Virus record (IMG/VR): IMGVR_UViG_3300035190_000600
Coordinates: 1-44,028 of that record
Direction: 5' to 3' (one strand)
DNA from: a virus
Taxonomy: Duplodnaviria; Caudoviricetes
DNA: 44,028 nucleotides
Shown piece by piece: positions 1-44,028 of the stretch. The position numbers were made by a program, and so were the translations under genes. Positions within the stretch are counted from its first letter, which is position 1; every line of letters starts with the position of its first letter. A model generated the notes under the pieces. The model saw only the letters and a program-made list of their open reading frames with translations, had not been told where the DNA came from and did no database searches.

Positions 1-127
1 TGAACTTGGCTGACATGAAGCCGACTGCGCAGCCGGAGGAAGCGCAATGAAATCGTTTGTGTTGGCGGTCTTATCAATCCTCGGGACTATCGCAGCGTCC
101 TCTTTCGGCGGTGCGCCAGCAGTCTTG
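1..127. repeat. Direct terminal repeat, copy 1 (identical to 43902-44028); probably assembly k-mer overlap
   Basis: tgaacttggc...cagtcttg is identical at both ends, is exactly 127 nt, and falls within coding sequence. Confidence 0.9.
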
Positions 128-220
128 ATCTACTGGTGGTCGCTGGCCTTTTTCGTGAAGCTCGATGGGATTCACACAGAATTGAAGCAACAAAACGCAA
201 CCTTGGAGAAAACCCTATGA
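47..220 (+). CDS. Small membrane protein (57 aa, MKSFVLAVLSILGTIAASSFGGAPAVLIYWWSLAFF...)
   Basis: Read by hand (below ORF-track cutoff); ATGA overlaps with both flanking genes; hydrophobic N-terminal two-thirds. Confidence 0.65.
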   Translation: MKSFVLAVLSILGTIAASSFGGAPAVLIYWWSLAFFVKLDGIHTELKQQNATLEKTL

Positions 221-540
221 CTTACTACAGAGACGCTGATTACGAACTGAGCGAGAGACGCATTGAGAAATGGGTCGAAGAAATGGAGTCGCAGTTTAAG
301 ATTCCCGAACACACCGCGTGGAACCTTGCGCGCTATGTGGTGCTGGCGTTGCCGCCTGGGGGCTTCTTGACTGCTGTACTGCAAAACGATTTGCATACCG
401 CAGTCGTTCGCGCTGATGACCTAAACCGTGCTGCGTTGGCTGAAATCTCGGATTGCGTCTACAACCTTCTGCCCGGTAACTGTCATGGCGATGCCAAGGC
501 CATTGCGCGTTGGGCTGGCGAAGAACTGGGGGATGTCTGA
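217..540 (+). CDS. Conserved phage hypothetical protein (PPGGFLTAVLQNDL...RADxxN motif)
   Basis: ATG at 217 overlaps the upstream stop; motif recalled from uncharacterised phage proteins. Confidence 0.75.
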   Translation: MTYYRDADYELSERRIEKWVEEMESQFKIPEHTAWNLARYVVLALPPGGFLTAVLQNDLHTAVVRADDLNRAALAEISDCVYNLLPGNCHGDAKAIARWAGEELGDV

Positions 541-1007
541 TGCCCCGCGAGAAGATTGAGCCGGGCTTGTACACGCTCGTTTGCTTGAAGGCGCAGTTGA
601 AGCACGCGAAGGCGAGCGGCGACCGCTACTTGAGCGTCGAGTGCAAGGTACAAGGCCGCGATGCCAAGGTTTGGGAGACGATCATGCTGGAAGGCAAAGG
701 CAAAGGCATGGGCGTTGGCAAGTTGGCCGGTTGGGGCTTTAAACCAGGCATTGAGCCTGACCCTATGGAGTTCATTGACCGTGAGACGCAAGCCCATCTT
801 CGCTACGAAGAGTGGCAGGGCGAGCAATGGCTGAAGGTTGACTCGCGAGCCAACAAGACTGGCGGCTACATCCTGCCGCAGTACGAAGGCACAGAGCCTC
901 CGCATTTGGCGCATCACGGCAATCTCGACAAGCCCTCGGGACGGCCTGCAACGCGCCCAGTCAAACCGCCGCCGCCGGAAGACGACCCTGATCTCACGCC
1001 GTTCTAA
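540..1007 (+). CDS. Single-stranded DNA-binding protein, DUF669-like
   Basis: IEPGxY N-terminus, beta-rich core, Pro-rich linker and acidic-aromatic tail EDDPDLTPF; lies downstream of the exonuclease and annealing genes. Confidence 0.65.
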   Translation: MPREKIEPGLYTLVCLKAQLKHAKASGDRYLSVECKVQGRDAKVWETIMLEGKGKGMGVGKLAGWGFKPGIEPDPMEFIDRETQAHLRYEEWQGEQWLKVDSRANKTGGYILPQYEGTEPPHLAHHGNLDKPSGRPATRPVKPPPPEDDPDLTPF

Positions 1008-1029
1008 CGCGCAGTAGATCGCAAAAGAG

Positions 1030-1064
1030 GGAGGGCAGCGGCGAGGTTAACTCCGCTGCCCTCC
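1030..1064 (+). terminator. GC-rich stem-loop after SSB gene (ggagggcagcgg...ccgctgccctcc)
   Basis: 12-bp inverted repeat, no U-tract; a second stem ccgactg...cagtcgg lies at about 1095-1120. Confidence 0.45.
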
Positions 1065-1162
1065 AAACTCCGCTCAAGCCGTTAAGGCGAACTTCCGACT
1101 GCGTGGTGGGCCACAGTCGGCAAGCAACAGCAACGCTCACAACCTAACAAGGACGAATCGAA

Positions 1163-1894
1163 ATGCAACTGTGGAAGCAACTGTTTAAGGAACTGGCCGA
1201 GACTGAAGGCCGCTTGACCGCGCTCGAGGCGCAAGTCCAAGTACTGACTCACGCCGTCAAAAATGACCTGCTAGAGGGACTGAAAAAAAATCCCCAAATT
1301 ATTGTTTGCGCCTCCAACGAGGAAAGTGTAGACGGGGGAACCTACGGAGGGGGCGAGGTTTCTCCTCCTTCTGAACCTTCTGAAAAACGCACTCCGGAAA
1401 GGGAGGGTAGATCCAAGAAGGGGGGGAAAACCGTGGGAGTTGGTTTCGAGGAAACTTTGCCGGAATTTCCCGAACTGAACACTCCTGAGGTCGCTGCCGC
1501 TCTGACCGAGTGGTACGCATACCGCCGCGAGCGCAACCTTGCCAAGTGGCAGCAGCGCACTCTGCGCATGAATTTGGAGGACTACCAAGCGCACGGGCCT
1601 GCTGGGTTCATTGCCGTCATCCGCCAGAGCATCGCAAAGCAATGGCAGGGCTTGTTCCCGTTGAACGCCGAAGTGAAGCCAGGGAAGTCGCAGCCGAGCG
1701 TGATGAAGCCGGTGCAGCGCAGCGGTGACGACGATGTCCGCGACGAGTGGTTCAAGCTGAACTCGCGAGCTTTTGGGTACATCCCCAAGTGGCCGGGAAC
1801 AGAGGCGGCAAAAGCCGACATCGAGAAATTGAAAAAAATGTTGGAAGCAAAGCGTGCTGCCAGTCACGATGCTACGCAGCAACTGAGTGTTTGA
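1163..1894 (+). CDS. Putative phage replication initiator
   Basis: Low-complexity linker followed by EWYAYRRE...IRQSIAKQWQGLF, resembling C-terminal domains of phage replication initiators; position in the replication module. Confidence 0.6.
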   Translation: MQLWKQLFKELAETEGRLTALEAQVQVLTHAVKNDLLEGLKKNPQIIVCASNEESVDGGTYGGGEVSPPSEPSEKRTPEREGRSKKGGKTVGVGFEETLPEFPELNTPEVAAALTEWYAYRRERNLAKWQQRTLRMNLEDYQAHGPAGFIAVIRQSIAKQWQGLFPLNAEVKPGKSQPSVMKPVQRSGDDDVRDEWFKLNSRAFGYIPKWPGTEAAKADIEKLKKMLEAKRAASHDATQQLSV

Positions 1895-1933
1895 TGGGTC
1901 AAGCACTCCTGACAATCGAAACGAGGTAATTTT

Positions 1934-2209
1934 ATGGCGAAAAACAACAGTCCTGAACACATGGCCGCTATGCGTGCAGCTTGCACTCCCGAGGTGCGTG
2001 CTGGCTCAAAGCAAATCGCAGCGTTGAAGGAGCGCATCCATCGTCGCCGCGAAGAACTGAAGGAGTTGGAGTGCGAGCTTATCGAGCGTCAAGCGCGGTA
2101 CGAACGCCTGATGGCCCCGAAGACGCATCTAGACACGCATCAGATGTCACCGGTGCAAGTCGAACTCTTGCAACGCCTTCTGGAGCTTGTTAAAGAGATC
2201 AAGGCGTAA
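1934..2209 (+). CDS. Hypothetical coiled-coil protein
   Basis: ORF with gaggt SD-like motif; helical charged sequence. Confidence 0.7.
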   Translation: MAKNNSPEHMAAMRAACTPEVRAGSKQIAALKERIHRRREELKELECELIERQARYERLMAPKTHLDTHQMSPVQVELLQRLLELVKEIKA

Positions 2210-2267
2210 GCCCTAGGGGGGCTATACGGAGGGGGCGGGTGATGAACTCGCTCCCTCAACCAATACC

Positions 2268-2459
2268 ATGACAAGAACCTGCATTTTGTGTGGCGCGGAA
2301 TTCACCCCGCGCAGCGGTAAGCGTCAAAAACTTTGTTCGATTGCTTGCTCTACCAAGCACAATGCGAAGAATTGGAATTTCATGGATCCGCGAGCGGCGT
2401 ACAGGTTGCGCCAAAAGAAGAACACCAATGACAAGCACGGGAAGACGGGAACTGTTTAA
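2268..2459 (+). CDS. Small zinc-finger protein
   Basis: CxxC...CSxxC (CILCGAEF...KLCSIAC). Confidence 0.65.
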   Translation: MTRTCILCGAEFTPRSGKRQKLCSIACSTKHNAKNWNFMDPRAAYRLRQKKNTNDKHGKTGTV

Positions 2460-2628
2460 ACAAGTTGACAAGGCCGTTAACCAAACGAGCCGTAAATTCT
2501 TTTTGACAGAAGCCGAGGTCATTGGGGTGCTGGTGTTGCAGGTGGCACACCACGCGAGATATCACCTAGAGAAGTACGATGAGCAACGCAACAAAGAACA
2601 AGACGACGAGGAAGAAAACGAAGATTAG
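2428..2628 (+). CDS. Hypothetical protein with acidic tail
   Basis: MTSTGRRELF...DDEEENED; fills the operon gap. Confidence 0.55.
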   Translation: MTSTGRRELFKQVDKAVNQTSRKFFLTEAEVIGVLVLQVAHHARYHLEKYDEQRNKEQDDEEENED

Positions 2629-3001
2629 TCCGACGCAGTTGACAATGGCGTGGATGAAGCGGCGGGGCTTCATTGCGCAAATTGTCGAGCGGTGGAATCC
2701 GTTTGCCAAAGTGCGGCAAGACCTGTTTCAGGTCATCGACATCGTCGCTGTAAACGAGCAAGGCGACTTGCTGGGCATTCAAGTAACGACACGCGCCAAC
2801 ATTAGCTCGCGCCGCGCTAAAGTGCGCGAGAGCTTAGGTGCTATGTACTGGGCAACGCACAACCAAGTTGAGGTTCATGGCTGGCAGAAGGTAGGCCCGC
2901 GCTGGACGGTCAAGGTTTGCGAGATGGAATACGACAAGTACAAAGCAATGTGGGTCGAGAAGGAGTTCGAGGGCGACACAAGCAAAAAAGCAGCGCAATG
3001 A
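2579..3001 (+). CDS. PD-(D/E)XK nuclease, Holliday junction resolvase-like
   Basis: RQDLFQVIDIVAV...LGIQVTT motif; about 140 aa; located in the replication module. Confidence 0.65.
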   Translation: MSNATKNKTTRKKTKISPTQLTMAWMKRRGFIAQIVERWNPFAKVRQDLFQVIDIVAVNEQGDLLGIQVTTRANISSRRAKVRESLGAMYWATHNQVEVHGWQKVGPRWTVKVCEMEYDKYKAMWVEKEFEGDTSKKAAQ

Positions 3002-4485
3002 AGTACTTGTCCGTGTGCAGCGGCATCGAAGCCGCAACTGTTGCTTGGCATCACCTGGGGTGGAAACCTGTGGGCTTTGCTGAGATCGAAAAATTTCCGC
3101 AACAAGTCTTGGCGCATCACTATCCCGATGTGCCGAATTTTCAAGATCTGACACAACATGACAAATGGCCTTTGGAACGTGGAGCAGTTGACCTTTTGGT
3201 CGGAGGAACCCCCTGCCAAGCATTCAGCATCGCAGGACTCCGGCGAGGAATGGATGACGAGCGTGGTCAACTCACCCTTGAGTTTGTCCGACTGGCTGCA
3301 CGCCTACGCCCGCGCTGGATCGTCTGGGAAAATGTCCCCGGTGTTCTGTCCAGCGGAGGAGGACGGGACTTTGGTTCCTTCCTCGGCGCGTTGGCTCAAC
3401 TCGGGTATGGGTTCGCCTACCGAGTGCTTGACGCTCAATACTTCGGAGTGGCCCAGCGACGCCGTCGTGTGTTCGTTGTCGGATACCTTGGAGACTGGCG
3501 TTGTGCCGCAGCGGTTCTTTTTGAGCGCGAAAGCCTGCGAGGGGATTCTTCGCCGCGCAGCAAAGCGCAACAAGAAACTTCCTCCAGCGCTCGAAGCGGC
3601 CTTGCGTCAAGTAGCGCAGATGTAGTTGGCGCAATTGATTGCAGGATCAACGCGCAGCGGGCACAAAATGCGGTAGCGGGTCATATGGTTGCAACCAAAT
3701 GCATGAACGCACGGCGGTTGGCTATCGACTCGTATGTGGAGGATGACATTGCATCTACAGTCGCTGCTCGAGACTTCAAGTCTGCTAGCGACCTGCATGT
3801 AACATGGCCGGCTGACGTTGTGCCGTGCATGAACGCGCAATTTGGCGACAAGTACGGGCAGGACAACCAGCACATTGACGACGGCGATGGATACTTTGTT
3901 GGGTTTAACGCACGACAAGATCCTGTGCAGTACGGCAACCAATCTGGCGCAGTTGATACTGACGGACACACGATGGCGGTGGCGCTCGGAACCGACTGCT
4001 ACAACGGAAGCGTGACTGGTGATGTTGCAGCGACAATGGGCACGCCAGGTTCGTCTGTGAACGCTTCGGGGCCAACGGTGATGGTGCAGCAGCCTTCTGT
4101 TACCCACACTCTGCGTGGCCGAGGATTTAATGCAAGCGAAGACGGGACTGGTCGAGGTACGCCGCTCGTGTCGCAGCCAAGTACAGTATTCCAAGACAGC
4201 CAATACGGCGTTGCAGAATACGATTCTGCTGGAACTTTGCGTGCTGGCAGAATTCCAGAACACCAAATGACAATTTCTCCAGCCATGCAGGTGCGTCGTC
4301 TCACGCCGGTAGAGTGCGAGCGCTTACAAGGCTTTCCAGACGGCTACACCGACATTCGGCCTCGTGGCAAAGATACGCCTGACGGCCCGCGCTACAAGGC
4401 GCTTGGCAACAGCATGGCCGTGCCCGTCATGCGCTGGATCGGGGAAAGGGTGAATTTGGTGGATTCACTCAAGCGCAGCCGATAA
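2998..4485 (+). CDS. C5 cytosine DNA methyltransferase with long modular variable region
   Basis: Motif I SVCSGIEA, IV GGTPCQAFS, VI WENVPG, VIII QRRRR, IX RRLTPVECERLQGFP, X ALGNSM; ATG at 2998 overlaps the upstream stop. Confidence 0.95.
   Translation: MKYLSVCSGIEAATVAWHHLGWKPVGFAEIEKFPQQVLAHHYPDVPNFQDLTQHDKWPLERGAVDLLVGGTPCQAFSIAGLRRGMDDERGQLTLEFVRLAARLRPRWIVWENVPGVLSSGGGRDFGSFLGALAQLGYGFAYRVLDAQYFGVAQRRRRVFVVGYLGDWRCAAAVLFERESLRGDSSPRSKAQQETSSSARSGLASSSADVVGAIDCRINAQRAQNAVAGHMVATKCMNARRLAIDSYVEDDIASTVAARDFKSASDLHVTWPADVVPCMNAQFGDKYGQDNQHIDDGDGYFVGFNARQDPVQYGNQSGAVDTDGHTMAVALGTDCYNGSVTGDVAATMGTPGSSVNASGPTVMVQQPSVTHTLRGRGFNASEDGTGRGTPLVSQPSTVFQDSQYGVAEYDSAGTLRAGRIPEHQMTISPAMQVRRLTPVECERLQGFPDGYTDIRPRGKDTPDGPRYKALGNSMAVPVMRWIGERVNLVDSLKRSR
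3158..3625 (+). CDS. Overlapping +1-frame ORF inside the methyltransferase gene, resembling the M.EcoHK31I beta polypeptide
   Basis: 155-aa open frame with SSARWLNSGM...SLSDTLET...FFLSAKACEGILRRAAKRNKKLPPALEAAL, matching my recollection of the EcoHK31I beta-type sequence. Confidence 0.7.
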   Translation: MTNGLWNVEQLTFWSEEPPAKHSASQDSGEEWMTSVVNSPLSLSDWLHAYARAGSSGKMSPVFCPAEEDGTLVPSSARWLNSGMGSPTECLTLNTSEWPSDAVVCSLSDTLETGVVPQRFFLSAKACEGILRRAAKRNKKLPPALEAALRQVAQM

Positions 4486-4537
4486 AAAGGCGATAAGTCG
4501 CCTAGGTGGGCGATCAACAACAACAAAAGGAGTGGAA

Positions 4538-4936
4538 ATGATCTTTCAAGCTGTAGTTCTGCTGTCTCTCGCTGCGGCTCCTGCCCATACCGAGCGGCAG
4601 TTCTTTGATGCCATTCGTCGCGTCGAAACCGGCGGTGTGGCAAACCAAGGCAAGGGCGCAGTTGGCGACAAGGGCGCGAGCATCGGCCCGTATCAAATTC
4701 AGCGTGCGTATTGGGAGGACGCACGCATGAAGGACGGCAGATATGAGGATTGCCTTGCCGACCATGTTTACAGCGAGCGCACGATGCGTGCTTACTTCCA
4801 ACGCTATGCACCCAAAGCTTTAGCTGCTGGCGACTGGGAGACGCTGGCTCGCATCCACAACGGTGGGCCGAAGGGTCACACCAAGAAAGCAACCCAAGCC
4901 TACTGGCTCAAGGTGAAGAAGGAGATGAGCAAGTGA
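4538..4936 (+). CDS. Secreted lysozyme, invertebrate (i-type/destabilase)-like
   Basis: Signal peptide; catalytic-type VETGG; GPYQIxxxYW; ARIHNGGP; terminal YWxKV; aaggag SD. Confidence 0.8.
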   Translation: MIFQAVVLLSLAAAPAHTERQFFDAIRRVETGGVANQGKGAVGDKGASIGPYQIQRAYWEDARMKDGRYEDCLADHVYSERTMRAYFQRYAPKALAAGDWETLARIHNGGPKGHTKKATQAYWLKVKKEMSK

Positions 4937-5166
4937 GCAACTTTTCTACTCAATATACTGTGGTTCTTAAACCGCAGCAACCATGTCGGCTGTACGCCCC
5001 CCCGGTTAATTTCGAGTCGCTAGGCGGGATTGGCGTATTTGAACTACAGGATTGCCCACATCTAAAAATCTTGCTTCAAGAAAACCATCCTGATTGGCCT
5101 CGTTTGGTAGCTGCCGTAGCCGCCTTCAACGCCGTGATGGATGGCGAAGAGGAGATGGCGAAGTGA
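4933..5166 (+). CDS. Hypothetical protein
   Basis: GTGA-coupled start at 4933 and coupled to the next gene. Confidence 0.6.
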   Translation: MSNFSTQYTVVLKPQQPCRLYAPPVNFESLGGIGVFELQDCPHLKILLQENHPDWPRLVAAVAAFNAVMDGEEEMAK

Positions 5167-5333
5167 AGGTTTATGTTTTGACGAATGTGATTCGCGGCGC
5201 ATGGCAACACGAACGCATCGTTGTTGGAGTCTATGCCACACAGCAGGCAGCAGACAAGCAAGTCCAAGAAGACACAGACGATGGTTTTGCAGTCTCAGCC
5301 TATAAAATCGAAGAGTACGAGGTGAGCAAGTGA
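5163..5333 (+). CDS. Small phage hypothetical protein (MKVYVL...VVGVY...IEEYEV)
   Basis: GTGA coupling at both ends; pattern common in small phage proteins. Confidence 0.65.
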   Translation: MKVYVLTNVIRGAWQHERIVVGVYATQQAADKQVQEDTDDGFAVSAYKIEEYEVSK

Positions 5334-5545
5334 GCAACGACAAAACCAAACGGCGGATCATTAGCCACATCACAATTAACGCCATCAAGGTGACCGTGGA
5401 GTTTCAAAGCAAGCGCGACAAGCTCATGTTTGATCGGTGGGTAGAAAAAGACTATCCCGAACAAATCAAGCGCGGGCTGACAAGTAGAGAAGTGCTTGAG
5501 CTTCTTGCAAATAAATTGGAACTTTTTGACGGTTACGCAACATGA
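5330..5545 (+). CDS. Hypothetical protein
   Basis: Translationally coupled ORF, gaggtg SD. Confidence 0.65.
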   Translation: MSNDKTKRRIISHITINAIKVTVEFQSKRDKLMFDRWVEKDYPEQIKRGLTSREVLELLANKLELFDGYAT

Positions 5546-6141
5546 CTTTATACACGCACAGCGGCTCGCTGCCGCAACACTTGTATGTCTGGGTGCGGTC
5601 GGCCTTCCTGCGCAGCGACATCGCGGATACGGGCGCGTATGAGCCTGTGGTATGGTTCGGCTTGTCTTCCACGCCGTCACGCGCTTGGGGATGCCATGTA
5701 CGCACAGAAGACAACGCCGTGGTGCGCAACATCCCGCCGCACGAGATTGCGTTTAGGCCGTTTACGGACAAGGACGACATCTGGTGCAATCGCAGTTGGG
5801 ACTTGCACGAGGCGCAGTTCTGGGACTGCACCGGCTACCAGTTCTCGCTGCACGAGTACACCTACCTCCAGAACATGGAGTGCGTGTATCACACAGATCC
5901 GTTTGCCAACGACGACCAGCTTTACGGTTGGTACTTGTTTACCGCGATTCCTGTTGGTGACGGTTGGAGTCGCGAACCAGAGCAGCAGAAAGAATATCTT
6001 TTCATGCGCGGCTGCAATGGTCGCCTTGCAATTAGGCCAACGAACTCGGTATTAGTGCTAGACCAAAGCGTCTCAACCAAGCTCGAATCTTGGCCAAAGA
6101 ACATCCGCGCCCAAACGAAAGTTTGGAGCGTAGACCGCTAA
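5542..6141 (+). CDS. Conserved phage hypothetical protein (aromatic-rich, WDC motif)
   Basis: ATGA coupling; 199 aa; last gene of the + arm. Confidence 0.8.
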   Translation: MTLYTHSGSLPQHLYVWVRSAFLRSDIADTGAYEPVVWFGLSSTPSRAWGCHVRTEDNAVVRNIPPHEIAFRPFTDKDDIWCNRSWDLHEAQFWDCTGYQFSLHEYTYLQNMECVYHTDPFANDDQLYGWYLFTAIPVGDGWSREPEQQKEYLFMRGCNGRLAIRPTNSVLVLDQSVSTKLESWPKNIRAQTKVWSVDR

Positions 6142-6145
6142 GGTA

Positions 6146-6206
6146 GACAGTCATCGTGACTGTCGGCAGGGGGCGGCAACCGCAACGACATGGGCGGTTG
6201 TCGTCC
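6146..6206. terminator. Twin hairpins between convergent arms (possible bidirectional terminator)
   Basis: gacagtca-tcg-tgactgtc (6146-6164) and gggcggcaaccgc...gcggttgtcgtcc (6171-6206). Confidence 0.55.
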
Positions 6207-6213
6207 TCTGTGT

Positions 6214-6468
6214 CTACTTAGGGTCAGGGATGACGATGATCGCGTTATTAGCCTTGAGTTGATACACCCAGGCACGGAACTCATCGCGGCGCAAGTTCTG
6301 CTCGTTATGAGCGCGAATCTGTGCAAGCTCATGCCGCAGCGATTGGAGTTGGCTATCCACGCCATGCAGGCTAGAAGCCAACCACCATGTCGCACCGGCG
6401 ATGACCGACAGGGCCGTGATAGGAACCACGGCTTTCGTTACATCGCGTTCCATTTGGCCCTGCACCAT
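6214..6468 (-). CDS. Membrane-anchored coiled-coil protein (lysis-associated?)
   Basis: One TM segment (VVPITALSVIAGATWWLA) followed by a coiled coil; end of the late operon. Confidence 0.6.
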   Translation of the reverse strand: MVQGQMERDVTKAVVPITALSVIAGATWWLASSLHGVDSQLQSLRHELAQIRAHNEQNLRRDEFRAWVYQLKANNAIIVIPDPK

Positions 6469-6473
6469 TTAAG

Positions 6474-6692
6474 CTACTCCGGCTGCTTGGCTGCGACTTT
6501 GGCTGCGACGAGCGGCTGGAGCTTGCTGGCGGCTTCCTTCACGCCATACGCACCTTGGCCGGCCATGATGGCTTCCCAAGGAATGCTGATGCCGATTTTC
6601 TCCAACAACACCTTCAGAATAGGCAGCAACACGCTGACCCAGAAGGTAGACGAACCGGCGATTTTTTGGATAAGAACGAGGACTGCACTCAT
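6474..6692 (-). CDS. Holin-like small membrane protein
   Basis: 72 aa with hydrophobic segments and a basic C-terminus; aagga SD; end of the late operon. Confidence 0.55.
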   Translation of the reverse strand: MSAVLVLIQKIAGSSTFWVSVLLPILKVLLEKIGISIPWEAIMAGQGAYGVKEAASKLQPLVAAKVAAKQPE

Positions 6693-6709
6693 GGGTTTTC
6701 CTTTTGTGT

Positions 6710-9700
6710 TTAGAAGTTGCGGAGCATGATCACTTCATCAACTGCTGCTTTTCTTGCCTTCTTCAACGCATCCTCAATAATCTTTCGATCTGCTTGAGTC
6801 GGGTTGTCGTAGTTAAGATTAGCGTACAGCAGATTGTCAGCAGCCATCGCGCCAGCATTTCGCGAAGCGGTGGCGTACTCTTCAGGTGTAAGAGTATAGC
6901 TTACGCCATCGCGTTCAGCCTTGCGAGGCAACGGGCGTGGACTAAGCTTGGTTTCTTGATCGCCAAAATCGCCGTTATCGCGCCGTTGATTAAAGCGCAT
7001 AATCAGCAAATCTAAGCGGTTAATGTCCGTGACTTCCTGACTAGTCGGGAAGAATCGCGTCAAACGGGCGGTGTAACTGCGTCCCATCTTTTCGATTGGC
7101 CTGCCCCACAAGTCGTATTTGATCGGCGGGTAGTTGTCTTTAGTCGGGAAAGCAACATACTCCATCGACTCTACCGCCGCCGTCCACGCAGATTTGCCCT
7201 CTTGCTCGTAAACGGTGTTCATGCGCTCATAGGGGTCGGCTGCTGACATCGTTCCTCGGACAAGCGCAGGTGTCATTGGTGTCAAGAAGAAGTTACGCGC
7301 CCACAGAGCAACATTGAGGCGATCCTTATCCTCTAGCATCTTCATTAGATCGCCAAAGGTCTGCAAGAAGGTCTTGTCCTGCAACTGCGCAGTAAAGCTA
7401 TCCCACAGCGTTTGCATGGCTTGCGTACCGCCGTCCGGCGCATTACCAACAGCCTTTTGGAAGGCGCGATATGCGTCTACAATGGTTGCAAGCGAAATTG
7501 CAAACGGCTCAACTCGAGAATAGCTGTAGTACGAGTCGCCAATACGCACCGAGTAAGGCGGCGCAACAGCTTTTTGCCGCAAGTAGTCAAGGTAGTCAAC
7601 TTCGCTGCTGCCGGTGATGACGGGGATATCGTCGTCATCGTCCATGTAGGAAATGACACCCATGATCAAAGACATCGCAACAACTGCGTTTGCGGAGTCT
7701 GTAATCATCTCGCCGCTTTTCACATAATTTTCTTTGATGCGTGAAGGCGCAAGCAAGCGGTACACCAGAACCAATGGGTGCGCAGGTGTTTCTAGACCAG
7801 CTTTAAAGATACCGCCCGGAGTTTTGATGTACGGCAGCAACATACTGCCCAATGGCAAAACGGGGAACAGGTCGTCTGTAAACTGACGCAGGTTCATTAA
7901 GGCGCGCACAATTGCACCTGGCGGCCCTTGGAAAACACCTAGCTTGGCGTTGTCGAGTGCCTCACTCCATACTGGGTTGCTGTAATCAATCAACCCGGCT
8001 TCAATGTGCGCCTCCAACGCTTCGCCGGTCAAACCATCATTGCGGCCTTCGCGATGCAAGATCGCAGAAGCTTCGCCGTGCGCCGCCATCGTTTTAAACA
8101 ACTCGTCAAAGGCAAGTAGTGTATTGAGCGAGGGGAAGCGCAGGATGCGACCAATCAAACCCGGCATTAGCAAGGTATGCTGCTGAATTTCTGCATCCGT
8201 TGAAGCATTTAAATCTGCTTCAAGAATCGGCATCTCCGTTGCGTAGGCCATCATAAAGTTGCGGCCCGCTCGGCCCATCGCCTTGAAATAGGCGGTCATG
8301 TAGGCTTTGAACTCGCCCATCGTTGCCGCATCAGGGTTTTTGGCAACGGTGTTAATTGATGCTTCGGCAAACAACCGCGACACACGCAAGAATTGGTTGG
8401 CTGTGTTGCCAGTCACGTTGGCGATGTGGGTTCCTAAACCCGACAACATCATCGCCATGCGGAACTCAATAAACAGTCGGCCAAACAAAGCCCCTGCGCT
8501 GCGGTCGGTCGGGTCAACTGACGCAAATTCCTTCGCCTCAATAACCTTGCGCGACATTCGATAGAAGTTGACCCATTCCTTGTTTTCAAGGTACGAGTAC
8601 ATCTGCTCCAAAGAGCCACCTGCCCGCTCTAGCCGTTCAATAGCGCGAGTGACAGCACGGGCTTGACGCAACTCAAGTTTTTGAATATCTGCTTTGAGGG
8701 CAGCAACCTTCTGGGGATTTAGGTTTTCTTTGCCTAGTTGTTTTTGCAGCTTGCGTAGCTTGCGGGCAACATCACGCGACGGGCCAAACACATGGGCTTG
8801 GAAGCGTTTGCGTGCAGACACAACATCGTCTTTAACGATGCGCAAGTTTGCTGACGCTAGTTTTCGCGCCTGCAAGTACTCGCGTTGAGCTTGAGTTGCC
8901 TCAACAAACTTTGCTTGCGTGTAGTTGTTAATAACTTTGTCAGCCAAGTCAGCGGCGATGCGGCCATAAGCAATGTGCTTCCAAGGCTCGTTTAGACCGC
9001 CAGTTTCCTGAATCTCTTTTTGCAGGTTGCGATATGTGCCTTCGTAATCAAGCTCTAACTGTTCGTTTGCGACAACGCGGGCTTGGCGGTCAAGCGCAAT
9101 GTCTTCAAACATTGCATCTGGATTTTCGCGCTGATACTCGCGCACAGCACGCAGGTAGGCTCGAGTACCAGGCTCCGCTGTCGGCATGGCAATGCCAATC
9201 GGAGTCTCACCGACCTTCGTACCTTCACCTTCAAGCTCGGCCTTTTTAGCTAAAGCTCTAATTTCTTTGTTTTCGTCTTTGCCAATTTCAGCAAGACGAA
9301 TCTTGTTGCGGCGAGCGCGTTCACGCAGCAACTGCATAGCTGCGCTTTCGACCTTTTGTTTAGAAGTTCTCGACTTAAAGCGTCCGAACACATCTCGAGG
9401 GGCTTCGCCCTCCGTGTAGCTCATCCGCAAGTCATCAGGCACTTCGTTGTATTCGGCTTCGTATGCGCCGTCAGCGTCGATTGCAGCCTCAGGCAACAAG
9501 GGCTTGATAAACGCTTCCGTAATCGTGCCGTCGATGCCATTGCCTAGTACCTCTTTAGCCAAGGTGTACTGGCTCGGAACCTTGTAGGTGTCAGGCAAGC
9601 TCATTAGACGCGCTAGGACGCGAGGCGATGCCTTCAGCACCGTCCCGTCCGGGATAATGATCCGAACGCGACCCTTGTTCGCGGTAAGCGTCGGAGCAAG

Positions 9701-12700
9701 CCCACCTGAGTTGGCGGCAGCAGGAGCGCCTGCGAAGGCACTACCGCCCATAGTGATAATCGGCTTATTAGGGTCAAGTCGGCCAGACGCAATCCATTTG
9801 TCGATGCGCATCTGCTCGTCAGGCCCAACGCCTTCCTTGTCAACCTCCAAGGTCGGCAGCAAATCTTGGATTGCCTCATACCAGTCACGAGGGCTTTTCT
9901 TCGGCGGCAACGGGGGCAACTCGCCTTCGCGCACGGCCTGCAAGATCATTCGCTTGCGGCTTTGCACCGCGCCGTAATCAGCGGCATCAACAACCAACAC
10001 GCGATGCTTGTAGCCGTTTTCTTTCAATGCCGTAAGGATCTTTTGGAACGGCGGGAAATCTACATAGGCAGGCACATTCTCAACCGATACCGCAGGCGGC
10101 AATGCACCAGCAATCAGCTCTGCGACCTTTTCTGCGCTTCGTACTTCTAGTTCCGTTGGCGCACGGTCGGCCTTAGCCGTCGAGAATTCTTTGCAAGACG
10201 GCGATGCATGGAACAAGTCGCAGTCAGCCTGCTTAAGCTCGTCTACGGTCAGTTCTTTAACTTCGCGAGCCTTGTATGAAGTGCCAAAGGCATTGTTGTA
10301 TGCCTCTACTTTGCGTGCATCGTTTTCTGCCGTCAGCGCACTTGTGATCGGCCCAAGTGCTGCCTCAACAGTACCCATGCCGCTAAACGCCGTTGCTACA
10401 CGAGGATCGTTGTAGCTAAACCGAACATCATTAGTTGTGTCTTGGAAACGCTGCGATAAAGGAATCAATTTCCCGTTGTCGTCGTAGGTGACAGGATCGG
10501 CTGATTTGATTTGAGACGAATCAAACGCAACTTGCTCGCCAGGTGCCGAAACTCCGTCATATCCATTTTCTTTTAAAATGCGCGTGATTGTTGACGCTTC
10601 TTTTTCCGTAGTAAAAAACGCATTTAAAAGCATTTGCCGATCTTCATTGTTGCTAGCTAGCATTGCAACTTCATCTCTAAATGCGTCTTGACTAAGCATT
10701 TTAGAGATCGGCACATACGGATTGTTTAACTTTAGATACACGCGCACAATGCGCGGTTTAGCTTCTTCTTTTGTAACAGGATTGATCCCGCCAAATTTGT
10801 TGTATCTAGCAGCCGAGCTTTGAGAATAAATCTTGGCTAGTTTTTCAGACCCAAAATAAAACCCTTTGCCGTATGCACCGGCATCAGTTTTTTCTCCAGC
10901 GTCTGCTTTAAACTCATTAAATTTAAAAGCAGTTCCATGACTTGTTTCAATTGTATAGCCGTTTGCCTGCGCTTCTTTGCGCACCATGCGTTGAGCCGTG
11001 TCCATGTCGCCGCTTTCCACAGCGGCAAGGTACGCAGCGTCAATTTCAGGCGTAGTTTGGTTGTAGCTGAACCGAATGTCGTCAGTTGCTTCGTTAAAAC
11101 GCTCAGACAGCGGGATAACGCGATTTTTTTGGCGAATAATTGCGTCAGCAGATTTAATCTGGGTAGGGTTAAAAACGACTTTTACATCATCTAATGGCCC
11201 ACCATCATATGTATTTTTAATAATTACGCTGTCGTAACCCTGCTCTTTTGCCTTTGCAATAATTTCGTAAAAGGTTTTTTCTCTGTATTTTTGACCTTGC
11301 TGATCGTGGATATACGGGTTTTGCATTTTTAGCAAAACATCGACAACTGCGCTGTCTACAACGCTTTCGTAGGTAATTTGCCCTAAAGTTTCATTAACAA
11401 TAGAACGCGCTTGCTCAACTGCATCTACAATTTCGGTTTCATTAACGAAGTCATCAGCTCTGAACTCTGCGTCATCTAATAATCGTTCGACATATTTAAT
11501 TGTCGAATCCAAATAATCTTCAGGATTAGATTCATCCCATGATTGTGGAGCGAATGCGCTGTTGCCTAATTCTCTAACAAAATCTAACTCTCTTGACGCT
11601 CCTTTTGGAATTAACTTTAAAAGTGGCTGAACAATAGCTTCAGCCGTTTCAGCAATACCAGATGCGTTATCAGCATTAAGTGTTTTTAATCCATAGTTTT
11701 TAGCTGTTTTTTTTGATGCAAAAAAGAACCCAAGTTTTGCGCTAGCAGCTTTTGTGTTTTGCCCCAACAAATTAGGGTCAAATGAATAATTAACAAGTTC
11801 GCCTAAGGCCAACCCATGACTGCCTTTTTCTGTATAACCACTTGCCTTTGCCGCTTCATCTACCATCCGCTGCGCAGTATCTAGGTCACCGCGCTCAACA
11901 GCATCTAGGTACGCAGCGTCAATCTCAGGCGTAATTTTGTTGTTGTAGCTAAACCTCGGCAAGTCGCCTTCTTCGCGTTCAGCCTGCGCCTTGATGCGTT
12001 CCTTCATCAGTCGCTTGGTTTCATCTCGGCGCATTTCCTCCGCAGACCGACGACGAACCAGCGCCTTAAAGCGCGGGTCGGTCATATCGACCGTAATAGG
12101 CTCTCCGGCCCACTTGATGCGCGTCCACCAATTGCGAACGCCTTGACGCTCTAGAATGGCAACGCGAGCAGCCTCCGACCGCGTAATCGGAATAATCATC
12201 ACGCGCTGTTCTGTACCTGAGCCAGTAGCTGCGACAACCTTTGACACACCCTTTTCGCCAAAGATTACGAGGTCACCTACCTCTAGCTGCCCAGGCACCG
12301 TGCGGCCCCGGCTCACCGTGGGCAACTCTGTTTCCCTCCGAGCTTGCCGTTCTGCGGCCTCTTGCTGCTCCTCTTCGGCTTTGCGGTCAGCAGCGGCTTT
12401 TGCGGCAGCGGCTTCTTGCTGCTGCGCAGCTAGCCTGCCTGCGGCGGCTTTGGCAGCAGCCTCCTTGGCCTCAGCTTCTTGCCGTTGCTTTTGAGCAAGC
12501 ACTTCAGCGGCCTTCTTTTGTGCCTCTTGTGCAGCACGCTCGCGTTCAGCAGCAGCAGCTCGCTCACGGCCAAGTCGATCTTGCGTAATACGAATGGCTT
12601 CAAGAGCGGTCTCTAGCACCTGAGCATCCGTAGCCTCATTGCCTAAAAACTCTCGCGCTGCTTCCAACGCTGCATCTTCGTTGGCTCCAGCCTTGTACAC

Positions 12701-15700
12701 GGCGTTTAGCAACGCCTTAGCTTGCCCAGTCGGGTTGTCGCTCTTAACTTGCTTAAAGCGGCGTTGGTATTGTTCCTCTTGAGCCTTGCGCTTTGCTTCT
12801 GCTTTCTCCGCTTCTTTAGCTGCTTTTGTTTTGGCAGCTTCCTGTCTAGCCTTTAGCGCATCTGCGGCTCTTTGCTTTTCTTTGGTGGCAACATCTGCCT
12901 TCTTTTGCGCTTCTTCTTCCTTGCGCTTTTTGTCTGCTGTTTCCTTCGCAACTTCTTTTTCAAGTTGCTTGTACGCAACCGCCCAAATTGCGTCAGTTAA
13001 CTCTTTACGCTCGACTTCCGTAGCTTCAGCAGGCACAAGCGGTGCAATTGCGGCATCAAGCTCAATTGCAGACTTTGCGTTAGCAACCGCTTCAACTAGC
13101 GGCCAGTCTGCGCTGTCTTTTTTAATACGAGCAATGCGGGTGCGAGCGGTATCGACAACTTTGACACGGGCTTTTTCTTTTTGCGCAGCTTCTTTCTCAG
13201 CGCGAGATTTTTGATCCGTTTCTAGTTTAACTCGAGCAGCTTCAGCAGCAGCAGCGCGTTGAGCCTCCGCTTCCTTGCGTGTTTTAATTTCACCTAAAGT
13301 GCGACCTAGGAAGGCTTGTGCTTGCCGTTCCTGCCCAGACATCTGCATCTTAGCCGCAGATTCAATTGCAGTCAGGCCGCGCATAAGGGTCTGCGCAATG
13401 AACAGTCGCTCATTAACGCTTAGGCTTTCCTGCATAGCTTTGTCAGCTAAGGCAGGCAAGCGAGCTAGGGCTGCGCGTTCTTTGTCGCTAATCGATGTGT
13501 AGTCAAAGCCAACGCGGCGCAGTTGTACGCGCACCCAATCAACTAGTCGCTTTAAAAAACCTGCGTCGGCTTGAGCCAACTCGCTAACCAACTTTGGATC
13601 GGCTTCAAGCGCATCCATAGTCGCGCTAAACCAATCAGAAATTAGACTACCAGTTTCATCTGTAATTGCGTTTGCGTTGTTTTTAATCCATTTAGCCAAT
13701 GCCGCAGGATCGTCTTTAATTGCAGCCGTGCGGCTTGCAATAAAACGGCGGCGTGCAGCATTCCACAATTCGCCTTTTGCGGCTTTAATTGTAGCCATAA
13801 TGCTTTCCCATTCGGCTTTGTTGTTTTTAAACAAGCCGTGGAAGGTTTCATGCCGAGCAACGCGCTTAAGAATTGCTTCGTTGCTTAGTCGAGCGTTAAG
13901 ATAAATGCGGTTTGTTGTGCCATCGTATGCTCCTTCAAGGTTGACATCTTTGCCGTAGTCAACAAATGTGACCTCATAGCCAAGGTCGTTGAGTCGTCGT
14001 TCGGCGTTTTGCTGTTCAACGTTACGCGGCAAGACGGCGCGAACATCCTTAGGATTGATGGTCGCCAAGTCATCCATGTTCTTAGCTTTTGTCAGCTTGC
14101 GAACATGGTCATCCAAATCTCGCTGCGCCGTTGCATCTAGCACTCGCGTTTGCCCAGCAGCAACCGCTGCATCAAACGCTTCTAACTCGCCTGCTAGCGT
14201 CGCTGCGGCACGAGCCTCGCCATACGGGCCAGCCATGCGCTCTTTCTCGCGCACACCTTCTGTGGCTTCAATAGACTTTGCCTGCTCTAACAACAGTTCC
14301 TGCTGCTTGCGCAAACGCTCGACTTCGGCGCGTTTTGCAACAATTTCAGGCGTTGCAACTACAGGCACAGTAGTTGTCGTAGGTTCTGTCGCAGTTGACT
14401 CTACCGGCGCAGCCTCTGCTTCCGGTGCTGCTGTTTCTGTAGTTGGTACAACGGCTTCAGCCGATGCTGTTTCGCCTGCAATCTCTTCCAAGACAGGCGG
14501 CTTTGCATCGGCAGGCAGTTCTACTTCGCCTGGAATTGCAGGTTTAGCAGTATCGACCGTCTCAGTCGCTGTTGTCTCTGCGGCAGCAGCGGCTTCCAAG
14601 CTTTGTAGCTCTGCCTCGTTTTGCGCCAAAAGCTCTGCAACGCCTTTGACCTTTTCGTCAAACGCACGAACTCGCGCACCGGCTTCAGCATCACGAGCAG
14701 CGGCAAGTGCGGCAGCCTCAGCTTCCTCTTCGGCCTTAAGGCGACGGTCGCCTAGTTCAGCGTCAATCTGCTGGTTTTCTTTGTTAGACGCATAAGCAGA
14801 GATTGTCGCACCCGGCCCAGCACCAAGCGCACCTTGGTACAGCACTTCGCCAAAATCATATTCCTTGCGGTAGCCAATGGTCTTTTCCGCAACCTGTTGC
14901 AACTGAGCCGAGCCACCTTCTTGGATTGCTTCCTCAAAGCCTTCCCACGCAGCTAGCTCTGCAATCTCACGAGCCGTCATGCGACGCAAGGCTTCGCCGC
15001 CCATCTTCATAGAAGCTGTAGCAAGACGCTTGGCCGCAGAACCGATACCCATCGGAATACCTTCAAGGCTTCCAATAAATAGACCGGCCTTGTACGCATC
15101 TTCGGCTTGCTCTGGGGTTGCGCCCATAGCCAACGCCTCGTCGTACATCTGCGCACCCATGCTGAAAGAACCAACAACAGCGGTAGTGCCAACGCTACCA
15201 GCCAAACCGCCTGCAATCACTCCAGCAGGGCCAGCCGTTGCCCCGCCAACTGCCGCACCTGCTGTCATGCCGAGTTGGCCCAAACCAAAGAAAGCACCAG
15301 CAGAGCCAAACGCGCCAGAGACATCGCCTGAAATTGAGTTAGCTAGGCCAGGTTCGCCTGGCAACGTTTCACGCACCCATTCTTTGGCGGCTCGCATCAC
15401 GTCATCGACTTGCGAGTCTTTGCCGTAGTCGTCAGCCATTGCCATGCCTTGAATGGCACTTAACGGCACATCTGCAGCACTACGAAGAAAGCTCTGTCCC
15501 ATGTTGGACAGATAATCCATCGTGCTAAACTCAATCTCGCCGCCAGTTTGCAGGAAATCAAAGTTCGGCAAGTATACGGGAGTGCCGGGTGTTTCTGGCT
15601 CCTGTGTTGGCGCAGCAACAGCAGCTTGGGCTGAAGATGCGCCCGATTTAATTACTAAGTTTCCAGCAGCAAGATCGTCAAACAAGCTTTGATACTCGCC

Positions 15701-15787
15701 AAGAATTGGCTGAGTGCCTGTTAAATCTGACGGCAACACGCCTTGACGACGCAGTTCTTCCTCTTCGGTCTCGCTGTAGTAAACCAT
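6710..15787 (-). CDS. Giant ejection/polyvalent protein (3025 aa): Gly/Ala membrane region, HExxH peptidase, coiled coil, two ART-like domains, C5 methyltransferase, helical C-terminal region
   Basis: Third ejection-gene position; HETFH (13838-13852); two HG..GF[FY]F..NPY..GYD..QIKSAD domains; FSGMG, ASPSC, VENV, QSRKR and GNGI methyltransferase motifs. Confidence 0.9.
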   Translation of the reverse strand: MVYYSETEEEELRRQGVLPSDLTGTQPILGEYQSLFDDLAAGNLVIKSGASSAQAAVAAPTQEPETPGTPVYLPNFDFLQTGGEIEFSTMDYLSNMGQSFLRSAADVPLSAIQGMAMADDYGKDSQVDDVMRAAKEWVRETLPGEPGLANSISGDVSGAFGSAGAFFGLGQLGMTAGAAVGGATAGPAGVIAGGLAGSVGTTAVVGSFSMGAQMYDEALAMGATPEQAEDAYKAGLFIGSLEGIPMGIGSAAKRLATASMKMGGEALRRMTAREIAELAAWEGFEEAIQEGGSAQLQQVAEKTIGYRKEYDFGEVLYQGALGAGPGATISAYASNKENQQIDAELGDRRLKAEEEAEAAALAAARDAEAGARVRAFDEKVKGVAELLAQNEAELQSLEAAAAAETTATETVDTAKPAIPGEVELPADAKPPVLEEIAGETASAEAVVPTTETAAPEAEAAPVESTATEPTTTTVPVVATPEIVAKRAEVERLRKQQELLLEQAKSIEATEGVREKERMAGPYGEARAAATLAGELEAFDAAVAAGQTRVLDATAQRDLDDHVRKLTKAKNMDDLATINPKDVRAVLPRNVEQQNAERRLNDLGYEVTFVDYGKDVNLEGAYDGTTNRIYLNARLSNEAILKRVARHETFHGLFKNNKAEWESIMATIKAAKGELWNAARRRFIASRTAAIKDDPAALAKWIKNNANAITDETGSLISDWFSATMDALEADPKLVSELAQADAGFLKRLVDWVRVQLRRVGFDYTSISDKERAALARLPALADKAMQESLSVNERLFIAQTLMRGLTAIESAAKMQMSGQERQAQAFLGRTLGEIKTRKEAEAQRAAAAEAARVKLETDQKSRAEKEAAQKEKARVKVVDTARTRIARIKKDSADWPLVEAVANAKSAIELDAAIAPLVPAEATEVERKELTDAIWAVAYKQLEKEVAKETADKKRKEEEAQKKADVATKEKQRAADALKARQEAAKTKAAKEAEKAEAKRKAQEEQYQRRFKQVKSDNPTGQAKALLNAVYKAGANEDAALEAAREFLGNEATDAQVLETALEAIRITQDRLGRERAAAAERERAAQEAQKKAAEVLAQKQRQEAEAKEAAAKAAAGRLAAQQQEAAAAKAAADRKAEEEQQEAAERQARRETELPTVSRGRTVPGQLEVGDLVIFGEKGVSKVVAATGSGTEQRVMIIPITRSEAARVAILERQGVRNWWTRIKWAGEPITVDMTDPRFKALVRRRSAEEMRRDETKRLMKERIKAQAEREEGDLPRFSYNNKITPEIDAAYLDAVERGDLDTAQRMVDEAAKASGYTEKGSHGLALGELVNYSFDPNLLGQNTKAASAKLGFFFASKKTAKNYGLKTLNADNASGIAETAEAIVQPLLKLIPKGASRELDFVRELGNSAFAPQSWDESNPEDYLDSTIKYVERLLDDAEFRADDFVNETEIVDAVEQARSIVNETLGQITYESVVDSAVVDVLLKMQNPYIHDQQGQKYREKTFYEIIAKAKEQGYDSVIIKNTYDGGPLDDVKVVFNPTQIKSADAIIRQKNRVIPLSERFNEATDDIRFSYNQTTPEIDAAYLAAVESGDMDTAQRMVRKEAQANGYTIETSHGTAFKFNEFKADAGEKTDAGAYGKGFYFGSEKLAKIYSQSSAARYNKFGGINPVTKEEAKPRIVRVYLKLNNPYVPISKMLSQDAFRDEVAMLASNNEDRQMLLNAFFTTEKEASTITRILKENGYDGVSAPGEQVAFDSSQIKSADPVTYDDNGKLIPLSQRFQDTTNDVRFSYNDPRVATAFSGMGTVEAALGPITSALTAENDARKVEAYNNAFGTSYKAREVKELTVDELKQADCDLFHASPSCKEFSTAKADRAPTELEVRSAEKVAELIAGALPPAVSVENVPAYVDFPPFQKILTALKENGYKHRVLVVDAADYGAVQSRKRMILQAVREGELPPLPPKKSPRDWYEAIQDLLPTLEVDKEGVGPDEQMRIDKWIASGRLDPNKPIITMGGSAFAGAPAAANSGGLAPTLTANKGRVRIIIPDGTVLKASPRVLARLMSLPDTYKVPSQYTLAKEVLGNGIDGTITEAFIKPLLPEAAIDADGAYEAEYNEVPDDLRMSYTEGEAPRDVFGRFKSRTSKQKVESAAMQLLRERARRNKIRLAEIGKDENKEIRALAKKAELEGEGTKVGETPIGIAMPTAEPGTRAYLRAVREYQRENPDAMFEDIALDRQARVVANEQLELDYEGTYRNLQKEIQETGGLNEPWKHIAYGRIAADLADKVINNYTQAKFVEATQAQREYLQARKLASANLRIVKDDVVSARKRFQAHVFGPSRDVARKLRKLQKQLGKENLNPQKVAALKADIQKLELRQARAVTRAIERLERAGGSLEQMYSYLENKEWVNFYRMSRKVIEAKEFASVDPTDRSAGALFGRLFIEFRMAMMLSGLGTHIANVTGNTANQFLRVSRLFAEASINTVAKNPDAATMGEFKAYMTAYFKAMGRAGRNFMMAYATEMPILEADLNASTDAEIQQHTLLMPGLIGRILRFPSLNTLLAFDELFKTMAAHGEASAILHREGRNDGLTGEALEAHIEAGLIDYSNPVWSEALDNAKLGVFQGPPGAIVRALMNLRQFTDDLFPVLPLGSMLLPYIKTPGGIFKAGLETPAHPLVLVYRLLAPSRIKENYVKSGEMITDSANAVVAMSLIMGVISYMDDDDDIPVITGSSEVDYLDYLRQKAVAPPYSVRIGDSYYSYSRVEPFAISLATIVDAYRAFQKAVGNAPDGGTQAMQTLWDSFTAQLQDKTFLQTFGDLMKMLEDKDRLNVALWARNFFLTPMTPALVRGTMSAADPYERMNTVYEQEGKSAWTAAVESMEYVAFPTKDNYPPIKYDLWGRPIEKMGRSYTARLTRFFPTSQEVTDINRLDLLIMRFNQRRDNGDFGDQETKLSPRPLPRKAERDGVSYTLTPEEYATASRNAGAMAADNLLYANLNYDNPTQADRKIIEDALKKARKAAVDEVIMLRNF

Positions 15788-15792
15788 GTGCG

Positions 15793-17646
15793 TTATTCTT
15801 GTTTAGCGAACTGAGGGTTCTTAATCCACTTGCCGTTAGGAAGTCCAAGCACATTGTCGGTTTGCAAAAACCGCACATCATAGCCGCTTTCAACTAGCAG
15901 CAAGTACATAGCCGCACTAGCCGCTGCTTTTTCTTTGCCAGCAAATGCTTTGCCTGTTTTTGGATCTAACAGTTCTTTGTCAACCAATAGCTTTTTGATT
16001 TTGGTTTGAAGCTCTGGGTTAGCTTTAGGAACTGCAAAACCAGCATCATTTTCAAGGAAGTTTTCCTTAGGAATGTCTTGTGCTGACTTAATTGCGCTTG
16101 ATTCCGTTTTGTCAGTCTTCAACACTACTGTCGGAGCTTGCTTGGCCGCAGGTTGCGCAGGAGTTGCGGGTTTGGCAGCAGACGGCGTTGCCGCAGGTTG
16201 CGCAGTTGCTTGCCCACTACGACTAGCTTCAAACGCTTGCTGTTGCTGCACAATAGCCGCTTCGTCGTCTGCACGATATTGCTGTGCAAGGTTTTTGATA
16301 AAATCTTGTGGAGTAATTGTCGGAGGTGTCAACGTTTTTTGACCGTTCTCGTCAACAACTTCTTGCCGACCAAGTGCGCGTGCCTTACTTGCGTCATCTA
16401 AATTTTCAAATGTTTTTGAAGCCATCTGCACATATTCTGACGGAAGCTTTAGCTTGGGCGCAGCGGCCCTCAATTCTAGCGCAGCACGAGCTTCGATAGC
16501 GTCCGTCTTTGCTTTGTTATAGGTATCTACTTCAATTTGTCTGTTTTTAAACGCTTCTTCAAAGCCTACGGCAGGCGCAACAAACTCAGTCCCATCTGTT
16601 AGTTTTCGCGCAACCAACCCCTTTGCTGCATTGTCCATTGCAGTATCAAGTTCCTTGCCTTCAACTCCCGCCTTAAGCAAGTTTTGCGCATACACGGTTG
16701 CTTGCGTCACATTGGGGTTGTTGGTCTGACGACCCATTTCACGGGTTTGCGCAAGACGCAACGCAGCCGATTGATAGTTGTCAGCCTTAATGTTTTGCTG
16801 CGCCACTCCGTCAAGGATGGATTGCTCCATTTTGCGCAAATCGGCAAGCGCGGCTCGAGGATCTTGCGATGCCTCAAGAAGTTGCTGAATCTTAGCAGCA
16901 ATTTGCGGGTCGTTGACTGGTTGACCAAAGTTGTCTTCAGGCGTGTATGCGCCAGCAGCCATGCGATCTGCAACGCTTGACGCAAAAGCCATCCGGCCTG
17001 AGGAATCCAAGTCCTGCAACGCACGGCCTCGCGCCCACTCTCTAAACTTAGTTTGCTGTTCGCCAGACAAGCCTTGCGCAAGCTTTTCAGCAGCAGTTAA
17101 ACGATCTTCATACTGTTGCGCTAAAGCCTGCTCTTGGGGCGACAATCGCGGCCCCAAAATCAACTGCGCTTCAGAAAGCTTTGAAAAAGTTTGAGCTACA
17201 GTAGGGATCTTGCCAAACGGCGTATTTACTGATGCTCCCGTTGCTTTGGCTGCGCCCGACAAAGTTGAGTATGTTTTAGCTTCTCCAGCATACCGACCTA
17301 ATGCGCCTTGTTGCGCTTGAGTAACCTGTGTGCCCATACCCTCAATTGCGGTTTGTTCAGCGGCTACCTTGCTTCCTAAATCGCGCTGACCCAATTCATA
17401 GTTATGTTCATCAATTGCACGCTTTTCCTGCCCTGCTGCTCGAGCGTCTGCGTTTTGTGCAAGAGTAAGTCGATCCTGTTCTACTTGTTTCCTTCCCTCT
17501 TCCAATGCCATGCGCAATTGCATTTCTTGCTCTGCAAGATCTACTTTGCGCTTTTCAAAACCTAGCTGCATACCTTGGCTAAGGCCAGCAGCAATACCAG
17601 CCATTGCATTGTTGATGCCGCTGTTAGGACGAATGATTAGTGCCAT
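15793..17646 (-). CDS. Internal virion/ejection protein
   Basis: Ala/Gln-rich helical 617 aa; sits between the pilot protein and the giant protein. Confidence 0.65.
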   Translation of the reverse strand: MALIIRPNSGINNAMAGIAAGLSQGMQLGFEKRKVDLAEQEMQLRMALEEGRKQVEQDRLTLAQNADARAAGQEKRAIDEHNYELGQRDLGSKVAAEQTAIEGMGTQVTQAQQGALGRYAGEAKTYSTLSGAAKATGASVNTPFGKIPTVAQTFSKLSEAQLILGPRLSPQEQALAQQYEDRLTAAEKLAQGLSGEQQTKFREWARGRALQDLDSSGRMAFASSVADRMAAGAYTPEDNFGQPVNDPQIAAKIQQLLEASQDPRAALADLRKMEQSILDGVAQQNIKADNYQSAALRLAQTREMGRQTNNPNVTQATVYAQNLLKAGVEGKELDTAMDNAAKGLVARKLTDGTEFVAPAVGFEEAFKNRQIEVDTYNKAKTDAIEARAALELRAAAPKLKLPSEYVQMASKTFENLDDASKARALGRQEVVDENGQKTLTPPTITPQDFIKNLAQQYRADDEAAIVQQQQAFEASRSGQATAQPAATPSAAKPATPAQPAAKQAPTVVLKTDKTESSAIKSAQDIPKENFLENDAGFAVPKANPELQTKIKKLLVDKELLDPKTGKAFAGKEKAAASAAMYLLLVESGYDVRFLQTDNVLGLPNGKWIKNPQFAKQE

Positions 17647-17671
17647 AGCGTTGTGTTCCTAAACTTATTTA

Positions 17672-18319
17672 TTAGCCAGCCTTAGCTTTGTCTTTTCCGT
17701 ATGTCATTCCATACCCCAACAGCGCACCGCCGATTTGACCTAGGCCAGCCGTCCATGCGTTCGGATCTTGGAACTGAATGTTCGCAGTTGCACCAGCTTG
17801 TGCGCCAAGCAACGCCGTGTTCGCGCCTGCGTAGTTCTGGTAGAAGCCCGACATCGCGCCATACGCGCCCGCTTCTGCTGCTGCCTGCGCTTGTGCTAGT
17901 TGCCCTTTCATACCAGCAACCGACTCGTCAATACCCATCAGCGTGCGGCTAAGGTCGCTGCTAATGCCGCGTTGTGCGTTATCAAACGCAGTCGTGTTGT
18001 ACAAACCGCGCTGGGTCATGGACTGCTGCATTGCGCTGCCCATTTGCTTGGACTGATCGTATGCGCCTTGCTTGGCCGACTTGCCGTACATATCGGCAAA
18101 CTTATTGGCCTTTTCAAAACCCTTTTGCAGCGTGGGCAACACCATTGCTTGCTGCTGACGAGCCGCGCCGTAAAGCCAATCTTGATCCTTTTTGGCTTGG
18201 CCGTACAGCTTCATCATGTTCTTCATTTGCTTTTTTGCAGGGTCGTTGCTGCTGCCAAGCAAACCACCCAAAATGCTGCCACCAGCACTAATTAAACCTG
18301 CTCCAATAATCGGATCCAT
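17672..18319 (-). CDS. DNA pilot/ejection protein (P22 gp7-like)
   Basis: MDPIIGAGLISAGGSILGGLLG N-terminus, Gln/Ala-rich core, Gly-rich hydrophobic C-terminus. Confidence 0.7.
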   Translation of the reverse strand: MDPIIGAGLISAGGSILGGLLGSSNDPAKKQMKNMMKLYGQAKKDQDWLYGAARQQQAMVLPTLQKGFEKANKFADMYGKSAKQGAYDQSKQMGSAMQQSMTQRGLYNTTAFDNAQRGISSDLSRTLMGIDESVAGMKGQLAQAQAAAEAGAYGAMSGFYQNYAGANTALLGAQAGATANIQFQDPNAWTAGLGQIGGALLGYGMTYGKDKAKAG

Positions 18320-18702
18320 TAGTATCGCTCCTCGTCGTTTAGGATTTCGTTGCCTTCCACTACCGCCGTTCCGTGGACAAACGAGCAGCCGTAAAGCTGT
18401 GCGTCCCCTCGAACGATGGCTGATTCGTACACGCGGCTCTCGCCGTCGATTCTAGCGTTTCCTTCGATGACTGCTAGATCAAACACTTGCGCTTCGTGAC
18501 AGATGTATGCGTTGCCGCAAACATGGCTGTTGCCGTAAACCCAAGCTCGGTCAACGACCCATGCGTTGCCGTACACAAGCGCGTCAGGGCCAATGTAGAC
18601 GGTGTCGTCGTAGACCACGGTGTCAGCAATCCAGCCCCCGCCGTTGGCGTGCTGGTGGGCCGGTACAGGGCCGTTGCCGTCACCGAAGTCATAGGTGGTC
18701 AT
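18319..18702 (-). CDS. Hexapeptide-repeat (left-handed beta-helix) protein
   Basis: Repeats VYGNAW/VYGNSH/VCGNAY/IEGNAR/VRGDAQ after HQHANGGGWIA. Confidence 0.85.
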   Translation of the reverse strand: MTTYDFGDGNGPVPAHQHANGGGWIADTVVYDDTVYIGPDALVYGNAWVVDRAWVYGNSHVCGNAYICHEAQVFDLAVIEGNARIDGESRVYESAIVRGDAQLYGCSFVHGTAVVEGNEILNDEERY

Positions 18703-19886
18703 CGCTCAGTCACCACGACATGGCCCGTCAGCGTGACCGCCGAGGAGCTGGTGTTCTTGATGAAGGGGATGATGACCGACCCCGTGTAGATGCGGATGCC
18801 AGGGTCGCTGTACTTACTGGGCGTAGCAACATTGACCTGCGTGCATGACAGCAAGGTCAAGGGTCGAGCCACAATCAGCGACACCGCGCCAGCAACCAAG
18901 CTCGTGCCCAATGTAATCGACTGGATGCTGCGCACGCCCTTGTCGCCTGCCGCTAGCTGGAACCAGACCACCGTACCTAGCACAGGGCTAGGAGGGATCT
19001 GGTCGCCTGCAACGGCTAGGAGCGTGGCTGTGCGACCTGCTGTGCCTGCGCTGTTGGTGTAGCTGACCGTGCTGCCGCTAATCGCTGCTGCGTTCGTATT
19101 GGCCGTAGTGGTCAGCAGGCCGATGACATAGCCCTCGCCGTTCGTGCTGCCGTTCAGGTCACGAGCAGGGAAGGTGGGTGAAGTGATGGCCTGTGCCGTG
19201 GTCGTTGTCACCACGATGCCTGTGTTCACCCACACAACATCCGCCAGCATGATGGTGCAGAGCGTGGTCGTGGTCGCTGCCGTCTCGGTGATGTACAGAG
19301 AGCCGGTAGGTGTCCACAACTGCAATGCGCCGTTGTCCGCAGCGGTTGTGCCGTCCGTCGCTCGACCGTTCAGGCCCGGCGTGCCGGGTGACCACGCGCC
19401 TGTGAAGCCTGCGTCCTTGCCGAACGAGTACCAGTACGCCGTGCCCTCGGTCGCCGTGCCCACCTTGTTGATCGGGATCACACGACCCGTCACGCCCACA
19501 TTGACGGGGCTGTTCACCTTCTTGTCGCCCGTTGCGTCGTACACGCACCACTCGCTGCCGTCGTTCCATTGCAGCGACTCGCCAGCCATAAGCGTAGCCT
19601 TGAACAGGCAGTACTCCGTGCCGCTGACATCCTTCTTCACGGTCACGGTGTTGGTCGTGGTCGCATGACGGTTGAACACCGAGATCGACTTCACGCCGCG
19701 CTGCGTGCTGGCCGCAGGGGCAGCAACGATAACGGTAGTCGTCGCCGTGTTGATCGTGCCGTGCCCATCGCCTGGGGTAAACACCGTAGTCGTCGCGTCT
19801 ACCCACGACACCGCATAGTCGATGTCAGCCGTCGAGCTAGTCGTGAGGTCAATAGACTTGGTCGTTGCGTCGAGTGTGATTGCCAT
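18699..19886 (-). CDS. Thr-rich beta-structured virion protein (tail/receptor-binding candidate)
   Basis: Start MAITLDATT at 19886 overlapping the upstream stop; Thr/Gly-rich; located in the tail module. Confidence 0.7.
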   Translation of the reverse strand: MAITLDATTKSIDLTTSSTADIDYAVSWVDATTTVFTPGDGHGTINTATTTVIVAAPAASTQRGVKSISVFNRHATTTNTVTVKKDVSGTEYCLFKATLMAGESLQWNDGSEWCVYDATGDKKVNSPVNVGVTGRVIPINKVGTATEGTAYWYSFGKDAGFTGAWSPGTPGLNGRATDGTTAADNGALQLWTPTGSLYITETAATTTTLCTIMLADVVWVNTGIVVTTTTAQAITSPTFPARDLNGSTNGEGYVIGLLTTTANTNAAAISGSTVSYTNSAGTAGRTATLLAVAGDQIPPSPVLGTVVWFQLAAGDKGVRSIQSITLGTSLVAGAVSLIVARPLTLLSCTQVNVATPSKYSDPGIRIYTGSVIIPFIKNTSSSAVTLTGHVVVTER

Positions 19887-20647
19887 CAGAAGCTCCCAAA
19901 CGAGGCAATGGTTAGCGCGTTGGCTTGGCTTAGACCGCCACCGCCGCCACCGCCAGGCGCGGCCCATGTGCCGTCTGCGCGAAGGAAGTTAGTCGTACCG
20001 CCGCCGCTTAGAGGCGTAAGGCCAGCATCCGTATCCGTAAACAAAGGAAGCGTTACATCCGTACCCGTGCTGCTCGTAAGTTCGCGGGTAGCCGCCGTGT
20101 AGCCAAGATCGGTACTAACCGTGCCCCAAGTACCATCGCCAAGTAGGGCTTCAGTAGCGACACCAGAGAGCTTTGGAAGCAGTCCATGGGCAGTAGTTGA
20201 GCTATCTAGACTTGTAGTGTCTGTCGGGGGCGCGCATTCATCTAAACGCGGCAGCGGGTACGCAGGAACGCGATACGCGCCATCGCCGGATAGGAATTTC
20301 GTCGTGCTACCGTCCAACGCAGGCATAAGACCTGCGCGGCCCGAAGTAGCCACAGGAATGTTGGCAGCAAGTTTTCCATTAGATGTTTTAAGCGTGCTGT
20401 CCGTTTGCAGCGTCAGCGTCAGCGGACTGTTGTTGGTAACCGTAAGCGGCGGCGCAATATTTAATACAAGGTTGCCATTGCTATCTAGCGTAAAAGCTCC
20501 AGCAAGACCAAGCGTGATTTGTCCACGCTCGTTCAGCGTAATCGGCGCGGCTACAGTTTCGTCCGTGGTCAGCGAGTTGCGCCGCTGACGCTGAGGGTCG
20601 ATATTGCGAGCTTGCCCAGATAGGCCAATACGCTTCGGATCAGGCAT
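19886..20647 (-). CDS. Tail fibre/needle with beta-spiral-like shaft and three FLxGDGTW-type repeats
   Basis: Start MPDPKR at 20647; PLTVTNNSPLTL-type repeats; AGLMP..FLSGDG, HGLLP..LLGDGTW, AGLTP..FLRADGTW. Confidence 0.7.
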   Translation of the reverse strand: MPDPKRIGLSGQARNIDPQRQRRNSLTTDETVAAPITLNERGQITLGLAGAFTLDSNGNLVLNIAPPLTVTNNSPLTLTLQTDSTLKTSNGKLAANIPVATSGRAGLMPALDGSTTKFLSGDGAYRVPAYPLPRLDECAPPTDTTSLDSSTTAHGLLPKLSGVATEALLGDGTWGTVSTDLGYTAATRELTSSTGTDVTLPLFTDTDAGLTPLSGGGTTNFLRADGTWAAPGGGGGGGLSQANALTIASFGSF

Positions 20648-23600
20648 TACGCTTCCTTCCGGCGGGGAACGCATCTAGCCGCATAGACTCAAGCGACCAC
20701 CGCGTGAACGCATTAGCTTGCTGTAGCTCGACCCACACGAATGCGCCTCGCGCACGCACGAGGTGAATCGGGTTGCGCCCAGGCACAAACTGACCGCTTG
20801 CCACAGGCTCACCGCGCTCGTCCGGCGTTGTGCTTGCGTACAGCTTGTAGTTGACCGCACCCTGCTTTGCCATGACGGCGGCAAGGTTAGTGATGCGCGA
20901 ATCAAACTCGCTGTCGTCAGGCGCGACAGGGCCGATGACTACTTTGCTTTCGACAATCTGGCCGTCGTCGCTAGTGGCGTTTTTGTCCCACTTAACTACG
21001 CTGGCATCGTAAGTGCCAATAAGCAGACAGCGGTCGTCAGCAGCATCGCCGTCAACGATAACTGCGGCAGACGGCTGCTTGGTCACATGGAACTTGTCCT
21101 CGTACCATGCGCCCGCCTTGCGCTCCCAAAAGTAGTGCTTGGTTTGGGTAGCTGTGTCGGTAAACGGCATCAGCAGCAAATGCAAACCATCGTCGTATGT
21201 GTTCCAGAACATCTCGACATAGAACTGCGACAAGTTGACCTCGGTCAAACGCCGCTCAATAGTCGGTTGCGTCATAGACACAGGGATGCCGCCTGGCTTC
21301 ATCATGTACACGCCGCCGCGTGAACCAAAGAAGTACAGCGTGCCTTCGGGGTCTTTGGCCCACGAGCGGCCAAACGCAACGCCGGTGACATCGCTGACGA
21401 GATCAAACACGCCGCCAGCCATCGGGTCGCCGCGCATCATCCACAGCGACGAATCGCAGCCAAACAGCAACAAGTCGTCGTTGTACGGGATCAGACTGTT
21501 AATCAAGTCAGGGCACAATCCAGCGCGTGCGTTGTTGCCGCTGATAGCTTGCGTAGCGGTCTGTACCGGCGGGAAAGTATCCCAGCCGTTTGGATTGCCT
21601 TGCTCGCTCATGTGCCAGTTGTGCGGGTCATCCGCACCACGGGCTAGCACGGCGCGTCCACGCCAATTGGTTAACAGCTTGCAGCGGTTCGGAAGCGTGC
21701 CTGCGTCTGTTGCTTGCCACTCAGACACAATGTCGTTGCGCGGGTCGTACACGCGATACGACAAGCCGTCAGTAAGATAAATCTTACCAAACAAAACTGC
21801 GCTGTCGATGTACGGTGCGCCTGCATCTAATTGAGGCGGTTGCAAACTTGCAACATTTGTTGGCGATGACACTCCAGCAGAAGTAATTTTCTTTACTGCG
21901 CCTCCGCTAATAGCAATTAAAACTTGTGCGCGAGGAGATGGATTACTAATTGCATTTGCGCTTTCTACCAACTCGTATCGCTCAACAGTTGTTTCGTCGC
22001 CAACTGCGTCTTTAAGCAAATAAACATTTTCTGCACGCGGGTAAGTGTTTACATCAAGCGGATCCGGCGTTGCAGGAAAGTCATCTGTCGGTTGGTTGCC
22101 AATGCGATATGCCGGAGAAATTTTTTCTGGAGCAGCTTGATTTACTAAAGAATCGCTTTCTTTGCTTAAAATTGGGACTAAAGTAATGGTAGGATTAAAT
22201 TCAGTTGATTCATACCCATACACAGTAAATCCATTTTTTAACGGCAATGTAGGTTCAACATAATCGCCATTATAATCTGCGTACCACGGATAGTAAGCAT
22301 TGCCAAAAGAATCCAAAGACAATTTTGGCATACATTCGTTTTGGCCGAAATTAGTTGGAGCTAAACGCTCAACTTTACTAGTTGACGACCATTGTTGTGT
22401 TGGATTACCAGCTCCGTTTAGCTCCAAAGAAAGTCTATTTGCAAGTGGGCCTGAAGATGTTACATCCGCCAAAACAAATACACTATTTTTATAGAATTTT
22501 GTTTGTACGCCGCCAGCGGTGCTAATCCATTTTGTTTCGCCGTCAATTGAATTTAAAACACCAGTATATGGCGATACGCTATCTAATCTTAAAACATATG
22601 AACTAGTTGCGTCTTCGCTGATGACTGGGCCATTTGCAAAATTGTACGAGTGCGCAAAGTTACCAGGGTTATATGTTTGTTCCATGCCTAAAATAGGCGC
22701 AACATAAGCACCGCTAGGCAGTAACTGTTGAATGCCATATTTCCAAGCTAAATAACCTTCAATTTTTTCGCATAGGGTATCGGTGTTAAAAACATACGGA
22801 GCCGCTGCACTATACAATGCAACCGGATTTACAGTCCAAGTGCCTGTGTTTACTCCAATGTTAGTAAGATTGCCTAATAACACTCCGTTTGCCGGAAATG
22901 AATTAGCTAGATTTTGCCGATTAACTACAGTATCTTGCGAAACAAGCGGAACAATAACGCCGTTTGGCGATTGAGCTACATCTCCGCGTTGAAAACGCAA
23001 CGCAGCGTCAGGTGCATTGCCAGTACGAAGCGCAAACCATCCGGCAGCGTCACTAACAAAAGTATTTGATGCCGTATAAGGACTGCCAATATCGAAGGCA
23101 GTTTGATATACAGTAGGGGAAATTGTAATTGCCGGATAACCTTCATTAATTTGGCTAACACTAAAAGTATGCGTGCTTGTTTTTGATGCCAAGCCTAGTG
23201 TACGCGGATAAGGAGGAACATAAGTTTGATCAATGTTGTGTACAGTAATAATTTCTGCAATTTCTCCTTGGAACCAATTTGTTGAAGTACTTGATTGAAC
23301 ACTTAACCCAGATGCGTTGCTAGGCCGACCCAAATAAAAACCTGCGTCGGCAGTTAAGCTCATGCCTACCCAACGATCAATTGGCTTACCGTTAAATCTA
23401 AAGCAACAAGGTGCGGTTTCGTCTTTGCCTGAATAAATTAATGTTAAAATAGATGCTTTGTTGCTGCTATCAAGTGTAGCCATTGCAGGCAATCTATATT
23501 TACCTGCGCCAACCATGCTTGTCCGCGCACCGCTTTGCGTTAAAGACGGCTGCGGCTGATAATTTACAGTATGATAATGAATATAACCGTTTGGAAGTTG

Positions 23601-25007
23601 CTCCAAAAATGCCCACGATGGTGAGCAATCTGGAGAAGCAAAAACACATACTTTATCGCTGCTTACATTGTTTGTGCTTGCTACTCTTAAATCTTGAGCT
23701 TTGTGAATAGTAACATTAATGTCATGTTTTTCGGTACTAGTAGTATCAACGCCAAACAAATACATACCGTTGACAATCGGATTGTCTTCCGTGGCAACCT
23801 TAGGTCTAAAAACAATATGAATTGCCCATTTTGCATTTTCATAATTAGGGTACGCAGATGCAGAAGCAGAAGTTGATGCAGCACTAGTTGGGTGATTACC
23901 CTGCGTATACAGTTGCGCTGCACCGTCAAAATAAAAACATGGCTTGCCACCAAAGGCTGTCTTTTTAAATTGCGGCCCGTTTTCCAAGAGCGTGTGCGCT
24001 AAATCTCTGCCATTGCCGCTTTTGTCTAACCAAGCATCAATTCTAGAATTTTCAGTTAAATAGCTATAATCGCCTGCATCGTACCATGACCACAATTTGT
24101 CAGAAGGAATTTCTGCTGGAGTCCAAGAAACAAATGACTTACGAAAATCTGGATATAGATCCGAGTCCCGTTGCGATCTTTTTAAACTGCGTGGTGACGC
24201 AAACGCTACATTGCCGTTTTCATTTACATCAATATCGCAAGCTGGATAAGGTAGTTGACGACGATATGCCTCTTCTAGGCCAGTCGTATAAATGTCGCTG
24301 TAAGCAACACCATATCCGTTTTCTAGTAACGGATCATTAGCGCAAGCGTACAGCAATCCATTTTTTAAAGTTAATTGTTCAATTGTTAGATTAGGGCTAA
24401 AGCTATATTCAAGCGAAGGCGATGTGCCAGTTTCTGTCTCTTTGTAGCACCAAATTTTAGATTTACCAAGGCTTTGCGTGTTAGCAAGCGCAGAAGATGC
24501 CGTTGTCAAAGATAACGGATTTTTATGACCTGTAGCAACCCATAAATATCCAAAGCCGTCTACAGCTAAACCTCTAAGATGTAAATTGTTATCTGTAATT
24601 GCTGGTGTTAATGTGTAAATTAATACACCGTTTTTGTTCCATTTTTGAACAGAACGGCCTGAGTCAATTACATAAACATTTTCTTTGTTATCTACAACTG
24701 CATATGTACTTGGTTGATTGCTGCCATTTGTTTCATCCCACATCAATTTTAGGTTGGCCGCAGACAACGGCACATACCGCAGTTGACGGTTGTCGTACAC
24801 AACCTTCTCAAACCGCTTGATACGCGCATCCATCGTTTCCACGGTAAACTTTGTAAGACCGCTTCGTTGCGCGCCGCGAATGCGTCCTGTGATGGGGTCT
24901 TGACCCCGCACATTGATTGCTTCGTTTGTAGTTCCGCTGGGCTGCTTGGACTGCGCGACATTGTCGTTTAGTCCACCAAGCGGAAACTGTAGCTCAAAGT
25001 TTGCCAT
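20640..25007 (-). CDS. Tail nozzle/tubular protein B-like with large AT-rich lectin (LamG-like) insertion
   Basis: FPLGGLND N-terminus and beta-propeller-like C-terminus typical of podoviral nozzles; central WYDA..WLDKSGNG..FDG..GEIAEII..IEGYLAWKYG. Confidence 0.75.
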   Translation of the reverse strand: MANFELQFPLGGLNDNVAQSKQPSGTTNEAINVRGQDPITGRIRGAQRSGLTKFTVETMDARIKRFEKVVYDNRQLRYVPLSAANLKLMWDETNGSNQPSTYAVVDNKENVYVIDSGRSVQKWNKNGVLIYTLTPAITDNNLHLRGLAVDGFGYLWVATGHKNPLSLTTASSALANTQSLGKSKIWCYKETETGTSPSLEYSFSPNLTIEQLTLKNGLLYACANDPLLENGYGVAYSDIYTTGLEEAYRRQLPYPACDIDVNENGNVAFASPRSLKRSQRDSDLYPDFRKSFVSWTPAEIPSDKLWSWYDAGDYSYLTENSRIDAWLDKSGNGRDLAHTLLENGPQFKKTAFGGKPCFYFDGAAQLYTQGNHPTSAASTSASASAYPNYENAKWAIHIVFRPKVATEDNPIVNGMYLFGVDTTSTEKHDINVTIHKAQDLRVASTNNVSSDKVCVFASPDCSPSWAFLEQLPNGYIHYHTVNYQPQPSLTQSGARTSMVGAGKYRLPAMATLDSSNKASILTLIYSGKDETAPCCFRFNGKPIDRWVGMSLTADAGFYLGRPSNASGLSVQSSTSTNWFQGEIAEIITVHNIDQTYVPPYPRTLGLASKTSTHTFSVSQINEGYPAITISPTVYQTAFDIGSPYTASNTFVSDAAGWFALRTGNAPDAALRFQRGDVAQSPNGVIVPLVSQDTVVNRQNLANSFPANGVLLGNLTNIGVNTGTWTVNPVALYSAAAPYVFNTDTLCEKIEGYLAWKYGIQQLLPSGAYVAPILGMEQTYNPGNFAHSYNFANGPVISEDATSSYVLRLDSVSPYTGVLNSIDGETKWISTAGGVQTKFYKNSVFVLADVTSSGPLANRLSLELNGAGNPTQQWSSTSKVERLAPTNFGQNECMPKLSLDSFGNAYYPWYADYNGDYVEPTLPLKNGFTVYGYESTEFNPTITLVPILSKESDSLVNQAAPEKISPAYRIGNQPTDDFPATPDPLDVNTYPRAENVYLLKDAVGDETTVERYELVESANAISNPSPRAQVLIAISGGAVKKITSAGVSSPTNVASLQPPQLDAGAPYIDSAVLFGKIYLTDGLSYRVYDPRNDIVSEWQATDAGTLPNRCKLLTNWRGRAVLARGADDPHNWHMSEQGNPNGWDTFPPVQTATQAISGNNARAGLCPDLINSLIPYNDDLLLFGCDSSLWMMRGDPMAGGVFDLVSDVTGVAFGRSWAKDPEGTLYFFGSRGGVYMMKPGGIPVSMTQPTIERRLTEVNLSQFYVEMFWNTYDDGLHLLLMPFTDTATQTKHYFWERKAGAWYEDKFHVTKQPSAAVIVDGDAADDRCLLIGTYDASVVKWDKNATSDDGQIVESKVVIGPVAPDDSEFDSRITNLAAVMAKQGAVNYKLYASTTPDERGEPVASGQFVPGRNPIHLVRARGAFVWVELQQANAFTRWSLESMRLDAFPAGRKRNA

Positions 25008-25010
25008 GGG

Positions 25011-25376
25011 TTACTGCGGGCGGTAGAACGCTGTCATTGAAGTAACACCACCCCCGCCTGCAAATCGAATGTGAAACCCGCCAGGCATAAATACACCTGC
25101 ATCGCCACCAAGGTCAAACGAATGAGTCCCTTGACTTGGAGCCGCAAAGCTAAAGACAGCTAAACCGTTAGCTAGGTGAACTGAACAAGTATTTCCTGTT
25201 GCTGTTGCGGTAAATTTTACGGTCTGAAGAATTGCATTGCGGTAACTTGTTTTAAAAACAGAGCTTGCATAAGTCGCCGTGTTTCCGCCAATGCCATCTG
25301 TGGGATATGCGTCGGTAGCGGCAACTGTTTGCGTTACCCAGTTACACGGTTGATTTTCGTAGATGTTTTCGGCCAT
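25011..25376 (-). CDS. Small virion protein
   Basis: 121-aa beta-rich ORF between adaptor and nozzle. Confidence 0.65.
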   Translation of the reverse strand: MAENIYENQPCNWVTQTVAATDAYPTDGIGGNTATYASSVFKTSYRNAILQTVKFTATATGNTCSVHLANGLAVFSFAAPSQGTHSFDLGGDAGVFMPGGFHIRFAGGGGVTSMTAFYRPQ

Positions 25377-25386
25377 GACTCAGATT

Positions 25387-26130
25387 TCAGGGTGTGGGGT
25401 TTCCAACGGTGTAGGGAGAAGCCGGAACGCCAGGGAGGTAGGTTCCCACGGCACTCAGACCAGTTTGCAGCGGAGGCCCGTATTGGTGTTGGATCATACC
25501 ATCGCGCTCTGCGCAAGTAAGGAACAGCACGCCGGTGTACAAAGCCTGCAATCGCGTGTCGAGCGATGCCTGATCTTCTTCCTCGTAGCCTCGGGCGAAG
25601 GCGCGGAGGATCTGGATGTACAGCGGCTCAAGGTATTCGGGGATGTTGATTTGCGAGGACTCGTCTAGGTTGAGCGGAGGAGTCCAGCCAGAGCGGTAGT
25701 AGATGGTTAGGGCTTGGTTGTCGGTGCTTACCGGCGTGGGGTAAAGCTCAAGAATCGGAATGGGCGCACCGCCTGTCGGATTAGCTCGGCTCACAAGCGC
25801 AACCCAAGTCATGGCGAGGCCCACTCCGATATTGTGGGAGCGCAGCCGCGAGATCTCGTTAATGGAGGTGATGCGGACGCGATTAACGAGTCCCTGCGTG
25901 AACTGGATGGAAATAACATCGCGCAGGTCGGACGGGCAGGTCGAATACGACTGGCCGCTTGTAAAGCCGATATACGCGGATTGACGCTCTAGCCACTTCC
26001 ACTCGTGCATGGTGCAGAGGAATTGGCCCGCTTGATTGATGACCGTCATGGGGTCAATCGTCTGCGAAGGCAAGGCGTTGCCTAGCGTGTGGCGGATGTG
26101 ATCTACGCAGCGGGCGGCGGTTAGCGTCAT
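25387..26130 (-). CDS. Head-tail adaptor/tail tubular protein A-like
   Basis: INQA..WKWL..Y.CPSD..LELYPTP..IPE pattern; position after the capsid genes. Confidence 0.7.
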   Translation of the reverse strand: MTLTAARCVDHIRHTLGNALPSQTIDPMTVINQAGQFLCTMHEWKWLERQSAYIGFTSGQSYSTCPSDLRDVISIQFTQGLVNRVRITSINEISRLRSHNIGVGLAMTWVALVSRANPTGGAPIPILELYPTPVSTDNQALTIYYRSGWTPPLNLDESSQINIPEYLEPLYIQILRAFARGYEEEDQASLDTRLQALYTGVLFLTCAERDGMIQHQYGPPLQTGLSAVGTYLPGVPASPYTVGNPTP

Positions 26131-26147
26131 GGTGTGCGGTGGGGTGT

Positions 26148-26174
26148 GGGGGAGACGGTCGCGCCGCCTCCCCC
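26148..26174 (-). terminator. Stem-loop after the capsid/decoration genes
   Basis: gggggagacgg...ccgcctccccc inverted repeat; no clear U-tract. Confidence 0.45.
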
Positions 26175-26188
26175 GACGAGTTAGTTAC

Positions 26189-26914
26189 TCAGCGAACGGT
26201 TGCCATGCCCCAATAGTCAACGGCGCATTTAGAAAGGACAGTTGTGCTTGTTCCACAACCCAAACCCATTGCATAAACGCCGCTACTTGAAGCACCTGAT
26301 GTTTTAAGGCAATCCAAGGTAATTTCACCAACTTTTACGCTGTCAACATAAAACTGATGCTTAATACCATCAGTAATAATGCCCAAAGCATAAAAAGTTG
26401 CAGCCGTCATAGGTGCGACATTAGCCCACGCAACTGTAGTAGCATCATTGCGTGCGCCAATTTGGATAAAACCGTTATAAAAACGGAAACCAATACCTTG
26501 CGCCTGCGTGATGGAAACTGCCGTAGTTCCGTTAGACCAAAGCCCCCATACAGCATAATGCGTTGCCGTTGAACCCGCGCTGCGAACGCGAGCAAAGCAC
26601 GACAACGGCTTGCCAGGCAGCAAATGTTGAATTCCGCGACAGCGAACCAACATTTCGTCGCTTGCAGCAGCCCCAGATGTAAGGCTGTACACACCGTTGG
26701 TATCACCGGTGCTTGCAACATAACTACCAGCAGCAACGGCAGTTCCCGTGGCGGTCAAGTCATACGGCAAAACCGTCGTACTAACGCCAGTCGGAACTCC
26801 TTCAAAAAAGTCATCCCACATTCCTACGGAAATTGGCATTGCCCCCGGAAGCTCTGTGCTAGCTCCAGTCGGCAAACCAATTTGAGGAAATTGAGTAGTT
26901 TGCGAAAACAACAT
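26189..26914 (-). CDS. Probable capsid decoration/minor head protein
   Basis: True start MLFSQTT at 26914 after aagga; beta-sandwich-like with WDDF; directly after the capsid gene. Confidence 0.6.
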   Translation of the reverse strand: MLFSQTTQFPQIGLPTGASTELPGAMPISVGMWDDFFEGVPTGVSTTVLPYDLTATGTAVAAGSYVASTGDTNGVYSLTSGAAASDEMLVRCRGIQHLLPGKPLSCFARVRSAGSTATHYAVWGLWSNGTTAVSITQAQGIGFRFYNGFIQIGARNDATTVAWANVAPMTAATFYALGIITDGIKHQFYVDSVKVGEITLDCLKTSGASSSGVYAMGLGCGTSTTVLSKCAVDYWGMATVR

Positions 26915-26933
26915 AGTTGATTTTTCCTTTCGA

Positions 26934-28157
26934 TCAGTAGGCCGAGTAGACCTGAGCCGGGGACAAAGTGGTGGACGGGAAGGTTCCCGCAACAGTACCC
27001 GGCGTGATGATCGCGTGGGTGTGGCGTGCCGTGCAGACATTGTTGAAGTAGCTGTTGATGTAAACAGTCTTCGTAAACGGCTGGTTGAACGGCGACATCG
27101 GCGGCTTGCGCACAAAGTACTTGTCCTTGTGGAAAACCGTCTTGAGGTACTTGGCGTTGAGCAAGTAGTAGCGCGGGCCGCGACCAGAGGCGTTAGTATC
27201 ACCTTCGGACACCAAAGCCGAACCAGTCGTGTACAGCGGCGCGGCATCCAATTGCGGGACATACACCAGTTCCATACCGGCGTACATCGGGCCGTTGAAA
27301 GCCGAGTCGGGGCTGGTGCGGTTGGTGTACCAGTCCTGACCTTGGCGCAGCAGGTCGGTCATCACGAGAAGACCCTTCTTCGTGGTGAACGCGGCGATGC
27401 TGTTCCAAGTGTTCGGCTCGAAGTACGCTTCCTTACCAGCGGGCGGGCGGAAGTTCAACTGCAAGAACGCATCGTCCATTGCGTTGATGACATTTCGCGC
27501 ACCGGCAGTCGGCTTGACAGCGGGGCTGTCGTAGCCAATCACACGGTTACGCCACTTGGTCTTGCCAGCAGCGGTCGGGCTGATGGTTTCAACGGTGGTA
27601 AACGCGCCTGTGCCGCCGACATCGTTAAACAAACCGTTGGCCGCTTCGTTAATGAACGCCGGAATGCTGTAAGGCTCCTTGCCAGCAGCGGCTTCCATCG
27701 TCGAAGCGTTCGGAACCGCCCACCACTTCGTTTCCATGCCGTTGCAGATCGAGGTCTGCACGCGCATTTCCAGCTTGGTGAGGAGCGATTTGTATTGCAT
27801 GAAGCGCGAGTCGTCGGTGTACGACGAACCAGCGTTCAACGCTTCTTCTTCTTCCGTCCAGCTATAGCTGTCAACGGCAAAACGCCAGGGCGACGACCAG
27901 CGCGTGAGCACTTGGGGCATCGTCGGCGTTTGGGGGTCGTTGGGCTGATACATCGAGAAGGTGTTAGCTTCGTCGAACATCAGTTCGTCACGGATTTCGG
28001 AGCCGCCTTGGACAACTTCCGAGTAATCCTTGCCGCGCACGAAGCGCGCCCACGAGTAGTTTTGGAGTTGAGCGGCGTTGACAAACTTTTCCGGCCCCGT
28101 GAGGAGCAACGGGCCAGTTGCCTCTGCCCAGTCAGCAAAGGAGACAATAGCAGGCAT
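26934..28157 (-). CDS. Major capsid protein
   Basis: 407 aa after the scaffold; GGSEIR...W...EE..N.G pattern; strong C/G third-position codon bias consistent with high expression. Confidence 0.8.
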   Translation of the reverse strand: MPAIVSFADWAEATGPLLLTGPEKFVNAAQLQNYSWARFVRGKDYSEVVQGGSEIRDELMFDEANTFSMYQPNDPQTPTMPQVLTRWSSPWRFAVDSYSWTEEEEALNAGSSYTDDSRFMQYKSLLTKLEMRVQTSICNGMETKWWAVPNASTMEAAAGKEPYSIPAFINEAANGLFNDVGGTGAFTTVETISPTAAGKTKWRNRVIGYDSPAVKPTAGARNVINAMDDAFLQLNFRPPAGKEAYFEPNTWNSIAAFTTKKGLLVMTDLLRQGQDWYTNRTSPDSAFNGPMYAGMELVYVPQLDAAPLYTTGSALVSEGDTNASGRGPRYYLLNAKYLKTVFHKDKYFVRKPPMSPFNQPFTKTVYINSYFNNVCTARHTHAIITPGTVAGTFPSTTLSPAQVYSAY

Positions 28158-28176
28158 TTTTCAGTCCTTGTTTTTG

Positions 28177-29322
28177 TTAGTAACCATCGACGCGACGACG
28201 GGCCTCAGCACCATTCAGTCCTTCGTTGGACATGAGGTGGAAGATAGCGCGATCACGGGACATACCGTTAATTTCGGTAGACCCGCTCCTCTTGGGAACT
28301 GATGCTTGGCCTGCGTTACGCTTCTGGTCTGTTTGGATTCTTTGCGCTTTCACTCGGTTCTGGATTGCATCGCGCAACACAACTTGAGCGGCATCACGCA
28401 TAGCTGACTCTGTCCGTTCTTGGAGGTCGTCAATGTCTGCGTATGCGCCGCTTTCAGCCATGCGTTGCATGGTGGCAATCACATTCCCAAATGTTTCCTT
28501 TTCGCGAAGCTCGGGATAATCAGCGGCAAGCTGCGTGCGTGCGTTTGCCAACAACATTTGCGTGGACAGACCAGCAGCAATTTGGACTTGTTGTTCCATT
28601 TGCTGATAGCGTTCAGACAAAGGTTTGGTGGCACTTTGCAGCGCAGATGCAAACGCTTCTTCAGCTTCGTCGCCTAGCATGAAGGTGTCAGCGAGTTGCT
28701 TTGCGGCCTGACGGATGTAAGCCTGCTCGGGTTGCTCTGCTGCTTTTGCCTGCTTAGTGGCCCGCTCAGAGTCCGTGCGTTGGTTATCCTGTTTCGGCTC
28801 GACTTGCTTCTCGGAACTACCCTTCTTTAGGGCGGCGAATTCCTGAGCCATTCTGTCGGTTTCGCTTTGCACTTTGGCAAGTTGGCGACCCCACTTGAGT
28901 TTGACCTCGTCGGGCAAACCCTCCAGAATGTCCTTAGGAACCTTGGCGCGGCGCAGGGCGGTAAGGGCGCGTTCTTGCGCCTTCGCGTCTGTGCCATCGA
29001 CTTCCGGCTCCCTATCGTCATCGGATTCACTACTTTCAGCAGCTTCGGCTTTGGCCGTCGTTTCCTTCGGTTCCTCAGCCTGCTTGCTCTTGACGAACTT
29101 GCCATCTTCGTTGCGCGTTTGCGCTGAAGATTGCTCTTTTTTGGTCGCTGCTTCCTTGGTCTTAGCCAGCGCAGCTTCCTTCAACGACTCTTGCTCCTGC
29201 ATTTTGGTAGCAAGGGAGTCGTAGACCTCGCGGGCGTGCGCTTCTGCGCTCGGATCCACGGGTGACTTCAGACCCGCCATCGGGGCGGTCGGTTGTTGTT
29301 TAACTTCAGTTTCCGTATTCAT
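28177..29322 (-). CDS. Capsid scaffolding protein
   Basis: Acidic, low-complexity, helical 381 aa between portal and capsid; RNEDGKF motif. Confidence 0.7.
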   Translation of the reverse strand: MNTETEVKQQPTAPMAGLKSPVDPSAEAHAREVYDSLATKMQEQESLKEAALAKTKEAATKKEQSSAQTRNEDGKFVKSKQAEEPKETTAKAEAAESSESDDDREPEVDGTDAKAQERALTALRRAKVPKDILEGLPDEVKLKWGRQLAKVQSETDRMAQEFAALKKGSSEKQVEPKQDNQRTDSERATKQAKAAEQPEQAYIRQAAKQLADTFMLGDEAEEAFASALQSATKPLSERYQQMEQQVQIAAGLSTQMLLANARTQLAADYPELREKETFGNVIATMQRMAESGAYADIDDLQERTESAMRDAAQVVLRDAIQNRVKAQRIQTDQKRNAGQASVPKRSGSTEINGMSRDRAIFHLMSNEGLNGAEARRRVDGY

Positions 29323-29608
29323 ACTTGTACCCCGTTTTAGCTGTAAATTCGCGGATCTCTCTCATGCTGCGGAATGCAGGCTTGCCCGTCCCAGGTTCGT
29401 GGTGCGGCGCGTCTGGATGCCAGCGCGGCAACGAGTGCGAGACAAAGTGAGGCTCGAAGATGCGAGCTTCGGGCAGGTTAGAGGAGATGATGCGCCGGTA
29501 GCTTTTGCCACCTTGTTTAATCAACTTGCCGATCTTTGGTGCTTTCGTCATCGGGTACTCCCGCGTGATGATCTCACCATCGTCAGCTTGGAATTCGTAT
29601 TGAGCCAT
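29306..29608 (-). CDS. Hypothetical protein (FmdB-like N-terminus without cysteines)
   Basis: MAQYEFQADDGE; typical post-portal position. Confidence 0.65.
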   Translation of the reverse strand: MAQYEFQADDGEIITREYPMTKAPKIGKLIKQGGKSYRRIISSNLPEARIFEPHFVSHSLPRWHPDAPHHEPGTGKPAFRSMREIREFTAKTGYKYEYGN

Positions 29609-31527
29609 TACGAACCGCCGCTTGGTTTACCTTGGGTTTTAGACTTAGTCGGGTTTACACCCGCGCCAACTGCTTTCCCGAAGCCTTGGTTTTGTGCCAG
29701 CTTCGGTGCATTACGAACGGGTTCCGGCTGACCACCGCCAGGTCGGCCACCCTGCTGTCCGGCTGCACCGCCAGACATCATTGACAACTCCATGTTCATC
29801 TGCGCCATCTCGGCGGCAGCTTCTAGGTTCAGATACTGGTCGAGGTCAGGCATGTTGAAGGCTTCGCCCCAACGCTTGAACCACGACTTCCAATCCCAGA
29901 AGGGGATCGCCATAACGGCGGGCAGCATCTGCATAACAGCGTTGCTTGCCGCAATCATCTTCTGCACTTCGCTGCCGTCATTACGCACAGCGTCGATGTG
30001 AATCTCTAGGTCGTCGAAGCTCATGCCCGAACCTTCTTCGTCGGTGTCGGTAAGCTGACCTAGCATCTGGATCATCGCATCGCCCTGCTCACGCGGCATA
30101 TAGCCAGCCTTCACAGCGCGGCGCACGCCCTCGGCCATTTGTTCCGGCGACTGACCGCCGACAAACACGCCGTATTCGCGACCAAGCGGCAGCACGCTGC
30201 GCTCGTCTTGGTCGAAGTACCACAGCACGCTGCGGAACAGACGCTTCTCAAACTCCATGAACTTCATGTCCACGAAGCCGGTGAGTGCGCTGCTTGCCTG
30301 TGCAGCAATGGCGTTCTCAGTAGCCGTGCCCGCGCCACTCACTTGGCCGCGCACAGCGTCACCCATAGCAAGGTTGCGGTCTACGCGACCACGCAACTCA
30401 AACTCGCGCATCTGCGCGTCTTGGGATGCGCCGCCAACCTCGATCTCGATGACTTTGTTTTTCTCGATGCCGCTAACTGCAACGATGTCACCATCCGGCG
30501 CATTAGCCAGCTTGTTGATCATCGAGGGCTTGAGGCCGTCTACGAGCGCAAGCGTCTTGCGGCGTTGCGCAGCGTTGTTGTTAGCGCGAGCTTGGTTGTT
30601 TAGCTCTTGGATCTGGCCTTCGTTCGCCGTGAGCGCAGATAGCGGCGCAGACTCATCCGGTACGGTGTACTGACCGCCAACAACATACGGCCCCCAACGC
30701 GGTCCATAGAACGGACGAGGATCGCGAAGGAAAGTAGCTTGGCCTTTGCCGTCCTCACTGGCCCACGCAACGGTGAAGATCGTGCCGTGGTAGCGCGTCT
30801 TCTCTTCCTTTGACATTCCTTCCCAGAACTTGTCGTCCTCGGGGAGGTTGTACTCGGGAACCCAGATCTCAAAGTAGATGATCTCGTTGCGCGACGGCGT
30901 TTCGCCATGTTCGTACTTGTTGCGAACACCTTTAGCGTCGATGTCGGTCGGAATCTGCGAGATGTTCTCTGTGATCCAACCGGTGTCCTTGTCCTTCGCG
31001 TCCTCAAGGAGGTCGTCCTTGTCGCGAATCATGACATGGAACATGTACCGCGCTTCTTCGATGGACAGCGCAATGGGATCCCAACCGAAACGGCGCGGCG
31101 ACAAACGCACGGCCTTCGGGGTCATAACAGGGTCTTCGGCCTGCTCAAAGCCAGTACGCGGCGACTGATGCACAACCGCGACGGCCCAAGCAAAACAGAA
31201 GTCCGTGCCGAGCTTCTCGCGCTCGCGCTGGTAGTTGGTGTCTAGAATCCAGCGGTTGCCTGCGTCCTCAAGTGCCTGCACACGCGCTTGGTCACGCGCC
31301 GTGGACAGGCGGATCTTCGGCTCAATGGCCGTCAGACGCGCTACCGTGTGCGCTACATACGAGTAGTAGTAGTTCTCGGGGAAGTACTCCTCTTTGCCAG
31401 AGAAGCGACCGTAGAACGGCGAGGCGTAGCGTTGGACTTGACGGCCAAACCACTCGCGGTGCTTCTCGCAATAGCGTTGCGCGGCCTGCACTTCGTCGTA
31501 CAGATTTTGTGCAGTTACCTTAAGCAT
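29608..31527 (-). CDS. Portal protein (P22-like)
   Basis: 639 aa immediately after TerL; SPRRFGWDP and GTATE motifs; Gln/Gly-rich tail. Confidence 0.85.
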   Translation of the reverse strand: MLKVTAQNLYDEVQAAQRYCEKHREWFGRQVQRYASPFYGRFSGKEEYFPENYYYSYVAHTVARLTAIEPKIRLSTARDQARVQALEDAGNRWILDTNYQREREKLGTDFCFAWAVAVVHQSPRTGFEQAEDPVMTPKAVRLSPRRFGWDPIALSIEEARYMFHVMIRDKDDLLEDAKDKDTGWITENISQIPTDIDAKGVRNKYEHGETPSRNEIIYFEIWVPEYNLPEDDKFWEGMSKEEKTRYHGTIFTVAWASEDGKGQATFLRDPRPFYGPRWGPYVVGGQYTVPDESAPLSALTANEGQIQELNNQARANNNAAQRRKTLALVDGLKPSMINKLANAPDGDIVAVSGIEKNKVIEIEVGGASQDAQMREFELRGRVDRNLAMGDAVRGQVSGAGTATENAIAAQASSALTGFVDMKFMEFEKRLFRSVLWYFDQDERSVLPLGREYGVFVGGQSPEQMAEGVRRAVKAGYMPREQGDAMIQMLGQLTDTDEEGSGMSFDDLEIHIDAVRNDGSEVQKMIAASNAVMQMLPAVMAIPFWDWKSWFKRWGEAFNMPDLDQYLNLEAAAEMAQMNMELSMMSGGAAGQQGGRPGGGQPEPVRNAPKLAQNQGFGKAVGAGVNPTKSKTQGKPSGGS

Positions 31528-33013
31528 TGCTCATTTCCCATTTTTCGTGATCTAGCAGTTGTCCTAAGGATCCACCTTCGTACTTCGGCTTGTACTCGAC
31601 CTCTTTGCCAAGGTCGCGCTCCCACGAGAAGGTACACGCCCCGCGCATAGCGTCACAGCCGTGGTCAATACAGCCGGGGTCGGGCGTGTCGCGGTTCAGC
31701 TTGCCGTCCTCGACAAGCGGATACACATACGCCGGAATTTCCATTTCAGTACACCACGGCTTACCTTCGCTTTCTAGCCGCGTGTCCTTGTATTTCGTCG
31801 CGTTGCGCAGCAGGTACAAGCCAAAAGTGCCATCCCCGCGCCGCTTGAAGCGCACGCGCACTTGGTCGATGCCTGCCTTCTCGCCGCCAGGGCCGCGATG
31901 CTTATCCCATTGGCGCACGATACGCGCCATGCCGTGACGATCCAGCCAACGGTTGAGGTTAGAGATGAACGCCGGATCGTGGTCAGTCACGATAGCGGCC
32001 ATCTCAAACTCTTGGTTGACCTCGACGATAGCCTTAGCCCATTGGTCGTGATCCCAATGACGCTTGTAGATCTCGACTAAGCGGTACATCCGGTTCTCGG
32101 AGTCCACGCCCCAGCATTGGAAGACACCTGGGGCATCAAATCCAATATCCTGTGCGCCAAGGAACCACTTGATGTGGACTGGCTTGTCGAGGTTGGGCGA
32201 CACGAGGAACCACTCCCCGTTTTGCTTTTCTACTTGGCCGTCGATCACATGGTGATGCGGCTCGTAGTTTTCCCACACTTGGCCTTCTGCGCTGACCCAC
32301 TTACCGTAGTACAGACGCTGCAAGCGCACGCCGGACAAGCTGTTTTTGAGACGGCCAAGGTACTCTGCGCCGTCAGTTGTCCACGACTTTGTATCGTGCT
32401 TGTACCACTTAGGGTTGTCCCAGAAGCGTCCGACGATGCGGCGAGCCTTGCCCTGCAAGCAACGCTGGTTAGCCCAATGGTACTCGTCTTCTGGGTTACA
32501 GTCGCCAATAAGCACGCGGAACGGCGTTCCCGAACGGCGCAAAGCGCGGTGTAGTGACTCCCACTTAGCAAGCGTCGTTTCCTGACACTCGTTGAAGAAG
32601 ATCACATTGTATTGCGTCGAGAACAGCTTCGTGGGGTTGTCGAAGCCGCCTAGGATCACCTCCCCGCCCAACTGAGGATGCTTATACGACTGCCGATGCT
32701 CTCGCGAAGGACCACCGACGATAGCCGGATGGTCAACGCCAAGAACTTCGTTTTCCCAGATGTCTAAGAACGATTCGTTCAGCGACACGCGGGTTTCGCG
32801 CAACACGAGAATCTTGCATTGCGGATAGGTGTTGCACATCGCCTTGATCCACTCACCCATCAAGCGCGACTTGCCACAGCCTGCCACACCCTCGTAAATG
32901 GCTTCCATCGGCGGCTTGACGCTGCCGTTTAGCCATCCAAAAAGCTGATTCGCGCCCTCACCGTAGGCGTGAAACTGCTCCTTTTTTACGGGGATTTGTG
33001 CTTCTTCGATCAC
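31520..33013 (-). CDS. terL: Terminase large subunit
   Basis: Walker A YEGVAGCGKS, Walker B-like IFFNE, DCNP coupling motif, nuclease QDIGFD and DHGCDAMR. Confidence 0.95.
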   Translation of the reverse strand: MIEEAQIPVKKEQFHAYGEGANQLFGWLNGSVKPPMEAIYEGVAGCGKSRLMGEWIKAMCNTYPQCKILVLRETRVSLNESFLDIWENEVLGVDHPAIVGGPSREHRQSYKHPQLGGEVILGGFDNPTKLFSTQYNVIFFNECQETTLAKWESLHRALRRSGTPFRVLIGDCNPEDEYHWANQRCLQGKARRIVGRFWDNPKWYKHDTKSWTTDGAEYLGRLKNSLSGVRLQRLYYGKWVSAEGQVWENYEPHHHVIDGQVEKQNGEWFLVSPNLDKPVHIKWFLGAQDIGFDAPGVFQCWGVDSENRMYRLVEIYKRHWDHDQWAKAIVEVNQEFEMAAIVTDHDPAFISNLNRWLDRHGMARIVRQWDKHRGPGGEKAGIDQVRVRFKRRGDGTFGLYLLRNATKYKDTRLESEGKPWCTEMEIPAYVYPLVEDGKLNRDTPDPGCIDHGCDAMRGACTFSWERDLGKEVEYKPKYEGGSLGQLLDHEKWEMSNA

Positions 33014-33405
33014 GATAGCTGCGGCAAGATGGTTACCACCTTGTTCACATATAAGAATGTCCAGTCTTGCGCACCCTGCGATGCCAATTTGAACTCCAAG
33101 CGATAGGTATGTCCACCAATTAATGAAATACCTAGGCCTAAGGCAGTTACTTCAAGTCGGTGCTTAAAGTTCCAACCAAGTGCGTCCTGCGACCAACCGT
33201 ATGTAGTTTGCAGCGAATTTGAAATGACCTGTCCAATCGGCAGCGCGGCTACGGTATAGACTGCGGTGGTTGACTGCGTGGACAGGTCATATACCTTGAG
33301 TTGGATGCTAGCAATGTCGCCCATAACAATAGGCTGTTGCTGCGGGTTAACAACGCGAGCAAGCGTAAAAATATCTTCGTTTTGATTTTGCGTTGCGACG
33401 ATCAT
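33010..33405 (-). CDS. Hypothetical virion-associated beta-sandwich protein
   Basis: 131 aa, coupled to both neighbours. Confidence 0.65.
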   Translation of the reverse strand: MIVATQNQNEDIFTLARVVNPQQQPIVMGDIASIQLKVYDLSTQSTTAVYTVAALPIGQVISNSLQTTYGWSQDALGWNFKHRLEVTALGLGISLIGGHTYRLEFKLASQGAQDWTFLYVNKVVTILPQLS

Positions 33406-34265
33406 TGCACAACTCCGCTGCCGTAGACTTGGCGACCGACAAGAATTTGACCTTTAAACGGCAACTCAGTTACATCCGGCGCATCGCTAATGATGTACAG
33501 CGTTACAGAATCTTCGCCCTCGTTAGGCGGCGAGTCTGTATCGCGGCAAGTAGCGCGAATCGTGTGCGTGCCTGGTAACAAACCATTAAGCACAAAGGTC
33601 TGACCCTCATACAGCACGCCGGTAGTGGTATTGCTATACCACTTGATGCTGCTGGTCAAATCGCCATCAACCGTGTCAACTGCCGTAGCGTTAAACTTAA
33701 CAGCAGAACCTGCGGGATATGATGTTCCCGTTTCAGGCGACAAAATTGTCACCGTAGGTGGCGTAGCAACATTGGTTACCGTTACTGTTACGGTGTCAGT
33801 TGAGGTGTTCGGCGGGTTGCTAAATGTTGCCGTAATTGTGTGTACACCTACAGCCAAATCTGTCAGCGTTGCCCCTGCGCCAGTAAACAAATCACCAGTA
33901 AGACTGCTAGTCCACACAACAGTTGCGGCAGACGCAGGATTACCATCTAGCGTGCAACTTGCTTCTAGCGTTACGACATCGCCTGTGTCTACAGAAATTG
34001 GTGCGGCAGGCGAGGTAATTGTTACAACAGGCACAGCAGCAAGCGGCACAGGCTCTACTTGCGTGACATACCACCACGGAATAGTCACCGTGCCAGATAC
34101 GCCCACAACCGGCACTTCGCCCGTAGGCGGCGCGGCATCAGGCGAGTTAGTAATCTCGCGGTTAGTACCACCTACATCGCGAACATTTAGACGATTGTTG
34201 ACATTGGGCGCGATGTTGACCATCGACCCACCGCTAGTGCGCACGCGAAAGCGTGTAAAAGGCAC
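33402..34265 (-). CDS. Ig-like domain virion protein (two tandem domains)
   Basis: Repeats P.VTI.SP...V...A...DG...WxS....L..GxHTIxAT. Confidence 0.8.
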   Translation of the reverse strand: MPFTRFRVRTSGGSMVNIAPNVNNRLNVRDVGGTNREITNSPDAAPPTGEVPVVGVSGTVTIPWWYVTQVEPVPLAAVPVVTITSPAAPISVDTGDVVTLEASCTLDGNPASAATVVWTSSLTGDLFTGAGATLTDLAVGVHTITATFSNPPNTSTDTVTVTVTNVATPPTVTILSPETGTSYPAGSAVKFNATAVDTVDGDLTSSIKWYSNTTTGVLYEGQTFVLNGLLPGTHTIRATCRDTDSPPNEGEDSVTLYIISDAPDVTELPFKGQILVGRQVYGSGVVQ

Positions 34266-35566
34266 TAGTTAAGTACCTCCCAAATGGCGGCGTGCAAAGT
34301 GATGTACTCGTTAACAGCAGCAGCAGTTGCGTTGCTAAATCCCATTTCAACGCGAATCTTTTTAGATGCGTCTGCGTTAGTCGTGTTAATTGTTGAAGGC
34401 GAAAAGAATCCAGCAGCCAAATAGTTGCCCATGGCAATACCTGCACCGCCAAAGTCACGCAGTTGCGCAAGTTCTAGTGCGCCGTAATAACCGCTGTTTG
34501 TTGCGCCGTCACCAAAAAACACAAGTGTGCCTTTCACAACAAACTCGTAAATTGTGCCAATTGTTAAAGTGCTTGCTGATTGAATGTTCTGCATCAGCAA
34601 CGCAGGCCCACTAGCACTATCAAGATAAAATTGAATATTTAAATTTCTAGCAACGGCATTACATTTTGCACCGCCAATTAAAGTAAAACGAACAACTTTG
34701 CCGTTTAATGCGCCTGTAGATGTTCCGCTTGGATCCTTAACTTTTGCGCAGTCTGGCAGCGTGTTAAAAGCAAAATTGCTAGTTGTTGTAGTTGGAATAG
34801 TAAAATTAGCAAATGGCTGCGTGGTGCTATTTACTGGCAACACAGGCACAGTTGCAGATGTCAACTTGTACCCAGCAGTATCCGCTGGTGCAGGGCAATC
34901 TACTTGAACAACCCTTGCTCGCTCCGCCCAAGCAGCAGTTCCATTAGATCCAGCGGCAGTTGCATTGCTTTTTAAAACGCGACTGCTAATGCCAAATCCC
35001 AAAAAACCTTGACGATTTGCTAGATCAGCAATACGGTCTTGGCTAAACGATCCGGTTGCAATAGCCGTCGCGTCTAAAGCACCGCCAGAAGTAGCTCCAA
35101 GATGCGCGTGTTGCGCATTTGTAAAGCCAGTTGAACTAATTGTCGGCGTAGTCAGCGTTTTATTGTCAAGTGTTTGCGTGCCGGTAGTGCCAACCGCAAT
35201 GCCGTTGCCTTGAACATATACATTGCCGCTGCCTTTAGCTTGTACACGCAAGTCAGCGTCAGTTGCGCTGCTAACCGCACTAACAATTGCACCGTTTCCA
35301 GCCGCCTGCGTAGTCAGCTTGACTGCATCGTAATCCGAAGTCGTGCCCGTAGAAGCAAGGTCAAGCACCCGCGCAGGCGTAGCACCTACAGCCAACAGCC
35401 GCGACGCTACCGTAGTCGGGTCTAGCGTCTTATCCACCAAAGTCTGCGCACCAGAGGTGTACACCACGGTACTCGGCAAATGCGCCGTACCTACCGTGTC
35501 ACCAGCCACAAACTCTCGGATCTCGTTCGGGCCAGTCGTCAGCTTTAGCGGGATTTTGTCAGCCAT
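34265..35566 (-). CDS. Tail fibre-like protein
   Basis: QTLVDKTL and QTLDNKTLTTPTI fibre motifs; Ala/Thr/Gly-rich. Confidence 0.65.
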   Translation of the reverse strand: MADKIPLKLTTGPNEIREFVAGDTVGTAHLPSTVVYTSGAQTLVDKTLDPTTVASRLLAVGATPARVLDLASTGTTSDYDAVKLTTQAAGNGAIVSAVSSATDADLRVQAKGSGNVYVQGNGIAVGTTGTQTLDNKTLTTPTISSTGFTNAQHAHLGATSGGALDATAIATGSFSQDRIADLANRQGFLGFGISSRVLKSNATAAGSNGTAAWAERARVVQVDCPAPADTAGYKLTSATVPVLPVNSTTQPFANFTIPTTTTSNFAFNTLPDCAKVKDPSGTSTGALNGKVVRFTLIGGAKCNAVARNLNIQFYLDSASGPALLMQNIQSASTLTIGTIYEFVVKGTLVFFGDGATNSGYYGALELAQLRDFGGAGIAMGNYLAAGFFSPSTINTTNADASKKIRVEMGFSNATAAAVNEYITLHAAIWEVLN

Positions 35567-35572
35567 AGTTTG

Positions 35573-37129
35573 TTACTGAACAGAACTTCCGGCCAAGGTT
35601 AGGCTTACTGAGTTTTGGCGTCCACTTAAAGCGTTAGACATCCAAGTAAACACGCGCTCGGTGTTTGCATTCGTCCAGCTAGCATCAAACGTGTCAAATG
35701 CCACCATGTGGTTCATGTTGGTCATTTGCAATGCAGTTTGTAGGGCAGCGTACTGTTGAACGTCGTGCGGATCGGTGTACGGTTTAGCAGCAACACGCTC
35801 AACAATAATGTTGGTCATGTCACCGGCCCATTGACGAGGGTAAATCACAAAGTTGATGCTAGTTGCAGTAGTTGAACCGCGTTGCATACAAGTCGCAAGC
35901 TCAATACTTGTGCTGTCTACTTTGCGAACGACATGATAAGCACCAGCACCCTGGCCCGCCGTGTCAGGACTTAGCATGGCGTTAGTGCCAGCCGTAATCC
36001 AAACGACATCACCTTCACGCCAGACATAGCTTGACAAAGTTGCGCTAGTAAGCACATATCCAGCCCCGCTGGAAGACGCGCCAGTAACAGCAACACTCGG
36101 AGCAGACAAAGGCGTAGTTAGCGTAATGCTGTTTGCTCCAACGCCAGACAACGTGTACACGCCGCCAACAGCAACTTTTTCAACAACGCCGATTGGAAAG
36201 TTTGCACCTGAGTTAGAAAACGACTCTGTGTGCGAATAAATACGCACTTTGTCGCCAGCAACAAACGACGAGAATGCGCCGGTTTTAGACAAAACACCGG
36301 TAGAGGCGGTATAAGACACGCCGCTAATCATGGACGGAGTGTTGCCCATGACGCACATAGTCGGCACGGCCCACTCTGTTTGCTTGGTTTCGTAATAAGC
36401 TAAAATGCTAGCAGCGGCTCGCACATTTGCCGGAATGTTGGTCGCTTGCGCAGCAGCCATTCGGCCAAACACTTGCTGGAATTGGAATCCAGACGTGTTG
36501 TATTGCTCTGTACCTGCCCCATCCTTGCGGAAATCAATCGGGGTAGCAATGGCAACAACTCCAAGAACGCGGCTGTCTACACCACCGGCAAAGCTGTAGT
36601 CAGTACCGTATGTGTCCAAGGTGGTTTTGTTCGTATTGCTTAGAGGGGCCGTCAATTGACTCCACCAAGCCATCGTGGCTCCAGCACTAAGGCCAACCAA
36701 AATAATCTTGTTGGGGTCAATGCCCAAAGTTGACGCACGCGCCTTAATTGACACAATTGCCAATTTCATGTCGTTAAACGATTCAGGAAAGAACGCAGGC
36801 CGCGTAATCGGCTCGTTATATCCGAATGTTGCTGCCGCAGTCGGCGTATCCCACACCGTTTGGCGCGTTTCAATGCTGATTACGTCAAAATGCGGATCGC
36901 TAGGCGCGATGCGGCTTAAGCACAACGTTGCAATGTTGTTGCTTTGGTCTTGATTGTTTTTAGACACGGCTCGTTTGTCACCTGTAGCCCAGCCACCAGG
37001 GTGACGCACAATAATGCACGGGTTACCGCCAGGATCGCGCACCGGGTGACGGTACACGTCAAAACGCTGGTGAAATTCCGGCCCGTAAGGCAGGTCGATG
37101 TAGTTGGCAGTCGGGGTTAAAGCGGCCAT
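35573..37129 (-). CDS. Alpha/beta-hydrolase (carboxylesterase-like) with inserted beta-rich repeats
   Basis: HPGGW oxyanion loop, GLSAG nucleophile elbow, GIDPNKIIL, late DPH His; Y.P...Q.FDVY N-terminus. Confidence 0.85.
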   Translation of the reverse strand: MAALTPTANYIDLPYGPEFHQRFDVYRHPVRDPGGNPCIIVRHPGGWATGDKRAVSKNNQDQSNNIATLCLSRIAPSDPHFDVISIETRQTVWDTPTAAATFGYNEPITRPAFFPESFNDMKLAIVSIKARASTLGIDPNKIILVGLSAGATMAWWSQLTAPLSNTNKTTLDTYGTDYSFAGGVDSRVLGVVAIATPIDFRKDGAGTEQYNTSGFQFQQVFGRMAAAQATNIPANVRAAASILAYYETKQTEWAVPTMCVMGNTPSMISGVSYTASTGVLSKTGAFSSFVAGDKVRIYSHTESFSNSGANFPIGVVEKVAVGGVYTLSGVGANSITLTTPLSAPSVAVTGASSSGAGYVLTSATLSSYVWREGDVVWITAGTNAMLSPDTAGQGAGAYHVVRKVDSTSIELATCMQRGSTTATSINFVIYPRQWAGDMTNIIVERVAAKPYTDPHDVQQYAALQTALQMTNMNHMVAFDTFDASWTNANTERVFTWMSNALSGRQNSVSLTLAGSSVQ

Positions 37130-37139
37130 TTGTTAATCC

Positions 37140-37745
37140 TCAGATAGCGTTGGTCGTGTTTAGGTTGTAACCGGTGATTCGGCCATGACGCAGTTGCATC
37201 AAGCTAGTTCCCGCAGAGCGAGTAACCTTCAAAACAACGCGCTGATCCAAATGGAACCGCGCCATTGCGCTTGCCGTGAGCCAGTTAGCAAAACTAGTGC
37301 GGTTGGCAGTCGTTTCTGCGCCGTTTACTGCGTAGCACGAGATAACTCCCGTTGCCATCGGGAAAATAGAGTCGCCATCTCCGTTCTTGCCCCTAGTCAT
37401 AAACACCTTCATTGACACTTCCACAATGCGATCCGCAGCAAGCGAGTCTGCGGTGTGGCTAGGGCTTGTAATCGACACGGCGTTCGTTGTCCCGTCCATG
37501 TCCGAAACCGTAACCGCTGCCGTAATCGTGCTGTCAGAACCACTTGCAATACGCAGCACAGCGTTAAACTCCAACGCAGCGTCGTTAATTACCGAAAACG
37601 CCGGCAATTTAGCGGTTGCGCAAGTCAACACCCCAGTTGCACTTGTCGTTTCGTAAGCAGAATAGATCAAAGCACCAGTTCCACCATTCACGTCGTAGCT
37701 GGAACCAGCCAAAACAATCGGGGTGGGCAAAATTAGTTGGCTCAT
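37140..37745 (-). CDS. Hypothetical virion protein
   Basis: 201-aa beta-rich protein; first gene after the late promoter. Confidence 0.7.
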   Translation of the reverse strand: MSQLILPTPIVLAGSSYDVNGGTGALIYSAYETTSATGVLTCATAKLPAFSVINDAALEFNAVLRIASGSDSTITAAVTVSDMDGTTNAVSITSPSHTADSLAADRIVEVSMKVFMTRGKNGDGDSIFPMATGVISCYAVNGAETTANRTSFANWLTASAMARFHLDQRVVLKVTRSAGTSLMQLRHGRITGYNLNTTNAI

Positions 37746-37947
37746 TTTGTGTGTTTGGCTTCTAGCTCGTGTCTTTTTTCTACTTCACTCGCAACCGGCC
37801 CTTACTCTATTCAAGTCCGGCTTGTTTGTCTTCCTTGTCAGCCATCATCCTCGTCTCACTTGCTTGCCTCGTCACTCGCACCACCTGCGGACAGCCAAAG
37901 CTAAACTGAAAAAAGAAGAAAAAACCCCTCAAAAAAAGAACCCCCGC

Positions 37948-37977
37948 ATTCTGGGCCAGTTCGCACAAGGCTGTCAA
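37948..37977 (-). promoter_or_regulatory. Sigma70-like promoter TTGACA-18-CAGAAT driving the structural operon
   Basis: Minus strand TTGACA (37977-37972) and CAGAAT (37953-37948), with a T-rich UP-like tract upstream. Confidence 0.55.
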
Positions 37978-38063
37978 GAGGCAAAATCACAAAAAAAATC
38001 ATTTTGGGAAGTAGATCTCCCACCTACCCCATACAGCCACACCAAAAGTGGGAAGTAAATCTC

Positions 38064-38558
38064 TCAGTCTAGCGACGCGGCATCCAGCACCCCATGCTCA
38101 GGGTGGTTCACCACCATCCCGTGTTTAGCTGAGATCACATCCTCCCCCGGTGCCGTCTCCAAGCTCGGCATCAGCACATCCACAGAACGCTGTACAACCT
38201 CCGCTACGCGCTCCTCACGGTTGTACGAGGCTACGAAGTCAGCCGCACTCTCCAGTTGCACCACAGGCCCGCCAGGAAGCTCTGGGATCACCGAAAACTC
38301 CGCCGGGTGGATCACAATCGTCCTGTCCGCTTGGATCGAATGCTCCATCCGCTTAATCACCGCCCCGTCAATCCGCTCCACCAACTTCAACAACCCCGAA
38401 ATGTCGTCACCTCGCACAGCACGCTCCACAATCGTCTGCGCAATCAACTGAGCTAAACGCCCCTCGCCATGCTCATTCCTGTCCTCACTCAAAATCCGCA
38501 ACAACGGAGCCAAAATACTGCTCCCCTTCGGCCTACCCCATGTCGGTAACTCGCTCAT
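38064..38558 (-). CDS. terS: Terminase small subunit (DUF5681-like)
   Basis: GRPKGS N-terminus and A.RGD...LVERIDG motif; ggaggg SD. Confidence 0.6.
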   Translation of the reverse strand: MSELPTWGRPKGSSILAPLLRILSEDRNEHGEGRLAQLIAQTIVERAVRGDDISGLLKLVERIDGAVIKRMEHSIQADRTIVIHPAEFSVIPELPGGPVVQLESAADFVASYNREERVAEVVQRSVDVLMPSLETAPGEDVISAKHGMVVNHPEHGVLDAASLD

Positions 38559-39023
38559 TTACCCCTCCCATACCACAAAAATGGCAACCCAAACACAAAA
38601 CATAACACCAAAACCCCCGCCACTACGAGGTAAAAACCACTAAACAACACCTCACCCGCTTTTCTGATCATACAAATGCCCTTTTAGCGTACAGCTTGGC
38701 CTTTTTATATCAAAATTATCTATATGGGCCTAATTTTTAGATACATACACTTTATTTCAGCGAACGGTTTGCTAAACCCCCTACCCTAGGGTGAGCGGGA
38801 GAGAGAGGGAGTGGGGGTATTATATATATCGCTTCGGAGATCGGAGGCTCGAGAGCGGATCGGTTTGCGAAACCGGGGTGGGGCAAGCGTCAAGAGTACT
38901 TGACACCTGCCACCACGCCCCACATTGCACTAACCTAGTCCCGCTTCCGTAGCTCCAAGTAGTACGCTAGTAGACTGGCAAGTAGTGCATAGCCTGCCAG
39001 GGCCGCCACTAGTAGGCCACCTG

Positions 39024-39839
39024 TCATACTTGCACCACCATAGCGTTGCCCTTGCGCATTGCACCCTTAGCACGTAGGCCTACGATGCAACCCACAGGGT
39101 CCACCGTTCTATCGTCGTGCAAGTCGCCGTCTACCACCGGCAATCCAAGGTAGGTTGTGGGCAATGGCTGTCCGGCCTTGGTACTAAACACCACAGCCAC
39201 CGTATAGCCGCGCTGGCAAGCGTCTAGGATTTCCCATTCCTTAGTGTTCTCATGGCGCGACAGCACATGAACGCATGCGAAACGCGCGGCGTGTTCTTTC
39301 TCCACAGCGTCCAAAGTAAACCTACGATGCTGTTCCCATTTCTTAGTGTACTCATAGAAACGCAAATCGGCATCGCCGGACAATGCACGGCGCAAGTCTA
39401 GTCGCGTGCTGTCCCAAGGTAGATCCGATGTGCCGTTTAAACGCACTAGTACTTTGGGTGTTCGACTGTTCGACCGCTTCCACGATCGGACAATATCGCA
39501 AGCTTCTGCGATTAGCGCATCTTGGAAAGCTTGCCGGTCTTCCAAGTACCATTTGGAGCGGCGTAGCATTGCCCTTTGAGCGTTTCCGTTGGGCATTGCC
39601 AAATGGCCACTAGTGTCCCCTAAACACCCCGCTAGGCAAGCTTCCGTAGCTTTCGGACAGAATACGCCCGGCTTCAAGTACAGCACTAGGCTAATATCGG
39701 CTAGACCAAGCTTCACGGATTTCTGGGTCTTAGTAGATACCGACCACAGGCACGATTTGCCCATATCGGCCGGGTTTACATTGTCGACCATTGCCAGCGC
39801 ATTGCCGCGCATTACTTCCAAGCTTGCCATTGTTGCCAC
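39024..39839 (-). CDS. GP88-family protein (Cys-cluster, radical-SAM-like); start may be ATG 39830
   Basis: CPKATEACLAGCL, RLNGTSD, FYEYTK, VAVVF, VVDGDxHDxR, IVGLRAKG. Confidence 0.8.
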   Translation of the reverse strand: MATMASLEVMRGNALAMVDNVNPADMGKSCLWSVSTKTQKSVKLGLADISLVLYLKPGVFCPKATEACLAGCLGDTSGHLAMPNGNAQRAMLRRSKWYLEDRQAFQDALIAEACDIVRSWKRSNSRTPKVLVRLNGTSDLPWDSTRLDLRRALSGDADLRFYEYTKKWEQHRRFTLDAVEKEHAARFACVHVLSRHENTKEWEILDACQRGYTVAVVFSTKAGQPLPTTYLGLPVVDGDLHDDRTVDPVGCIVGLRAKGAMRKGNAMVVQV

Positions 39840-39893
39840 CCTGACAGCGTCGGCACGATTGCCGGTGGTGCTGTCGTGTGCCCATTATATCGG

Positions 39894-39963
39894 AATTATC
39901 ACCTACTTAGATATACGCACTAGTGCTAATTCTAAGGTGATAATTGCCTAGGAATTATTCCTA
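39894..39963. promoter_or_regulatory. Nested palindromes upstream of the GP88-like gene
   Basis: aattatcacct/aggtgataatt arms around gcactagtgc; taggaat-t-attccta; minus-strand TATAAT at 39889-39884. Confidence 0.5.
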
Positions 39964-40381
39964 CGCATTAGAGCGTATGGATTAGTGTGCGATAACTTGC
40001 CAGCCGTTTCAGTCTAGATTGTCGCATTGTCGAGGCTGTCAAATATTCTGGACACGGTGGCGGAAGCACTCGAGCAAGTGTGGTGCGGAAATTTCGCGAG
40101 GTTGGCGAGCAGGGCGAGTGGCCAGGGGGGCGCGTGCCTGCCTGCGCGGAGGGGCAGGGGCGAGGGGGCGAGGGCGCAGGGGGGGGGCGGAGGCAGGGGC
40201 AGGCTCAAAAGAGCGCAGAAATCCTAGCAGCGTTTTCGTCGTAAACACAAATCCTAGCAGCATTTGCGAAATTTCCCCAAGATTTGTTTTGACTCCTGTT
40301 TGAATGTAGGCGATAACCATTACATCGCGGTCACCGATGGGGTGGCTGCAAGCGACAGCAACAGCAACGAAAGCAACAGCC

Positions 40382-40831
40382 ATGAAGACCAAGACCTACC
40401 CCGTGGATGCCAATATGCGGAAGATCACCCTGAACCTCGGCCAGCCCTGCAAGTCGTACCGCATCGTGTTCAACGGCGATGGCAGCAACCGCGTGGTGAC
40501 TTACAGCACCGACATTAATCGCCTCCCCTATGCCTTGCAGCGCGAAGGCAACCGTGCCTGCGCCGAAGGCTACCAGCGCAGCGACCTGTTCGTGCTGATG
40601 CCGGGGGAATGCTTGGAGGTCAACGAGATCTACCTGTCCGAGGTCGAGATCGGCCAGCAATTCCAATTCGTTGGTAATGAGGACGACCGCGTGTATGTAC
40701 GCACCGGCCCGATGTTCACGGAGGAAGGGTATGTAACGCCCGTGGTGCCGTACTGCGCCGAGGACGATTTGAGCTTGATGGCAGATGCTGCCGCCCATTC
40801 GATTGTGGCGGTTCAAGGCAACAACAACTGA
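40382..40831 (+). CDS. Early hypothetical protein
   Basis: MKTKTYPVDAN start after an AC-rich leader; first gene of the + arm. Confidence 0.75.
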   Translation: MKTKTYPVDANMRKITLNLGQPCKSYRIVFNGDGSNRVVTYSTDINRLPYALQREGNRACAEGYQRSDLFVLMPGECLEVNEIYLSEVEIGQQFQFVGNEDDRVYVRTGPMFTEEGYVTPVVPYCAEDDLSLMADAAAHSIVAVQGNNN

Positions 40832-40854
40832 TCACACACACAAAGGAAATCGCA

Positions 40855-41121
40855 ATGTTCAAGATCAAGTACGAAATCAAGCCGTGCAAGCGCACAACGG
40901 AATTTGCAGAGGTGCGCGTGAAGTGCCGCAAGTCGGACGGCTATGTGCTTGTGGGCATCATCGCGTATGGGCCGCTTTTGGAAGCTTTTGAGACGCTCGC
41001 CCAGTCACATTATGTCAGCGACACGACCATGGGTGATTACGCTCGCGCCACAGAACTACGCAACCTCATGGATGCGGTTTTCAAATTCAACAAAGCTGCT
41101 TTCGGCTCGGAGGTCAAGTGA
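40855..41121 (+). CDS. Early hypothetical protein
   Basis: aagga SD; coupled to the next gene. Confidence 0.7.
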   Translation: MFKIKYEIKPCKRTTEFAEVRVKCRKSDGYVLVGIIAYGPLLEAFETLAQSHYVSDTTMGDYARATELRNLMDAVFKFNKAAFGSEVK

Positions 41122-41324
41122 TGCAACGGAATATCGAAATCAACCACGCTGAGTACCCTGCGTTGCTACGCAGCAAGTCCCGCGCTGAGTTGCTGTTTAT
41201 TATGAAGGATGCCAGCGAGGCGCGTGCTGCCAACCCAGACGGGCCGAAGGCAGGCTACTACTCTGACGAGATCAGCTACGCGGCAGCGGAAATCCGCCGG
41301 CGCGATCAGAAGGGGGGCCGGTGA
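41118..41324 (+). CDS. Early hypothetical protein (KAGYYSDEI motif)
   Basis: ggagg SD; GTGA coupling. Confidence 0.7.
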   Translation: MMQRNIEINHAEYPALLRSKSRAELLFIMKDASEARAANPDGPKAGYYSDEISYAAAEIRRRDQKGGR

Positions 41325-41674
41325 CCATGCAAGTAGGCACGCGAGCCGCCCAGCCGCTGTCGGAGGCAACGCAGCGCGAGGTCATGGCCAGTTTGGCCCA
41401 CCAAGTATCGTTGGAGTTTAGACGGCAGGACAGCCTGCTGTACAAGCAGCTAGGCCGAGTGGCCTACGCGCCAACTGTACGCACCCTGGCCGAATGCCCG
41501 TTGGTGCGTAGCGAGTTAGACGCTGTGTTGGAGTCTTTACACATGAGTTGGACGAATGTGCGGAATCCTTTGGACAGCCGTCGTGCCACAGCTCAGATTA
41601 TCGCTGACATCGAGGATGACATCAGGGTCGCCTCGGCCATCGCAAACGCAAAGCAACAAGAGGTATTGCCGTGA
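41321..41674 (+). CDS. Early hypothetical protein
   Basis: Coupled ORF. Confidence 0.65.
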   Translation: MTMQVGTRAAQPLSEATQREVMASLAHQVSLEFRRQDSLLYKQLGRVAYAPTVRTLAECPLVRSELDAVLESLHMSWTNVRNPLDSRRATAQIIADIEDDIRVASAIANAKQQEVLP

Positions 41675-41877
41675 ACCAAGCTGAACTCGAACTCAATTAC
41701 ATCCGACTGCGCGAACGCTACGACACGCTATTTGCGCAGTTCGAGAAACTAAACGACATCCACAACCAAGTGTGCGAAGAGCGCGATGCGCTGCGTACCG
41801 AACTTCAAGAGATGACCGATGCGTACAACTGGGTGGCTAATCGCCGCCAGCGCAGCATCGACAACATGGAGATTTGA
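41671..41877 (+). CDS. Coiled-coil hypothetical protein
   Basis: gaggt SD; heptad pattern. Confidence 0.65.
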   Translation: MNQAELELNYIRLRERYDTLFAQFEKLNDIHNQVCEERDALRTELQEMTDAYNWVANRRQRSIDNMEI

Positions 41878-42143
41878 GCGTGCGTACGCGCAACTACAGA
41901 CTCACTTGGGAAGATGCCCAAGCAATCCGTGAATTGTACCGAAATGGCTGGAGGCAGTACGACCTCGCTGTTAAGTTCCAAATTTCGCAGAGCCATGTCA
42001 GCGAAATTCTGAGAGGTCACAAATGGAAAATCGACACTTCTACAACCAAGCTTCGTGGTCGTCCGAAAGGCAGAGGTCGATCCAACGCCTTACACCCCTT
42101 GTTGAGAGACTCGTTGCAAGCCTTGAAGCAAGAGGAAAGTTGA
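41874..42143 (+). CDS. Helix-turn-helix DNA-binding protein
   Basis: LTWEDAQAIRELY..G..QYDLAVKFQISQSHVSEILRG..W plus AT-hook-like RGRPKGRGR. Confidence 0.8.
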   Translation: MSVRTRNYRLTWEDAQAIRELYRNGWRQYDLAVKFQISQSHVSEILRGHKWKIDTSTTKLRGRPKGRGRSNALHPLLRDSLQALKQEES

Positions 42144-42259
42144 AAAACATGGGCGCGAATCGCCGTGCCGGCGCAATGGAGGCGGCGTTCGATGACCTCT
42201 ACAACCAAGTACTAGCTGAATCAAACCAGAATTGGACGCGCAGAAAAAACAAACCATGA
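42140..42259 (+). CDS. Possible 39-aa peptide (MKNMGANRRAGAMEAAFDDLY...)
   Basis: Fills the gap with overlapping start/stop at both ends. Confidence 0.4.
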   Translation: MKNMGANRRAGAMEAAFDDLYNQVLAESNQNWTRRKNKP

Positions 42260-43095
42260 GTCAGGACAAGAAACTCACGATCCACCAATCCACGCTGGGC
42301 ACGCTCTCGCGTTGTGGGATGCAAGCGTACTACCGCTATGTCGAGGGCATCCGCTCGGCCCCTGGGGTGGCCGCTGTGGCTGGGACAGCCGTCCACAAGG
42401 CCGTCGAGGCCAACCTGCGATCAAAGATCCGTACAGGGCAGCTAATGCCGTTAGACGCGATCCGGGAGGAAGCAGCGAACGCTGCGGTGACTGGCTTTGA
42501 GCAGGAGGTGCTGTTGACAGCCGAGGAATCGACCGTTGGCCGCGAGAACCTGATCGGCCAAACCGTAGACCGCGTGGTCAAGTTGGCCGAGCTTCACGCG
42601 GTCAACGCTGCGCCGCGCATTGAGCCGACTGCGGTCGAGCAGGTGTTCCGGCTTGAGACCGGCGGCAGGATCGCGCTGGAGGGCACGGTGGATGTCGTGG
42701 AGGGCCGCAAGGGCGTGCTGCGCGACACTAAGACCACCGGCAAGTCTTATGCGGCTGACGCGGCGGCAAACAGCGTGCAGAAGGACTTCTACAGCTTGAT
42801 GGCCGAGAAGCACGGCATGGCCGTCCACACATTCACTCTGGATGTGTTGGTCAACAGCGGCAAGAAGTCCAGCTACCAAGAGGTGTCAAGTCAGACACCG
42901 ACCGATCACGAACCTTTGCTGCGGCGGATCGATTCTGCTGTGCGAGTGTTCGATAGCGGCGCGTTTATGCCCGCCGACCCGACTGACTGGTGCTGCAACC
43001 CGAAATGGTGCGGCTACTGGTCTCGCTGCCCCTACGGTGAACGCCGCAGGAAGCAGTTCTCTGTGGCGACTGACAACAACAACAACAATGACTGA
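42256..43095 (+). CDS. Cas4/RecB-like PD-(D/E)XK exonuclease with Fe-S cysteines
   Basis: N-terminal C, GTAVH, E..GTVD..DTKTT, C-terminal CCNPKWCGYWSRC. Confidence 0.85.
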   Translation: MSQDKKLTIHQSTLGTLSRCGMQAYYRYVEGIRSAPGVAAVAGTAVHKAVEANLRSKIRTGQLMPLDAIREEAANAAVTGFEQEVLLTAEESTVGRENLIGQTVDRVVKLAELHAVNAAPRIEPTAVEQVFRLETGGRIALEGTVDVVEGRKGVLRDTKTTGKSYAADAAANSVQKDFYSLMAEKHGMAVHTFTLDVLVNSGKKSSYQEVSSQTPTDHEPLLRRIDSAVRVFDSGAFMPADPTDWCCNPKWCGYWSRCPYGERRRKQFSVATDNNNNND

Positions 43096-43951
43096 TCACA
43101 TGACTACCCAAACAGCAACAAACACACTTATGACTTCCAACAACACGAACAGCAACGCTTTGGTCGCTCGCGAGCTTGGTGAGGCTCAAGCAGCGGTGAT
43201 GCTCGCGAAGCAATTCCCGCGAGATGAACTGGCAACCTACCAGAGCATTATGACGGCTTGCGCTCGCCCCAGCTTTGCAGCTAAGGCGGTGTACCGTTAC
43301 CCGCGTGGCAAGACGACCGTGAGCGGCGCGAGCGTTGTGCTGGCACGCGAGATTGCACGCTGCTTTGGCAACATCGTCAGCGGCTACCGCGTGCTGTCGA
43401 ACGAGGACGATCAGATCCATCTGCAAGGCTATGCATGGGATCAACAGAGCAATCGTCGCGTTGTGCTAGAAGACAAGTTCAACGCGAAGATCCAGCGCAA
43501 GATGCGCACGATGGATGGTGTCGAAGAAACGCAATGGGTCACGCCCGATGAGCGCGATCTGCGCGAGCTTGTGTCGCGCCGTGCAAGCTTCTTGGAGCGC
43601 AACGCTTTGCTGCGCTTGCTGCCTGCTGACTTGATCGAGGATGCGATGGGTGCGTGTACCCAAGCTGAAACGAAGACCGCGAGCGGCGAGATCAAGAACG
43701 ACCGCAACGGCACGCTCAAGAAGCTGGTGACGGCTTACAGCGGCTTTGGTGTCAGCAAGGACATGATCGAAGACCGCTTGGGTCATCGTCTGGATGATGC
43801 CAGCGCGGAGGAGATCGCGGAGCTTCGCCAGATCTACACCAGCATCAAGGACGGCAGCGCGAGCCGCGACGAGTTCTTTGAACCGCGTCCGAAGATGGTG
43901 CTGAACTTGGCTGACATGAAGCCGACTGCGCAGCCGGAGGAAGCGCAATGA
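43088..43951 (+). CDS. Probable single-strand annealing/recombination protein
   Basis: AKQFPRD..AVYRYPRG..VSGASV.LAREIAR.FGN family, usually found beside phage exonucleases; Red-like position. Confidence 0.6.
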   Translation: MTDHMTTQTATNTLMTSNNTNSNALVARELGEAQAAVMLAKQFPRDELATYQSIMTACARPSFAAKAVYRYPRGKTTVSGASVVLAREIARCFGNIVSGYRVLSNEDDQIHLQGYAWDQQSNRRVVLEDKFNAKIQRKMRTMDGVEETQWVTPDERDLRELVSRRASFLERNALLRLLPADLIEDAMGACTQAETKTASGEIKNDRNGTLKKLVTAYSGFGVSKDMIEDRLGHRLDDASAEEIAELRQIYTSIKDGSASRDEFFEPRPKMVLNLADMKPTAQPEEAQ

Positions 43952-44028
43952 AATCGTTTGTGTTGGCGGTCTTATCAATCCTCGGGACTATCGCAGCGTC
44001 CTCTTTCGGCGGTGCGCCAGCAGTCTTG
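43902..44028. repeat. Direct terminal repeat, copy 2
   Basis: Identical to 1-127. Confidence 0.9.

Follow-up and report, generated by a model that had tools for sequence, protein, structure and literature searches.

A C5 DNA methyltransferase cassette in a predicted phage ejection protein and its possible role during genome entry

The window analysed here, 44,028 nt of a metagenome-assembled tailed phage from a lake, encodes a 3025-residue late protein in which a cytosine methylase domain is embedded. This raises the question of what such an enzyme would do inside a protein that appears to belong to the phage particle, and on which DNA it would act. Whether a virion-carried methylase really methylates incoming DNA is unsettled even for DarB of phage P1, in which methylase and helicase are joined, as far as the accessible literature on that phage describes it. 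The cassette studied here is a compact, helicase-free domain of about 305 residues with one essential Cys and an easily read product, and a member of its clade resides, as part of a 3.3-kaa protein, in a prophage of the cultured gut commensal Segatella copri HDE04, which makes the question of methylation on entry directly testable.

A complete C5 methylase domain in a polyvalent chain

Profile, alignment and fold model agree that aa 1795-2098 of the 3025-aa ORF form a complete C5 DNA methyltransferase domain (Table 1). PF00145 spans aa 1801-2093 (profile positions 7-318 of 324, E 8.1e-22, 78.5-82.5 bits against a cut-off of 22), and phmmer aligns the cassette with M.HhaI over residues 8-293, target-recognition region included, at E 4e-8; with a profile built from 30 homologs the match to M.HhaI reaches E 1e-20. 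The AlphaFold2 model of the domain (mean pLDDT 89.1, pTM 0.87) has the two-domain M.HhaI fold with motifs I-X in order, and M.HhaI is the top Foldseek hit (E 3e-16, TM 0.68). The original prediction of a complete C5 methyltransferase at 9428-10411 is borne out, in that this interval is open on the minus strand, holds all the motifs listed in their order, and yields the expected family and fold; of the proposed stretch, aa 1793-2120, the domain stands while the end does not, as the fold stops near aa 2098-2101 and the last 19 residues have a pLDDT below 50.

Table 1. Positions in the window of the methylase cassette, the protein that carries it and related features.
Feature	Position	Strand	Basis
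Separate stand-alone C5 methyltransferase, GTPC motif	2917..4485	+	PF00145 E 9e-54
Predicted polyvalent, gp16-like (internal virion protein D-like) ejection protein, 3025 aa	6710..15787	-	ORF, domains, cysteine count, C-terminal homology
LPD38-like C-terminal scaffold region, aa 2170-3025	6713..9280	-	
C5 DNA methyltransferase cassette, aa 1795-2098, SPSC variant of the SPVC clade	9494..10405	-	
Catalytic Cys1865 of the C5 methylase cassette	10193-10195	-	
Linker repeat, 57 nt, encodes ...RFSYN, directly ahead of the methylase	10409..10465	not assigned	
Second ART-PolyVal cassette, aa 1576-1788	10424..11062	-	PF18760 best stretch aa 1609-1764, protein E 3e-12
First ART-PolyVal cassette, aa 1282-1571	11075..11944	-	PF18760, two stretches
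HExxH (HETFH, aa 646-650), zincin-like metallopeptidase motif	13838..13852	-	
617-aa cysteine-free ORF, gp15-like by position	15793..17646	-	ORF, cysteine count
215-aa cysteine-free ORF, hydrophobic N-terminus, gp14-like by position	17672..18319	-	ORF, cysteine count

In the alignment, equivalents of M.HhaI Cys81, Glu119, Arg163, Arg165 and Asn304 are all present in the cassette, and the SAM-binding motifs I and X are retained. The catalytic Cys, Glu-Asn and Arg-x-Arg are invariant in all 120 aligned homologs, a set that includes five near-identical strains; among the best 150 representatives, Cys is found in 147 (3 gaps), Glu in 149 (1 gap) and the first Arg in 150. Motif IV reads SPSC, with Ser where Pro usually precedes the catalytic Cys. 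SPVC is the norm of the clade (115 of 120 aligned homologs, with Val before Cys in 134 of the 150 best representatives), and because the Pro is absent clade-wide, we regard the cassette as a variant rather than a canonical PF00145 member; against NCBIfam dcm (TIGR00675) it scores 64.7 bits, under the cut-off of 100.65. Loss of this Pro may lower activity. The cassette is quite probably catalytically active on DNA.

The two ART-PolyVal domains ahead of the methylase, and the stand-alone C5 methylase of the same genome, went unmentioned in the earlier domain list, which named the embedded C5 methylase correctly. Two ART-PolyVal domains and a C5 methylase amount to at least two unrelated activities in one chain, as in polyvalent proteins. 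Among the hallmarks of that class, PF18760 scores above its cut-off, HExxH is conserved in the consensus of 12 scaffold rows (the Pfam scan of the 3025-aa protein gives no match in this region), and LPD38 is recognised by Atlas features only: the C-terminal region has an ESM Atlas score of 0.96 against LPD38 clusters with a recognition value of 1912, below the tool's mark of 2300, and the Pfam scan of the protein returns no LPD38 match.

R[F/M]SY linkers at aa 1278, 1572, 1789 and 2121 flank all three cassettes, and the 57-nt repeat ahead of the methylase has a second, 72% identical copy at 11060-11116. Release of the domain by cleavage at R[F/Y/M]S is rejected as a general mechanism, since just 30 of 120 homologs have this linker ahead of the domain and 22 of 120 behind it; the sequence is more probably a recombination or linker repeat than a processing site. 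Production of a free enzyme from an internal start is rejected as well, because no in-frame ATG with a ribosome-binding site lies directly ahead of motif I and promoters are not in excess (3 found, 7.6 expected).

A predicted ejection protein with exchangeable cargo

Homology, gene order and composition all suggest that the giant protein is an ejection protein of the T7 gp16 type. It is the last member of a small/medium/giant triad of 215, 617 and 3025 aa that closes a podovirus-like portal-head-adaptor-tail operon. Between the triad and a 1455-aa tail gene there are three short ORFs, and terminase, an SU10-like portal (weak match), adaptor and major head protein lie upstream on the same strand. 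The whole triad has only two Cys, both inside the methylase, so that the 3549 aa outside it contain none against 43 expected (P ~1e-19), with the expectation taken from 21 further ORFs in the window. Across 110 large homologs, Cys makes up 0.145% of the residues outside the domain, while 88 of the 110 have exactly one Cys in the domain, which in 29 is the sole Cys of the protein. Cysteine suppression is a conserved feature of ejection operons according to the accessible part of PMC11445570.

The last 616 aa match annotated internal virion protein D in tblastn searches (E 1e-12 and 5e-5, 21-26% identity), matches that rest on depositor annotation and not on characterised structures. The stronger of the two is the D protein of phage ProddE, whose internal virion proteins B, C and D of 205, 646 and 1268 aa resemble the triad in the window. 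A PDB sequence search gave no match to T7 gp16 or another solved ejection protein, and for the 617-aa ORF neither profile scans nor the Atlas gave a family. Giants combining LPD38 with a metallopeptidase are present in purified phi24B virions, and JC1 virions contain a 196/510/4515-aa triad, as described in the accessible portions of the respective reports. We infer that the giant protein is very probably packaged in the particle and ejected, and the placing of the C5 methylase within a predicted virion ejection protein is well supported, with homology, gene order and cysteine suppression in agreement.

Within this protein the methylase, next to two ART-PolyVal domains, forms an exchangeable cassette. 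The first ART-PolyVal cassette is different in near-identical strains (P0003, P0005 and P0006) and is replaced in one contig of run X4, and at other loci the cargo of the scaffold is ParB, Zeta or an N6-methylase with helicase, this last pair being of DarB type in P0258 and P0265. Close relatives with a 93% identical terminase carry an SPPC-type C5 methylase, 30% identical to the cassette, at the same place; the slot thus retained a C5 methylase across the swap. The cassette is absent from 14 of the 16 scaffold loci examined (a count without L136, a short match; 4 of the 14 are cut off at the 5' side) and is therefore dispensable for the scaffold. Looking for the scaffold at the DNA level and in single-protein scans gave no matches.

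As judged from its homologs, the cassette is a member of a separate SP[V/S]C clade, most of which is embedded in giant proteins. The C5 domain is contained in 649 proteins of 1663-5294 aa, and the cassette explains why databases label giants of this kind simply 'DNA-cytosine methylase'; among the 150 best representatives 110 have the domain within giant proteins and 16 are shorter than 400 aa and apparently stand-alone, some of them fragments, and at 67 of 80 viral loci the domain lies within frames of at least 1000 aa. With 649 giant carriers, the cassette is a recurring element within the known polyvalent-protein class and not a new kind of system. The arrangement had been put forward as not known to be characterised; it is no isolated case.

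Many carriers are prophages of gut bacteria, and the target-recognition region is conserved between lake phages and gut Bacteroidota prophages (alignment A2, without L006, where a stop codon falls four codons into the domain). Purifying selection acts on the domain in the gut-prophage sister clade, with a median dN/dS of 0.057; the 52 unique domain sequences compared gave 1304 pairs, which are not independent of one another. Parts of the gene, the domain among them, are represented in RNA-library contigs from four river runs; this is not evidence of expression, because contigs cannot show transcription. Derivation of the cassette from the stand-alone methylase is rejected, as the two share 29% identity over just 105 aa and a long separate branch is seen in the tree (FastTree, 56 rows, taking every third of the remaining representatives). 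The stand-alone enzyme is present in G001, with no match in G002.

Methylation on entry and its alternatives

We suggest that the giant ejection protein is likely carried in the particle with the complete C5 methylase as an exchangeable cassette, and that the methylase is likely delivered to the host cytoplasm together with the phage DNA. There it would use host SAM to place 5-methylcytosine on the entering genome, and this mark would blunt host restriction ahead of phage gene expression. Based on sequence, we lean slightly towards this explanation as a whole; for its last step, given packaging, ejection and catalytic activity, phage DNA is a fairly likely target with an anti-restriction payoff.

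The host likely restricts, since the window heavily avoids restriction-type sites: ACGT occurs 32 times against 320 expected, CASTG once against 51 and GGWCC 3 times against 40, and many 6-mer palindromes are avoided too. Two relatives with the SPPC-type cassette avoid the same sites, and because avoidance persists in the window and in both relatives, the cassette is no general shield and any shield would be partial. GGWCC is depleted in 22 of 25 cassette loci and is low also in 8 of 14 cassette-free scaffold loci; with a non-significant difference (p 0.18), it is rejected as the target. None of the 2- to 5-mers differs significantly between the 25 cassette and 14 cassette-free scaffold loci (Bonferroni, 690 tests), the lowest p being that of CCGG (1.2e-4) in two locus groups that differ in GC. 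The window shows no depletion of CG (O/E 1.13), and the context of C/T polymorphisms in 20 related stretches, mostly ~80%-identical coding DNA, gives no target signal.

An active, virion-associated enzyme might instead work late, methylating progeny DNA before or during packaging, with its injection being incidental. The gene does lie within the late operon and would be made in bulk during DNA packaging, in a producing cell where SAM is available. However, a stand-alone gene would be simpler for this, and the genome has one; non-catalytic Cys have been purged from the domain itself in the homologs counted above, as expected of a part crossing the envelope; and the adjoining ART-PolyVal cassettes belong to the injected effectors that act on the host, as set out in the main text of PMC5512222, all of which makes late action unlikely. 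We likewise doubt that host or competitor DNA is the target, whether the chromosome is re-marked with consequences for expression or modification-dependent nucleases, or the enzyme soaks up SAM or binds restriction complexes. A target-recognition region conserved from lake phages to gut prophages would fit a short, host-independent target, and strong site avoidance persists in carriers, but ejection proteins are present in few copies per particle, so that few would be delivered, and many carriers are gut prophages, for which chromosome damage at entry would be costly. P1 Dar, moreover, works in cis only, as far as the accessible literature goes.

It is also rather improbable that the domain binds DNA or flips bases with little or no methyl transfer, or has another chemistry, SP[V/S]C then marking a clamp or shield that coats the entering DNA. 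The clade-wide replacement of Pro before Cys, the lack of a methylation footprint in the k-mer and SNP-context tests and the fit of DNMT2 tRNA methylases to the fold in Foldseek are in line with this reading, whereas motif I, the motif X Asn and every catalytic residue are retained, a canonical SPPC enzyme fills the same slot in close relatives, and the best matches over the full length are to DNA methylases, the sequence match to DNMT2 being confined to the N-terminal half. As to other chemistry, the phage-encoded C5-carboxymethyltransferase CmoX (PMC12783734) has the same fold, and 8yf3 is matched by the cassette; CmoX needs SPPC and an Arg at the position of HhaI Asn304, where the cassette has SPSC and Asn. 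Carboxymethyl transfer of this type is therefore rejected and ordinary SAM is the expected donor; CmoA has no match among the 38 ORFs scanned. Finally, while this is a metagenome assembly and none of the contigs listed from four runs spans the whole gene, it is very improbable that the fusion is an artefact of assembly or annotation, or else a passenger: the low dN/dS of the sister clade argues against this reading, and an artefact is refuted by near-identical independent proteins of 3016-3022 aa, the long frames at viral loci and contigs of runs X4 and X10 that cross the domain and both flanks, from 6710 to 11116.

Extending methylation on entry to the clade, we speculate, with considerable doubt, that SP[V/S]C proteins could be dedicated virion-delivered 5mC writers on the cytoplasmic end of a gp16-like channel, methylating a short host-independent site during entry. 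If true, an epigenetic coat installed at entry would be common to lake phages and gut Segatella prophages.

Relation to known polyvalent and ejection proteins

With the phage-type polyvalent proteins of Iyer, Burroughs, Anand, de Souza and Aravind (2017, PMC5512222), as presented in the main text of that study, the protein shares the giant chain of unrelated enzymes, ART-PolyVal, HExxH and an LPD38-like C-terminus, as well as a portal-terminase phage and predicted co-injection. In that text the DNA methylase of polyvalent proteins is an N6-adenine enzyme of mostly monophyletic origin, joined in almost all cases to an SF2 helicase and LPD36, whereas the present cassette is a C5-cytosine enzyme without helicase; Pfam, PHROG and NCBIfam give no match to an N6-adenine methylase (NPPY/F), an SF2/SNF2 helicase or LPD36 in the 3025-aa protein. 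The main text of PMC5512222 has 'cytosine' once, in a reference title, and its figures and supplements listing 131 domains may include a C5 domain. A literature search, with most subscription papers outside its reach, found no C5 methylase in an ejection or polyvalent protein, and the fused form is not evident in cultured phages among the matches listed, all of which are 22-31% identical. With the cassette, the known cargoes of polyvalent proteins would grow by one that is widespread and apparently undescribed.

P1 DarB and the DarB-like giants of Bcep22-like podoviruses (JC1 gp69) are, in the accessible descriptions, virion-borne giants with a DNA methylase, and JC1 has the same small/medium/giant triad, which was found in its virions. 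Those proteins combine an adenine methylase with SNF2, in contrast to the C5 methylase alone in the window. For P1 Dar, physical obstruction and not methylation is the standing hypothesis in the accessible part of PMC12707154.

The M.HhaI family (PF00145) shares fold, motif order and catalytic residue equivalents with the cassette, which differs in having SP[V/S]C instead of Pro-Cys and in being embedded in a predicted virion protein. Ejection operons of the T7 gp14/gp15/gp16 type and of N4/DEV share with the present one the order of the triad, its size classes, cysteine suppression and homology to annotated internal virion protein D. In T7 the cargo of the ejection protein is a lytic domain; in N4/DEV it is an RNA polymerase, according to the accessible literature, and here it is two ARTs and a C5 methylase.

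A C5 methyltransferase domain with a modified catalytic motif

The stretch in which the original prediction had placed a complete C5 DNA methyltransferase is open and forms part of the 3025-aa ORF, and it contains all of the listed C5 motifs in order. The assignment is borne out by a PF00145 match (E 8e-22) spanning almost the entire profile, by a sequence alignment to M.HhaI that extends through the target-recognition region, and by a structural model of the domain (mean pLDDT 89) whose top structural match is M.HhaI (TM 0.68). None of the best 120 of 649 large homologs (five of the 120 being near-identical strains) departs from the catalytic Cys, the motif VI Glu-Asn or the two motif VIII Arg residues; without a length filter, among the best 150 of 2620, the Cys is found in 147 (three have gaps), the first motif VIII Arg in all 150, and the Glu in 149. 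For the gut-prophage branch the median dN/dS of the domain is 0.057, computed over non-independent pairs of 52 unique sequences that come from 54 loci. The residue preceding the catalytic Cys is Ser here and Val in 134 of the best 150 of 2620, instead of proline; this loss of proline is a clade-wide departure. In M.EcoRII, replacing Pro by Ser or Ala at the same place leaves the enzyme slower, not dead. We infer that the domain is probably catalytically active. Carboxymethyl chemistry of the CmoX type is excluded, going by the available text of PMC12783734, since the motif X residue at the position of HhaI Asn304 is Asn.

Features of the window discussed in the text
Feature	aa	Position	Strand
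Stand-alone C5 methylase, long variable middle region		2917-4485	+
Destabilase-family (i-type lysozyme-like) gene		4532-4936	+
Giant protein	3025	6710-15787	-
C5 methyltransferase domain	~1795-2098	9494-10405	-
ART-PolyVal cassettes		10424-11944	-
gp15-like protein	617	15793-17646	-
Ig-like structural protein and alpha/beta-hydrolase esterase		33402-37129	-
GP88 (PF17338), stand-alone gene		39024-39839	-
Late operon, in order: terminase, SU10-like portal (weak), SU10-like adaptor, major head protein, 1455-aa structural protein			-
Late operon, end, after the 1455-aa structural protein: three ORFs (triad)	215, 617, 3025		-

The carrier as a predicted ejection protein

The 44,028-base window, which has direct terminal repeats, represents a complete virus record, and at least half of its sampled words are present in 14 DNA runs from lake and freshwater metagenomes, three of which are possible sources. 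Its late operon is podovirus-like, and three lines of evidence say that the 3025-aa product is a predicted ejection protein, the role claimed for it originally. The first is position and size together with homology: an operon of small, medium and giant ejection proteins is described for T7-like phages and Schitoviridae (PMC11445570), and the last 616 aa match annotated internal virion protein D of Desulfovibrio phage ProddE (E 1e-12; its internal virion proteins B, C and D have 205, 646 and 1268 aa) and of Pelagibacter phage HTVC041P (E 5e-5), with five records matched in all at 21-26% identity. Against the assignment, no solved ejection protein gave a match by sequence. The second line is cysteine scarcity, reported broadly for ejection operons (PMC11445570). 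The triad contains 0, 0 and 2 Cys, both within the methylase; outside it there are none, against 43 expected from the 1.21% Cys of 21 other ORFs (P ~1e-19). In homologs of at least 1000 aa (n=110), Cys makes up 0.145% of the residues outside the domain; the domain itself contains a single Cys in 88 of them, and in 29 this is the protein's only one. At 29 of 32 loci checked the carrier has at most three Cys, and at 13 of the 32 two Cys-free ORFs lie directly upstream of it. The third line is the hallmark domains: two ART-PolyVal domains, a conserved HExxH and an LPD38-like C-terminus (Atlas 0.96, with a recognition score below the tool's mark). A giant protein with LPD38 and a metallopeptidase was detected in phi24B virions (bioRxiv 10.64898/2026.04.10.717836), and JC1 virions contain a 196/510/4515-aa triad whose last member is DarB-like (PMC9144972).

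The stand-alone C5 methylase is 96% identical in G001, one of two close relatives, and gave no tblastn match in the other, G002; river RNA-library contigs hold variant forms of it. The destabilase-family gene (E 1e-11) lies among the plus-strand genes, outside the late operon, and the Ig-like protein and esterase lie upstream of the terminase; an esterase is also borne by the phi24B capsid (bioRxiv 10.64898/2026.04.10.717836).

Cassette exchange and distribution of the domain

The methylase is a cassette within the giant protein. R[F/M]SY linkers at aa 1278, 1572, 1789 and 2121 flank the two ART-PolyVal domains, ART1 and ART2, and the methylase, and the joints carry DNA repeats that are 72% identical. 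Near-identical strains keep the methylase at 99-100% and have different ART cassettes, and ART1 is replaced in one contig of sequencing run X4. Hypervariability in the gene is a matter of the two ART-PolyVal cassettes, which differ between strains 95-99% identical elsewhere. In two relatives with terminases 93% identical, the identity of the giant scaffold is only 35-43%, and the same slot is occupied by a different C5 methylase, a canonical SPPC enzyme 30% identical to the cassette of the window. G001 and G002 are 93-95% identical to the window in head, portal and terminase, but only 30-43% in the gp15-like and giant proteins; this ejection pair thus either was exchanged or evolves far faster.

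A C5 domain is present in 10 of 19 proteins with the common C-terminal scaffold, others of which carry an N6-methylase plus helicase, ddrB-ParB, Zeta, GP88 or sigma-70 domains. The methylase cassette itself was found at 2 of 16 scaffold loci examined; 14 do not show it, four of these being cut off. Sigma-70 region 2 is internal cargo in relatives of the predicted ejection scaffold, at L129:3-5999, L130:4772-11773 and L132:4307-11776 and in P0264, with region 4 also in L132, and would mean a virion-delivered sigma factor. GP88, a stand-alone gene in the window, is a cassette within the giant scaffold of relatives (P0257, aa 1409-1658; L133); in P0257 the only three Cys of the protein form a CxxxxxCxxxC cluster inside it.

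The SPVC domain, of which the window has the SPSC variant, occupies many unrelated scaffolds. Among the best 150 of 2620 representatives, 110 have at least 1000 aa and 16 fewer than 400, and in a set of 80 viral loci, 50 of which are gut prophages closely related to one another, 67 have it in frames of at least 1000 aa. In shorter carriers of 438-978 aa (L005, L007, L009, L013, L016, L023-L025, L030) the domain is C-terminal, with 1-2 Cys; these carriers lie immediately ahead of genes that, judged by size and order, look like terminase and portal genes, and they may represent a further class of injected protein. At L006:2697-4991 a Cys-free 463-aa ORF ends four codons into the methylase, which continues beyond the stop without a change of frame; a sequence error, a split gene or read-through could account for this. 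There are also a few stand-alone SPVC enzymes, with 2-6 Cys each. Twelve bacterial genomes have the domain; one of these is the complete Segatella copri HDE04 chromosome, where the frame that contains it has 3352 codons and a single Cys.

All testable features of phage-type polyvalent proteins are found in the 3025-aa protein; those of the DarB dyad of N6-adenine methylase and helicase are not. The polyvalent-protein methylase has been described as N6-adenine with a helicase, and the text of that study does not discuss a C5 enzyme, although its figures or supplements may list one (Iyer 2017, PMC5512222). There is likewise no C5 cargo in the available text of PMC7824862, PMC13434306, PMC11879866, PMC12810830 and PMC12707154; our literature search found no description of this arrangement, in line with the original prediction. 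C5 cargo in a giant phage protein is thus a real and widespread variant of the known polyvalent class that is apparently undescribed. Its main interest is that the cassette makes the open question of virion-delivered methylases easy to test.

Proposed action and restriction-site avoidance

The giant protein would be packed in the head and exit with the two smaller triad proteins, together forming a channel, and the cassette would thereby reach the cytoplasm, where it would meet both SAM and the arriving DNA. The simplest gain would be 5mC on the entering genome at host-restriction sites before any phage gene expression, as originally proposed. Alternatively, methylation might come late, on progeny DNA, or the injected methylase might act upon host DNA, the other use first proposed; the domain might also shield without catalysis, physical obstruction being the hypothesis given for P1 Dar in the available text of PMC12707154.

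For methylation of the entering genome, k-mer and SNP-context proxies yielded no target. Conservation of the target-recognition region extends across lake phages and gut prophages, a hint that the target is short or relaxed; phage C5 methylases of relaxed specificity are on record (PMC5537653), and the cassette may by analogy be related to these in behavior.

Restriction pressure on the phage is likely strong, given the heavy avoidance in the window of ACGT (32 observed vs 320 expected), CASTG (1 vs 51) and GGWCC (3 vs 40), and of many 6-mer palindromes, which are at or near zero. A general shield would make such avoidance needless, and relatives with the other (SPPC) cassette avoid the same set of sites; both limit any claim that the methylase is one. 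The avoidance of ACGT, CASTG, GGWCC, GRCGYC, RGCGCY and many 6-mer palindromes is very strong and common to the window, G001 and G002, and this shared set could help to identify the host via its restriction set.

Follow-up and report, generated by a model that had tools for sequence, protein, structure and literature searches.

The window, the whole 44,028-nt stretch of DNA that was analysed, is a complete phage record of 44 kb with terminal repeats. Its terminase, SU10-like portal and adaptor, and major head protein genes lie on the minus strand, together with one giant ORF of 3,025 amino acids. The features discussed here are:

6710–15787, −: giant polyvalent protein, 3,025 aa, the closing gene of the virion module
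6710–9415, −: its conserved C-terminal domain, 901 aa, common to the whole family
9416–9427, −: seam tag 4, RMSY, aa 2121–2124, from sequence
9428–10423, −: C5 cytosine methyltransferase cassette, 332 aa, uncapped (Pfam DNA_methylase, E 8e-22)
10412–10423, −: seam tag 3, RFSY, aa 1789–1792, from sequence
10424–11074, −: cassette ART2, 217 aa, GC 0.44, with N-cap, ART-PolyVal core and C-cap, from profile and fold
11063–11074, −: seam tag 2, RFSY, aa 1572–1575, in a linker of the model with pLDDT <50
11075–11956, −: cassette ART1, 294 aa, GC 0.40, with N-cap, ART-PolyVal core and C-cap; other cassettes take its place in relatives
11945–11956, −: seam tag 1, RFSY, aa 1278–1281, where homology to the relatives P0006, P0011 and P0012 stops
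11957–13400, −: likely coiled-coil stalk, Ala/Glu/Lys-rich, and a short globular part up to seam 1
13508–14050, −: zincin-like domain, aa about 580–760, with HETFH at aa 646–650 (nt 13838–13852)
15793–18319, −: two upstream genes (617 and 215 aa), likely smaller ejection proteins by position
42232–43095, +: PD-(D/E)XK exonuclease (E 4e-23 and 3e-16)
about 43085–43951, +: possible single-strand annealing protein, a lead from Rad52/RecT/Sak look-alikes scoring 0.76–0.80

Of the ejection (internal virion) proteins, the giant protein is likely the largest. Two genes annotated ‘internal virion protein D’ align with its C-terminal part by tblastn (E 2e-12 and 7e-5), which appears ejection-protein-like, with no Pfam family at or above cut-off in the C-terminal domain; the stalk is likely a coiled coil, judging from composition. 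The internal virion protein D matches and a fold match to the pre-ejectosome of cyanophage A4 point to a protein that is likely packaged in the virion and injected. The two upstream genes had no Pfam or PHROG match. A viral-contig scan recovered no relatives with the C-terminal domain alone as query and six with an alignment as query, and a scan of genome contigs returned one distant locus and no host. The protein has the character of a polyvalent protein, in that two ART-PolyVal domains, a DNA_methylase and an HExxH domain occur within one chain, the gene is carried among the virion genes of a portal-terminase phage, and the domain architecture differs among relatives.

Both ART cassettes score above the Pfam cut-off for ART-PolyVal, and by our own assignment their catalytic residues would be H1324, F1355 and D1519 (H-F-D) in ART1 and H1617, Y1644 and D1744 (H-Y-D) in ART2. 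In fold, the ART2 model resembles tankyrase and MbcT, its best structural match being cyanophage A4 gp27 (PDB 9K3A; Foldseek E 3.7e-5, Z 8.2); solved structures searched by sequence with the ART profile gave no significant match. The methyltransferase retains motifs I (FSGMG) and VI (ENV), with its catalytic Cys (C1865) in SPSC, not PC. In the zincin-like model, a three-stranded sheet (strands 45–50, 59–62 and 67–71) is followed by the helix that bears HETFH (76–95). Fold matches for this domain, to selecase (best Foldseek E 0.24) and abylysin, are weak, and the peptidase profile, run against solved structures, brought up nothing below E 0.001 except a designed repeat protein, with weak minigluzincin matches besides. 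The third zinc ligand is probably E711, with D718 as the alternative: close family members retain E711 (in an EExxA-like form in P0006), but MAFFT sets the Glu of the wider family on D718. An HExxH or HExxxH domain occurs in 30 of 32 complete giant ORFs, and the H and E of HExxH are invariant in all 30 aligned domains. Searching with the peptidase domain returned five representatives and no cultured phage.

A preliminary description of this DNA had placed four R-[FM]-S-Y motifs at the boundaries of the cargo domains. All four were recovered (RFSY at aa 1278, 1572 and 1789, RMSY at aa 2121), compared to 0.016 expected from composition, and they do fall between domains, with ART-PolyVal matches at aa 1609–1764 and inside 1278–1571 and DNA_methylase at 1801–2093. 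Both tags in the ART2 model lie in stretches with pLDDT <50, outside the fold. RMSR at aa 2410 and matching MFSY/MYSY in the C-terminal domain were set aside as lying off any variable seam. The DNA at the four tags is similar, as had been proposed, with plus-strand 12-mers at 11944, 11062, 10411 and 9415; a 12-mer pattern fitted after the fact, with one mismatch allowed, had four matches against a shuffle mean of 0.54 (at least four in 1 of 100 shuffles). The tags are not mutually independent: one C-cap is common to tags 2 and 3, which close it (130 nt at 72%), and one N-cap is common to tags 1 and 2, which open it (57 nt at 72%). At seam 4 the reading DDLRMSYT was correct, but the R and Y are not invariant: relatives spell this seam LFSA, MFSV, LFSL and VFSA, leaving a conserved core of x-[FYWM]-S.

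Metagenomes contain five cassette layouts on backbones that are 96–100% identical, and the variation always consists of whole tag-to-tag units, in frame (contig-run stretches without cover were left out of this evidence):

ART1–ART2: the window phage
ART1 alone: runs X19 and X4, joint 10408/11060, 651 nt skipped
X–ART2: P0002, a 12.9-kb X6 contig, and L076 (backbone identity 99.9%)
ART′–X: L003 and L005
ART′ alone: L004

ART2 is missing, in frame, from contigs of two other studies, the variant being joined inside nine identical letters of the tag; the X4 joint is the weaker, with 21 letters on its short side versus 245 for X19. Faulty assembly was weighed as the source of the short variants and dismissed, because the exact overlaps at the joints (nine letters for X19/X4, four for L004) are too short to produce a mis-join at usual assembler word lengths. 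Cassette X, for which the Atlas yields no named family and Pfam Phage_L5_gp82 stays below cut-off, is 96.05% identical in DNA over 836 nt between L003 and L014, a distant phage with a C-terminal domain 41% identical to that of the window. Payloads turn over within one lake phage population and cross between distant phages.

These natural variants bear out the proposed swapping of cassettes at seams. That domain content changes precisely at RFSY holds for the units exchanged, which run from tag to tag, but not for the crossovers, the majority of which lie in the caps beside the tag (offsets −35 to −32, about −42 to −10, +21 to +30, +49 and about +107), with only some within the tag codons (+6 to +14, +5 to +17 and +1). 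As crossovers map either to the tag itself or to the ~50–110-nt caps shared beside it, swapping is ordinary homeologous recombination and not the use of a fixed 12-bp site. Nor does the system behave like an integron or shufflon, as codons vary at chance level outside the lineage and crossovers span −42 to +107. The exonuclease and annealing protein (42232–43951, +) are candidates for the recombination machinery.

In a set of 51 giant proteins from phages, 44 of 216 end clusters have the limit of homology at [RK][FYW]S (3.0 expected), and with ART C-cap sites left out 11 of 177 do (1.9 expected), with 26 of 243 for start clusters (4.7 expected). The protein sets used for the boundary and spelling tests were all selected by ART-cassette similarity. 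Ser comes next in 68 of 122 sites chosen by upstream context only. The core [RK][FYW]S is similar in very distant phages, and each protein has its own spelling of the tag (RFSY, RYSL, RYAL, RFQL, RFKL or RFSK): the residue after the Ser position agrees in 25 of 60 within-protein pairs versus 209 of 2,213 between-protein pairs (0 of 500 permutations), with no such effect at +5 or +8. Among cultured phages, gp57 of Bacillus phage Dartukuta has DIRFS twice together with HExxH domains.

Overall, 202 of 467 same-residue pairs use one and the same codon, where codon usage predicts 174, and the tag Ser is encoded by AGY (18) and TCN (38), both of which are found within one protein. Within the window lineage, AGC TAC recurs in every one of the four tags and the tag codons resemble one another more than chance predicts (16/21 versus 8.1), so that DNA copying also helps make the spelling uniform there. 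Outside it, in a sister lineage as well as other phages, codon identity is at chance level (5/15 versus 5.2 and 4/14 versus 4.2, with the 16 spelling sets of the codon test chosen by eye) and the residues are kept, so that across phages the tag is conserved as protein, not DNA. A purely DNA-level role, in which the tag is a microhomology joint or recombination site and its translation incidental, would account for the AGC TAC codons of the lineage and for the joint of the ART2-less variant within nine identical letters, but it is largely refuted by the codons that vary elsewhere under constant residues and by several crossovers 30–110 nt away in the caps, and is considered highly improbable. 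The proposal that the motifs are either cleavage sites or microhomology joints is partly supported, but the two are not mutually exclusive given cap crossovers beside a tag conserved as protein: a protein-level signal appears to fix the place of the seam, and recombination to exploit the homology around it.

The tag could also be a functionless remnant, the C-cap end of a duplicated ART module carried along with each insertion. Tags 2 and 3 do end homologous caps and the majority of the ART cassettes recovered end in D-I-R-[FY]-S, but the tag also bounds unrelated cassettes that have no cap (methyltransferase, GP88-like, a 155-aa insert and helicase-side seams), sits outside the folded domain and changes spelling with the host protein, observations that largely refute the idea and leave it with very little probability. 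In L074 and L075, related methyltransferases end in a tag-like stretch but start without a tag, and P0025 has an HExxH domain and no clear tag.

A tag kept as amino acids and spelled per protein fits a cognate protease, and the chances that this is the HExxH domain of the same chain seem about even. Of the possible reasons for the signal, cleavage by that domain is the most likely. The reading preferred here, to which a probability of roughly 0.52 is given, is that the tags are both the seams of cassettes gained, lost and reordered in a likely ejected polyvalent protein and cut sites for its own HExxH peptidase. When the HExxH domain was modelled in complex with zinc and a tag-2 peptide of 32 residues, the scores were 0.00 and 0.01 against a mark of 0.32; the alignment used was out of register close to the third ligand, and the scores speak neither for nor against cutting.

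Cutting by another protease, from a separate phage gene or the host, would suit the similarity of the core among very distant phages and the seams that persist in two of the 32 complete giant proteins (L034, with S[FY]SI-type seams, and L038, with N[NF]AASL three times), which keep their own style of seam and have no HExxH domain detectable in the ORF or locus. This is rather unlikely, as the spelling tracks the individual protein and no protease family was matched among the window genes scanned (some small ORFs lay outside the scan).

Protease sites typically look like short aromatic-small motifs in exposed linkers, and the per-seam motif of 4–6 residues, in an exposed linker with an intact HExxH nearby, has this look. 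Both that resemblance and the invariance of the HExxH residues weigh against a tag that serves as a protein-level docking or handling signal, whereby the seams would bind a scaffold (perhaps a non-catalytic HExxH) or a chaperone for packaging, unfolding and ejection, and the chain would stay whole. Amino-acid conservation, linker position and own-protein spelling are explained equally well by docking, the L034 and L038 proteins are without HExxH, A4 gp27 combines an ART-like fold in an assembled pre-ejectosome (Z 8.2) with the absence of HExxH, and the N4 virion RNA polymerase has been modelled as an uncut beads-on-a-string chain (PMC13434306). Docking is unlikely on balance but deserves to be taken seriously. 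The points counted against self-cleavage are the uncut N4 polymerase, which has HExxH though no tag in its linkers either, the seams of L034 and L038, P0025, L074 and L075, the weak peptidase fold match, the unfixed third ligand and the share of DNA copying in making the spelling uniform.

Under self-cleavage, the N-terminal part, stalk and C-terminal domain would form an ejection scaffold, between the parts of which two ADP-ribosyltransferases and one DNA methyltransferase would travel as cargo. The cargo would be swapped by homeologous recombination, possibly via the exonuclease and annealing protein of the phage, and selection would hold each new seam in the spelling read by the resident peptidase. 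Separate enzymes, freed by cuts made in the head or once inside the cell, would then modify host proteins and methylate incoming DNA; we infer the ‘anti-defence’ and ‘after injection’ roles of the cassettes. The bond cut would likely be the one just before the aromatic residue, since zincins often accept a bulky P1′ residue. More tentatively, and with the odds somewhat against it, many tailed phages may inject a self-processing polyprotein in which the resident peptidase co-evolves with its own 4–6-residue cut code, the N- and C-caps are a universal frame that passes unrelated payloads between distant phages, and incoming cassettes adopt the code of the recipient and are freed as effectors in the host.

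The question of whether, where and by what polyvalent proteins are cut is as old as their description. A tag conserved as protein and spelled per protein provides exact candidate cut sites, and its spellings (RFSY to RFSK, as above) are a natural specificity series for peptidase-swap tests. Tags also allow thousands of unannotated giant phage proteins to be split into payload units, such as cassette X. If the tag is a cut site for the zinc-protease-like domain of the chain, it pinpoints how multi-weapon proteins release their payloads.

The closest known relatives are the polyvalent proteins (Iyer et al. 2017, PMC5512222), which likewise are described as large virion-module proteins with zincin-like HExxH, ART-PolyVal and DNA methyltransferase domains, usually of the N6 adenine type and not C5 as in the window. 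Polyvalent proteins and the self-cleavage idea are thus already published, autoproteolytic release and cassette-like recombination being raised there as possibilities. The available text of that paper, supplementary alignments aside, yielded no seam motif, cut site or crossover map, whereas the present analysis documents a seam signal, its per-protein spelling, the caps that cassettes have in common and five natural layouts. No description of the tag was found in the literature searched (subscription papers were outside its scope); it may be visible in the alignments of PMC5512222, since the Pfam PBECR5 model begins on a tag.

Coliphage N4 virion RNA polymerase gp50 (PMC13434306), another giant among ejection proteins, likewise has an HExxH domain and carries an enzyme between its scaffold domains, but it has one fixed cargo and two linkers without a tag, and is reported as full length, packaged and purified whole despite the HExxH domain (PMC5512222, PMC13434306). 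Cyanophage A4 gp27 (PDB 9K3A, PMC12002296) and T7-type internal virion protein D are likewise largest ejection proteins, but A4 gp27 lacks HExxH and a clear repeated seam tag. DarB, DdrB and DarA of phage P1, likened here by description and not by sequence comparison, are head-packaged multi-domain antirestriction proteins with methyltransferase or HExxH domains, and processing is reported in their operon; their domains differ, and no cut site for DarA was obtained from the literature.

In the polymorphic toxins Rhs, CDI and MuF, a peptidase acting in cis often frees the payload by cutting at a short motif. Like the cassettes described here, these variable payloads are exchanged, in the account given in PMC5512222, via recombination in conserved flanks. 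In polymorphic toxins the part exchanged is a single C-terminal tip, frequently accompanied by an immunity gene and silent cassettes, whereas in the window the C-terminal domain is conserved, the next genes are on the opposite strand, and the variation is internal, with several cassettes stacked in frame within one ORF.

The record is complete (44,028 nt, with direct terminal repeats), and at least half of the words of the region were present in 20 runs from 20 studies, all of them lake or freshwater metagenomes and three of them flagged as potential sources. A minus-strand module encodes the terminase, an SU10-like portal and adaptor, and the major head protein, and ends in a 3025-aa ORF that contains a long Ala/Glu/Lys-rich stalk, an HExxH motif (HETFH, aa 646), two ART-PolyVal domains (ART1 and ART2), a C5 methyltransferase, and a 901-aa C-terminal domain. 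Two genes carrying the annotation 'internal virion protein D' matched this last domain (E = 2e-12 and 7e-5). By the definition of Iyer et al. (PMC5512222, available text), the giant protein counts as polyvalent, and it is likely the largest ejection protein of the phage. Features of the window include:

2917–4485, plus strand: stand-alone second C5 DNA methyltransferase gene (Pfam E = 9e-54), separate from the giant-protein cassette
4532–4936, plus strand: gene of the destabilase family, resembling i-type lysozymes (Pfam E = 1e-11); likely the endolysin
5542–6141, plus strand: match to PHROG 3704, annotated ferredoxin (E = 4e-17)
6710–15787, minus strand: 3025-aa giant protein
18319–18702, minus strand: hexapeptide-repeat-like 127-aa protein, flanked by a tail-fibre-like gene on one side and the likely ejection genes on the other
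35573–37129, minus strand: alpha/beta-hydrolase BD-FAE (E = 2e-12) amid virion genes; may be an esterase acting on the capsule or cell surface
39024–39839, minus strand: stand-alone GP88-family gene

The four tags of the preliminary description (RFSY at aa 1278, 1572 and 1789; RMSY at aa 2121) and their four DNA 12-mers were re-located exactly. The count of four tags, against 0.016 expected, is one of partly dependent sites, as the ART cassettes have a common stretch after tags 1 and 2 (N-cap) and another before tags 2 and 3 (C-cap). A scan with ART2 returned 49 viral loci, of which 46 were retained (two duplicates and one short ORF removed); adding the window protein and four relatives gave a boundary set of 51 proteins, biased to ART carriers. 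Of 216 clusters of BLAST homology ends, 44 lay within −3 to +6 of [RK][FYW]S (3.0 expected); of 239 clusters of starts, 29 lay within −6 to +12 (6.2 expected). With ART C-cap sites excluded, the values were 11 of 177 ends (1.9 expected) and 26 of 243 starts (4.7 expected; two sites double-counted). The seam tag is a real and general feature.

The majority of homology boundaries fell off the strict tag, partly because spellings differ among proteins, including RYAL (locus L022), RFQL (L047), RFSK (L041 and L053), RFKL (L055), RFQP (L054), RFSV (L065), and QFAL (related protein P0013). Spelling was compared in 48 proteins (three close relatives removed; ART-carrier bias) at sites picked by upstream context alone, and Ser was the next residue at 68 of 122 sites. 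The residue after Ser was identical in 25 of 60 pairs within proteins versus 209 of 2213 between proteins (0 of 500 permutations), and the second residue in 16 of 60 versus 150 of 2213; positions +5 and +8 had no within-protein agreement effect in this set.

For codons (16 proteins, spelling sets chosen by eye), same-residue pairs used the same codon in 202 of 467 cases (174 expected), and tag Ser codons were AGY (18) or TCN (38), both types often within one protein. Codon identity was at chance in the sister lineage (5/15 and 4/14; 5.2 and 4.2 expected) and reached 16/21 in the window's own lineage (8.1 expected; all AGC TAC), so that the DNA likeness described earlier among tag sites is real but local, limited to that lineage. 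With residues kept across mixed codons, selection on the tag works at the peptide level. A joint in the DNA only, with which the local likeness would agree, is very improbable, and so is a relic. An AlphaFold2 model of ART2 with its flanks (mean pLDDT 83) placed both tags outside the fold, in stretches with pLDDT <50, and its top structural match was cyanophage A4 gp27 in the pre-ejectosome (structure in PMC12002296, available text), followed by tankyrase-type ARTs.

The C-terminal domain as query found 23 proteins, including P0002–P0005, which have a backbone in common with the window and a different interval from tag 1 to tag 3; domain content of homologues does change at the tags, the check that had been proposed. 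At the DNA level, five layouts precede the methyltransferase (ART', another ART cassette; X, an unnamed non-ART cassette):

ART1-ART2: the window
ART1 alone: in-frame skip of 651 nt (10408 to 11060), in one of four runs (245 letters on the short side) and one of four runs in a second set (21 letters)
X-ART2: P0002; a 12.9-kb contig in metagenome run X6; L076 (99.9% identity over the first 3881 nt)
ART'-X: L003 and L005
ART' alone: L004

ART2 was also found as a separate contig where the 21-letter joint occurs, and the backbones of the ART'-X and ART'-alone loci had 96.7% and 98–99% identity. The sister lineage (P0007–P0010, L007, L013 and L014; C-terminal domain ~41–43% identity) varied similarly between LFSA, RFSV, and MFSV seams, and P0006, P0011 and P0012 carried different cargo bounded by RWSL, RYSL, LFSL or RFSV, VFSI, AFSV, MFSV, VFSA seams. 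Capped cassettes were AT-richer (GC 0.40–0.44 versus 0.52–0.56 in the backbone and methyltransferase), and their caps enclose domains unrelated to one another, namely ART cores, cassette X, and, in L013/P0008, a further non-ART domain. The GP88 family, stand-alone in the window, is a tag-bounded cassette in the giant proteins P0011 and P0012, which suggests that cassettes are drawn from free genes.

Cassette X (285 aa; L003, 7913–8767; L014, 7883–8740; also in L076) has ART-type caps and a weak match to Phage_L5_gp82. Between L003 and L014 it was 96.05% identical over 836 nt, from 21–24 nt past the start of one tag up to the opening codon of the following one, with only short hits in the remainder of both genes, which marks a recent horizontal transfer of a single unit; distant phages exchange this cassette at 96% DNA identity. 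Crossovers fell at the following offsets (nt from the first base of the tag):

ART2 loss: +6 to +14
Uncapped 465-nt insert, L007 versus L013: ~+5 to +17
Cassette X transfer: +1 and +21 to +30
L004: −35 to −32
X-ART2 type: +49 and ~−42 to −10
ART1 versus ART': ~+107

Given these scattered offsets, exchange takes place by recombination in imperfect homology (caps plus tag). Cassette swapping at the tags, as had been proposed, is borne out by natural variants, but its crossovers spread over caps plus tag without a fixed site. An exonuclease gene adjoins the gene for a possible annealing protein in the window genome, the latter identity being a lead only.

The tags are candidate self-cleavage sites for the protein's own HExxH domain, to which we assign a probability of about 0.5. 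Such a domain was present in 30 of 32 complete ORFs (two of the 32 identical), its H and E were invariant across 30 aligned domains, and E711 is probably the third zinc ligand; in the model (mean pLDDT 76) the HExxH helix comes after three strands, with weak structural matches to minigluzincins. Autoproteolysis was proposed by Iyer et al., whose available text also lists HExxH proteins that stay whole (PMC5512222). Counting against self-cleavage, N4 vRNAP is full length despite an HExxH domain (PMC13434306, available text), although its linkers had no tag. Further, P0025 has the domain without a clear tag, the L074 and L075 methyltransferases lack a tag at their start, and L034 and L038 retain own-style seams where the HExxH search was negative. 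These seams would also fit a docking signal that works without cutting, a possible though less probable reading, or cutting by another protease, which is unlikely. The giant ORF of L038 (989–15442; 4818 aa) has its own spelling, N[NF]AASL, three times and no detectable HExxH domain, providing a natural control for self-cleavage; cleavage at the tag site is now precisely testable.

Because its families act in ADP-ribosyltransfer to host proteins and in protective methylation, the cargo would counter host defence. If a cut precedes the aromatic residue, each of the three cassettes freed at tags 1–3 would begin with Phe, and the C-terminal domain would begin with Met; in other lineages Phe is also at the last seam. 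An N-terminal Phe is an N-degron in bacteria, and such a start could make released cargo short-lived.

Polyvalent proteins, their mosaicism, and suggestions of autoproteolysis and cassette recombination are known (PMC5512222), as are a similar virion-located protein, phi24B gp47 (bioRxiv 10.64898/2026.04.10.717836), and P1 processing with the DarA site unmapped (PMC9024508), each from the available text. The available portions of PMC9503650 and PMC7824862 held nothing further on seams. In the literature covered, the seam tag, per-protein spelling, shared caps, and mapped swaps were not found; alignments in the PMC5512222 FTP material and preprint supplements, outside this scope, may show the tag. 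Compared with the polyvalent proteins in the available text of Iyer et al. (PMC5512222), mosaicism is common to both, while the seam tag, its spelling, the caps, and the mapped swaps are additions here.
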